Source: Nemertoderma westbladi
Taxonomy: Eukaryota; Animalia; Xenacoelomorpha
DNA length: 64,000 nucleotides
NCBI GenBank assembly: GCA_032718475.1
Contig: JAUCBJ010005321.1
Span: 50,686-114,685, forward strand
Direction: 5' to 3'
This document shows positions 1 to 64,000 of the stretch, piece by piece; the first letter of the stretch is position 1; every line of letters begins with the position of its first letter. A program made the translations under genes and the position numbers. Under the pieces are notes generated by a model. It did no database searches. It saw nothing but the letters and a program-made list of their open reading frames with translations, and was not told the DNA's origin.

Positions 1-855
1 AATTCACATATATGGCGCATTCTTTAGGAATGCTTCTTTAACAGACTCACTCATACACAATGCTGCACAATACTGCACACTAATCTGCCGATCTTCACTG
101 ATTTTAGTCACACATAAAAGGAACACAGACTGACTCATGTAGGGTCTATCAAATAACATTAGATTCACTTCAAACCACTTTAACATAAGTCACAATCGTT
201 TATCTGTAACCTTTCTCTCTTACCTTCGGTATATCAAGAATATTGGGTGTCGGGGTTATTTCTCGTTATTCCAATATAATAATTCATCAACAAATATAAT
301 GAATAACCGACAACAAATAGCAGTATGCAATATTCACAAAGCCAGTTATGCAGTACTGCAGTATGCAGTGATTACGAAATTGCAGAGTGTTTGTTTCGTC
401 AGTTAAAGGATATATGTCCTTGTAATTAAACCTACTAGTGTTGAGCTAAAAAGCATAAAACATAAAACACTAAAAGCCGTTCTTTCGTGGCTTTGAAAAA
501 CTCGTGACTACTGCTCTATACGAGTATACCAACCACTCTTATTCCACGAAGCTCCCGTTCAACACAGAGAAAGAGCAGTGAGATAGGAAATTTTCAGTTC
601 AGTACTCTGTGATTGGTCAAAATCAAGGCTAACTCAAAATTCTATTGGGAGATACAAAAACAAGGCTATGACGCAACCTCCCTAGGCTTGTTGGCCGATT
701 AAACAGAGCCCAGATGCCTGCGTACAGCAAATCAGCCAATAAGCTGGTAACTTGCACTATTTTTAGCTGTAGATCACTTTGAGAGTATTCTTAGCGACTG
801 GGGGGGAACTGGCCAACAAGGCAAACGAATCAGTTATCCCACAAAAGCTTTTACA
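1..855 (-). mobile_element. Partial LTR of the same Bel/Pao family (element C; 5' LTR or solo LTR running off the window start)
   Basis: 1-~450 aligns with 42385-42825 and 52950-53350. It ends in GCTTTTACA at 847-855 (TGTAAAAGC on minus, the same start as the other LTRs). No polypurine tract is adjacent, so it is not a 3' LTR. Confidence 0.88.
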
Positions 856-981
856 AATAGAAATCAAATAACAATTGGACCACACAATTAAAAACTCGCA
901 CAATTTTGTACTTATTATATCGCTTCAAATTAATTCAACAGTGGATATTTGGGGGAAGGGGGAAGTTACAGTGTGCATTCG

Positions 982-1028
982 GGGGAAGTTTGGTGAACTG
1001 CATTTATGCAGTGAATCCAAACTTCCCC
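982..1028. repeat. Short inverted repeat/hairpin, possibly a MITE remnant
   Basis: GGGGAAGTTTGG...CCAAACTTCCCC arms enclose an inner ACTGCAT-TT-ATGCAGT stem. Confidence 0.5.
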
Positions 1029-1589
1029 CTTTGATATATCATATACTTAAGACATGCTAGGGTGACGGGGAAATATTTGTTACTGTCACACTTTGCTTCC
1101 ATTTATCCTATCCTTTATTATTACCCCAGTCAGATAAGAGATAATAAATCAGTAAAAACTAAACTAAACTGTCTTTCATGCAAACAAATTTCTAACTAAA
1201 GACGGGTGAATGACCATGACCATGGAAATAATTTTAAATATAATTGTATATCAACTATTTGGGGAGGCTTACAAGTTAAACCCGAAAACAATTATTTTGT
1301 TACATATATAGTAAATAACGTTGTATGTTCTTCTTCCTCTCATAATAAAATATAAATGAAATATCTCAGATCGCTATGCCCTGTAACATTTCACAACCAA
1401 AATATTTAAGTGTGAAAAGTGTAGGCCTACCACACTCCGCCCAAACAACCGCAAACGCATAGCCAACAAATTTAACAAAAGGTTACATACATGTTGGGTT
1501 CATGACGAGATGAGTGAAAATTGATCGCGTAATATAAAGTAAAAAATTAAGAGACGGGCTGGCTCTCCTCCACTTTCTTACCCAATGGA

Positions 1590-2075
1590 TATGTTGTTGT
1601 AATAATCTAATATTGGGGCGGCTTTCTCTCGTTTTATCACTTTGTGTGAGTTTAATGGAGTCTAAAAAATCGTGCATTCGTTATTTAGCGGAATTATTAT
1701 TATTACCAGATTGTCGATCACGAAGTGGGTGCAATCTACGCTCTATCGCTAATCTATGTAGAATTTATTGTATTAAATCTATTACTGTTAACCAAGTTAA
1801 TAAGTTAAATTATCTACCCTGTAATGATGTGGATAATTGGAAAGTTGAATTGTGCAGAGAAATTATTAATTACCGTTCGGATAATATTCCTGGTTTTACC
1901 TCTAGTGAGATTAGTGATATTCTTAATTACGTAACTACGTGCTAATTACATTCAATATATATTTTTCTCTTTATTTACTTAAACATACTTTCATACATGT
2001 GCTGTGCATAGCCTTTAATTACGTTGTACCGTGTCCGTATGGCACGTGTACGAAATTGAATAAAATAAATAAATT
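1590..2075 (+). mobile_element. 5'-truncated 3' end of a non-LTR retrotransposon (ORF2 C-terminus plus tail)
   Basis: ORF 1613-1945 ends ...PGFTSSEISDILNYVTTC*, which resembles invertebrate LINE ORF2 C-termini. A short UTR and an AATAAAATAAATAAAT tail follow at ~2059-2074. Family assignment is recalled similarity only. Confidence 0.5.
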
Positions 2076-2934
2076 GTCTCACCAACAATGCTATTGCACG
2101 TACTAATGCTATTTGCATGGTGCGAAGTAACGTAATCACCAACAATATAAGTTAAGTTACACAGTAATAATACGGAGTAAAATAGAGAGAAGAAGTTATA
2201 GAGAGGTACATTTATTGTAGAAATGCACCTGTAGAATAAACTAGTCTCCTAAAACATAATCTTATATACTTCAATAAATTTGCACCAATATCTGACTACT
2301 CTCCAATATAGGTTACACCTTCACCTGTTGTATACAAATTGCTAGTTACTTCCTCTCAGCCGTGAGTGACCTGGTATTTCCCATATGTACTAATGGTCCC
2401 CTTCTATAGTCACGAATAACCAAATGCATTGTCCTTACCGTATTATTGCATTCCCACTGTAGTTTATTGCATCATTGTTCGTTCTGCTGATACATATTTA
2501 ACATTCTAATATGCGTTCACACCTTTTAGATGGCTTTATAACCGTGTCATACCATCACTCACGCTATAGCCAATAAGTCATCTCCGGTTATTACTCTCAT
2601 AATCATGTCATTTTTTGCATTACATGTTCTCGGTTATTCTCGTATATTGGTTTGGGATTACTTCACTAACAGTGCCGCAATGAGGCGATGGCTTAGACTA
2701 AGTCTGTAATAGAGACTAGACTGTAATATGCTAACAATCAGGGACATTTACAGTGGGCGTAATGGTAAGCATTCTACGAGAACTAATTTAATGCACTGAG
2801 AGAAGATATATGTAATGTGAACAATGAGAAAAATCAATCAAAAAGGTAAAACAATCGACAAAAATATAACCAAGAGTACTTATTTAACAACAATATGAAC
2901 AATTCAATATTTAAAAAAAGAGTGAGAAATATAA

Positions 2935-4060
2935 CAATTTTAAGGAAACAACTAGTTACAGATTAGTAAAAATATGTTTTTTTAATGATGAAACAAAAGT
3001 ATAATATTTTGATTTTTTAGTTATAAAATTAGTAGGCAACGAATTCCAGATGGTGGACACCTAAAACACATTGATCTTTGGGAAGAAGTTAGATGGAACA
3101 GAGGGATTGTAAAGTTATCATTAGTTACAGAACGTGTTTAGTAATGGTGGACTGCTGATCGTTTTTTAAATAATTGGCCTAAGATGGATTGTGGGTTAAT
3201 AGTTTTTGTGTTGACGTCGTACATGAATGTGGTAACCTTAAGATCATATAATTTATTGAGAGGTGATTTGTAATGTGAGAAGGTAATACATCGTAAAAGC
3301 TTATTTATTTTAATAGTTAAAGGTTCCAGTGCTGTTGCGTGAGTACTTCCCCAAAGTAATAACGCGTAATTAATGTGTGGGTGTATTAATGAAAAATATA
3401 GCTTTTGCAGAATAATAAGGGGAACTATATGTCTCAGTTTCAGTTTGAAAAATATACCTGTGGATTTGGCGATTTTTTTAAGTGTGTAGTTTACGTGAGT
3501 TTTCCAATCTAGTTTAGAGTCGATCCATATGTATTTTTGTACATAAGTTGTCGATTGTAATGTCAGGATAGGTTGTTGGGATAGTTTTAGTAAACATTGT
3601 AAATTCCGTTTTTTTGAAGTTCAGCAGTAGGCCCTAGCTTGTTGTCGTTTTTAACCAGTCAAATAGTTTTTCTAATTTTGTATTTGTGTTGATTATTAGC
3701 TGATTATAATTTCTACGTGAATTTAAAAGTGTTGTGTCGTCTGCTAATACAGTAGAGTGGATAATAGAGAAGTTACAAACTGGTAGCGATCTGGCAGAAA
3801 GTTAGAAATTAATTAGAGTGGAAGACCTCTGATACCATAACATTCGAGTTTATTCAGTAATATTTTATGATCTATGGTATCAAAGGCCTTTTTCAGGTCT
3901 TATGTAAACTGCACAAGCGTTATTGTTGGAGTCTAATATTGTGTGGATTCTTTCAATAATGGAGAGTATAGTGCATGCGTGGTTGAAGTCTTTGGTCGAA
4001 AACCATATTGAGAAGTAGTAATAATTGAGTATTTATCTAAATATGTTTGTAGTTGTTGGG
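2935..4060 (-). pseudogene. Decayed CR1/L2-group LINE reverse transcriptase
   Basis: Minus-strand motifs DLKKAFDTIDH (~3868-3900), GIRG, ADDT (~3733-3745) and IDSKLDWKTHV...KIAKSTGIF...LYFSLIHPHINYALLLWGST. Broken by stops, frameshifts and a deletion. Confidence 0.85.
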
Positions 4061-4255
4061 GTCAGATTGACTTTCTTCTTGACGCCGCTTGGAAAACTAA
4101 CTCGAGCAGCAACCGTGATTTATTTTTGAACTGTTTTTCCACCAACCAGACTAAAGAATCCAGGATTGTGTTGGATGCTACATTATATGGCACTAACAGT
4201 ATAGGAGCGGCAATAATATCTCGTCTCAGCGAATTAACAATTAATAATAACTAAC

Positions 4256-4453
4256 GGGTGATTAAGTCCGTGTGCTATTAAATTGGAACTAATGACTTTC
4301 ACAATTAGAACTACTGACTCTTTGATTAGAACTACTGGTGCATCCTGTTTAGAACATATGGTGCCCGGTTTAGAACTAAGAGACTATTCCATTGCAGAAC
4401 TACTAATGACGTTTACGGTTTGGAACTAAAGTACTTTAGAACCAACGACACCC
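4256..4453. repeat. Degenerate ~22-bp subrepeat array (core TAGAACTA), possible small non-autonomous DNA element
   Basis: About 8 spaced AGAAC/GGAAC-cored motifs, bounded by GGGTG...CACCC. Confidence 0.4.
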
Positions 4454-4499
4454 AATCGTTTTTACCTGCCTGTCTACCTAATTTTGGTCTAACATACGA

Positions 4500-5343
4500 T
4501 TATAAACCCCTTCACTTTGTTTTCTAAAGGAATGCCCATTCACCACCATGGGTAATCTTCCACAGTAAACCGTTCCACTCTGTTTCCTAAAGGAATGCCT
4601 CTTCGCCAACATGGGTGATCTTCCATAGTAAACCCTTCCACTCTGTTTCCTAAAGGAATGCCTGTTCACCACCACTGGTGATCTTCCACAGTAAATCCTT
4701 CCACTCTGTTTCCTAAAGGAATGCCTGTTCACCACCATGGGTGATCTTCCACAGTAAACCCTTCCACTCTGTTTCCTAAAGGAATGCCTGTTCACCACCA
4801 TGGGTGATCTTCCACAGTAAACCCTTCCACTGTGTTTCCTAGAGGAATGCCTGTTCACCACCATGGGTGATCTTCCACAGTAAACCCTTCCACTCTGTTT
4901 CCTAAAGGAATGCCTGTTCACCACCATGGGTGATCTTCCACAGTAAACCCTTCCACTCGGTTTCCTAAAGGAATGTCTGTTCACCACCATGGGTGATCTT
5001 CCACAGTAAACCCTTCCACTATGTTTCCTAGAGGAATGCCTGTTCACCACCATGGGTGATCTTCCACAGTAAACCCTTCCACTCTGTTTCCTAAAGGAAT
5101 GCCTATTCACCACCATGGGTGACCTTCCACAGTAAACCCCTCCACTCTGTTTTCTAAAGGAATGCCTATTCACCACCATGGGTGATCTTCCACAGTAAAC
5201 CCTTCCACTCTGTTTCCAAAAGGAATGTCTGTTCACCACCATGTGTGATCTTCCACAGTAAAGCCTTCCACTATGTTTCCTAAAGGAATGCCTGTTAATC
5301 ACCATGGGTGATCTTCCACAGTAAACCCTTCCGCTCTGTTTCC
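4500..5343. repeat. 63-bp minisatellite, ~13 copies
   Basis: Unit AAACCCTTCCACTCTGTTTCCTAAAGGAATGCCTGTTCACCACCATGGGTGATCTTCCACAGT. ORF 4478-5305 is its 21-aa periodic translation. Confidence 0.97.
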
Positions 5344-5410
5344 CAGGTTACCTTGTTTCACATTTATCGACCAGTCAAGGATGAAAGCCTGGGTCGGGCT
5401 TGGCTGCAGC
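5344..5410 (-). mobile_element. SINE-like central-domain fragment
   Basis: Minus strand reads GACCCAGGCTTTCATCCTTGACTGGTCGATAAATG, matching 41918-41965 (CACTCAGCCTTTCATCCAATGGGGTCGATAAATTG) and resembling a conserved metazoan SINE central domain. Confidence 0.55.
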
Positions 5411-6766
5411 ATTTAATGCAATGCGCCTAAACATGTCACAATACTGTAATTCAAGCCCATTCACACCTGGTGAATGTTTTTTTAAGAAGGAATAGATGAG
5501 GCCTACAGTTACTTTACTAGCCAGTGCGTATATCTGCTTTCCAGAAATGGTATAGTAGCTAAATGAGTAACTGGTGTTGCCGCTGGGGAATATACAGGGA
5601 CGGTTTATTACTAATTTACAATTAATGTATAGATGTTCAGGAGAAAATGTACAAAAATATTATTAAATATTTTTATAATTCTACAAAAATATATGAAAAT
5701 ATTTCACCAATATTGCTACTTTATATATAATATATTGCAACAAAATGTTGTAACAAACTTACCTTTATTTGTAGATAAGTTTTTCTTTCGTCAGGATCTT
5801 TGGAGCTGAAAAAATTGTTCAACAATATTTGAATAAATTCTACGACTCTGTGATTTTAGAACGTAAAGTTTACTGATTGACACACTGTCGTGTCACATGT
5901 TCATTTTATGTCGTTTGTAAATGAACTTTATTTCTTCAAATATGGGTTTGTTAAAATTCAGTTCATCAATTAATGCGCTGTGTGTTCCAAGGGAGATATT
6001 ATCTATCGCAAATATCTCTGTAATAGGATGTTTGTCATCTTGTACTTAGGGGGTGTGTATGTAGAAATCACCTCATTGTAAAATCATGAATATGACTCAG
6101 ATCCTGGGAACCAATGATATTCGCGGAAGTTTCCTCCCATAAGATAACAGTAACAACGATTCTATTATCTTATTATCTTAAAAAAAATACCCAGAATATT
6201 TGATGATTATTTCACAGAATAGATATTCATCGCCTAAAAGGAATTCATATGAGGTCAATGTTATTGTTACCAATCCTCAACGTCAAATCAATGTTACCAA
6301 TTCTCAACTGCCTTTGTATCGAGCTGTTTATATTTATTACCCCCATCAGAGTCAGAGTGAACTTTATTTTAACTGAATATTGAATATGCTCAAACGAGCA
6401 CCATTCATTCCCTTCCAACTAATCTGGTTATTGAAAATTCCATAGCACCGAAACAGCACACTGAGGTGCAATTAGAAATTCTTATAAACATGGACAACAA
6501 AAAAGTGTAAATTACTAGAACTGCTGGATCTCATGTCTGCCTCCAACACCGTCGACCACCATTGTCTTCTGCATGTTTTCGAATCTGACCTTAATTTGCG
6601 GTGCATGTCTACGTTGGTTCATATGTTTGGGATTATGTCTTTCCCCAGCATAATCCTGTCACTACTATATAATAATAGTAATTCATAATATAATATATAT
6701 ATATAATATATAATAATGGTAATTTATTGCATCAGGGGTATCTTTCAATTTATTGAGCACCACTAA

Positions 6767-6840
6767 ATCGGGGTTTACATTAACGCACACAGCTTGGTGG
6801 GTCGTCGTCGGTGCATAGAAGCACCAAGCTTGATGCACAC
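6767..6840 (+). repeat. Left arm of an imperfect inverted repeat (DNA-transposon-like end) paired with 40345-40420
   Basis: TAA|ATCGGGGTTTACATTAACGCACACAGCTTGGTG versus the reverse complement of the right arm, TAA|AGCCCGGTTCGGATTAACGCACCCAGCTTGGTG. Confidence 0.6.
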
Positions 6841-7125
6841 GAACTATATAACACTTCCCTATTTACATTAAGTCACCATAGTCGGCGCATTTGAAATCAG
6901 TTTCTGCAAATTTTATAATATTTGCAATACATATAATAATAATATATTAATATTATAAAATACAACTGTATATAAATATTGATTATACTGTATATATATT
7001 ACTAATAATGTATAATACTAATACTAATATACTGTATAATATATGTATTATGTCGACTAGACGGCGCATACTTATCGCCGCTGCTGGCTGGCATAGCATG
7101 CCTGGCCGCACGTGAAGCCCATCAA

Positions 7126-10100
7126 GAATCAAAGCGGCGTTGGTTGGTGAAACCAGAGACTTTTCATAGTGAATCAAAGCGGCGTTGGTTGCTGAAACCA
7201 GAGACTATTCATAGTGAATCAAAGCGGCGTTGGTTGGTGAAACCAGAGACTATTCATAGTGAATCAAAGCGGCGTTGGTTGCTGAAACCAGAGACTATTC
7301 ATAGTGAATCAAAGCGGCGTTGGTTGCTGAAACCAGAGACTATTCATAGTGAATCAAAGCGGCGTTGGTTGGTGAAACCAGAGACTATTCATAGTGAATC
7401 AAAGCGGCGTTGGTTGCTGAAACCAGAGACTATTCATAATGAATCAAAGCGGCGTTGGTTGCTGAAACCAGAGACTATTCATAGTGAATCAAAGCGGCGT
7501 TGGTTGCTGAAACCAGAGACTATTCATAGTGAATCAAAGCGGCGTTGGTTGGTGAAACCAGAGACTATTCATAGTGAATCAAAGCGGCGTTGGTTGCTGA
7601 AACCAGAGACTATTCATAGTGAATCAAAGCGGCGTTGGTTGGTGAAACCAGAGACTATTCATAGTGAATCAAAGCGGCGTTGGTTGGTGAAACCAGAGAC
7701 TATTCATAGTGAATCAAAGCGGCGTTGGTTGCTGAAACCAGAGACTATTCATAGTGAATCAAAGCGGCGTTGGTTGGTGAAACCAGAGACTATTCATAGT
7801 GAATCAAAGCGGCGTTGGTTGCTGAAACCAGAGACTATTCATAGTGAATCAAAGCGGCGTTGGTTGCTGAAACCAGAGACTATTCATAGTGAATCAAAGC
7901 GGCGTTGGTTGGTGAAACCAGAGACTATTCATAGTGAATCAAAGCGGCGTTGGTTGCTGAAACCAGAGACTATTCATAGTGAATCAAAGCGGCGTTGGTT
8001 GCTGAAACCAGAGACTATTCATAGTGAATCAAAGCGGCGTTGGTTGGTGAAACCAGAGACTATTCATAGTGAATCAAAGCGGCGTTGGTTGCTGAAACCA
8101 GAGACTATTCATAGTGAATCAAAGCGGCGTTGGTTGGTGAAACCAGAGACTATTCATAGTGAATCAAAGCGGCGTTGGTTGCTGAAACCAGAGACTATTC
8201 ATAGTGAATCAAAGCGGCGTTGGTTGCTGAAACCAGAGACTATTCATAGTGAATCAAAGCGGCGTTGGTTGCTGAAACCAGAGACTATTCATAGTGAATC
8301 AAAGCGGCGTTGGTTGGTGAAACCAGAGACTATTCATAGTGAATCAAAGCGGCGTTGGTTGGTGAAACCAGAGACTATTCATAGTGAATCAAAGCGGCGT
8401 TGGTTGCTGAAACCAGAGACTATTCATAGTGAATCAAAGCGGCGTTGGTTGCTGAAACCAGAGACTATTCATAGTGAATCAAAGCGGCGTTGGTTGGTGA
8501 AACCAGAGACTATTCATAGTGAATCAAAGCGGCGTTGGTTGGTGAAACCAGAGACTATTCATAGTGAATCAAAGCGGCGTTGGTTGCTGAAACCAGAGAC
8601 TATTCATAGTGAATCAAAGCGGCGTTGGTTGCTGAAACCAGAGACTATTCATAGTGAATCAAAGCGGCGTTGGTTGCTGAAACCAGAGACTATTCATAGT
8701 GAATCAAAGCGGCGTTGGTTGGTGAAACCAGAGACTATTCATAGTGAATCAAAGCGGCGTTGGTTGCTGAAACCAGAGACTATTCATAGTGAATCAAAGC
8801 GGCGTTGGTTGCTGAAACCAGAGACTATTCATAGTGAATCAAAGCGGCGTTGGTTGCTGAAACCAGAGACTATTCATAGTGAATCAAAGCGGCGTTGGTT
8901 GGTGAAACCAGAGACTATTCATAGTGAATCAAAGCGGCGTTGGTTGCTGAAACCAGAGACTATTCATAGTGAATCAAAGCGGCGTTGGTTGCTGAAACCA
9001 GAGACTATTCATAGTGAATCAAAGCGGCGTTGGTTGGTGAAACCAGAGACTATTCATAGTGAATCAAAGCGGCGTTGGTTGGTGAAACCAGAGACTATTC
9101 ATAGTGAATCAAAGCGGCGTTGGTTGCTGAAACCAGAGACTATTCATAGTGAATCAAAGCGGCGTTGGTTGGTGAAACCAGAGACTATTCATAGTGAATC
9201 AAAGCGGCGTTGGTTGGTGAAACCAGAGACTATTCATAGTGAATCAAAGCGGCGTTGGTTGCTGAAACCAGAGACTATTCATAGTGAATCAAAGCGGCGT
9301 TGGTTGGTGAAACCAGAGACTATTCATAGTGAATCAAAGCGGCGTTGGTTGCTGAAACCAGAGACTATTCATAGTGAATCAAAGCGGCGTTGGTTGCTGA
9401 AACCAGAGACTATTCATAGTGAATCAAAGCGGCGTTGGTTGCTGAAACCAGAGACTATTCATAGTGAATCAAAGCGGCGTTGGTTGGTGAAACCAGAGAC
9501 TATTCATAGTGAATCAAAGCGGCGTTGGTTGCTGAAACCAGAGACTATTCATAGTGAATCAAAGCGGCGTTGGTTGGTGAAACCAGAGACTATTCATAGT
9601 GAATCAAAGCGGCGTTGGTTGGTGAAACCAGAGACTATTCATAGTGAATCAAAGCGGCGTTGGTTGGTGAAACCAGAGACTATTCATAGTGAATCAAAGC
9701 GGCGTTGGTTGGTGAAACCAGAGACTATTCATAGTGAATCAAAGCGGCGTTGGTTGGTGAAACCAGAGACTATTCATAGTGAATCAAAGCGGCGTTGGTT
9801 GGTGAAACCAGAGACTATTCATAGTGAATCAAAGCGGCGTTGGTTGCTGAAACCAGAGACTATTCATAGTGAATCAAAGCGGCGTTGGTTGGTGAAACCA
9901 GAGACTATTCATAGTGAATCAAAGCGGCGTTGGTTGGTGAAACCAGAGACTATTCATAGTGAATCAAAGCGGCGTTGGTTGGTGAAACCAGAGACTATTC
10001 ATAGTGAATCAAAGCGGCGTTGGTTGGTGAAACCAGAGACTATTCATAGTGAATCAAAGCGGCGTTGGTTGCTGAAACCAGAGACTATTCATAGTGAATC

Positions 10101-13100
10101 AAAGCGGCGTTGGTTGGTGAAACCAGAGACTATTCATAGTGAATCAAAGCGGCGTTGGTTGGTGAAACCAGAGACTATTCATAGTGAATCAAAGCGGCGT
10201 TGGTTGGTGAAACCAGAGACTATTCATAGTGAATCAAAGCGGCGTTGGTTGGTGAAACCAGAGACTATTCATAGTGAATCAAAGCGGCGTTGGTTGGTGA
10301 AACCAGAGACTATTCATAGTGAATCAAAGCGGCGTTGGTTGGTGAAACCAGAGACTATTCATAGTGAATCAAAGCGGCGTTGGTTGCTGAAACCAGAGAC
10401 TATTCATAGTGAATCAAAGCGGCGTTGGTTGGTGAAACCAGAGACTATTCATAGTGAATCAAAGCGGCGTTGGTTGGTGAAACCAGAGACTATTCATAGT
10501 GAATCAAAGCGGCGTTGGTTGGTGAAACCAGAGACTATTCATAGTGAATCAAAGCGGCGTTGGTTGGTGAAACCAGAGACTATTCATAGTGAATCAAAGC
10601 GGCGTTGGTTGCTGAAACCAGAGACTATTCATAGTGAATCAAAGCGGCGTTGGTTGGTGAAACCAGAGACTATTCATAGTGAATCAAAGCGGCGTTGGTT
10701 GGTGAAACCAGAGACTATTCATAGTGAATCAAAGCGGCGTTGGTTGCTGAAACCAGAGACTATTCATAGTGAATCAAAGCGGCGTTGGTTGGTGAAACCA
10801 GAGACTATTCATAGTGAATCAAAGCGGCGTTGGTTGCTGAAACCAGAGACTATTCATAGTGAATCAAAGCGGCGTTGGTTGCTGAAACCAGAGACTATTC
10901 ATAGTGAATCAAAGCGGCGTTGGTTGGTGAAACCAGAGACTATTCATAGTGAATCAAAGCGGCGTTGGTTGCTGAAACCAGAGACTATTCATAGTGAATC
11001 AAAGCGGCGTTGGTTGCTGAAACCAGAGACTATTCATAGTGAATCAAAGCGGCGTTGGTTGGTGAAACCAGAGACTATTCATAGTGAATCAAAGCGGCGT
11101 TGGTTGGTGAAACCAGAGACTATTCATAGTGAATCAAAGCGGCGTTGGTTGGTGAAACCAGAGACTATTCATAGTGAATCAAAGCGGCGTTGGTTGCTGA
11201 AACCAGAGACTATTCATAGTGAATCAAAGCGGCGTTGGTTGCTGAAACCAGAGACTATTCATAGTGAATCAAAGCGGCGTTGGTTGGTGAAACCAGAGAC
11301 TATTCATAGTGAATCAAAGCGGCGTTGGTTGCTGAAACCAGAGACTATTCATAGTGAATCAAAGCGGCGTTGGTTGCTGAAACCAGAGACTATTCATAGT
11401 GAATCAAAGCGGCGTTGGTTGGTGAAACCAGAGACTATTCATAGTGAATCAAAGCGGCGTTGGTTGCTGAAACCAGAGACTATTCATAGTGAATCAAAGC
11501 GGCGTTGGTTGCTGAAACCAGAGACTATTCATAGTGAATCAAAGCGGCGTTGGTTGCTGAAACCAGAGACTATTCATAGTGAATCAAAGCGGCGTTGGTT
11601 GGTGAAACCAGAGACTATTCATAGTGAATCAAAGCGGCGTTGGTTGCTGAAACCAGAGACTATTCATAGTGAATCAAAGCGGCGTTGGTTGCTGAAACCA
11701 GAGACTATTCATAGTGAATCAAAGCGGCGTTGGTTGCTGAAACCAGAGACTATTCATAGTGAATCAAAGCGGCGTTGGTTGCTGAAACCAGAGACTATTC
11801 ATAGTGAATCAAAGCGGCGTTGGTTGCTGAAACCAGAGACTATTCATAGTGAATCAAAGCGGCGTTGGTTGGTGAAACCAGAGACTATTCATAGTGAATC
11901 AAAGCGGCGTTGGTTGCTGAAACCAGAGACTATTCATAGTGAATCAAAGCGGCGTTGGTTGGTGAAACCAGAGACTATTCATAGTGAATCAAAGCGGCGT
12001 TGGTTGGTGAAACCAGAGACTATTCATAGTGAATCAAAGCGGCGTTGGTTGCTGAAACCAGAGACTATTCATAGTGAATCAAAGCGGCGTTGGTTGCTGA
12101 AACCAGAGACTATTCATAGTGAATCAAAGCGGCGTTGGTTGGTGAAACCAGAGACTATTCATAGTGAATCAAAGCGGCGTTGGTTGCTGAAACCAGAGAC
12201 TATTCATAGTGAATCAAAGCGGCGTTGGTTGGTGAAACCAGAGACTATTCATAGTGAATCAAAGCGGCGTTGGTTCGTGAAACCAGAGACTATTCATAGT
12301 GAATCAAAGCGGCGTTGGTTGGTGAAACCAGAGACTATTCATAGTGAATCAAAGCGGCGTTGGTTGGTGAAACCAGAGACTATTCATAGTGAATCAAAGC
12401 GGCGTTGGTTGGTGAAACCAGAGACTATTCATAGTGAATCAAAGCGGCGTTGGTTGGTGAAACCAGAGACTATTCATAGTGAATCAAAGCGGCGTTGGTT
12501 GCTGAAACCAGAGACTATTCATAGTGAATCAAAGCGGCGTTGGTTGGTGAAACCAGAGACTATTCATAGTGAATCAAAGCGGCGTTGGTTGCTGAAACCA
12601 GAGACTATTCATAGTGAATCAAAGCGGCGTTGGTTGGTGAAACCAGAGACTATTCATAGTGAATCAAAGCGGCGTTGGTTGGTGAAACCAGAGACTATTC
12701 ATAGTGAATCAAAGCGGCGTTGGTTGGTGAAACCAGAGACTATTCATAGTGAATCAAAGCGGCGTTGGTTGCTGAAACCAGAGACTATTCATAGTGAATC
12801 AAAGCGGCGTTGGTTGCTGAAACCAGAGACTATTCATAGTGAATCAAAGCGGCGTTGGTTGCTGAAACCAGAGACTATTCATAGTGAATCAAAGCGGCGT
12901 TGGTTGCTGAAACCAGAGACTATTCATAGTGAATCAAAGCGGCGTTGGTTGGTGAAACCAGAGACTATTCATAGTGAATCAAAGCGGCGTTGGTTGCTGA
13001 AACCAGAGACTATTCATAGTGAATCAAAGCGGCGTTGGTTGGTGAAACCAGAGACTATTCATAGTGAATCAAAGCGGCGTTGGTTCGTGAAACCAGAGAC

Positions 13101-16100
13101 TATTCATAGTGAATCAAAGCGGCGTTGGTTGGTGAAACCAGAGACTATTCATAGTGAATCAAAGCGGCGTTGGTTGGTGAAACCAGAGACTATTCATAGT
13201 GAATCAAAGCGGCGTTGGTTGGTGAAACCAGAGACTATTCATAGTGAATCAAAGCGGCGTTGGTTGGTGAAACCAGAGACTATTCATAGTGAATCAAAGC
13301 GGCGTTGGTTGCTGAAACCAGAGACTATTCATAGTGAATCAAAGCGGCGTTGGTTGCTGAAACCAGAGACTATTCATAGTGAATCAAAGCGGCGTTGGTT
13401 GGTGAAACCAGAGACTATTCATAGTGAATCAAAGCGGCGTTGGTTGGTGAAACCAGAGACTATTCATAGTGAATCAAAGCGGCGTTGGTTGGTGAAACCA
13501 GAGACTATTCATAGTGAATCAAAGCGGCGTTGGTTGGTGAAACCAGAGACTTTTCATAGTGAATCAAAGCGGCGTTGGTTGGTGAAACCAGAGACTATTC
13601 ATAGTGAATCAAAGCGGCGTTGGTTCGTGAAACCAGAGACTATTCATAGTGAATCAAAGCGGCGTTGGTTGCTGAAACCAGAGACTATTCATAGTGAATC
13701 AAAGCGGCGTTGGTTCGTGAAACCAGAGACTATTCATAGTGAATCAAAGCGGCGTTGGTTGCTGAAACCAGAGACTATTCATAGTGAATCAAAGCGGCGT
13801 TGGTTGCTGAAACCAGAGACTATTCATAGTGAATCAAAGCGGCGTTGGTTGCTGAAACCAGAGACTATTCATAGTGAATCAAAGCGGCGTTGGTTGGTGA
13901 AACCAGAGACTATTCATAGTGAATCAAAGCGGCGTTGGTTGGTGAAACCAGAGACTATTCATAGTGAATCAAAGCGGCGTTGGTTGCTGAAACCAGAGAC
14001 TATTCATAGTGAATCAAAGCGGCGTTGGTTGGTGAAACCAGAGACTATTCATAGTGAATCAAAGCGGCGTTGGTTGCTGAAACCAGAGACTATTCATAGT
14101 GAATCAAAGCGGCGTTGGTTGCTGAAACCAGAGACTATTCATAGTGAATCAAAGCGGCGTTGGTTGCTGAAACCAGAGACTATTCATAGTGAATCAAAGC
14201 GGCGTTGGTTGGTGAAACCAGAGACTATTCATAGTGAATCAAAGCGGCGTTGGTTGGTGAAACCAGAGACTATTCATAGTGAATCAAAGCGGCGTTGGTT
14301 GCTGAAACCAGAGACTATTCATAGTGAATCAAAGCGGCGTTGGTTGCTGAAACCAGAGACTATTCATAGTGAATCAAAGCGGCGTTGGTTGGTGAAACCA
14401 GAGACTATTCATAGTGAATCAAAGCGGCGTTGGTTGGTGAAACCAGAGACTATTCATAGTGAATCAAAGCGGCGTTGGTTGCTGAAACCAGAGACTATTC
14501 ATAGTGAATCAAAGCGGCGTTGGTTGCTGAAACCAGAGACTATTCATAGTGAATCAAAGCGGCGTTGGTTGGTGAAACCAGAGACTATTCATAGTGAATC
14601 AAAGCGGCGTTGGTTGGTGAAACCAGAGACTATTCATAGTGAATCAAAGCGGCGTTGGTTGGTGAAACCAGAGACTATTCATAGTGAATCAAAGCGGCGT
14701 TGGTTGGTGAAACCAGAGACTATTCATAGTGAATCAAAGCGGCGTTGGTTGGTGAAACCAGAGACTATTCATAGTGAATCAAAGCGGCGTTGGTTGGTGA
14801 AACCAGAGACTATTCATAGTGAATCAAAGCGGCGTTGGTTGGTGAAACCAGAGACTATTCATAGTGAATCAAAGCGGCGTTGGTTGGTGAAACCAGAGAC
14901 TATTCATAGTGAATCAAAGCGGCGTTGGTTGGTGAAACCAGAGACTATTCATAGTGAATCAAAGCGGCGTTGGTTGGTGAAACCAGAGACTATTCATAGT
15001 GAATCAAAGCGGCGTTGGTTGGTGAAACCAGAGACTATTCATAGTGAATCAAAGCGGCGTTGGTTGGTGAAACCAGAGACTATTCATAGTGAATCAAAGC
15101 GGCGTTGGTTGGTGAAACCAGAGACTATTCATAGTGAATCAAAGCGGCGTTGGTTGGTGAAACCAGAGACTATTCATAGTGAATCAAAGCGGCGTTGGTT
15201 GGTGAAACCAGAGACTATTCATAGTGAATCAAAGCGGCGTTGGTTGGTGAAACCAGAGACTATTCATAGTGAATCAAAGCGGCGTTGGTTGGTGAAACCA
15301 GAGACTATTCATAGTGAATCAAAGCGGCGTTGGTTGGTGAAACCAGAGACTATTCATAGTGAATCAAAGCGGCGTTGGTTGGTGAAACCAGAGACTATTC
15401 ATAGTGAATCAAAGCGGCGTTGGTTGGTGAAACCAGAGACTATTCATAGTGAATCAAAGCGGCGTTGGTTGGTGAAACCAGAGACTATTCATAGTGAATC
15501 AAAGCGGCGTTGGTTGGTGAAACCAGAGACTATTCATAGTGAATCAAAGCGGCGTTGGTTGGTGAAACCAGAGACTATTCATAGTGAATCAAAGCGGCGT
15601 TGGTTGGTGAAACCAGAGACTATTCATAGTGAATCAAAGCGGCGTTGGTTGGTGAAACCAGAGACTATTCATAGTGAATCAAAGCGGCGTTGGTTGGTGA
15701 AACCAGAGACTATTCATAGTGAATCAAAGCGGCGTTGGTTGGTGAAACCAGAGACTATTCATAGTGAATCAAAGCGGCGTTGGTTGGTGAAACCAGAGAC
15801 TATTCATAGTGAATCAAAGCGGCGTTGGTTGGTGAAACCAGAGACTATTCATAGTGAATCAAAGCGGCGTTGGTTGGTGAAACCAGAGACTATTCATAGT
15901 GAATCAAAGCGGCGTTGGTTGGTGAAACCAGAGACTATTCATAGTGAATCAAAGCGGCGTTGGTTGGTGAAACCAGAGACTATTCATAGTGAATCAAAGC
16001 GGCGTTGGTTGGTGAAACCAGAGACTATTCATAGTGAATCAAAGCGGCGTTGGTTGGTGAAACCAGAGACTATTCATAGTGAATCAAAGCGGCGTTGGTT

Positions 16101-19100
16101 GCTGAAACCAGAGACTATTCATAGTGAATCAAAGCGGCGTTGGTTGCTGAAACCAGAGACTATTCATAGTGAATCAAAGCGGCGTTGGTTGGTGAAACCA
16201 GAGACTATTCATAGTGAATCAAAGCGGCGTTGGTTGGTGAAACCAGAGACTATTCATAGTGAATCAAAGCGGCGTTGGTTGGTGAAACCAGAGACTATTC
16301 ATAGTGAATCAAAGCGGCGTTGGTTGGTGAAACCAGAGACTATTCATAGTGAATCAAAGCGGCGTTGGTTGGTGAAACCAGAGACTATTCATAGTGAATC
16401 AAAGCGGCGTTGGTTGGTGAAACCAGAGACTATTCATAGTGAATCAAAGCGGCGTTGGTTGGTGAAACCAGAGACTATTCATAGTGAATCAAAGCGGCGT
16501 TGGTTGGTGAAACCAGAGACTATTCATAGTGAATCAAAGCGGCGTTGGTTGCTGAAACCAGAGACTATTCATAGTGAATCAAAGCGGCGTTGGTTGGTGA
16601 AACCAGAGACTATTCATAGTGAATCAAAGCGGCGTTGGTTGGTGAAACCAGAGACTATTCATAGTGAATCAAAGCGGCGTTGGTTGCTGAAACCAGAGAC
16701 TATTCATAGTGAATCAAAGCGGCGTTGGTTGCTGAAACCAGAGACTATTCATAGTGAATCAAAGCGGCGTTGGTTGCTGAAACCAGAGACTATTCATAGT
16801 GAATCAAAGCGGCGTTGGTTGGTGAAACCAGAGACTATTCATAGTGAATCAAAGCGGCGTTGGTTGCTGAAACCAGAGACTATTCATAGTGAATCAAAGC
16901 GGCGTTGGTTGGTGAAACCAGAGACTATTCATAGTGAATCAAAGCGGCGTTGGTTGGTGAAACCAGAGACTATTCATAGTGAATCAAAGCGGCGTTGGTT
17001 GGTGAAACCAGAGACTATTCATAGTGAATCAAAGCGGCGTTGGTTGGTGAAACCAGAGACTATTCATAGTGAATCAAAGCGGCGTTGGTTGGTGAAACCA
17101 GAGACTATTCATAGTGAATCAAAGCGGCGTTGGTTGCTGAAACCAGAGACTATTCATAGTGAATCAAAGCGGCGTTGGTTGGTGAAACCAGAGACTATTC
17201 ATAGTGAATCAAAGCGGCGTTGGTTGGTGAAACCAGAGACTATTCATAGTGAATCAAAGCGGCGTTGGTTGGTGAAACCAGAGACTATTCATAGTGAATC
17301 AAAGCGGCGTTGGTTGGTGAAACCAGAGACTATTCATAGTGAATCAAAGCGGCGTTGGTTGGTGAAACCAGAGACTATTCATAGTGAATCAAAGCGGCGT
17401 TGGTTGGTGAAACCAGAGACTATTCATAGTGAATCAAAGCGGCGTTGGTTGGTGAAACCAGAGACTATTCATAGTGAATCAAAGCGGCGTTGGTTGCTGA
17501 AACCAGAGACTATTCATAGTGAATCAAAGCGGCGTTGGTTGGTGAAACCAGAGACTATTCATAGTGAATCAAAGCGGCGTTGGTTGGTGAAACCAGAGAC
17601 TATTCATAGTGAATCAAAGCGGCGTTGGTTGGTGAAACCAGAGACTATTCATAGTGAATCAAAGCGGCGTTGGTTGGTGAAACCAGAGACTATTCATAGT
17701 GAATCAAAGCGGCGTTGGTTGCTGAAACCAGAGACTATTCATAGTGAATCAAAGCGGCGTTGGTTGGTGAAACCAGAGACTATTCATAGTGAATCAAAGC
17801 GGCGTTGGTTGGTGAAACCAGAGACTATTCATAGTGAATCAAAGCGGCGTTGGTTGGTGAAACCAGAGACTATTCATAGTGAATCAAAGCGGCGTTGGTT
17901 GGTGAAACCAGAGACTATTCATAGTGAATCAAAGCGGCGTTGGTTGGTGAAACCAGAGACTATTCATAGTGAATCAAAGCGGCGTTGGTTGCTGAAACCA
18001 GAGACTATTCATAGTGAATCAAAGCGGCGTTGGTTGCTGAAACCAGAGACTATTCATAGTGAATCAAAGCGGCGTTGGTTGGTGAAACCAGAGACTATTC
18101 ATAGTGAATCAAAGCGGCGTTGGTTGGTGAAACCAGAGACTATTCATAGTGAATCAAAGCGGCGTTGGTTGGTGAAACCAGAGACTATTCATAGTGAATC
18201 AAAGCGGCGTTGGTTGCTGAAACCAGAGACTATTCATAGTGAATCAAAGCGGCGTTGGTTGGTGAAACCAGAGACTATTCATAGTGAATCAAAGCGGCGT
18301 TGGTTGGTGAAACCAGAGACTATTCATAGTGAATCAAAGCGGCGTTGGTTGGTGAAACCAGAGACTATTCATAGTGAATCAAAGCGGCGTTGGTTGGTGA
18401 AACCAGAGACTATTCATAGTGAATCAAAGCGGCGTTGGTTGGTGAAACCAGAGACTATTCATAGTGAATCAAAGCGGCGTTGGTTGCTGAAACCAGAGAC
18501 TATTCATAGTGAATCAAAGCGGCGTTGGTTGCTGAAACCAGAGACTATTCATAGTGAATCAAAGCGGCGTTGGTTGGTGAAACCAGAGACTATTCATAGT
18601 GAATCAAAGCGGCGTTGGTTGGTGAAACCAGAGACTATTCATAGTGAATCAAAGCGGCGTTGGTTGGTGAAACCAGAGACTATTCATAGTGAATCAAAGC
18701 GGCGTTGGTTGCTGAAACCAGAGACTATTCATAGTGAATCAAAGCGGCGTTGGTTGGTGAAACCAGAGACTATTCATAGTGAATCAAAGCGGCGTTGGTT
18801 GGTGAAACCAGAGACTATTCATAGTGAATCAAAGCGGCGTTGGTTGGTGAAACCAGAGACTATTCATAGTGAATCAAAGCGGCGTTGGTTGGTGAAACCA
18901 GAGACTATTCATAGTGAATCAAAGCGGCGTTGGTTGGTGAAACCAGAGACTATTCATAGTGAATCAAAGCGGCGTTGGTTGGTGAAACCAGAGACTATTC
19001 ATAGTGAATCAAAGCGGCGTTGGTTGGTGAAACCAGAGACTATTCATAGTGAATCAAAGCGGCGTTGGTTGGTGAAACCAGAGACTATTCATAGTGAATC

Positions 19101-22100
19101 AAAGCGGCGTTGGTTGGTGAAACCAGAGACTATTCATAGTGAATCAAAGCGGCGTTGGTTGGTGAAACCAGAGACTATTCATAGTGAATCAAAGCGGCGT
19201 TGGTTGGTGAAACCAGAGACTATTCATAGTGAATCAAAGCGGCGTTGGTTGGTGAAACCAGAGACTATTCATAGTGAATCAAAGCGGCGTTGGTTGGTGA
19301 AACCAGAGACTATTCATAGTGAATCAAAGCGGCGTTGGTTGGTGAAACCAGAGACTATTCATAGTGAATCAAAGCGGCGTTGGTTGGTGAAACCAGAGAC
19401 TATTCATAGTGAATCAAAGCGGCGTTGGTTGGTGAAACCAGAGACTATTCATAGTGAATCAAAGCGGCGTTGGTTGGTGAAACCAGAGACTATTCATAGT
19501 GAATCAAAGCGGCGTTGGTTGGTGAAACCAGAGACTATTCATAGTGAATCAAAGCGGCGTTGGTTGGTGAAACCAGAGACTATTCATAGTGAATCAAAGC
19601 GGCGTTGGTTGGTGAAACCAGAGACTATTCATAGTGAATCAAAGCGGCGTTGGTTGGTGAAACCAGAGACTATTCATAGTGAATCAAAGCGGCGTTGGTT
19701 GGTGAAACCAGAGACTATTCATAGTGAATCAAAGCGGCGTTGGTTGGTGAAACCAGAGACTATTCATAGTGAATCAAAGCGGCGTTGGTTGGTGAAACCA
19801 GAGACTATTCATAGTGAATCAAAGCGGCGTTGGTTGGTGAAACCAGAGACTATTCATAGTGAATCAAAGCGGCGTTGGTTGGTGAAACCAGAGACTATTC
19901 ATAGTGAATCAAAGCGGCGTTGGTTGGTGAAACCAGAGACTATTCATAGTGAATCAAAGCGGCGTTGGTTGCTGAAACCAGAGACTATTCATAGTGAATC
20001 AAAGCGGCGTTGGTTGGTGAAACCAGAGACTATTCATAGTGAATCAAAGCGGCGTTGGTTGCTGAAACCAGAGACTATTCATAGTGAATCAAAGCGGCGT
20101 TGGTTGGTGAAACCAGAGACTATTCATAGTGAATCAAAGCGGCGTTGGTTGGTGAAACCAGAGACTATTCATAGTGAATCAAAGCGGCGTTGGTTGCTGA
20201 AACCAGAGACTATTCATAGTGAATCAAAGCGGCGTTGGTTGGTGAAACCAGAGACTATTCATAGTGAATCAAAGCGGCGTTGGTTGGTGAAACCAGAGAC
20301 TATTCATAGTGAATCAAAGCGGCGTTGGTTGGTGAAACCAGAGACTATTCATAGTGAATCAAAGCGGCGTTGGTTGGTGAAACCAGAGACTATTCATAGT
20401 GAATCAAAGCGGCGTTGGTTGCTGAAACCAGAGACTATTCATAGTGAATCAAAGCGGCGTTGGTTGGTGAAACCAGAGACTATTCATAGTGAATCAAAGC
20501 GGCGTTGGTTGCTGAAACCAGAGACTATTCATAGTGAATCAAAGCGGCGTTGGTTGGTGAAACCAGAGACTATTCATAGTGAATCAAAGCGGCGTTGGTT
20601 GCTGAAACCAGAGACTATTCATAGTGAATCAAAGCGGCGTTGGTTGCTGAAACCAGAGACTATTCATAGTGAATCAAAGCGGCGTTGGTTGGTGAAACCA
20701 GAGACTATTCATAGTGAATCAAAGCGGCGTTGGTTGGTGAAACCAGAGACTATTCATAGTGAATCAAAGCGGCGTTGGTTGCTGAAACCAGAGACTATTC
20801 ATAGTGAATCAAAGCGGCGTTGGTTGCTGAAACCAGAGACTATTCATAGTGAATCAAAGCGGCGTTGGTTGGTGAAACCAGAGACTATTCATAGTGAATC
20901 AAAGCGGCGTTGGTTGGTGAAACCAGAGACTATTCATAGTGAATCAAAGCGGCGTTGGTTGGTGAAACCAGAGACTATTCATAGTGAATCAAAGCGGCGT
21001 TGGTTGGTGAAACCAGAGACTATTCATAGTGAATCAAAGCGGCGTTGGTTGCTGAAACCAGAGACTATTCATAGTGAATCAAAGCGGCGTTGGTTGCTGA
21101 AACCAGAGACTATTCATAATGAATCAAAGCGGCGTTGGTTGGTGAAACCAGAGACTATTCATAGTGAATCAAAGCGGCGTTGGTTGGTGAAACCAGAGAC
21201 TATTCATAGTGAATCAAAGCGGCGTTGGTTGGTGAAACCAGAGACTATTCATAGTGAATCAAAGCGGCGTTGGTTGGTGAAACCAGAGACTATTCATAGT
21301 GAATCAAAGCGGCGTTGGTTGCTGAAACCAGAGACTATTCATAGTGAATCAAAGCGGCGTTGGTTGGTGAAACCAGAGACTATTCATAGTGAATCAAAGC
21401 GGCGTTGGTTGGTGAAACCAGAGACTATTCATAGTGAATCAAAGCGGCGTTGGTTGGTGAAACCAGAGACTATTCATAGTGAATCAAAGCGGCGTTGGTT
21501 GCTGAAACCAGAGACTATTCATAGTGAATCAAAGCGGCGTTGGTTGGTGAAACCAGAGACTATTCATAGTGAATCAAAGCGGCGTTGGTTGCTGAAACCA
21601 GAGACTATTCATAGTGAATCAAAGCGGCGTTGGTTGGTGAAACCAGAGACTATTCATAGTGAATCAAAGCGGCGTTGGTTGGTGAAACCAGAGACTATTC
21701 ATAGTGAATCAAAGCGGCGTTGGTTGGTGAAACCAGAGACTATTCATAGTGAATCAAAGCGGCGTTGGTTGGTGAAACCAGAGACTATTCATAGTGAATC
21801 AAAGCGGCGTTGGTTGGTGAAACCAGAGACTATTCATAGTGAATCAAAGCGGCGTTGGTTGCTGAAACCAGAGACTATTCATAGTGAATCAAAGCGGCGT
21901 TGGTTGCTGAAACCAGAGACTATTCATAGTGAATCAAAGCGGCGTTGGTTGGTGAAACCAGAGACTATTCATAGTGAATCAAAGCGGCGTTGGTTGGTGA
22001 AACCAGAGACTATTCATAGTGAATCAAAGCGGCGTTGGTTGGTGAAACCAGAGACTATTCATAGTGAATCAAAGCGGCGTTGGTTGCTGAAACCAGAGAC

Positions 22101-25100
22101 TATTCATAGTGAATCAAAGCGGCGTTGGTTGGTGAAACCAGAGACTATTCATAGTGAATCAAAGCGGCGTTGGTTGGTGAAACCAGAGACTATTCATAGT
22201 GAATCAAAGCGGCGTTGGTTGGTGAAACCAGAGACTATTCATAGTGAATCAAAGCGGCGTTGGTTGGTGAAACCAGAGACTATTCATAGTGAATCAAAGC
22301 GGCGTTGGTTGGTGAAACCAGAGACTATTCATAGTGAATCAAAGCGGCGTTGGTTGCTGAAACCAGAGACTATTCATAGTGAATCAAAGCGGCGTTGGTT
22401 GGTGAAACCAGAGACTATTCATAGTGAATCAAAGCGGCGTTGGTTGGTGAAACCAGAGACTATTCATAGTGAATCAAAGCGGCGTTGGTTGGTGAAACCA
22501 GAGACTATTCATAGTGAATCAAAGCGGCGTTGGTTGGTGAAACCAGAGACTATTCATAGTGAATCAAAGCGGCGTTGGTTGGTGAAACCAGAGACTATTC
22601 ATAGTGAATCAAAGCGGCGTTGGTTGGTGAAACCAGAGACTATTCATAGTGAATCAAAGCGGCGTTGGTTGGTGAAACCAGAGACTATTCATAGTGAATC
22701 AAAGCGGCGTTGGTTGGTGAAACCAGAGACTATTCATAGTGAATCAAAGCGGCGTTGGTTGGTGAAACCAGAGACTATTCATAGTGAATCAAAGCGGCGT
22801 TGGTTGGTGAAACCAGAGACTATTCATAGTGAATCAAAGCGGCGTTGGTTGGTGAAACCAGAGACTATTCATAGTGAATCAAAGCGGCGTTGGTTGGTGA
22901 AACCAGAGACTATTCATAGTGAATCAAAGCGGCGTTGGTTGGTGAAACCAGAGACTATTCATAGTGAATCAAAGCGGCGTTGGTTGGTGAAACCAGAGAC
23001 TATTCATAGTGAATCAAAGCGGCGTTGGTTGGTGAAACCAGAGACTATTCATAGTGAATCAAAGCGGCGTTGGTTGGTGAAACCAGAGACTATTCATAGT
23101 GAATCAAAGCGGCGTTGGTTGGTGAAACCAGAGACTATTCATAGTGAATCAAAGCGGCGTTGGTTGCTGAAACCAGAGACTATTCATAGTGAATCAAAGC
23201 GGCGTTGGTTGCTGAAACCAGAGACTATTCATAGTGAATCAAAGCGGCGTTGGTTGGTGAAACCAGAGACTATTCATAGTGAATCAAAGCGGCGTTGGTT
23301 GCTGAAACCAGAGACTATTCATAGTGAATCAAAGCGGCGTTGGTTGGTGAAACCAGAGACTATTCATAGTGAATCAAAGCGGCGTTGGTTGGTGAAACCA
23401 GAGACTATTCATAGTGAATCAAAGCGGCGTTGGTTGGTGAAACCAGAGACTATTCATAGTGAATCAAAGCGGCGTTGGTTGGTGAAACCAGAGACTATTC
23501 ATAGTGAATCAAAGCGGCGTTGGTTGGTGAAACCAGAGACTATTCATAGTGAATCAAAGCGGCGTTGGTTGCTGAAACCAGAGACTATTCATAGTGAATC
23601 AAAGCGGCGTTGGTTGGTGAAACCAGAGACTATTCATAGTGAATCAAAGCGGCGTTGGTTGCTGAAACCAGAGACTATTCATAGTGAATCAAAGCGGCGT
23701 TGGTTGCTGAAACCAGAGACTATTCATAGTGAATCAAAGCGGCGTTGGTTGGTGAAACCAGAGACTATTCATAGTGAATCAAAGCGGCGTTGGTTGCTGA
23801 AACCAGAGACTATTCATAGTGAATCAAAGCGGCGTTGGTTGCTGAAACCAGAGACTATTCATAGTGAATCAAAGCGGCGTTGGTTGGTGAAACCAGAGAC
23901 TATTCATAGTGAATCAAAGCGGCGTTGGTTGGTGAAACCAGAGACTATTCATAGTGAATCAAAGCGGCGTTGGTTGGTGAAACCAGAGACTATTCATAGT
24001 GAATCAAAGCGGCGTTGGTTGCTGAAACCAGAGACTATTCATAGTGAATCAAAGCGGCGTTGGTTGCTGAAACCAGAGACTATTCATAGTGAATCAAAGC
24101 GGCGTTGGTTGGTGAAACCAGAGACTATTCATAGTGAATCAAAGCGGCGTTGGTTGGTGAAACCAGAGACTATTCATAGTGAATCAAAGCGGCGTTGGTT
24201 GGTGAAACCAGAGACTATTCATAGTGAATCAAAGCGGCGTTGGTTGGTGAAACCAGAGACTATTCATAGTGAATCAAAGCGGCGTTGGTTGGTGAAACCA
24301 GAGACTATTCATAGTGAATCAAAGCGGCGTTGGTTGGTGAAACCAGAGACTATTCATAGTGAATCAAAGCGGCGTTGGTTGCTGAAACCAGAGACTATTC
24401 ATAGTGAATCAAAGCGGCGTTGGTTGGTGAAACCAGAGACTATTCATAGTGAATCAAAGCGGCGTTGGTTGCTGAAACCAGAGACTATTCATAGTGAATC
24501 AAAGCGGCGTTGGTTGCTGAAACCAGAGACTATTCATAGTGAATCAAAGCGGCGTTGGTTGCTGAAACCAGAGACTATTCATAGTGAATCAAAGCGGCGT
24601 TGGTTGGTGAAACCAGAGACTATTCATAGTGAATCAAAGCGGCGTTGGTTGCTGAAACCAGAGACTATTCATAGTGAATCAAAGCGGCGTTGGTTGGTGA
24701 AACCAGAGACTATTCATAGTGAATCAAAGCGGCGTTGGTTGGTGAAACCAGAGACTATTCATAGTGAATCAAAGCGGCGTTGGTTGCTGAAACCAGAGAC
24801 TATTCATAGTGAATCAAAGCGGCGTTGGTTGGTGAAACCAGAGACTATTCATAGTGAATCAAAGCGGCGTTGGTTGCTGAAACCAGAGACTATTCATAGT
24901 GAATCAAAGCGGCGTTGGTTGGTGAAACCAGAGACTATTCATAGTGAATCAAAGCGGCGTTGGTTGGTGAAACCAGAGACTATTCATAGTGAATCAAAGC
25001 GGCGTTGGTTGGTGAAACCAGAGACTATTCATAGTGAATCAAAGCGGCGTTGGTTGCTGAAACCAGAGACTATTCATAGTGAATCAAAGCGGCGTTGGTT

Positions 25101-28100
25101 GGTGAAACCAGAGACTATTCATAGTGAATCAAAGCGGCGTTGGTTGCTGAAACCAGAGACTATTCATAGTGAATCAAAGCGGCGTTGGTTGCTGAAACCA
25201 GAGACTATTCATAGTGAATCAAAGCGGCGTTGGTTGGTGAAACCAGAGACTATTCATAGTGAATCAAAGCGGCGTTGGTTGGTGAAACCAGAGACTATTC
25301 ATAGTGAATCAAAGCGGCGTTGGTTGGTGAAACCAGAGACTATTCATAGTGAATCAAAGCGGCGTTGGTTGGTGAAACCAGAGACTATTCATAGTGAATC
25401 AAAGCGGCGTTGGTTGCTGAAACCAGAGACTATTCATAGTGAATCAAAGCGGCGTTGGTTGCTGAAACCAGAGACTATTCATAGTGAATCAAAGCGGCGT
25501 TGGTTGGTGAAACCAGAGACTATTCATAGTGAATCAAAGCGGCGTTGGTTGCTGAAACCAGAGACTATTCATAGTGAATCAAAGCGGCGTTGGTTGGTGA
25601 AACCAGAGACTATTCATAGTGAATCAAAGCGGCGTTGGTTGGTGAAACCAGAGACTATTCATAGTGAATCAAAGCGGCGTTGGTTGGTGAAACCAGAGAC
25701 TATTCATAGTGAATCAAAGCGGCGTTGGTTGGTGAAACCAGAGACTATTCATAGTGAATCAAAGCGGCGTTGGTTGGTGAAACCAGAGACTATTCATAGT
25801 GAATCAAAGCGGCGTTGGTTGGTGAAACCAGAGACTATTCATAGTGAATCAAAGCGGCGTTGGTTGCTGAAACCAGAGACTATTCATAGTGAATCAAAGC
25901 GGCGTTGGTTGCTGAAACCAGAGACTATTCATAGTGAATCAAAGCGGCGTTGGTTGCTGAAACCAGAGACTATTCATAGTGAATCAAAGCGGCGTTGGTT
26001 GCTGAAACCAGAGACTATTCATAGTGAATCAAAGCGGCGTTGGTTGGTGAAACCAGAGACTATTCATAGTGAATCAAAGCGGCGTTGGTTGCTGAAACCA
26101 GAGACTATTCATAGTGAATCAAAGCGGCGTTGGTTGCTGAAACCAGAGACTATTCATAGTGAATCAAAGCGGCGTTGGTTGCTGAAACCAGAGACTATTC
26201 ATAGTGAATCAAAGCGGCGTTGGTTGGTGAAACCAGAGACTATTCATAGTGAATCAAAGCGGCGTTGGTTGCTGAAACCAGAGACTATTCATAGTGAATC
26301 AAAGCGGCGTTGGTTGCTGAAACCAGAGACTATTCATAGTGAATCAAAGCGGCGTTGGTTGGTGAAACCAGAGACTATTCATAGTGAATCAAAGCGGCGT
26401 TGGTTGGTGAAACCAGAGACTATTCATAGTGAATCAAAGCGGCGTTGGTTGCTGAAACCAGAGACTATTCATAGTGAATCAAAGCGGCGTTGGTTGGTGA
26501 AACCAGAGACTATTCATAGTGAATCAAAGCGGCGTTGGTTGCTGAAACCAGAGACTATTCATAGTGAATCAAAGCGGCGTTGGTTGCTGAAACCAGAGAC
26601 TATTCATAGTGAATCAAAGCGGCGTTGGTTGGTGAAACCAGAGACTATTCATAGTGAATCAAAGCGGCGTTGGTTGGTGAAACCAGAGACTATTCATAGT
26701 GAATCAAAGCGGCGTTGGTTGCTGAAACCAGAGACTATTCATAGTGAATCAAAGCGGCGTTGGTTGCTGAAACCAGAGACTATTCATAGTGAATCAAAGC
26801 GGCGTTGGTTGGTGAAACCAGAGACTATTCATAGTGAATCAAAGCGGCGTTGGTTGCTGAAACCAGAGACTATTCATAGTGAATCAAAGCGGCGTTGGTT
26901 GGTGAAACCAGAGACTATTCATAGTGAATCAAAGCGGCGTTGGTTGGTGAAACCAGAGACTATTCATAGTGAATCAAAGCGGCGTTGGTTGGTGAAACCA
27001 GAGACTATTCATAGTGAATCAAAGCGGCGTTGGTTGCTGAAACCAGAGACTATTCATAGTGAATCAAAGCGGCGTTGGTTGGTGAAACCAGAGACTATTC
27101 ATAGTGAATCAAAGCGGCGTTGGTTGGTGAAACCAGAGACTATTCATAGTGAATCAAAGCGGCGTTGGTTGGTGAAACCAGAGACTATTCATAGTGAATC
27201 AAAGCGGCGTTGGTTGCTGAAACCAGAGACTATTCATAGTGAATCAAAGCGGCGTTGGTTGCTGAAACCAGAGACTATTCATAGTGAATCAAAGCGGCGT
27301 TGGTTGCTGAAACCAGAGACTATTCATAGTGAATCAAAGCGGCGTTGGTTGGTGAAACCAGAGACTATTCATAGTGAATCAAAGCGGCGTTGGTTGGTGA
27401 AACCAGAGACTATTCATAGTGAATCAAAGCGGCGTTGGTTGCTGAAACCAGAGACTATTCATAGTGAATCAAAGCGGCGTTGGTTGGTGAAACCAGAGAC
27501 TATTCATAGTGAATCAAAGCGGCGTTGGTTGGTGAAACCAGAGACTATTCATAGTGAATCAAAGCGGCGTTGGTTGCTGAAACCAGAGACTATTCATAGT
27601 GAATCAAAGCGGCGTTGGTTGGTGAAACCAGAGACTATTCATAGTGAATCAAAGCGGCGTTGGTTGGTGAAACCAGAGACTATTCATAGTGAATCAAAGC
27701 GGCGTTGGTTGGTGAAACCAGAGACTATTCATAGTGAATCAAAGCGGCGTTGGTTGCTGAAACCAGAGACTATTCATAGTGAATCAAAGCGGCGTTGGTT
27801 GCTGAAACCAGAGACTATTCATAGTGAATCAAAGCGGCGTTGGTTGCTGAAACCAGAGACTATTCATAGTGAATCAAAGCGGCGTTGGTTGGTGAAACCA
27901 GAGACTATTCATAGTGAATCAAAGCGGCGTTGGTTGCTGAAACCAGAGACTATTCATAGTGAATCAAAGCGGCGTTGGTTGGTGAAACCAGAGACTATTC
28001 ATAGTGAATCAAAGCGGCGTTGGTTGCTGAAACCAGAGACTATTCATAGTGAATCAAAGCGGCGTTGGTTGCTGAAACCAGAGACTATTCATAGTGAATC

Positions 28101-31100
28101 AAAGCGGCGTTGGTTGCTGAAACCAGAGACTATTCATAGTGAATCAAAGCGGCGTTGGTTGCTGAAACCAGAGACTATTCATAGTGAATCAAAGCGGCGT
28201 TGGTTGCTGAAACCAGAGACTATTCATAATGAATCAAAGCGGCGTTGGTTGCTGAAACCAGAGACTATTCATAGTGAATCAAAGCGGCGTTGGTTGCTGA
28301 AACCAGAGACTATTCATAGTGAATCAAAGCGGCGTTGGTTGCTGAAACCAGAGACTATTCATAGTGAATCAAAGCGGCGTTGGTTGGTGAAACCAGAGAC
28401 TATTCATAGTGAATCAAAGCGGCGTTGGTTGCTGAAACCAGAGACTATTCATAGTGAATCAAAGCGGCGTTGGTACGTGAAACCAGAGACTATTCATAGT
28501 GAATCAAAGCGGCGTTGGTTGGTGAAACCAGAGACTATTCATAGTGAATCAAAGCGGCGTTGGTTGGTGAAACCAGAGACTATTCATAGTGAATCAAAGC
28601 GGCGTTGGTTGCTGAAACCAGAGACTATTCATAGTGAATCAAAGCGGCGTTGGTTGGTGAAACCAGAGACTATTCATAGTGAATCAAAGCGGCGTTGGTT
28701 GCTGAAACCAGAGACTATTCATAGTGAATCAAAGCGGCGTTGGTTGGTGAAACCAGAGACTATTCATAGTGAATCAAAGCGGCGTTGGTTGGTGAAACCA
28801 GAGACTATTCATAGTGAATCAAAGCGGCGTTGGTTGGTGAAACCAGAGACTATTCATAGTGAATCAAAGCGGCGTTGGTTGGTGAAACCAGAGACTATTC
28901 ATAGTGAATCAAAGCGGCGTTGGTTGGTGAAACCAGAGACTATTCATAATGAATCAAAGCGGCGTTAATTGGTGAAACCAGAGACTATTCATAGTGAATC
29001 AAAGCGGCGTTGGTTGGTGAAACCAGAGACTATTCATAGTGAATCAAAGCGGCGTTGGTTGATGAAACCAGAGACTATTCATAGTGAATCAAAGCGGCGT
29101 TGGTTGGTGAAACCAGAGACTATTCATAGTGAATCAAAGCGGCGTTGGTTGCTGAAACCAGAGACTATTCATAGTGAATCAAAGCGGCGTTGGTTGGTGA
29201 AACCAGAGACTATTCATAGTGAATCAAAGCGGCGTTGGTTGCTGAAACCAGAGACTATTCATAGTGAATCAAAGCGGCGTTGGTACGTGAAACCAGAGAC
29301 TATTCATAGTGAATCAAAGCGGCGTTGGTTGGTGAAACCAGAGACTATTCATAGTGAATCAAAGCGGCGTTGGTTGGTGAAACCAGAGACTATTCATAGT
29401 GAATCAAAGCGGCGTTGGTTGCTGAAACCAGAGACTATTCATAGTGAATCAAAGCGGCGTTGGTTGGTGAAACCAGAGACTTTTCATAGTGAATCAAAGC
29501 GGCGTTGGTTGCTGAAACCAGAGACTATTCATAGTGAATCAAAGCGGCGTTGGTTGGTGAAACCAGAGACTATTCATAGTGAATCAAAGCGGCGTTGGTA
29601 CGTGAAACCAGAGACTATTCATAGTGAATCAAAGCGGCGTTGGTTGATGAAACCAGAGACTATTCATAGTGAATCAAAGCGGCGTTGGTTGGTGAAACCA
29701 GAGACTATTCATAGTGAATCAAAGCGGCGTTGGTTGGTGAAACCAGAGACTATTCATAGTGAATCAAAGCGGCGTTGGTTGGTGAAACCAGAGACTATTC
29801 ATAGTGAATCAAAGCGGCGTTGGTTGCTGAAACCAGAGACTTTTCATAGTGAATCAAAGCGGCGTTGGTTGCTGAAACCAGAGACTATTCATAATGAATC
29901 AAAGCGGCGTTGGTTGGTGAAACCAGAGACTATTCATAGTGAATCAAAGCGGCGTTGGTTGGTGAAACCAGAGACTATTCATAGTGAATCAAAGCGGCGT
30001 TGGTTGCTGAAACCAGAGACTATTCATAGTGAATCAAAGCGGCGTTGGTTGCTGAAACCAGAGACTATTCATAGTGAATCAAAGCGGCGTTGGTTGGTGA
30101 AACCAGAGACTATTCATAGTGAATCAAAGCGGCGTTGGTTGGTGAAACCAGAGACTATTCATAGTGAATCAAAGCGGCGTTGGTTGCTGAAACCAGAGAC
30201 TATTCATAGTGAATCAAAGCGGCGTTGGTACGTGAAACCAGAGACTATTCATAGTGAATCAAAGCGGCGTTGGTTGCTGAAACCAGAGACTATTCATAGT
30301 GAATCAAATCGGCGTTGGTTGGTGAAACCAGAGACTATTCATAATGAATCAAAGCGGCGTTGGTTGCTGAAACCAGAGACTATTCATAGTGAATCAAAGC
30401 GGCGTTGGTTGGTGAAACCAGAGACTTTTCATAGTGAATCAAAGCGGCGTTGGTTGCTGAAACCAGAGACTTTTCATAGTGAATCAAAGCGGCGTTGGTT
30501 GCTGAAACCAGAGACTATTCATAGTGAATCAAAGCGGCGTTGGTACGTGAAACCAGAGACTATTCATAGTGAATCAAAGCGGCGTTGGTTGCTGAAACCA
30601 GAGACTATTCATAGTGAATCAAAGCGGCGTTGGTTGGTGAAACCAGAGACTATTCATAGTGAATCAAAGCGGCGTTGGTTGCTGAAACCAGAGACTTTTC
30701 ATAGTGAATCAAAGCGTCGTTGGTTGGTGAAACCAGAGACTATTCATAGTGAATCAAAGCGGCGTTGGTTGGTGAAACCAGAGACTAATCATAGTGAATC
30801 AAAGCGTCGTTGGTTGGTGAAACCAGAGACTATTCATAGTGAATCAAAGCGGCGTTGGTTGCTGAAACCAGAGACTTTTCATAGTGAATCAAAGCGGCGT
30901 TGGTTGGTGAAACCAGAGACTTTTCATAGTGAATCAAAGCGGCGTTGGTTGCTGAAACCAGAGACTATTCATAATGAATCAAAGCGGCGTTGGTTGGTGA
31001 AACCAGAGACTATTCATAGTGAATCAAAGCGGCGTTGGTTGCTGAAACCAGAGACTATTCATAGTGAATCAAAGCGGCGTTGGTTGGTGAAACCAGAGAC

Positions 31101-34100
31101 TATTCATAGTGAATCAAAGCGGCGTTGGTTGGTGAAACCAGAGACTATTCATAGTGAATCAAAGCGGCGTTGGTTGCTGAAACCAGAGACTATTCTTAGT
31201 GAATCAAAGCGGCGTTGGTTGGTGAAACCAGAGACTATTCATAGTGAATCAAAGCGGCGTTGGTTGGTGAAACCAGAGACTATTCATAGTGAATCAAAGC
31301 GGCGTTGGTTGCTGAAACCAGAGACTATTCATAGTGAATCAAAGCGTCGTTGGTTGGTGAAACCAGAGACTATTCATAGTGAATCAAAGCGGCGTTGGTT
31401 GGTGAAACCAGAGACTATTCATAGTGAATCAAAGCGGCGTTGGTTGGTGAAACCAGAGACTATTCATAGTGAATCAAAGCGGCGTTGGTTGCTGAAACCA
31501 GAGACTATTCATAGTGAATCAAAGCGTCGTTGGTTGGTGAAACCAGAGACTATTCATAGTGAATCAAAGCGGCGTTGGTTGGTGAAACCAGAGACTATTC
31601 ATAGTGAATCAAAGCGGCGTTGGTTGCTGAAACCAGAGACTATTCATAGTGAATCAAAGCGGCGTTGGTTGCTGAAACCAGAGACTATTCATAGTGAATC
31701 AAAGCGGCGTTGGTTGGTGAAACCAGAGACTATTCATAGTGAATCAAAGCAGCGTTGGTTGGTGAAACCAGAGACTATTCATAGTGAATCAAAGCGGCGT
31801 TGGTTGCTGAAACCAGAGACTATTCATAGTGAATCAAAGCGGCGTTGGTTGCTGAAACCAGAGACTATTCTTAGTGAATCAAAGCGGCGTTGGTTGGTGA
31901 AACCAGAGACTATTCATAGTGAATCAAAGCGGCGTTGGTTGCTGAAACCAGATACTATTCATAGTGAATCAAAGCGGCGTTGGTTGCTGAAACCAGAGAC
32001 TATTCATAGTGAATCAAAGCGGCGTTGGTTGGTGAAACCAGAGACTATTCATAGTGAATCAAAGCAGCGTTGGTTGGTGAAACCAGAGACTATTCATAGG
32101 GAATCAAAGCGGCGTTGGTTGCTGAAACCAGAGACTATTCTTAGTGAATCAAAGCGGCGTTGGTTGGTGAAACCAGAGACTATTCATAGTGAATCAAAGC
32201 GGCGTTGGTTGCTGAAACCAGAGACTATTCATAGTGAATCAAAGCGGCGTTGGTTGCTGAAACCAGAGACTATTCATAGTGAATCAAAGCGGCGTTGGTT
32301 GGTGAAACCAGAGACTATTCATAGTGAATCAAAGCAGCGTTGGTTGGTGAAACCAGAGACTATTCATAGGGAATCAAAGCGGCGTTGGTTGGTGAAACCA
32401 GAGACTATTCATAGTGAATCAAAGCAGCGTTGGTTGGTGAAACCAGAGACTATTCATAGTGAATCAAAGCGGCGTTGGTTGCTGAAACCAGAGACTATTC
32501 ATAGTGAATCAAAGCGGCGTTGGTTGCTGAAACCAGAGACTATTCATAGTGAATCAAAGCGGCGTTGGTTGGTGAAACCAGAGACTATTCATAGTGAATC
32601 AAAGCGGCGTTGGTTGGTGAAACCAGAGACTATTCATAGTGAATCAAAGCGGCGTTGGTTGGTGAAACCAGAGACTATTCATAGTGAATCAAAGCAGCGT
32701 TGGTTGGTGAAACCAGAGACTATTCATAGTGAATCAAAGCGGCGTTGGTTGCTGAAACCAGAGACTATTCATAGTGAATCAAAGCAGCGTTGGTTGGTGA
32801 AACCAGAGACTATTCATAGTGAATCAAAGCGGCGTTGGTTGCTGAAACCAGAGACTATTCATAGTGAATCAAAGCGGCGTTGGTTGCTGAAACCAGAGAC
32901 TATTCATAGTGAATCAAAGCAGCGTTGGTTGGTGAAACCAGAGACTATTCATAGTGAATCAAAGCGGCGTTGGTTGCTGAAACCAGAGACTATTCATAGT
33001 GAATCAAAGCGGCGTTGGTTGCTGAAACCAGAGACTATTCATAGTGAATCAAAGCGGCATTGGTTGGTGAAACCAGAGACTATTCATAGTGAATCAAAGC
33101 AGCGTTGGTTGGTGAAACCAGAGACTATTCATAGTGAATCAAAGCGGCGTTGGTTGCTGAAACCAGAGACTATTCATAGTGAATCAAAGCGGCGTTGGTT
33201 GCTGAAACCAGAGACTATTCATAGTGAATCAAAGCGGCGTTGGTTGGTGAAACCAGAGACTATTCATAGTGAATCAAAGCGGCGTTGGTTGGTGAAACCA
33301 GAGACTATTCATAGTGAATCAAAGCGGCGTTGGTACGTGAAACCAGAGACTATTCATAGTGAATCAAAGCGGCGTTGGTTGGTGAAACCAGAGACTATTC
33401 ATAGTGAATCAAAGCGGCGTTAATTGGTGAAACCAGAGACTATTCATAGTGAATCAAAGCGGCGTTGGTACGTGAAACCAGAGACTATTCATAGTGAATC
33501 AAAGCGGCGTTGGTTGGTGAAACCAGAGACTATTCATAGTGAATCAAAGCGGCGTTGGTTGGTGAAACCAGAGACTATTCATAGTGAATCAAAGCGGCGT
33601 TGGTTGGTGAAACCAGAGACTATTCATAGTGAATCAAAGCAGCGTTGGTTGGTGAAACCAGAGACTATTCATAGTGAATCAAAGCGGCGTTGGTTGCAGA
33701 AACCAGAGACTATTCATAGTGAATCAAAGCAGCGTTGGTTGGTGAAACCAGAGACTATTCATAGTGAATCAAAGCGGCGTTAATTGGTGAAACCAGAGAC
33801 TATTCATAGTGAATCAAAGCGGCGTTAATTGGTGAAACCAGAGACTATTCATAGTGAATCAAAGCGGCGTTAATTGGTGAAACCAGAGACTATTCATAGT
33901 GAATCAAAGCGGCGTTGGTTGGTGAAACCAGAGACTATTCATAGTGAATCAAAGCGGCGTTGGTTGGTGAAACCAGAGACTATTCATAGTGAATCAAAGC
34001 GGCGTTGGTTGGTGAAACCAGAGACTATTCATAGTGAATCAAAGCGGCGTTAATTGGTGAAACCAGAGACTATTCATAGTGAATCAAAGCGGCGTTAATT

Positions 34101-37100
34101 GGTGAAACCAGAGACTATTCATAGTGAATCAAAGCGGCGTTGGTTGGTGAAACCAGATACTATTCATAGTGAATCAAAGCGGCGTTGGTTGGTGAAACCA
34201 GAGACTATTCATAGTGAATCAAAGCGGCGTTGGTTGGTGAAACCAGAGACTATTCATAGTGAATCAAAGCGGCGTTGGTTGGTGAAACCAGAGACTATTC
34301 ATAGTGAATCAAAGCGGCGTTAATTGGTGAAACCAGAGACTATTCATAGTGAATCAAAGCGGCGTTGGTTGGTGAAACCAGATACTATTCATAGTGAATC
34401 AAAGCGGCGTTGGTTGGTGAAACCAGAGACTATTCATAGTGAATCAAAGCGGCGTTGGTTGGTGAAACCAGAGACTATTCATAGTGAATCAAAGCGGCGT
34501 TGGTTGGTGAAACCAGAGACTATTCATAGTGAATCAAAGCGGCGTTAATTGGTGAAACCAGAGACTATTCATAGTGAATCAAAGCGGCGTTAATTGGTGA
34601 AACCAGAGACTATTCATAGTGAATCAAAGCGGCGTTAATTGGTGAAACCAGAGACTATTCATAGTGAATCAAAGCGGCGTTAATTGGTGAAACCAGAGAC
34701 TATTCATAGTGAATCAAAGCGGCGTTAATTGGTGAAACCAGAGACTATTCATAGTGAATCAAAGCGGCGTTGGTTGGTGAAACCAGATACTATTCATAGT
34801 GAATCAAAGCGCCGTTGGTTGCTGAAACCAGAGACTATTCATAGTGAATCAAAGCGGCGTTGGTTGCTGAAACCAGAGACTATTCATAGTGAATCAAAGC
34901 GGTGTTAATTGGTGAAACCAGAGACTATTCATAGTGAATCAAAGCGGCGTTGGTTGGTGAAACCAGAGACTATTCATAGTGAATCAAAGCGGCGTTGGTT
35001 GGTGAAACCAGATACTATTCATAGTGAATCAAAGCGCCGTTGGTTGCTGAAACCAGAGACTATTCATAGTGAATCAAAGCGGCGTTGGTTGCAGAAACCA
35101 GAGACTATTCATAGTGAATCAAAGCGGCGTTGGTTGCTGAAACCAGAGACTATTCATAGTGAATCAAAGCGGCGTTGGTTGGTGAAACCAGAGACTATTC
35201 ATAGTGAATCAAAGCGGCGTTGGTTGCTGAAACCAGAGACTATTCATAGTGAATCAAAGCGGTGTTAATTGGTGAAACCAGAGACTATTCATAGTGAATC
35301 AAAGCGGCGTTGGTTGGTGAAACCAGAGACTATTCATAGTGAATCAAAGCGGCGTTGGTTGGTGAAACCAGAGACTATTCATAGTGAATCAAAGCGGCGT
35401 TGGTTGCTGAAACCAGAGACTATTCATAGTGAATCAAAGCGGCGTTGGTTGGTGAAACCAGAGACTATTCATAGTGAATCAAAGCGGCGTTGGTTGGTGA
35501 AACCAGAGACTATTCATAGTGAATCAAAGCGGCGTAGGTTGCTGAAACCAGAGACTTTTCATAGTGAATCAAAGCGGCATTGATTGGTGAAACCCGAGAC
35601 TATTCATAGTGAATCAAAGCGGCGTTGGTTGGTGAAACCAGATACTATTCATAGTGAATCAAAGCGGCGTTGGTTGGTGAAACCAGAGACTATTCATAGT
35701 GAATCAAAGCGGCGTTGGTTGGTGAAACCAGAGACTATTCATAGTGAATCAAAGCGGCGTTGGTTGGTGAAACCAGAGACTATTCATAGTGAATCAAAGC
35801 GGCGTTGGTTTGTGAAACTAGAGACTTTTCATAGTGAATCAAAGCGGCGTTGGTTGGTGAAACCAGAGACTATTCATAGTGAATCAAAGCGGCGTTGATT
35901 GGTGAAACCAGATACTATTCATAGTGAATCAAAGCGGCGTTGGTTGGTGAAACCAGAGACTATTCATAGTGAATCAAAGCGGCGTTGGTTGGTGAAACCA
36001 GAGACTATTCATAGTGAATCAAAGCGGCGTTGGTTGGTGAAACCAGAGACTATTCATAGTGAATCAAAGCGGCGTTGGTTGGTGAAACTAGAGACTTTTC
36101 ATAGTGAATCAAAGCGGCGTTGGTTGCAGAAACCAGAGACTATTCATAGTGAATCAAAGCGGCGTAGGTTGGTGAAACCAGAGACTATTCATAGTGAATC
36201 AAAGCGGCGTTGGTTGGTGAAACTAGAGACTTTTCATAGTGAATCAAAGCGGCGTTGGTTGGTGAAACCAGAGACTATTCATAGTGAATCAAAGCGGCGT
36301 TGATTGGTGAAACCAGATACTATTCATAGTGAATCAAAGCGGCGTTGGTTGGTGAAACCAGAGACTATTCATAGTGAATCAAAGCGGCGTTGGTTGCTGA
36401 AACCAGAGACTATTCATAGTGAATCAAAGCGGCGTTGGTTGGTGAAACCAGAGACTATTCATAGTGAATCAAAGCGGCGTAGGTTGGTGAAACCAGAGAC
36501 TATTCATAGTGAATCAAAGCGGCGTTGGTTGGGAAACCAGAGACTATTCATAGTGAATCAAAGCGGCGTTGGTACGTGAAACCAGAGACTATTCATAGTG
36601 AATCAAAGCGGCGTTGGTTGGTGAAACCAGAGACTATTCATAGTGAATCAAAGCGGCGTTGGTTGGTGAAACCAGAGACTATTCATAGTGAATCAAAGCG
36701 GCGTAGGTTGGTGAAACCAGAGACTATTCATAGTGAATCAAAGCGGCGTTGGTTGGTGAAACTAGAGACTTTTCATAGTGAATCAAAGCGGCGTTGGTTG
36801 GTGAAACCAGAGACTATTCATAGTGAATCAAAGCGGCGTTGATTGGTGAAACCAGATACTATTCATAGTGAATCAAAGCGGCGTTGGTTGGTGAAACCAG
36901 AGACTATTCATAGTGAATCAAAGCGGCGTTGGTTGCTGAAACCAGAGACTATTCATAGTGAATCAAAGCGGCGTTGGTTGGTGAAACCAGAGACTATTCA
37001 TAGTGAATCAAAGCGGCGTAGGTTGGTGAAACCAGAGACTATTCATAGTGAATCAAAGCGGCGTTGGTTGGGAAACCAGAGACTATTCATAGTGAATCAA

Positions 37101-40100
37101 AGCGGCGTTGGTACGTGAAACCAGAGACTATTCATAGTGAATCAAAGCGGCGTTGGTTGGTGAAACTAGAGACTTTTCATAGTGAATCAAAGCGGCGTTG
37201 GTTGGTGAAACCAGAGACTATTCATAGTGAATCAAAGCGGCGTTGGTTGGTGAAACTAGAGACTTTTCATAGTGAATCAAAGCGGCGTTGGTTGGTGAAA
37301 CCAGAGACTATTCATAGTGAATCAAAGCGGCGTTGGTTGGTGAAACCAGAGACTATTCATAGTGAATCAAAGCGGCGTAGGTTGGTGAAACCAGAGACTA
37401 TTCATAGTGAATCAAAGCGGCGTTGGTACGTGAAACCAGAGACTATTCATAGTGAATCAAAGCGGCGTTGGTTGGTGAAACTAGAGACTTTTCATAGTGA
37501 ATCAAAGCGCCGTTGGTACGTGAAACCAGAGACTATTCATAGTGAATCAAAGCGGCGTTGGTTGGTGAAACTAGAGACTTTTCATAGTGAATCAAAGCGC
37601 CGTTGGTACGTGAAACCAGAGACTATTCATAGTGAATCAAAGCGGCGTTGGTTGGTGAAACTAGAGACTTTTCATAGTGAATCAAAGCGCCGTTGGTACG
37701 TGAAACCAGAGACTATTCATAGTGAATCAAAGCGGCGTTGGTTGGTGAAACCAGAGACTATTCATAGTGAATCAAAGCGGCGTAGGTTGGTGAAACCAGA
37801 GACTATTCATAGTGAATCAAAGCGGCGTTGGTTGGTGAAACCCGAGACTATTCATAGTGAATCAAAGCGGCGTTGGTTGGTGAAACCAGATACTATTCAT
37901 AGTGAATCAAAGCGGCGTTGGTTGGTGAAACCAGAGACTATTCATAGTGAATCAAAGCGGCGTTGGTTGGTGAAACCAGAGACTATTCATAGTGAATCAA
38001 AGCGGCGTTGGTTGCTGAAACCAGAGACTATTCATAGTGAATCAAAGCGGCGTTGGTTGCTGAAACCAGAGACTATTCATAGTGAATCAAAGCGGCGTTG
38101 GTTGGTGAAACTAGAGACTTTTCATAGTGAATCAAAGCGGCGTTGGTTGGTGAAACCAGAGACTATTCATAGTGAATCAAAGCGGCGTTGGTTGCTGAAA
38201 CCAGAGACTATTCATAGTGAATCAAAGCGGCGTTGGTTGGTGAAACCAGAGACTTTTCATAGTGAATCAAAGCGGCGTTGGTACGTGAAACCAGAGACTA
38301 TTCATAGTGAATCAAAGCGCCGTTGGTACGTGAAACCAGAGACTATTCATAGTGAATCAAAGAGGCGTTGGTTGGTGAAACCAGAGACTATTCATAGTGA
38401 ATCAAAGCGGCGTTGGTTGGTGAAACCAGAGACTATTCATAGTGAATCAAAGCGGCGTTGGTTGGTGAAACCAGAGACTATTCATAGTGAATCAAAGCGG
38501 CGTTGGTTGGTGAAACCAGAGACTATTCATAGTGAATCAAAGCGGCGTTGGTTGCTGAAACCAGAGACTATTCATAGTGAATCAAAGCGGCGTTGGTTGG
38601 TGAAACCAGAGACTATTCATAGTGAATCAAAGCGGCGTTGGTTGGTGAAACCAGAGACTATTCATAGTGAATCAAAGCGGCGTTGGTTGCTGAAACCAGA
38701 GACTATTCATAGTGAATCAAAGCGGCGTTGGTTGGTGAAACCAGAGACTATTCATAGTGAATCAAAGCGGCGTTGGTTGGTGAAACCAGAGACTATTCAT
38801 AGTGAATCAAAGCGGCGTTGGTTGCTGAAACCAGAGACTATTCATAGTGAATCAAAGCGGCGTTGGTTGCTGAAACCAGAGACTATTCATAGTGAATCAA
38901 AGCGGCGTTGGTTGGTGAAACCAGAGACTTTTCATAGTGAATCAAAGCGGCGTTGGTACGTGAAACCAGAGACTATTCATAGTGAATCAAAGCGCCGTTG
39001 GTACGTGAAACCAGAGACTATTCATAGTGAATCAAAGAGGCGTTGGTTGGTGAAACCAGAGACTATTCATAGTGAATCAAAGCGGCGTTGGTTGGTGAAA
39101 CCAGAGACTATTCATAGTGAATCAAAGCGGCGTTGGTTGGTGAAACCAGAGACTATTCATAGTGAATCAAAGCGGCGTTGGTTGGTGAAACCAGAGACTA
39201 TTCATAGTGAATCAAAGCGGCGTTGGTTGCTGAAACCAGAGACTATTCATAGTGAATCAAAGCGGCGTTGGTTGGTGAAACCAGAGACTATTCATAGTGA
39301 ATCAAAGCGGCGTTGGTTGGTGAAACCAGAGACTATTCATAGTGAATCAAAGCGGCGTTGGTTGCTGAAACCAGAGACTATTCATAGTGAATCAAAGCGG
39401 CGTTGGTTGGTGAAACCAGAGACTATTCATAGTGAATCAAAGCGGCGTTGGTTGGTGAAACCAGAGACTATTCATAGTGAATCAAAGCGGCGTTGGTTGC
39501 TGAAACCAGAGACTATTCATAGTGAATCAAAGCGGCGTTGGTTGGTGAAACCAGAGACTATTCATAGTGAATCAAAGCGGCGTTGGTTGGTGAAACCAGA
39601 GACTATTCATAGTGAATCAAAGCGGCGTTGGTTGGTGAAACCAGAGACTATTCATAGTGAATCAAAGCGGCGTTGGTTGCTGAAACCAGAGACTATTCAT
39701 AGTGAATCAAAGCGGCGTTGGTTGGTGAAACCAGAGACTATTCATAGTGAATCAAAGCGGCGTTGGTTGGTGAAACCAGAGACTATTCATAGTGAATCAA
39801 AGCGGCGTTGGTTGCTGAAACCAGAGACTTTTCATAGTGAATCAAAGCGGCGTTGGTACGTGAAACCAGAGACTATTCATAGTGAATCAAAGCGCCGTTG
39901 GTACGTGAAACCAGAGACTATTCATAGTGAATCAAAGAGGCGTTGGTTGGTGAAACCAGAGACTATTCATAGTGAATCAAAGCGGCGTTGGTTGGTGAAA
40001 CCAGAGACTATTCATAGTGAATCAAAGCGGCGTTGGTTGGTGAAACCAGAGACTATTCATAGTGAATCAAAGCGGCGTTGGTTGGTGAAACCAGAGACTT

Positions 40101-40108
40101 TTCATAGT
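7126..40108. repeat. 45-bp tandem satellite, ~733 monomers
   Basis: Unit GAATCAAAGCGGCGTTGGTTG(G/C)TGAAACCAGAGACTATTCATAGT, head-to-tail with no spacers. The length of 32983 bp equals 733x45 minus two 1-bp deletions (~36532 and ~37071). Confidence 0.99.
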
Positions 40109-40344
40109 GTATAGATTTTCATTCTTGCCGTACTCCTCTACCAAGTTTTCATTCACGATATCTGCTTGATTCCGCATTGCGGCTACAAACAACTACCGGT
40201 ACCGATAATAACTATCAATTTACCAATAGGCAGTAGGAATTGAACTAAAAAGGTTGGTGCGTTTTTATAAGATTTGCTCCAGAGTCAATTCTGAGTGCGT
40301 CGATACACTCAGCTCAGTGCATTAAAGTGAGAGCTGAGTGTACA

Positions 40345-40420
40345 CGCACTTAGCTTGGTGCGAAACACCAAGCTTGGTGTGTTGACGCACCAAGCTGGGT
40401 GCGTTAATCCGAACCGGGCT
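40345..40420 (-). repeat. Right arm of the imperfect inverted repeat, with subterminal AGCTTGGTG/CACCAAGCT motifs
   Basis: Reverse-complement match to 6767-6800, several CACCAAGCT motifs in both orientations, flanked by TTA at 40421-40423. Confidence 0.6.
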
Positions 40421-41899
40421 TTACCAATTGCTTTACACGGAATGACAAACAAACATAAGATTGAGTTTCAGTCACAAGCGAATCCAACCAAACTATGCCC
40501 CCTACTGGCCCCCCAGAGATGTATTGCTGAGTTACGAATGTGGTTTATTTTTAACAAACTTAACATAAACGATGATAAAACCTAGTCCTCATGTAAGTAT
40601 TAAATATTCTTTCTATATTACTCCAAGTCTCAAAAAATTGCATTGAATACCATTGCAGAAACGAATTGAGTTTAAATTCCTTATCCTTGTCCGGAAGTCG
40701 TCCGAAACTCGTCGAACCTTGTCAGAAATTCCACCTTAGGTAACGGACCACATTCCATATCTGATATACATCAACGTGTTAAAAAAAATTAAATAATTTA
40801 AAAATTGAACTTTAGTTCAAAGCCGGAATTTTCGATTTTGCCTTTAAATTGTTTTTATAAGTGTTTTAAAACTGTGTCTTTTGCAATATTTCGTGTGTTA
40901 CAGTATATTAAACCAAGATCCTGAAAGTGTCACAAATCACAATCATATTGAGTGAAATCTGAAACACAACTAGTTCAACTCACCCTGACTCCATAGAGCC
41001 GGAATAGGTGGAATCCACCGGGTGGGTACCGCTCCGATGTTTAACTGGTATCATTTTGCTCTGTGAAATTGTCCTAGTTTGTATGTTACCGTACACATAC
41101 AGTATTTATCCGTTTGGTGTTGGGGATTACTTCAAAATGTAATGAAAAAACATGATTATAATTATATTGTGGGTGGGTCCCACCCTATGGTCTAAGTCGC
41201 ATACCTCGTCACTCCCACCGCAACAAAAGTAACATTCAACTTATTTACTTTAATTAAGGCGAATTATATGACTGTAATGATTTCAGTACAGTTTGCGTTG
41301 CGGCGGCGTTGCATAATCTTCAATGTGAATTACTGTATCTTATTTTACAAGAAAATTTTATGTTAATTTCTATGATCCCTATTATACTGTAGGCGGGTCT
41401 TGGCCACTGTGTTTGGTTTATTTTATTTATAATCCAACTAAAAATAAAACAATCCGAATTCTTTATATGGGGAAGAAGATGAGCGTACTGAGAGGAATGA
41501 ATGGTTATATTTTGCGCCAATTGCAGTTACGCCATCTGCTAAATCATCACAAAATGACGTCATTTCGCATTTCTTTAGTGAAGTAATTCAGTACAGCCTT
41601 GGGTTATTGGGTGTTGAGCAGTTGTGATCCATTGGATTGACGCACAACAGATTGTTGGTGAATAACTACAAATAATATACTTCAACTAACTAACAGAATA
41701 TCAAATCAATTTCAATAATTATTTATTTTCAATATCAATAAAAGTTGATAAAAGAACCTTAATTACAGTTACTATTCACTGTAGTTCTGTAGTAGTAGCA
41801 GTAGCTTGTTGTAGTTGTACTTGTAGTAGTTTAGTAAACTACCATTTTTGTATTAACATGTTAATACAAACATTCGGGCCTTCAATCTATGGTTGGTTG

Positions 41900-42038
41900 T
41901 AGGTTCAGCCCCGCCAGGGTCCACTCAGCCTTTCATCCAATGGGGTCGATAAATTGAGTACCAGTTAAAATACTGTGAGCCAAACAAGGGATATTAGTAG
42001 CGCCCACGCCTACCCTCGGGTAGCAGATAGGAGTAGCG
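41900..42038 (+). mobile_element. SINE-like element whose 36-bp tandem tail is interrupted by LTR element A
   Basis: GTCCACTCAGCCTTTCATCC..GGGGTCGATAAATTGAGTACCAG followed by TAGCGCCCACGCCTACCCTCGGGTAGCAGATAGGAG. The tandem continues at 53756-53843. Confidence 0.6.
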
Positions 42039-43252
42039 TGTTCGCGCTTTCAGACCTTTGGCAGTTTAACCCGCCAAATTAGAATGTCTTCTAGATAATA
42101 AATCTGCTTTTTAGTCTATGACAAGTATTTGATTCACTACACTAGTCGAAACCAATCCGTGCGCGACCATTCACCCGCTGGAAATTCCCGGGAGATTGGG
42201 TTCGACGGTTTAATTTGTATTGCTATGTAAGCCTAATGTATTATTCGACTGACAGTATTATATAATCTCTGACAATATTATTCACCTTCGGTAATATTAA
42301 CAGTTCCTTTAGGACGTGGCGCTTTATCTACATAAACAGAGTTATGACTTAAACTACTCGCAACGATATGGCTTAATTATAATCCACATATATGGCGCAT
42401 TCTTTAGGAATTGCTTCTTTAACAGACTCACTCATACACTATGCTGCACAATACTGCACACTAATCTGCCAATCTTCACTGATTTTAGTCACATATAAAA
42501 GGAACACAGGCTGACTCATGTAGGGTCTATCAAATAACATTAGATTCACTTCAAACCACTTTAACATAAGTCACAATCGTTATTGGTAACCTTTCTCTCT
42601 TACCTTAGGTATATCAAGAATATTGGGTTGCGGGGTTATTTATCGTTATTCCAAATATAATTATTCATCAACCATATTATGAAGAACTGACAGCAAATAG
42701 CAGTATAAAACAACAAGTCAGTACCGGTATGTACTGCACATAGGCATGAGATATTCAAGTAGTCAGTTGCAGTTAAAGGATATATGCCCTTTATAATTAA
42801 ACCTACTAGTGTACGACTAAAAAGCAGTACAGCACAAAAATACTTCCAAGCCGTTCTTTCTTTGGCTCAAGACTGAATGTAAGCACTGCACATAGGCATT
42901 GCGTCATTTCTCGGAAATTCTCTGTACAAGGAGCCACAAAAACGCTCTCATTGGCTGACTGAACTGAGAGACGCCGTAGAACAAAGGAAATCAACACGTA
43001 TGAATGTCAGCTGTTAACCGTAGTCATAGTAACTACTGTTCAAGAGTAGCTATCACCCTTTTGCGTCACGAATTGCCATAGAATCATAAAATATGCCTTT
43101 CACAGTACACATACGGAGGAAATAGGTCTTAGATCCTCTAAAAACATAGATACAGCAATAATACGGTCTCTTACACTTATTAAATCAACTACGGAGTATT
43201 TTAATGTAAAAGATAATAAAAATAACGGGGCAATTCAGCAAAGGCTTTTACA
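42039..43252 (-). repeat. 3' LTR of element A (1214 bp)
   Basis: Sense strand TGTAAAAGCC...AAAGCGCGAACA. 42039-~42823 is essentially identical to 52603-~53352 apart from a 35-bp indel. Confidence 0.95.
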
Positions 43253-43262
43253 CCGCTCCCAG
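43253..43262 (-). other. Polypurine tract of element A
   Basis: Minus strand GGGAGCGG immediately precedes TGTAAAAG of the 3' LTR. Confidence 0.75.
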
Positions 43263-45429
43263 AAAATGGGATTTTCAGTCTATAAAATATAAAAATCACA
43301 GTTTCTAAAACACAAAGATACTCTAAACAGTTAGTCTTTCTTACGCAGACGGCGTTTACGCAGTTTTTTGAGGCTAGCAAGAGTCTTTTTCTCTTTGGGG
43401 GGAGCCACTTTACTAGGAGGGCCATAACTCCTGGGTGAAGGGTGCAATATGATTGCATCAGAAGGTGTAGGATTGTGGTCGAGGTATCTGCCGTTTCGAT
43501 ATGCTTCTCCTCGAGCTGATTTTCCTCCGCTCGTAGCTGGATACGTTCATCCAAAAACTCTCGCAGAAAATAGGATCGTCCAAGTTCGATAACTTCTTAG
43601 AGATTCTGGATTTCCCAAACGAATTGAGATAAGGCCAATTCGTGTATCGATTGGACTCACTGTGATAACTTACGTTTATCTGAACAAGCGCAGGTTTCCC
43701 TTTTGATCTTTATAAAATAGCGTTTAACTCGTTTCGTACAACGCTCTCCTTCACCTTGATGAGGGGTTGTATCGCGTTAAGCGTGGACGACCATACGGTT
43801 GGATAGTGATATTAGGTGTCCGCGTCACAATCCGGCTAGGTAAGATGGGCGGCTAGCTAGAAATCACTGTCGGAGTGTTACCGATTAATTGTTAGGGTAG
43901 CACTAGATCTTTGAACAGTGAATACAGTCCGCGAGGATCCGCGACACCACCAAGATCGCAGGTCTGAGGTCCAACTAAGGAATGAGGAGGTTTGACCGAG
44001 TATTCCGGGACTCTGATCGTAGGTTTACTCCAGGATCGTTCGAGCCGAGTGAGCATAGGTGATACGTCAACAAGTTTCGGTTTACGTGGATGTTTACGTC
44101 TTTCCGTTTATTAGTTGGGTCTAGGGCATTTATCGTAATAATACCAAAGACGCACGTCTGGTAGGGTAAACGCGGGTGATATTTATTTGTTGTTACAATG
44201 CTTCTATCAAGAATTCCAAATATACGTTGGAGTTACCGCGTCCATTTGTTTCTTAAGTGTCTTTTCTTTCGAGTCGATTTCGAATATAATTTTCGCATTA
44301 GAATTTCCGTTTATGGTTCCGACTCCGCTGGGCAGGATATATAGTCGACATAGTCCGTATTGTGTAAATCGATAGGATGACCAGTAGTTAAGAAGCCCAT
44401 ATACATACCATTACGCCGCGTATATCGAGCAGCGAATTTTCTATAGTCCAACTCAGGCGAGCTGCTCTTGGGACATTGGCGGTTCGATATAACGCCCATC
44501 GTCCTCCGCAGCAGTTGGACTAACGTCGCCGCGTATTAAGCTATCAACGAACGCTTGTAAAGTAGAGTATATCGCTCCCCGATACCAAGAACATCTGCTA
44601 TCAACTCCATCATGTCTGCTATATATGAGTTTATCCACATTATAAGGAGTTTATATTCAGGCTAGCGAGCGTCGCTGCCTACTCCAATTAACCCCCGGAC
44701 AGTACGAGATCCTCAGCGCCGATGTGTCGTCGCCGCTGTACTTTCGCCAACGACGTAGCCGCACAACGACAACGACAACCGACACAAGTCACTCGACTGT
44801 CCGTCCCAAAGACTTAGATGTACTTCAGGTTTTCCTTGGAGAGTTAGGTTACTTTTACGATTGCGACTAGCTACTGTAAACACACCTTAGTAGTAACATT
44901 CGCCTATAAACTCACAAGTACCACACACACAACTGGTCACAAATTACACACACTCGGGTCACTTGTCCGTTAGTCAATGCCTTCCAGAATGTCACTGTAT
45001 TATTATGTATCCTTGGATACTATCAGTGCACTATTTATTCCCTATGCTATTCAATGGGACAAGCTTTCTATTGTTCTTTTAACTCAATTCTAATTCTAGC
45101 GTGGTTGTTGCTATGGTGACATTATGCAAAGCTAGCGGTAGAATTAGGGTGATTCCAATGCATACAGATCTGGGATGTTATTTAATAGTAATTCTTTAAT
45201 AGTCAATGTTCTGTTTTATACATGACTTTATGAATTTTATCGGCTATTGACTATGTTTGGGAGACTTTCACACACTCATACGCATGATAAGATAAATCTC
45301 CGCTCCCTTGATCTATTAATTAATGGAATTTTGGGAACTTTATAAATTGCGTAAAAATGGCAATTTATTAAATTCATTAAAGGCATGAATTTAAATTGAT
45401 TCCCTGAAATTTTATTATTTGATAATTAA

Positions 45430-45755
45430 ATGGACATATTTGGATTCCAGAACATGTCTGGGGACACAAGATCCTTAATTCTATGACAATTGTCTTTTTA
45501 AGAATATCGGTAAATACTACGATATCTTAATTGACTAGAATTATTGAAGGATCTGAATTTTACAGATTTTGATTTATTAGATTTTGCAAATATTAATTAA
45601 TTAATATTCGAGATGGGCACCGATTTATTCCAGAACTTGTCTGGGGACGTTAACCACTGATTCTAGAATTTGTCTTTCAAGTATATCGGTGGGTGCCGCG
45701 ATATCTTAATCGACTAGAATTACAGATGGTCAAAGGGTTTAACAGATTTATTTTG
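45430..45755. repeat. Diverged ~183-bp direct repeat (2 copies) in the 3' non-coding region of element A
   Basis: TTCCAGAAC(A/T)TGTCTGGGGAC...GATATCTTAAT(T/C)GACTAGAATTT at ~45445 and ~45628. Confidence 0.8.
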
Positions 45756-46271
45756 CGTTATACGCTACTGTTAAAGGGACATCACGCTACTATATGTATT
45801 ATTTAATATACGGTATGAGAGCAATATCGCACGAAGCAATGTCAGTGTGAAGAGGCAAGTCGTTTCCAAGGTCTACCCAGAGCTTGGTTTAGCCGAGACA
45901 CGAGGATCTGAACTTTGCATTCCTAATACTCTGCCTACCAATAATACTTAAATATAGTAGTGGCTTTATTGTACTTTAATAAGTACGGACATTTCATCTT
46001 ACTGTAGTTACGTATTTGTAATGTAATACGGACAGTAAGGAAGAAGGAAAAGAATTATTTCTTGCCGTCGCATTAAATATAATATATACGTAATTAAGTA
46101 ATAAACGCGAATATATATTGCACTAATCTACTAAATAATCGCTAAAATAACATTCTACTGAATAAAATTAAAGAAAACGATTATAATAGAATTACATAGT
46201 AATACATACATAAATATAAAAATAATAAAATAATACAAAATAATAGAGTCACACACCCACTCCATATGTTG

Positions 46272-49200
46272 TTACGTTATGGAGTCCCTAGATGTTTGAA
46301 GGATTAGGGAGGTGGTCGTGGGAAGAGAATCTTGTCTTCCACAGTTTCCGGAGAGTCCTCCATTCCCTTCCGATAAACACAAACGACCGACTGGGTGATT
46401 GAGTCGCTGCATCCTGAATACAATTCCAGGTTTCCTCTTCGTCCTGGAATAGTGACGATAGAAACATCGCTCAAAGTATATGACGGCGTCACAAAGCCGA
46501 TTCCAGGAGCTATAGTGGTCCGTCGCTCTCTGCAGGAGAGGTGAGAGTCCCTGCGAGACGTCTGATGTTCCAGAGCTCCAATCGCTCTCTCTGATCTTCA
46601 TGAAGGATCCACTCGCGGAGGGGAGGCCCAGATCCACGGCGTCGTCCCTGGCAACATGTAATACCGACAGATCTATCCCGGGTTCAAATAACTCCGATCC
46701 ACCCGTCCGGGTTTCAGGTTCGACTTTCTCCGCTCCCTTGGCTGGTCTAATCTCAGTCGGAGTAAGATGGGGAGGCCATTCATTCTCCTTACTCAGGAAG
46801 TCGGGTTCACCTAACCGGTCTATAGTATCTGTCAGTTCTTGAGGAGTTGCTCCTCTGGAAGCGATGTCCGTTGGATTAAACTTCTTGGGGCAATATCTCC
46901 ATTGATCTACATTGGAGCTAAGATTGTCATTATCTGAGGAGTGTGGTGTTCCCTCAGTTGGGTCGTCTCCCTCACTAGTATCGTCTTCCCATTCACTCAC
47001 CTGGCAGACACGATCTTGAAGCAGTCTTTCCCTGAGCGTTCTACGGGAAGGTCCAGTAAGGTACCAACCTACTCTAGTTCTTACCGCATAGGTCTGTAGT
47101 GGCTGCGGTTGAGCAGGTCGTTTCTCTAATGTCTCCAGCGCCTCATGCGCGTTTTGGCCGATGAGTATTTGCACTCCAGGATAATCAGTCTGGAATCGAG
47201 GTATGTTAAGATGTTGTATGCTCTCATCCTCGTCCCAATTATAAAGGTCTGCTTGAGTAGTAGCGAAGTTCTTTATAGCCACCATTTTCACTGACCTTAT
47301 GCTGTGTTCTCCTAGTTCGTCTTGTGGGGTGGACAACGCGCCTACATAATAATCAGCAGCTGTTATTGTAGATTTCCAAACTTGCATAATGCCAGACATG
47401 TTGAGCTTAGTTTGGAACTTGGGCTGTCCAGCAAATATATCTTCGGCTAGCTCTTTATCGATGAATGTTCCTGTGCTGCCGGAGTCCAGGAGGGCGTTCA
47501 CTACATAACTCCGTTTAGGTCCGTGCACCCTTACCTGCACCACAGGAAACTCTCGGATCCCTATATTGGAAGTTGGCGCTTTCCAAGATGGTTGTTGATC
47601 GGAAGTAGTTAAGGTAAGGTCGCCGTCTGTGTCTTTCTCATACACGAGTGCTCGATACACTGCGGTGGTGTTTATTAGGTAACAGGATTCGTTTTGGTCG
47701 GAGAACTCGTCCGTATAGAATCCTTCCATCTCAGATTGATCAGTGTCGTTCACATCACTGAATTGGACATGTGGTTCGGACTCACTTACCTGACTCGGGC
47801 TGTTTCGTTCGAATTCCGTGTGCAACAAGATATGATGTTTTGCGCCGCACTTTGCACACCTTGCGTCGGAGTTACAGGTTCGCCGTTGGTGTCCTCGTCT
47901 GAGGCAATTATAACACAACCGCTTATCCCACATGACTTCACGTCTATCCTCGAGTGATTTCCTCAGGAATTTATCACACGCATTTAAACGGTGGGGCCCG
48001 TCGCACAGCACACATTTCGGCTTGATGTTACTTACTTTAACCTGTGCTATGTGGTGCACACTTGTTCTTTCCTCGGGCTTTCTCACCTGAATTCCTTTAG
48101 GAGACGTAGGAGGGGTTTTTTGTATCGGTTCCCTTCTGTCATTGGGTCGAGACTTGGATTTACTTACCTGTTCTTTAGGCATTTTATTGACATAATAAGG
48201 TCTGTCAGTGTCTTTCCCGCTGTCCTCTCCTTGAGAGGTTTGGCTTTCACCGTCGTCGGTATAACATACTGGTGTTACCCTTCTCCTAGAAACGGGTTTC
48301 TCACTTACCTTGTTTTCCAATGTCTTCTCTCTGGACTGCCTTAGGAGCTGTAATTTCACTTCTCTATCTAAGAATGACATGAGATCAGTCATGGTAGGGT
48401 CTCGTCGTTGTTGTTCCATCATATATAACACCTTCTTATCCCAGCGTGTACCTACTCCACCCTTGGGCAAAGTAGATGCTAAGGCTCCTACAACCATAGA
48501 ATTCTGGTATTCATGAGACTTACCTAACCAATCTAGTTGTCTACAGATCTCCTGAATCTCATCGGAAAACTCTATAATCCCGCTGCTAAGAAACTTTCGG
48601 GGCGCCATTAATTTCGCATATAAATACCTAGCTATGTTAGTCCTATTACCATACCTGATGTTTAGTGTATCCCAAACTTGTCTTAATCCATCTGGATGTC
48701 CAATAAATTTTAACGCCATTGACTTGGGAGATCCTTCCAAGCACTCGATGAGGTATCTAAGTTTTTCTCCATTAGATAGTACAGAGTTCTGTATGTTATC
48801 TTTGTAATATTCATTAAAAGGTAACCATTTCATCTCATCTCCATTGAACTTGACGATCTCTCCAACCTTTACCGCTTGCCGGGCTTCGGTTCTAGCCATT
48901 TGACGCGTAAAACTTTCTTGGGCCATTGTGCTATTTAATATCGAGTTATCGGTATATAAATTTCTCGGATTATGATCAGTTCTATAGGGAATATCATTAT
49001 CAACAGGTCTATAATTACCCTTAATAGGGTTCACTATAGGAGTTTCTACTTCGCTAGCAGTATATATGCGTGTAGGCTCCACACCTTGCGCATGCAATAC
49101 TTCAGACCTAACAGGTTGACACATTGTTACAGAGGGTGGTGGTATACCCTTTTGTAAACTTACTAATTTATCGCGCTCTAGCGCGATATTTTGCTGCACT

Positions 49201-50402
49201 TCTTGCAACTCCAACTTGCTTTCCCTCACTGTTCCCTTTAAATGTTGGACAGTCCCTTCCAACTCTCGGACCTGTTGGGAGGAGCGTATCCGATTCTCCT
49301 TCATCTCTCCGAGGAGAATATCCATCCCCCGCCGTCTCTCGTCTACCCAATCAACCGCCGAAACGGGATCCGCCAACGTCGTAGCGGGCAGACAAGGGAC
49401 AACGGGCGACAAATTCGGAATATTTCGCTCGGGGTCCAGGACCTGAACTGTCTCTCGGGCAGTCCTACGGGGCACAGGTAGCTTAGTGCTATGTAGAGGG
49501 AATTTATAGGTAGCTTCAGGGAGCACAGATGTATCTATTACCGTAGGGGTGATTTCAAGAACAGGCCTACTTATTTCAGGCTCATCCACTATAGTAGGGA
49601 GTCTTTCTATTTTAATTATTTGGTCTGTGGGCTCTGTACTACCTAAGTTGGTGTTATTTAGTTGCCTTCTAACAGCTGGAGGCAAATCAGGCAATTTCTG
49701 ACGGTGGAATGTTCTTTTACGTCTGCTTAGACGAGATCTATTTCCTTTGCCTTCAGTATCGGTGGTATCGCCTTCCTCCGATGATGTATATCCCTGTCTT
49801 TTGGGAGTAGATCGACTCATCATCTGCATATTACTAGCTGTTAACTGTTTATTGAAGTTGTCTTGCCTCTCTTGAAGATTTTCCAACTCTAGTTGGGTTG
49901 CCTCTTCAGATGCTCTCCGTTCTGCTTCCGCCACCGCTGCCGCTTTTACCTCTGCCGCTGCCGCTTTTGCCTCTGCCTTTGCTTCTGCTGCTGCTTTTGT
50001 TGCCTTTGCCTCTGCTTCTGCTGCTGCCGCTTTTGCCTCTGCCGCTGCTTCTGCCAAGGTCGCTTTTCTTTCCGCCTCTGCCACTGCTGCTATCTTTCTG
50101 TCTTCTATACGTTTTTTCTTTACTTGTTCTTCTTGTTCTCTAGCGATGCGGAGTTGTTCATCGAATTTAGCTTGGTTCGCCGCTAACCTATCCACATCAA
50201 TCGCATCTAACACGAGTTTGGCTCCTTCGCTATTAGGGCTAAGTCCCTCTAGCCTTCTCCTCAACTCTTCATCTCCCAAAAAACGCTGATAGTCTGACAG
50301 ATAGATGTCAATGGCATCCCTCTTATGCGGTTTCTCTGCTGTCACTTCACTCTCGGTTGTATCTAGTAGACTGTCTGACAGGTTCTGCTTTGCGTCAGAC
50401 AT
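46272..50402 (-). CDS. gag: Bel/Pao Gag-aspartic protease polyprotein (1376 aa), pol internally deleted
   Basis: Ala/Glu/Lys coiled coil; DUF1759-like KFNGDEMKW...SNGEKLRYLIECLEG; three Cys/His motifs (CVLCDGPHRLNAC, CYNCLRRGHQRRTC, CAKCGAKHHILLH); protease ALLDSGS...ILIG. These run directly into WRYCPKKFNPTDIASRG (Pao RNase H/peptidase A17 end) and YSSWNRL. No YxDD RT motif and no DDE integrase core. Confidence 0.93.
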   Translation of the reverse strand: MSDAKQNLSDSLLDTTESEVTAEKPHKRDAIDIYLSDYQRFLGDEELRRRLEGLSPNSEGAKLVLDAIDVDRLAANQAKFDEQLRIAREQEEQVKKKRIEDRKIAAVAEAERKATLAEAAAEAKAAAAEAEAKATKAAAEAKAEAKAAAAEVKAAAVAEAERRASEEATQLELENLQERQDNFNKQLTASNMQMMSRSTPKRQGYTSSEEGDTTDTEGKGNRSRLSRRKRTFHRQKLPDLPPAVRRQLNNTNLGSTEPTDQIIKIERLPTIVDEPEISRPVLEITPTVIDTSVLPEATYKFPLHSTKLPVPRRTARETVQVLDPERNIPNLSPVVPCLPATTLADPVSAVDWVDERRRGMDILLGEMKENRIRSSQQVRELEGTVQHLKGTVRESKLELQEVQQNIALERDKLVSLQKGIPPPSVTMCQPVRSEVLHAQGVEPTRIYTASEVETPIVNPIKGNYRPVDNDIPYRTDHNPRNLYTDNSILNSTMAQESFTRQMARTEARQAVKVGEIVKFNGDEMKWLPFNEYYKDNIQNSVLSNGEKLRYLIECLEGSPKSMALKFIGHPDGLRQVWDTLNIRYGNRTNIARYLYAKLMAPRKFLSSGIIEFSDEIQEICRQLDWLGKSHEYQNSMVVGALASTLPKGGVGTRWDKKVLYMMEQQRRDPTMTDLMSFLDREVKLQLLRQSREKTLENKVSEKPVSRRRVTPVCYTDDGESQTSQGEDSGKDTDRPYYVNKMPKEQVSKSKSRPNDRREPIQKTPPTSPKGIQVRKPEERTSVHHIAQVKVSNIKPKCVLCDGPHRLNACDKFLRKSLEDRREVMWDKRLCYNCLRRGHQRRTCNSDARCAKCGAKHHILLHTEFERNSPSQVSESEPHVQFSDVNDTDQSEMEGFYTDEFSDQNESCYLINTTAVYRALVYEKDTDGDLTLTTSDQQPSWKAPTSNIGIREFPVVQVRVHGPKRSYVVNALLDSGSTGTFIDKELAEDIFAGQPKFQTKLNMSGIMQVWKSTITAADYYVGALSTPQDELGEHSIRSVKMVAIKNFATTQADLYNWDEDESIQHLNIPRFQTDYPGVQILIGQNAHEALETLEKRPAQPQPLQTYAVRTRVGWYLTGPSRRTLRERLLQDRVCQVSEWEDDTSEGDDPTEGTPHSSDNDNLSSNVDQWRYCPKKFNPTDIASRGATPQELTDTIDRLGEPDFLSKENEWPPHLTPTEIRPAKGAEKVEPETRTGGSELFEPGIDLSVLHVARDDAVDLGLPSASGSFMKIRESDWSSGTSDVSQGLSPLLQRATDHYSSWNRLCDAVIYFERCFYRHYSRTKRKPGIVFRMQRLNHPVGRLCLSEGNGGLSGNCGRQDSLPTTTSLILQTSRDSIT

Positions 50403-51769
50403 GCTTATGTGTACAGTTGAATGTCTACTGCCGTATTACAGTCTGAGCAAGTCTAGTAACTCAGTATTAACTGCTAGCCTAGTAATTAATCACCGGTACT
50501 GCTACTTAGTGTAGCGTGATATATATAATATATTAGAATACCGGTATGCTTATAGTATATATAACTATTATTACAGACTAGGTTTATCACCGAATACCGG
50601 TATAATTTTAGCACAAATATATATAAATATATAATAGGCCTATCTGGAATACCGGTATACAAATACAGCTTACAGTCTGTAGGATATATAATTCTGAAAT
50701 AGAATTAATTACACGTACCGGTATAATTTCAGCCTAGATTTATAGGAATAAAGATAATAGGCCTATCGTAAATACCGGTATATCAATTATTTTAAAATAA
50801 TTGTATTTCTGTTACTTTAGGGTTACTTTGTTACTTTACTTACTTTATTACCGTTATTTAAGCAGTAATCCAACTTATATTGAGACCTAATGGTTGTATT
50901 GTAGGCCTACGATTTATAAATCGTTAGATTTGATTTATAATATATATATACCCGTTTTAATGGGTTTTGTCAATGTTTGAAATAAATGTTATTATTTCTG
51001 GGGTAATCACTACACAAAGCGGTGCGCTTTCAGTGAAGTGTTACGTACAGGACACTAAAACAAATAATACTAATTTACCTAAGTTACTTAATACTACAAA
51101 TTACGTACAATTCGGGTGACATTACAATCTCTAAATAAATGCAAAAATTTACAAAAACGCAAAATACGAATTTTTAGGGTAATTTTACAAGAAGTCTACA
51201 AACCAGCCTAACAAAGGGTTAGAAATCTGATTATTACAGCGGACAGGGTACTACGGTATTTGAAATAATAAGTAGTAGTAAATACACTGCGTTGTCTAGA
51301 TAGGAAAATGCCACCGCCTGACGACCTATAGCCGTATCGCTATAGGTTCTACGTTATGTATCACGGAGTGTTCCTACCTAGAAGTTAATAGAGCTAATCG
51401 AATGTGCCTATCAACCACTTTACAACACAAATATAATGCCTACAATAATTACTTCGGAAAGCACCGTACACTAAACCCTAAATTAGGTACGAGTACTTGT
51501 ATAACAAATAATCAGTAGTTAAATATACTTGAACAGCTAAAAGAACCACGGCATCTGCTGGAGTGACCGATGCACAAAATCACCAGTCTTTACCTACGCC
51601 AAGCAGCCCTTGTAGTACCGGGGTTAATTTAACTATAGCGGTATGTATAACAAACACAATTACTGTAGGAACAAACTTGGGGACTTGAATGTTGCGAATA
51701 ATCGCATAAACTCTGAATAATAAATATTACGCTACGCGTACAAACTACTCAAACAAAATACAGACCGAA

Positions 51770-52300
51770 CACTGACAGACTACTATCAAGCCTAAACAAA
51801 CTACGGTATATGCAGACTCCGAAATGATTAGGGAGTATGCGCTCTATCCCAGTAGTGCGACTTATTCTTTAGTTGGGGGTTTACCTTACAGTGTTCACTG
51901 CCCCTACTGCCTAATCGTACTTAATCGGACAGATGATCTACACATGCGGCAATCCGTTCAGACCTAATAACAGCCAGACAACTATCCAGCCTACAAATTA
52001 TTTAAATAAAATTATACGCTACCCGTACAGACTTACACAAACAAAGTACAGACTAAACGATGGCAGACTACTCTCAAGCCTAAATAAACTACAGGACATG
52101 CAGACTCCGAAATGATTAGGGAGTATGCGCTCTAACCCAGTAGTGCGACTTATTCTTTAGTTGGGGGTTTACCTTACAGTGTTCACTGCCCCTACTTCCT
52201 AACCGTACTTAATCGGACAAATGCTCTACACACACTGCAATTCGTTCGGACTTAACAGCAATCAGACAACAGCTCAGCCTACAAATTGTCTGTACAATCT
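51770..52300 (-). repeat. ~289-bp tandem duplication in the 5' leader of element A
   Basis: ATGCAGACTCCGAAATGATTAGGGAGTATGCGCTC... at ~51810 and ~52098, also present in element B. Confidence 0.9.
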
Positions 52301-52602
52301 GATCAGGTTTACACGCCTTCTGTTCAATACTGGCCTACAAACAAATAAAACTTGACAGAAATAAGTAAAATCTCAATAAAAACCAGGCGTCCCCGATTAA
52401 TTATTAAGACCTACTGGTATATAACAATCAAATCGAATAATACTAGTGTACTTATACTGCTGTAGGTACCGGTCCGGGTGGTTAGGTAGTCAGGCCTACT
52501 GGTACCGGTTCTGGCAGTTGGGCCTACTGACCTACAGATGTACCGGTTGACCGGTACTTTCGACTTTATTGCTTACTGCAATAAAGAAGCTATATCCTTT
52601 AA

Positions 52603-53755
52603 TGTTCGCGCTTTCAGACCTTTGGCAGTTTAACCCGCCAAATTAGAATGTCTTCTAGATAATAAATCTGCTTTTTAGTCTATGACAAGTATTTGATTCA
52701 CTACACTAGTCGAAACCAATCCGTGCGCGACCATTCACCCGCTGGAAATTCCCGGGAGATTGGGTTCGACGGTTTAATTTGTATTGCTATGTAAGCCTAA
52801 TGTATTATTCGACTGACAGTATTATATAATCTCTGACAATATTATTCACCTTCGGTAATATTAACAGTTCCTTTAGGACGTGGCGCTTTATCTACATAAA
52901 CAGAGTTATGACTTAAACTACTCGCAACGATATGGCTTAATTATAATCCACATATATGGCGCATTCTTTAGGAATTGCTTCTTTAACAGACTCACTCATA
53001 CACTATGCTGCACAATACTGCACACTAATCTGCCAATCTTCACTGATTTTAGTCACATATAAAAGGAACACAGGCTGACTCATGTAGGGTCTATCAAATA
53101 ACATTAGATTCACTTCAAACCACTTTAACATAAGTCACAATCGTTAGAATATTGGGTTGCGGGGTTATTTATCGTTATTCCAAATATAATTATTCATCAA
53201 CCATATTATGAAGAACTGACAGCAAATAGCAGTATAAAACAACAAGTCAGTACCGGTATGTACTGCACATAGGCATGAGATATTCAAGTAGTCAGTTGCA
53301 GTTAAAGGATATATGCCCTTTATAATTAAACCTACTAGTGTAAGACTAAAAACTAAAACACGGAGGTGCCAAAGCCGGTTCTTAGGCTCTGGACAAAAAC
53401 AATAACACTGAACTACTGAGTTTCTGTATATACCTCCAACACAGAGATAACAAACGCTCTGATTGGTCAACCTGAACAACGAGAGAACAGAGAAACAAAG
53501 AAACGTCGACGTGGCAATATCAGCTGCTAGCCGTCGTCATGGTAGCGACACTGTTTTCAAGAGTATCGTGCTTTTACGTCACGGAATTACGGATTATGTC
53601 CTCTAAAGTACAAATACAGAAGAAATAGCTCTTATGTCCGCTAAAACACCAGTACAGCAAGGACACGGCCTTTTTATGCCTGGTAAACCAACTACAGAGT
53701 ACTTTACGGGAAAAATAAGGAAAAATAACCGGACAATTCAGTAAAAGCTTTTACA
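52603..53755 (-). repeat. 5' LTR of element A (1153 bp)
   Basis: Sense strand TGTAAAAGCTTTT...AAAGCGCGAACA, a direct repeat of 42039-43252 with a diverged outer ~400 bp. Confidence 0.95.
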
Positions 53756-53843
53756 TAGCGCCCACCCCTACTTTCGGGTTGCAGATAGGAGTAGCGCCCA
53801 CCCCTACCTTCGGGTAGCAGATAGGAGTAGCGCCCACCCCTCC
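53756..53843 (+). repeat. 36-bp tandem repeat, continuation of the target site of element A
   Basis: TAGCGCCCACCCCTACCTTCGGGTAGCAGATAGGAG, ~2.4 copies. Removing element A restores the register with 41998-42038. Confidence 0.9.
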
Positions 53844-54419
53844 CTAGACCAGCGACTTTACGAATCTGCCAAGATCTATACGGATCATGCTATGTGCTTG
53901 ATTCATGTGCACTGATCATAATACATTTTAAATCTGCTACGATCATAGAATGATCATACAAAATCTTTTAAGAATTTTACATATACAAAATATTGAAAAA
54001 ATATTTATTTATGGAATGTATGGTTGCAATTTGTTAAATATCAAAACCATTTTTACATTAAACATTATAATTATTGTCTTGGAAAGTAACAACGTCATGG
54101 CTATTATATATCCTACGATCAGACTACGATCAGGATAAGATCAGGCCAGATAATGAGGCTGCCCAAATTTTAAAACACCAGAGGCAGAGGCCAATGATAA
54201 TTATTTTTTTGCCGTATTTAACCGACCAGAGTACTCTCTTTTACAGCGTTTTGCATAAGATTAACATATCATACGAAGATATTTTCAGATCTTATCATGA
54301 TCATATCACAAGGCGATACCTAATACAGGCCATGACATGGGAGGCATATGCAAAATTAGCGGAGGCCGACCTACTTACTGTACTGTCAGACTGTAGTATG
54401 GTATTACAATTACAGTAAG

Positions 54420-55706
54420 GCCACCTAAACAACGTTACTTAGATGACCTTGCAGCCTTGAGTACGGTAGTAACAATACTACATACAGTAAACCAATAAAC
54501 AAGTATCTGACTGTCTGACTGTGTATTCCCAAACGTTCCTGCCCTCTTTATTCCCACACCTACATCTGCTCGTTCTACTGTCTGACTGTCAGAACGCGTT
54601 TAGAAGTTCGCTTTCCTCCATCGGACGAATTGGAAGAGTTTGAGAAGAAAGATTATGTTGCTTTGGATGATCGTTTTTCTGAAATTAGAGGCAATTGTAC
54701 ATGCAGTTAAGCTCACGGACAGAAGTAAATCCGACGACGTAACCACGATATCTAACTCCAAAGATATTGCTTATCTCTACCCCGGTCGCTTTGGATTTGT
54801 TAACCGGCAGATTCAATTGTTAAATAGTTCAAAAGCTGATAGGATAAAGAAGGTAGGACCCTAGGTTAACCTTTTTGGAGGATTTAGCTAAGGTAGCCAT
54901 GTTTAAGAAGACGTCAAACAATAAACTACGTTGTAAGAATTTAACAACTGATACAGCTTTGGGATTACAAAATTACTGCTTAGGAGTTGTTGAGCTCACC
55001 AGATTTATCTTAAATACTTGTGGTATTGCTCAACACTCTTATGTTTTGCTTGGCAAATTCCAAAGCGATTTAATCGAAGAACTCGTTGGTTATTTTCGAC
55101 AAGCAGCTGGTGGTAACTATTATTTGTCCTGTAAACAATTATATTAGAGACTGCAAGAATAGATCAGGCAAAACTTAGTTTTTTAATTGATGGATATCAT
55201 GGATTTACTAAATCAGATGGGCAACATGTTTGCAATTTATGTACTACACGTCTTAGCGACATGGAACTGCTACTGATGGATGATATCCCTGACAGTGTTG
55301 AAGCATTTAGCCAAGATGTGGAACAGGTTGTTGTCTGCATTGCTGGATATGTTGCCAAGAAAGTTCCACAATTTGCTCTAGAACCCGATGTTGTTAGTAA
55401 CTACAATACGGACTTTATTAGTTTCCTGAACAGACAGACAGAAGAAAGTTACAATATCCTTCAGATCACCCAATCAATTTGATTGTGTATTGTTACATTT
55501 TGATTCAAAGCGTGGACTTATCAAAAATGTGTCGCGTGAGACTAAGGAAAGCCATTGAATGTCTTTCGGAATCATATGGCTTTGGAGCCATCCCAACGAA
55601 AGCGAGCAACATAATTGTAAATATATTTTTAAACAATTATTGTGAACAGCAAAATACAACGTTGGATGCCGAAAGCACAAAGAAAAAGATGAAATTTATG
55701 TTCTGA
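54420..55706 (+). pseudogene. Decayed P-element/THAP9-like transposase
   Basis: YVLLGKFQSDLIEELVGYFRQAAGGNYYLSCKQ (ORF 54875-55147) matches the P-element transposase catalytic-Glu region. CIAGYVAKK follows, as in P/THAP9 C-termini, with a possible THAP remnant (VFPNVP) near 54525. Several stops and frameshifts; the 5' boundary is approximate. Confidence 0.78.
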
Positions 55707-55924
55707 AACCTACCCAACTCAAAACTTAAATGTATTATTTTTGCATTATTAATTTAAATATTATATGTCAGTTTCCACAATTAGCTTAATTTAATATATG
55801 AAAATATTTTATCCGTGCGTATGGTCACCAGCAGTTTTCGTGTCTTGTCTAGGATCCGAAAACCGACACTTTATAATTTTGAAACATATTCTGTTACGGT
55901 ATATGGCGCTGTACCTACATTATG

Positions 55925-56028
55925 TAATATATTAGTCCGTTATACTGTACATACATTAGTCCATTATACAGTATAATATATTAGTCCATTATATAGTATC
56001 ATATATTAGTCCGTGATGCAGTATAATT
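55925..56028. repeat. ~25-bp minisatellite, 4 copies
   Basis: ATTAGTCC(A/G)T at ~55931, 55955, 55980 and 56005. Confidence 0.8.
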
Positions 56029-56288
56029 ATTTAGATAAGGCATAACGCGCAATGATATTTAGATAAGGAAGTTGAAACGCCCATATATTTTGAACTCATC
56101 CATTTTGTATAGTATGTAGCCCTACCTATGTAATTTTGTAATAGGATATAAGTAGATAGTTCCAGGGTAGCAAGTCCTTGTTGGACCCTGGATATGGGCT
56201 TGCCGTTATTAGCCTTGATGAGGCTAGCTACTGGTTTTAATTTCTCTATAATTGCGCTAAATTTATTATTAATGATATTATTAGTACC

Positions 56289-57433
56289 TGTAAAAGCTTT
56301 TGCGTGATTAACCGGTTATTTTCCCTTAAAGTACTCTGTAGTTGGTTTACCAGGCATAAAAAGGCCGTGTCCTTACTGTACTGGTGTTTTAGAGGACATA
56401 AAAGTCATTTCTTCTGTATTTGTACTTTAGAGGACATAATCCGCAATCTCGTGACGCGATAAGCTAGATACTCTTGAAAACAGTGTCGCTACCATGACGA
56501 CGGCTAACAGCTGATATTGCACGTCGACATTTCTTTGTTTCTTTGTTCTCTCGTTGTTCAGTTGACCAATCAGAGCGTTTTTTGACTCTGTGTTGGAGTT
56601 GGGTACAGAAACTCAGTAGTTCAGTGTTATGTTTTTGCCCAGAGCCTAAGAACACCGGCTTTTGGCACCTCCGTATATCAGCATTCTTTAGCTTTACATT
56701 AGTAGGCTTAATTATAGAACGTATATCTGTTATCTACTCACTTATTCACTCACTATCCATAAATTACTAATATTACTGCTTTTACTGTCGGTTGTTCATT
56801 ATATTTGTTGATGAAATATTATATCGGAATACTGATCAATAGTCCGACATCCCAATCTTCTTGATATACTAAAGGTTAGAGAGACCGGTTACAGATAAAC
56901 GATTGCGACATATGTTAAGTGGTTTGAAGTGAATCTAATGCTATTTCATATGCCCGACATAAATTGTATGTTGCTCTCTTTATACGTGACCAAATTTAGT
57001 GAAGGTCGGCAGATTAGTGTGCAGTATTGTGCAGCATTGTGTATGAGTGTAACTGATAACAAAGCATCTCCTAAAGAATGCGCCATATACGTAAATCTAT
57101 AGCCTTTTCGTTGTGTCTAGTTTAAGTCATAACTCTGTTTACATATTTAGAGCGCCACGTCCTAAAGGAACTGTTAATATTTCCCGAAAGTGAATAATAT
57201 TTGTCAGAGATTATATATTACGATCAGTCGAATAATACGGTAGGCTTACACCATCAATCATTAAGCTCCGAACTCAGTCTCCCGGGTATATCCAACGGGT
57301 GAATGATTGCGCATAGACTGGCTTCGGCTAATGTAGTGTATCAAATACTCGTCATAAGCTAAAGAATATATATCATCCAAAAGACATCCTAATTTGGCAG
57401 GTTAAACTGTCAAAGGTCTTAAAAGCGCAAACA
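56289..57433 (+). repeat. 5' LTR of element B (1145 bp)
   Basis: TGTAAAAGCTTTT...AAAAGCGCAAACA, an inverted homologue of 52603-53755. Confidence 0.93.
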
Positions 57434-57714
57434 ATAACAGATATTGCTTCTGGATTGCGGTGTAAGCAATCTAGTCGAAAGTACCGGTTGACCGGAAACC
57501 TGTAGGCCTGACTGCCTGATCATCCGAACCGGTACTTACAGTACAGGTACAGCAGTATTATTCGATTTTGATAATTATATACCGGTAGGTCTTAATAATT
57601 AATCGGGGACGCCTGGTTTTTATTGGGATTTTACTTAGGCCTATTTCTGTCAGTTTTATTTATTTGTAAGCCAGTATTGAGCAGAAGGCGTGTAAGCCTG
57701 CTCAGATTGTACAG

Positions 57715-58250
57715 ATAATTTGTAGGCTTGACTGTTGGCTAACTGTTGATTAGGTCTGAACGGATTGCAGTGCATGTAGAGTGTATGTCCGATAAAGAAC
57801 GGTTAGGAAGTAGGGGCAGCCATAGCTGTAAGGTAAACCCCCATCTAAAGAATAAGTTGTACTACTGGGTTAGAACGCATACTACTTAACCATTTCGGAG
57901 TCTGCATGTCCTGTGGTTTATTTAGGCTTGATAGTAGTCTGCCATCGTTTGGTCTGTACTTTGTTTGTGTAGTCTGTACGGGTAGCGTATAATTTTATTT
58001 AGATAATTTATAGGCTGGATAGTTGTCTGGCTGTTGTTGGGTTTGAGGAAATTTCGGTGTGTGTAGAGCATCTGTCCGATAAAGAACGGTTAGGAAGTAG
58101 GGGCAGCCATAGCTGTAAGGTAAATCCCCATCTAAAGAATAAGTCGTACTACTGGGTTAGAACGCATACTACTTAATCATTTCGGAGTCTGCATATACCG
58201 TAGTTTGTTTAGGCTTGATAGTAGTCTGTCAGTATTTGGTCTGCATTTTG
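57715..58250 (+). repeat. ~287-bp tandem duplication in the 5' leader of element B
   Basis: TCCGATAAAGAACGGTTAGGAAGTAGGGGCAGCCATAGCTG... at 57788 and 58075. Confidence 0.9.
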
Positions 58251-59619
58251 TTTGAATGGTTTGTACGCGTAGCGTAATATTTATTATTCAGAGTTTATGC
58301 TATTATTCGCAACATTCATATCCCCAAGTTTATTCCTACAGTAATTGTGTTTGTTATACATACCGTTATAGTTAAACTAACCCCGGTACTACATCAGGGC
58401 TGCTCGGCGTAGGTAAAGACTGGTGATTTTGTGCACCGGTCACTCCAGCAGATGCCGTGGTTCTTTTAGCTGTTCAAGTATTTTTAACTACTAATTATTT
58501 GTTATACAAGTACTTGTACCTAATTTAGGGTTTAGTGTACAGTACTTTCCGAAGGTGATTAGTGTGTAGGCAGTATATTTGTGTTGTAAAGTGGTTAATA
58601 GGCACGTTGGTTCTGGTAGACCGCGGTAATTAATCTCTAGGTAGGAACACTCCGTGATACATAACGTAGTACCTATAGCGATACGGTTATAGGTCGTCAG
58701 GCGGTGGTATTTTCCTATCTGGACAACGCAGTATATTTACTACTACTTATTATTTTCAAATACCGTAGTAACCTGTCCGTTGTAATAACCAGATATTCTA
58801 ACCCTTTGTTAGGCTGGTTAGTAGACTTCTTGTAAAATTACCCTAAAAATTTGTATTTGTGTATTTGTAATTAAATTTTTGTGTTTATTTAGAGATTGTA
58901 ATCTCAACCCGAATTGTACGTAATTTGTAGTATTAAGTAACTTAGGTAAATTAGAATTATTTGTTTTAGTGTCTAACAAGTAGCACTCCACTGAGAGCGC
59001 ACAGCTTATGTGTAGTGACTCCCCCAGAAATAATAACATTTATTTCAAACATTGACAAAACCCATTAAACGGGTATATATATATTATAAATCAACTCAAA
59101 CGATTTATAAATAGTAGGCCTGCCATATAACAATTAGGTCTTAATATCAGTTGGACTACTGCTTAAATAACGGCAATAAAGTAAGTTAAAGTAACCAAGT
59201 AACCCTTAAAATTCAGAAATTCAATTATTTAAAATAATTGATATACCGGTATTTACAATAGGCTTATTATCTTTATTTTCATAAACTTAGGCTGAAGTCA
59301 TACCGGTATTCTGTAATTAATTCTAGTTAATAATTATACTTATATATACTATAAGTGTAAACTGCATACCGGTATCCACGATAGGCCTATTATATATTTA
59401 TATATTTGTGCTAAAATTATATACCGGTATTTTGTGAAAAACCTAGTCTGTAATAATACTTATATATACCATAAGCATACCGGTATTCTAATATTATATA
59501 TATCACGCTACACTGAGTAGCAGTATCGGTAATTAATTACTAGGCTAGCAGTTAATACTGAATTACTAGACTTGCTTGGACTGTAATATAGCAGTAGGCA
59601 TTCAACTGTGCAAACAAAC

Positions 59620-62600
59620 ATGTCTGATACTAAGCAGAACATGTCAGACAGTTTATTAGATGTAACTATCTGCGACTCAGATAAGGGTGTAGAACCGTCT
59701 ACACCTAAGTTCAGTTCACCTCCCACTGTGAGGAAGGTCATCCCTCCAGTAGTAATAACAGAACCGAGGCTGGTCCAACATCGTAGGTCTATCATAGGCA
59801 CTCGAGCTCAGGTCAAGCGGGACCAAGAAGCAGCGGAACAGCAACAACCCGCGAGCCAAGAACTTATTTCTCAGCGGTCCGACAGCTCCAGTAGTGAGGA
59901 TACTGTAGAGCTGACACCCGAGCGCGGAGCAAGGATGACGGATGCGGTTTATTCGGATCCCCTTCTCATCCTTCCTGCAGCCGTACTCACTAGGTTATTG
60001 ATTGCGGTGGAAGAACACCAGATCGATTGGGCGAGAAGTAAGCGATCAACTAAAGATAGTTATGAGGGATACACAAGGGAAGAACTGAAGTCTATGGTCG
60101 AGTCGCAATGGAACTTCCCCGGACCCGGACTCCCGTTTGATTTATCAGAAGCTACCTGGGAAGACATACACCGGATGGGAGTAGCCAAGGAGACCACCGA
60201 TCCAGCTGTGTGGAAGAGGTCCGCAGCCGGATACGCACAGGGATTCTTCAGCTCTATGGAGCGAGTAGAAAAACAACTGTTTCAACAACCCCAAGGACCT
60301 CAAGAGCAGGGACAACTGCTTTATCAAGTTAGAGAAAGAATTCTACGAATCAGGCTAATCTTATCAGCCTTTGAGGAGGCTTCTAAAAGAAGACAAGACA
60401 CGTCGTTGCAAGTTGCTGTAAAGACTTGGTTTCAAAAGGTGAGTCTCCAGGTTCAAGGAACGGCTCAGTGGAAAGCCCAACTAGATGAGCGCTCAACCCA
60501 TGGAGAATCAACAGACGCTACATTTTCCCAAGTGGAGAGTGAAGCGACAGCAGAGAAGCCGCATAAGAGGGATGCTATTGATATCTATCTGTCGGACTAT
60601 CAACGTTTTGTAGGTGATGAAGAGCTGAGGAGAAGGCTAGAGGGACTTAGCCCTAATAGTGAAGGAACCCAGCGTGTGTTGGACGCCATCGATGTGGATA
60701 GGAGAGCTGCGAACCAAGCTAAATTTGATGAAAACATCCGCCTCACTAAGGTTCAAGAAGAACAAGTAAAGAAAAAACGTATAGAAGACAGAAAGATAGC
60801 AGCAGCGGCAGCAGCAGTGGCAGAAGCAGAAAGAAAGGCAGCAGTGGCAGAGGCCGAAAGAAAAGCGGCCTTGGCAGCTACAGTGGCAGAGGCAGAAAGA
60901 AAGGCGGCCTTGGCAGCTACAGTGGCAGAGGCAGAAAGAAAAGCGGCCTTGGCAGCTACAGTGGAAGAAGCAGAAAGAAAAGCGGCTATGGCAGCTGCAG
61001 TGGCAGAAGCAGAACGAAAGGCGTCTGAGGAGACTGCCCAACTAGAGTTGGAAAATCTTCAAGAGAGGCAAGACAACTTTAATAAACAGTTAACAGCAAG
61101 TAATATGCAGATGATGAATCGATCTACTCCCAAGAGGCAAGGTTATACATCATCTGAGGAAGGCGATACCACAGATCATGAAGGCGGAGGAAATCGATCT
61201 CGCCTAAGCAGACGTAAAAGAATGTCCCACCGTCAGAAATTGCCTGATTTGCCCCCAGCTGTTCGAAGGCAACTAAATAACACAAACTTAGGTAGTACAG
61301 AACCCACAGACCAAATAATTAAAATAGAAAGACTCCCTACTATAGTAGATGAGCCTGAAATAATTAGGCCTGTTCTTGAAATCACCCCTTCGGTGATAGA
61401 GACACCTGTACTCCCAGAACCTACCTTTAAATTCCCTTTACACAGCACCAAATTATCTGTGCCTAGAGGAACAGCCCTTGAAACAGTGTCGGTCCTGGAC
61501 TCCGAGCGAAATATAAAGGATATATCGCCCGTAGTCCCTCGTCTGCCCGCTACGACGTTGGCGGATCCCGCTTCGGCGGTTGATTGGGTGGACGAGAGAC
61601 GGCGGGGGATGGACATTCTCCTCGGAAAGATGGAGGAGAATCGAGTGCGCTCCTCCCAACAGGTCCGAGAGTTAGAAGGGACTGTTCAACAGTTAAAGGG
61701 AACCGTAAAGGAAAGTAGGTTAGAGTTGCAAGAAGTGCAGCAAAATATCGCGCTAGAACGTGATAAATTAGTGAATTTACAAAAGGGTATACCACCACCC
61801 CCTGTAACAATGTGTCAACCTGTTAGGTCTGAAGTATCTCATGCGCAAGGTGTGGAGCCTACACGCATCTATACTGCTAGCGAAGTAGAAACTCCTATAG
61901 TGAACCCTATTAAGAGTAATTATAGACCTGTTGATAATGATATTCCCTATAGACCGGATCATAATCCGAGAAATTTATATACCGATAACTCGATATTAAA
62001 TAACACGATGGCCCAAGAAAGTTTTACGCGTCAAATGGCTAGAACCGAAGCCCGGCAAGCGGTAAAGGTGGGAGAGATCGTCAAGTTCAATGGAGATGAG
62101 ATGAAATGGTTACCTTTTAATGAATATTACAAAGATAACATACAGAACTCTGTACTATCTAATGGAGAGAAACTTAGGTTCCTCATCGAGTGCTTGGAAG
62201 GATCTCCCAAGTTAATGGCGTTAAAGTTTATTGGACATCCAGACGGATTAAGACAAGTTTGGGATACACTAAACATCAGGTATGGTAATAGGAATAACAT
62301 AGCTGGGTATTTGTATGCAAAGTTAGTAGCGCCCCGAAAGTTTATTAGCAGCGGGATTATAGAGTTTTCCGATGAGATTCAGGAGATCTGCAGACAATTA
62401 GATTGGCTAGGTAAGTCTCATGAGTATCAGAGTGCTATGGTTATTAGAGCAGTGGCTTCTACTTTACCGAAGGGTGGAGTAGGTACACGCTGGGATAAGA
62501 AAGTGTTATATATGATGGAACAACAACGACGAGACCCTACCATGGCTGATCTCATGTCATTCCTAGATGGAGAAGTGAAATTACAGCTCCTGAAACTGTC

Positions 62601-64000
62601 CAGAGAGAAGACACCGGAAAACAAGGTAAGTGAAAAACCCGTCTCTAGGAGAAAGGTAACACCAGTGTGTTATACAGATGACGGCGAAAGCCAGACTTCT
62701 CAAGGAGAAGATAGCGGGAAAGACACTGACAGATCTTATTACGTAAATAAAATGCCTAAAGATCAGGTAAGTAAATTCAAGTCTCGAACCAATGACAGGA
62801 GAGAGCAGGTAAGAAAAACTCCTCCTACGTCTCCCAAGAGAATTCAGGTGAGAAAGCCCGAAGAAAAAACAAGTGTACACAATGTTACTCAGAGTAAGGT
62901 GAGTAACATCAAACCGAAATGTGCGCTATGTGATGGGACCCATCGCTTAAATATGTGTGATGAATTTCTAAAGAAATCATTAACTGAGAGACGTGAAGTC
63001 ATGTGGGATAAGCGGTTGTGTTATAATTGCCTCAGACAAGGACACCAACGGCGAACCTGTTACTCTGACACAAGATGTGCCAAGTGCGGTGCGAAACATC
63101 ATGTCTTGTTGCACACTGAATTCGAGCGAAATAGTCCGAGTCAGGTAAGTGATTCCGAATTACATGTCCAATTCAGTGATGTGAACGACACTGATCAATC
63201 TGAGATGGAAGGATTCTATACGGACGAGTTCTCCGACGAAAACGAATCCTGTTACACGATAAATACCACAGTGTATCGAGCACTCACGTATGAAAGAGAT
63301 ACGGACAGCGACCTTACCCTAACTACTTCTGATCAACAACCATTTTGGAAAGCGCCAACTTCCAATGTAGGGATTAGAGAATTTCCTGTGGTACAGGTAA
63401 GGGTCCACGGACCAAAAAGGAGTTATGTAGTGAACGCCCTCCTTGACTCCGGTAGTACAGGAACATTCATCGACAAAGAGCTAGCCGAAGACATATTCGC
63501 TGGACAACCCAAGTTCCGAACTAAGCTAAACATGTCAGGAATTATGCAAGTTTGGAAATCCACAGTAACAGCGGATTATTATGTAGGTGCGTTGTCCACC
63601 CCCCAGGACGAACTAGGAGAACATAGCATAAGGTCAGTGAAAATGGTGGCTATAAAGAACTTCGCTACTACTCAAGCAGACCTTTATAATTGGGACGAGG
63701 ATGAGAGCATCCAACATCTTAAGATACCTCGATTCCAGACTGATTATCCTGGAGTGCAAATACTCATCGGCCAAAACGCGCATGAGGCGCTCGAGACATT
63801 GGAGAAACGGCCTGCTCAACCGCAGCCACTACAAACCTATGCGGTAAGAACTAGAGTAGGTTGGTACTTTACTGGCCCTTCCCGTAGAACTCTCATGGAA
63901 AGATTACCGAAAGACCAGGTATATCAAGTGCGAGAATGGGAAGTTGAGAACAGTGAGTTCGACGATCCAACTGAGGGAACTCCATACTCCTCAGACAACG
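59620..64000 (+). CDS. gag: Bel/Pao Gag-protease polyprotein of element B, 3'-partial (absent from the ORF track, apparently because it has no stop in the window)
   Basis: ATG at 59620 (MSDTKQNMSDSLLD). The same frame gives EATAEKPHKRD at 60541, Cys/His motifs at ~62920-63115, ALLDSGS at ~63436 and DDPTEGTPYSSDN at the window end. Confidence 0.92.
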   Translation, partial: MSDTKQNMSDSLLDVTICDSDKGVEPSTPKFSSPPTVRKVIPPVVITEPRLVQHRRSIIGTRAQVKRDQEAAEQQQPASQELISQRSDSSSSEDTVELTPERGARMTDAVYSDPLLILPAAVLTRLLIAVEEHQIDWARSKRSTKDSYEGYTREELKSMVESQWNFPGPGLPFDLSEATWEDIHRMGVAKETTDPAVWKRSAAGYAQGFFSSMERVEKQLFQQPQGPQEQGQLLYQVRERILRIRLILSAFEEASKRRQDTSLQVAVKTWFQKVSLQVQGTAQWKAQLDERSTHGESTDATFSQVESEATAEKPHKRDAIDIYLSDYQRFVGDEELRRRLEGLSPNSEGTQRVLDAIDVDRRAANQAKFDENIRLTKVQEEQVKKKRIEDRKIAAAAAAVAEAERKAAVAEAERKAALAATVAEAERKAALAATVAEAERKAALAATVEEAERKAAMAAAVAEAERKASEETAQLELENLQERQDNFNKQLTASNMQMMNRSTPKRQGYTSSEEGDTTDHEGGGNRSRLSRRKRMSHRQKLPDLPPAVRRQLNNTNLGSTEPTDQIIKIERLPTIVDEPEIIRPVLEITPSVIETPVLPEPTFKFPLHSTKLSVPRGTALETVSVLDSERNIKDISPVVPRLPATTLADPASAVDWVDERRRGMDILLGKMEENRVRSSQQVRELEGTVQQLKGTVKESRLELQEVQQNIALERDKLVNLQKGIPPPPVTMCQPVRSEVSHAQGVEPTRIYTASEVETPIVNPIKSNYRPVDNDIPYRPDHNPRNLYTDNSILNNTMAQESFTRQMARTEARQAVKVGEIVKFNGDEMKWLPFNEYYKDNIQNSVLSNGEKLRFLIECLEGSPKLMALKFIGHPDGLRQVWDTLNIRYGNRNNIAGYLYAKLVAPRKFISSGIIEFSDEIQEICRQLDWLGKSHEYQSAMVIRAVASTLPKGGVGTRWDKKVLYMMEQQRRDPTMADLMSFLDGEVKLQLLKLSREKTPENKVSEKPVSRRKVTPVCYTDDGESQTSQGEDSGKDTDRSYYVNKMPKDQVSKFKSRTNDRREQVRKTPPTSPKRIQVRKPEEKTSVHNVTQSKVSNIKPKCALCDGTHRLNMCDEFLKKSLTERREVMWDKRLCYNCLRQGHQRRTCYSDTRCAKCGAKHHVLLHTEFERNSPSQVSDSELHVQFSDVNDTDQSEMEGFYTDEFSDENESCYTINTTVYRALTYERDTDSDLTLTTSDQQPFWKAPTSNVGIREFPVVQVRVHGPKRSYVVNALLDSGSTGTFIDKELAEDIFAGQPKFRTKLNMSGIMQVWKSTVTADYYVGALSTPQDELGEHSIRSVKMVAIKNFATTQADLYNWDEDESIQHLKIPRFQTDYPGVQILIGQNAHEALETLEKRPAQPQPLQTYAVRTRVGWYFTGPSRRTLMERLPKDQVYQVREWEVENSEFDDPTEGTPYSSDN

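Follow-up and report, generated by a model that had tools for sequence, protein, structure and literature searches.

The paired LTR retrotransposons at this locus raise the question of how reverse transcription is primed in Bel/Pao elements that have no tRNA-type primer binding site (PBS) next to the 5' LTR. The ICTV profile describes the Belpaoviridae as tRNA-primed, with an 18-nt PBS complementary to host tRNA-Arg or tRNA-Gly, and their replication as poorly understood (PMC8742986). We analyzed a window of 64,000 nt from Nemertoderma westbladi, the whole stretch of DNA under study, which carries element A on the minus strand, element B on the plus strand, and a further LTR, LTR C, on the minus strand.

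The proteins bore out the assignment of A and B to Bel/Pao made in the first-pass annotation, with DUF1759 above the cut-off in both. The A open reading frame (46272–50435, minus strand, 1387 aa) encodes a DUF1759 gag, three Cys/His knuckles, and a protease with its LLDSG motif, followed in frame by the end of RNase H. It lacks the reverse transcriptase (RT) and most of RNase H, the profile match passing from position 718 directly to 1270, at the end of RNase H (iE 5e-10), and its integrase profile score (iE 0.58) was below detection. Because RT is lost, A would be moved in trans. The B open reading frame (59587–63999, plus strand; gag DUF1759, knuckles, and protease) runs past the window edge before RT. 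The A 5' LTR (52603–53755, minus strand, TG...CA) is 1153 nt long and the A 3' LTR (42039–43252, minus strand) 1214 nt, including a 35-nt segment missing from the 5' LTR. A polypurine tract, GGGAGCGG (43253–43260, minus strand), adjoins the 3' LTR, and the target-site duplication CGCTA (53756–53760 and 42034–42038, minus strand) lies inside a short tandem repeat. The B 5' LTR (56289–57433, plus strand) is 1145 nt long, and LTR C (1–855, minus strand), whose 3' part is cut by the window start, has a third type of U3. The LTR ends of A and B were fixed by comparing the two A LTRs and by the 5-bp duplication flanking A. This high-copy family thus resembles Belpaoviridae/Semotivirus in its gag, knuckles, protease, and RNase H end motif, and in its TG...CA LTRs of ~1.2 kb, purine tract, and 5-bp duplication, but it departs from the ICTV description in its PBS. 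Its domains and relatives were of Bel/Pao type and not those of the Ty3/gypsy chromovirus-type polyprotein of the Tf1/sushi lineage. ARAGORN found no tRNA in the whole window, and Rfam gave no match (E up to 1, positions 40200–64000), hence no known ribozyme.

In the place of a tRNA site, A carries a sequence (52591–52602, minus strand) that is the exact complement of a 12-nt motif inside its own LTR (53302–53313, minus strand), and B carries one (57434–57444, plus strand) that is the exact complement of an 11-nt motif (56723–56733, plus strand); the A 11-mer homologous to the B motif is 53302–53312. This complementarity had been the central claim of the first-pass annotation, and it held, as did the additional A-type motifs at 403–414 in LTR C and at 42773–42784 in the A 3' LTR (minus strand); each 11- or 12-mer was found in the window only at these places. 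The motif is contiguous in all four window LTRs, and no spliced match was found there. It lies ~710 nt from the PBS in both elements, the PBS starts 0 nt past the terminal CA, and the pairing breaks at the LTR edge. Two motif/PBS pairs, those of A and B, could be compared in phase: of 11 base pairs, 8 were unchanged, 3 were changed on both sides, and 0 were broken, confirming the reported compensation of all three A/B differences. Cross pairings between the motif of one element and the PBS of the other extended over only 5–6 nt. The reported absence of a TGG-starting PBS also stood, with none in the first 30 nt of A. One TGG at +18 in B was rejected since it is not shared with A, and another, 37 nt inside the LTR, because it is within the LTR. 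Dinucleotide-shuffled LTRs gave an anchored 12-nt complement for A in 3 of 5000 cases (11 nt in 2/5000 on a separate draw) and an anchored 11-nt complement for B in 8 of 5000. An 11-nt complement was also present at 5 of 9319 other internal positions in A, one of them being PBS position 2, and at 2 of 6536 in B.

PBS variants were read from contigs of four public sequencing runs. The A-type PBS dominated in runs of several studies. One variant at position 5 accounted for 26% of the depth in X1 (37 contigs) and 28% in X3 (25 contigs), and a further, B-like haplotype was seen in one contig in each of two runs. At least four PBS haplotypes therefore exist (A, B, and two from public runs), and no TGG-type variant was among those listed, so neither the window elements nor these variants matched the ICTV description of a PBS complementary to a host tRNA 3' end. 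A PBS copied from a tRNA should not vary so, and the polymorphism argues against such an origin. The motif partner of the common position-5 variant was absent from the four window LTRs; if this variant is uncompensated, about a quarter of the PBS depth carries a central mismatch. Among the 40 of 254 variants listed in a first read comparison, none fell in the motif or PBS.

The motif has a second LTR-internal partner that had been missed earlier, here termed the mask site (A 52981–52987, minus strand; B 57055–57061, plus strand; A-type copies at 42417–42423 in the A 3' LTR and 36–42 in LTR C). In A it forms helix H3 with the final 6 nt of the motif and the C that follows, and the B site carries the same three compensatory changes (4 of 7 pairs the same, 3 two-sided, none broken). 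H3 is part of a longer covarying duplex that would cover the primer. In A, the 3' strands of H2 and H1 (52934–52957, minus strand) pair with 5' strands at 53309–53332 (minus strand), which include the TATA-like bases, H2 forming 8 bp with 53309–53316 and H1 13 bp with 53320–53332; in B, the 3' strands (57085–57104, plus strand) pair with 56705–56726. Between A and B, H2 had 6 same, 1 one-sided, and 1 two-sided of 8 pairs, and the 8 compared pairs of H1 included 1 two-sided and 1 one-sided change, with none broken in either helix. Re-copying from the primer does not generate the mask site, and covariation at this site therefore suggests selection. Hairpins on either side of the PBS also kept all their pairs: an 8-bp hairpin near the LTR 3' end (A 52621–52642, minus strand, 2 one-sided changes relative to B; B 57393–57414, plus strand), and one just after the PBS (A 52565–52585, minus strand, 2 two-sided changes relative to B in 7 bp; B 57452–57472, plus strand). 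The former may be compared with the U5 stem-loop of Tf1, which Lin and Levin reportedly found in 1998 to be required. A possible upstream extension of the motif:PBS helix by ~8 bp was dropped, because the bases on its PBS side lie in a conserved hairpin of their own and those upstream are taken up by H1/H2.

In folding predictions, mask pairing was 0.76–0.98 when 97 nt upstream were included or the 3' LTR context was used; for the 3' LTR motif copy the values were 0.77 (A3) and 0.98 (B without PBS). When the RNA started at the motif and 45–60 nt after the LTR were included, PBS pairing was 0.92–0.95; with 150 nt it dropped to 0.13 in A and 0.00 in B, and with 30 nt to 0.00 in A and 0.17 in B. 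With 20–30 upstream nt, A kept PBS pairing of 0.69–0.94 in 45–150 nt contexts. In these models the outcome depends on the chosen RNA ends, and a clean mask/PBS switch is predicted only in B. The mask energy beats shuffles for A (4/300) and not for B (71/300), and the B upstream strand pairs equally with the A partner (−24.6) and its own (−24.5).

Of 78 other Bel/Pao loci, 37 were scanned for a PBS-like complement of their own LTR. In 14 of these 37 (L005, L007, L008, L010, L014, L018, L019, L041, L048, L054, L060, L064, L077, and L027), a CA/TA-adjacent, presumed primer site upstream of gag pairs with the predicted splice junction of the same LTR, compared with 11 of 1332 pairs in a cross-locus control; L006 has a contiguous, unspliced match to its own LTR. 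Pairing with a splice junction points to RNA, since the junction exists in RNA only. These loci resemble A and B in a PBS position complementary to their own LTR over 11–15 nt, whereas the motif of the splice-junction loci requires removal of a GT-AG intron and that of A and B is contiguous; the spacer after the LTR is ~3 nt where the end is known (L006, L018) and 0 in A and B. In two relatives, 142 and 171 nt separate a TATA box from the splice donor downstream of it, so a primer there would not be the first 11 nt. A contiguous self-match scan (8/37 versus 163/1332 cross pairs) was uninformative in the relatives, as such a scan needs fixed LTR ends. The relatives gave no clear sign of a mask-like partner: a locus's own motif came out on top in 4 of the 14, at a mean rank of 5.7 (the L027 row was mis-indexed). 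In a gag-protease tree of 37 rows, made with a quick method and without L048 and L077, the very long branch of the A/B family (length 4.0) did not let it be placed with the splice-junction loci or elsewhere, and these loci serve as an analogy only.

The reading put forward in the first-pass annotation is supported in part. Its core, tRNA-independent self-priming, is supported by the lack of TGG, the polymorphic PBS, a duplex that stops where the LTR ends, and a comparable arrangement in other Bel/Pao loci. From the sequence comparisons, we consider it probable that this Bel/Pao family self-primes in a Tf1-like manner with a cleaved 5' RNA fragment. The element would prime minus-strand DNA with its own RNA, using the 11-nt site that stands where a tRNA site would be and complements its own LTR motif. 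After pairing of the 5' motif copy with the PBS, cleavage at the 3' end of the motif, for which the element's RNase H is the probable enzyme as in Tf1, would yield a 5' fragment whose extension would begin at the first LTR base. Each cycle would copy the PBS anew from the primer, which alone could suffice to keep motif and PBS matched. The H1–H3 mask, a mutually exclusive fold, would cover the motif wherever it is preceded by at least 10–20 further bases, which applies to the 3' LTR copy, and may keep that copy from being used or cut. This model predicts RNA 3' ends at 53302 (A) and 56733 (B), with the 5' LTR copy adopting one of the two folds and the 3' LTR copy the other.

In Tf1, it is the initial 11 bases that anneal to the PBS, and RNase H cleaves at the junction of bases 11 and 12 (PMC7175516, PMC4600332); the homologous A/B motif is as long as this primer (PMC7175516). 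Tf1/Tf2 (Schizosaccharomyces pombe), Tj1 (S. japonicus), and the Tf1/sushi and Tcn1 groups of Ty3/gypsy likewise have no tRNA site and a PBS complementing an 11-nt stretch of their own LTR. A and B differ from the Tf1 group in having Bel/Pao rather than Ty3/gypsy proteins, a motif-to-PBS distance of hundreds of nucleotides, and a start at the motif that is only predicted; a second covarying partner masking the motif, as in A and B, was not described in the portions of the Tf1-group literature examined. For the plant Ty1/copia lineage TAR (Houba, Osr-1), self-priming was predicted from sequence alone, where at least 10 bp of LTR complement a stretch starting 0–5 bp after the 5' LTR (PMC6317226). 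A and B have this arrangement (12 and 11 nt, gap 0) in a different superfamily and host kingdom.

Where transcription starts bears on which motif copy is used. We give an even chance to a start at or just before the motif, a lower but appreciable one to a start further upstream, and a small one to a start downstream. The first-pass annotation had placed a likely U3/R border where the LTRs begin to diverge near the motif, but the A LTRs are still identical in 39 of 41 columns upstream of it, and we rejected the divergence point as a start marker. Downstream of the motif they are identical at 67/67 and 631/631 aligned positions, and further upstream at 258/394. The upstream U3 of A5 is shared with B5 (346/382) and the remainder with A3, and the point of divergence is therefore no guide to the U3/R border. 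The TTATA reported as TATA-like has a covarying complementary partner ~370 nt downstream and may be read at least as well as part of an RNA helix.

If transcription started downstream of the motif, the PBS could instead find its partner in the 3' LTR copy, either of the same molecule (circularisation) or of a second packaged RNA, with a cut or trimmed 3' end as primer. The motif is indeed present in both LTRs, and TATAAA, 11 nt ahead of the 12-nt motif in A, would place the start just past it. We regard this as unlikely, because TATAAA is not kept in B or C and has the covarying partner, the 3' copy folds into the mask, a cut there would split U3 from the R needed for strand transfer, and intron-bearing relatives would need an unspliced 3' copy for intron inheritance, leaving no primer in cis.

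A structural switch formed by motif:PBS and motif:mask pairing, serving packaging, dimerisation, or translation, with a host RNA (a tRNA half or other small RNA) as the real primer, would account for two mutually exclusive covarying folds, and half-tRNA primers are known in Ty1/copia lineages (PMC6317226). It seems improbable to us, as the PBS haplotypes would require several host primers, the duplex ends exactly at the required primer 3' end, and a TGG site is absent from the vicinity of the LTR end. A chance match in AT-rich DNA, or a decayed tRNA site in dead copies, would fit the missing RT of A and the commonness of contiguous 11-nt matches among many candidate sites (the relatives' cross pairs), but is hardly credible given a site fixed beforehand by the LTR end, the rarity of such matches in shuffled LTRs, compensation at two separate partners, and the dominance of the A-type PBS across studies.

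Self-priming is on record for gypsy elements of the Tf1/sushi and Tcn1 groups, and one copia lineage of plants is predicted to use it; our literature search found no self-priming Bel/Pao element. More tentatively, much of Bel/Pao may be tRNA-independent and self-primed, the primer being restricted to the 5' copy by an LTR intron in the relatives or a U3 mask helix in the A/B family, where primer, PBS, and mask could form a three-way covarying switch gating reverse transcription. If self-priming is true, self-primers would occur in all three LTR superfamilies, Bel/Pao replication would escape tRNA-fragment control, and PBS-based annotation tools would miss or misread such elements. A family-specific DNA pattern gave 0 matches in metagenome contigs, and viral contigs searched with the B protein and with an alignment yielded no relative. 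DUF1759 matched in all 12 close relatives scanned, together with Peptidase_A17 in 9 of them. The A and B proteins have diverged strongly: among the 150 best relatives, most show 25–38% identity, and one short stretch reaches 49%.

In elements A and B, two members of one Bel/Pao LTR family, the strings and coordinates that the first-pass annotation had given for an LTR motif and for the primer-binding-site (PBS) position directly after the 5' LTR were correct when checked in the window sequence. The PBS position is the complement of the element's own motif over 12 nt in A (PBS 52591-52602, motif 53302-53313) and 11 nt in B (57434-57444 and 56723-56733), and the complement starts at the first base past the terminal CA and stops at the LTR edge in both elements. 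Shuffled LTRs matched the observed complement length in 3 (A) and 8 (B) of 5000 cases. As also claimed at first pass, all three motif:PBS differences between A and B are two-sided. Crossed A/B pairings were only 5-6 nt long and 6-10 kcal/mol weaker. Two hairpins flank the PBS, with every pair kept between A and B. The motif:PBS complementarity is a real feature. Were the element to prime itself, plus-strand synthesis would carry the primer sequence over into the PBS, and the covariation may then be partly mechanical; even so, this reading would still require that the motif be the primer.

In Tf1, bases 1-11 anneal to the PBS, and RNase H cleaves between bases 11 and 12 (PMC7175516); the Tf1 primer and the motif of the window family have this 11-nt length in common. 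Tj1 and Tf2 are treated in PMC4600332 and PMC5341516, and self-priming has been predicted for the Tcn1 and TAR lineages (PMC6317226). Self-priming as in Tf1 is the most likely function of the motif:PBS feature, whose superfamily has been described as using tRNA primers: Belpaoviridae are reported to be primed by host tRNA (PMC8742986). The terms primer, PBS and tRNA do not occur in PMC3118150 and PMC6238403, the only primers mentioned in PMC554778 are PCR primers, and the available sections of PMC13524379, PMC3286476, PMC3601003, PMC6934838 and PMC8220671 describe no self-priming Bel/Pao element. We found none in the literature searched, whose scope excluded most subscription journals, Repbase reports and supplements, and an earlier description may exist.

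What the window adds is a three-way co-varying mask, a predicted alternative fold in which the motif pairs with a second site inside the LTR. Folding placed this second complement 325-371 nt downstream of the motif (A 52981-52987, B 57055-57061), where it matches the first six bases of the PBS and varies in step with them. Three of its seven pairs with the motif are two-sided between A and B, at a local divergence of 9/71; by our own calculation, chance alone would produce three specified changes with a probability of about 1e-4 to 1e-3, for a site found post hoc. The A-type motif is accompanied by an A-type mask site in the LTR of element C and in the A 3' LTR. Two helices extend the duplex upstream. 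H2 has 8 bp, of which one is changed on both sides and one on a single side; H1 has 13 bp in A, and among its eight compared pairs one is likewise changed on both sides and one on a single side. Of the 11 motif bases, the mask helices together cover 10, and the mask extends as far as 20 nt beyond the motif on its upstream side, including the TATA-like TTATA. The mask energy was better than that of shuffles for A (4/300) but not for B (71/300). Directly upstream of the mask site, a ~40-nt block (57008-57049 and homologous A and C sites) is near-invariant in all four LTRs and had no Rfam match.

Predicted mask formation was 0.76-0.98 with 97 upstream bases or in 3' LTR context, and the PBS helix reached 0.92-0.95 when the RNA started at the motif and ran 45-60 nt past the LTR. 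The PBS helix shifted with the chosen 3' end (at 150 nt past the LTR, 0.13 in A and 0.00 in B; at 30 nt, 0.00 in A and 0.17 in B), and a clean switch at 10-20 upstream nt was seen in B only. The transcript may start at the motif, which is consistent with this switch in B, with a T|A step before the 11-mer in all four LTRs and with the match to the Tf1 primer length. It may also start upstream, as suggested by Bel/Pao relatives with TATA boxes upstream of a predicted splice donor and by the CCAAT box that both A LTRs (A5, A3) and the B 5' LTR (B5) carry 154-171 nt upstream. A downstream start may be indicated by TATAAA, present in A only.

The point where the A LTRs diverge had been proposed as a U3/R border, a reading that did not hold and gives no help in placing the start: A5 mixes a B5-like upstream U3 (346/382 identical) with a remainder identical to A3 at 39/41 and 631/631 positions. 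The two A LTRs (42039-43252, 52603-53755) are those of a single insertion whose target duplication matches; they are identical downstream of the motif but only ~65% identical in the upstream U3. The recombinant LTR type represented by A5 was also seen in another sequencing run, and at least three U3 types exist among the four LTRs. A splice-donor-like AG|GTAAGAG lies at 42603 (A3, minus) and 223 (C, minus), with GTTAGAG at 56875 in B, ~150-190 nt downstream of the motif in a 35-nt segment absent from A5. An acceptor-like conserved TTTAG ~33 nt upstream of the motif (53345-53351, minus; homologous in A3, B5 and C) adjoins the position at which copies exchange U3 types.

When four public sequencing runs were aligned to the A LTR/PBS junction, the A-type PBS was the majority. 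Among the variants listed, one at PBS position 5 made up 26% of depth in run X1 and 28% in X3, and a B-like haplotype with one further difference was found in one contig of each. No TGG-type PBS was among the variants listed, which covered 19 of 46 loose ends; motif partners of the PBS variants were absent from the window's four LTRs and from the 40 of 254 variants listed.

Bel/Pao alignment retrieved 78 metagenome-contig loci, of which 37 that were long and had sequence upstream of the match were hand-picked. In a first scan, 12 loci matched a GT-AG junction predicted in their own LTR over at least 11 nt. After one locus (L005) was inspected by eye, the acceptor filter was relaxed by one pyrimidine and the candidate window narrowed; own-junction matches then occurred in 14/37 loci, versus 11/1332 cross-locus pairs under the same settings. 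The predicted donor is GTRAG in all 13 spliced-match loci compared, and the primer would include 4-7 nt of exon 2. The longest junction matches were 15 nt in L018 (59-73) and 13 nt in L014 (2298-2310). A second LTR copy fixed the LTR end in five loci. Two of these (L024, L061) carry a TGG site and two (L010, L018) a spliced match; the fifth, L006, has 11 contiguous self-complementary nt at its presumed PBS (912-926; LTR end apparently TA, 3-nt spacer). L016 also has an uninterrupted self-complement of 11 nt at its presumed PBS (775-785). If the predicted LTR introns are real, inheritance of the intron requires an unspliced 3' LTR copy, which points to a primer from the 5' end; with TATA boxes 142 nt (L018) and 171 nt (L010) upstream of the predicted donor, such a 5' fragment would be long. 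The window LTRs have no intron at the motif and the tree does not place the window family relative to these loci, which therefore lend support by analogy.

The window contains a 33-kb satellite of a 45-bp unit and three members of the LTR family. A (42039-53755, minus) is complete and has a purine tract and a target duplication, CGCTA; B extends from 56289 past the window end; and C (1-855) is an LTR truncated by the window start. A and B each encode a gag with DUF1759, three Cys/His knuckles and a protease. The A frame runs on into the RNase H end; the reverse transcriptase and the greater part of RNase H are absent and integrase was not detectable, so A is non-autonomous. Relatives are distant (six matches in one search; among the best 150 of 11763 in another, mostly 25-38% identical), with DUF1759 in 12/12 of those scanned and Peptidase_A17 in 9/12. 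Copy number in the host's sequencing runs is very high: 10015 X1 contigs align to 1.5 kb.

A and B both contain a duplicated ~290-bp unit in their 2.2-kb 5' leaders (51722-52287, 57713-58292). Between the two elements, broken reading frames at about 54850-55480 (+) had no Pfam match at E 0.1 but look similar to the C-terminal region of P-element/THAP9 transposases. A fragment of a non-LTR reverse transcriptase, also broken, lies at ~3140-4060 (minus; RVT_1 5e-6, below cut-off), and a 63-bp tandem repeat of ~13 copies at 4503-5346. The satellite (7126-40110) comprises ~733 copies at ~98% identity, and the one frame open over 7319 codons is an effect of the repeat.
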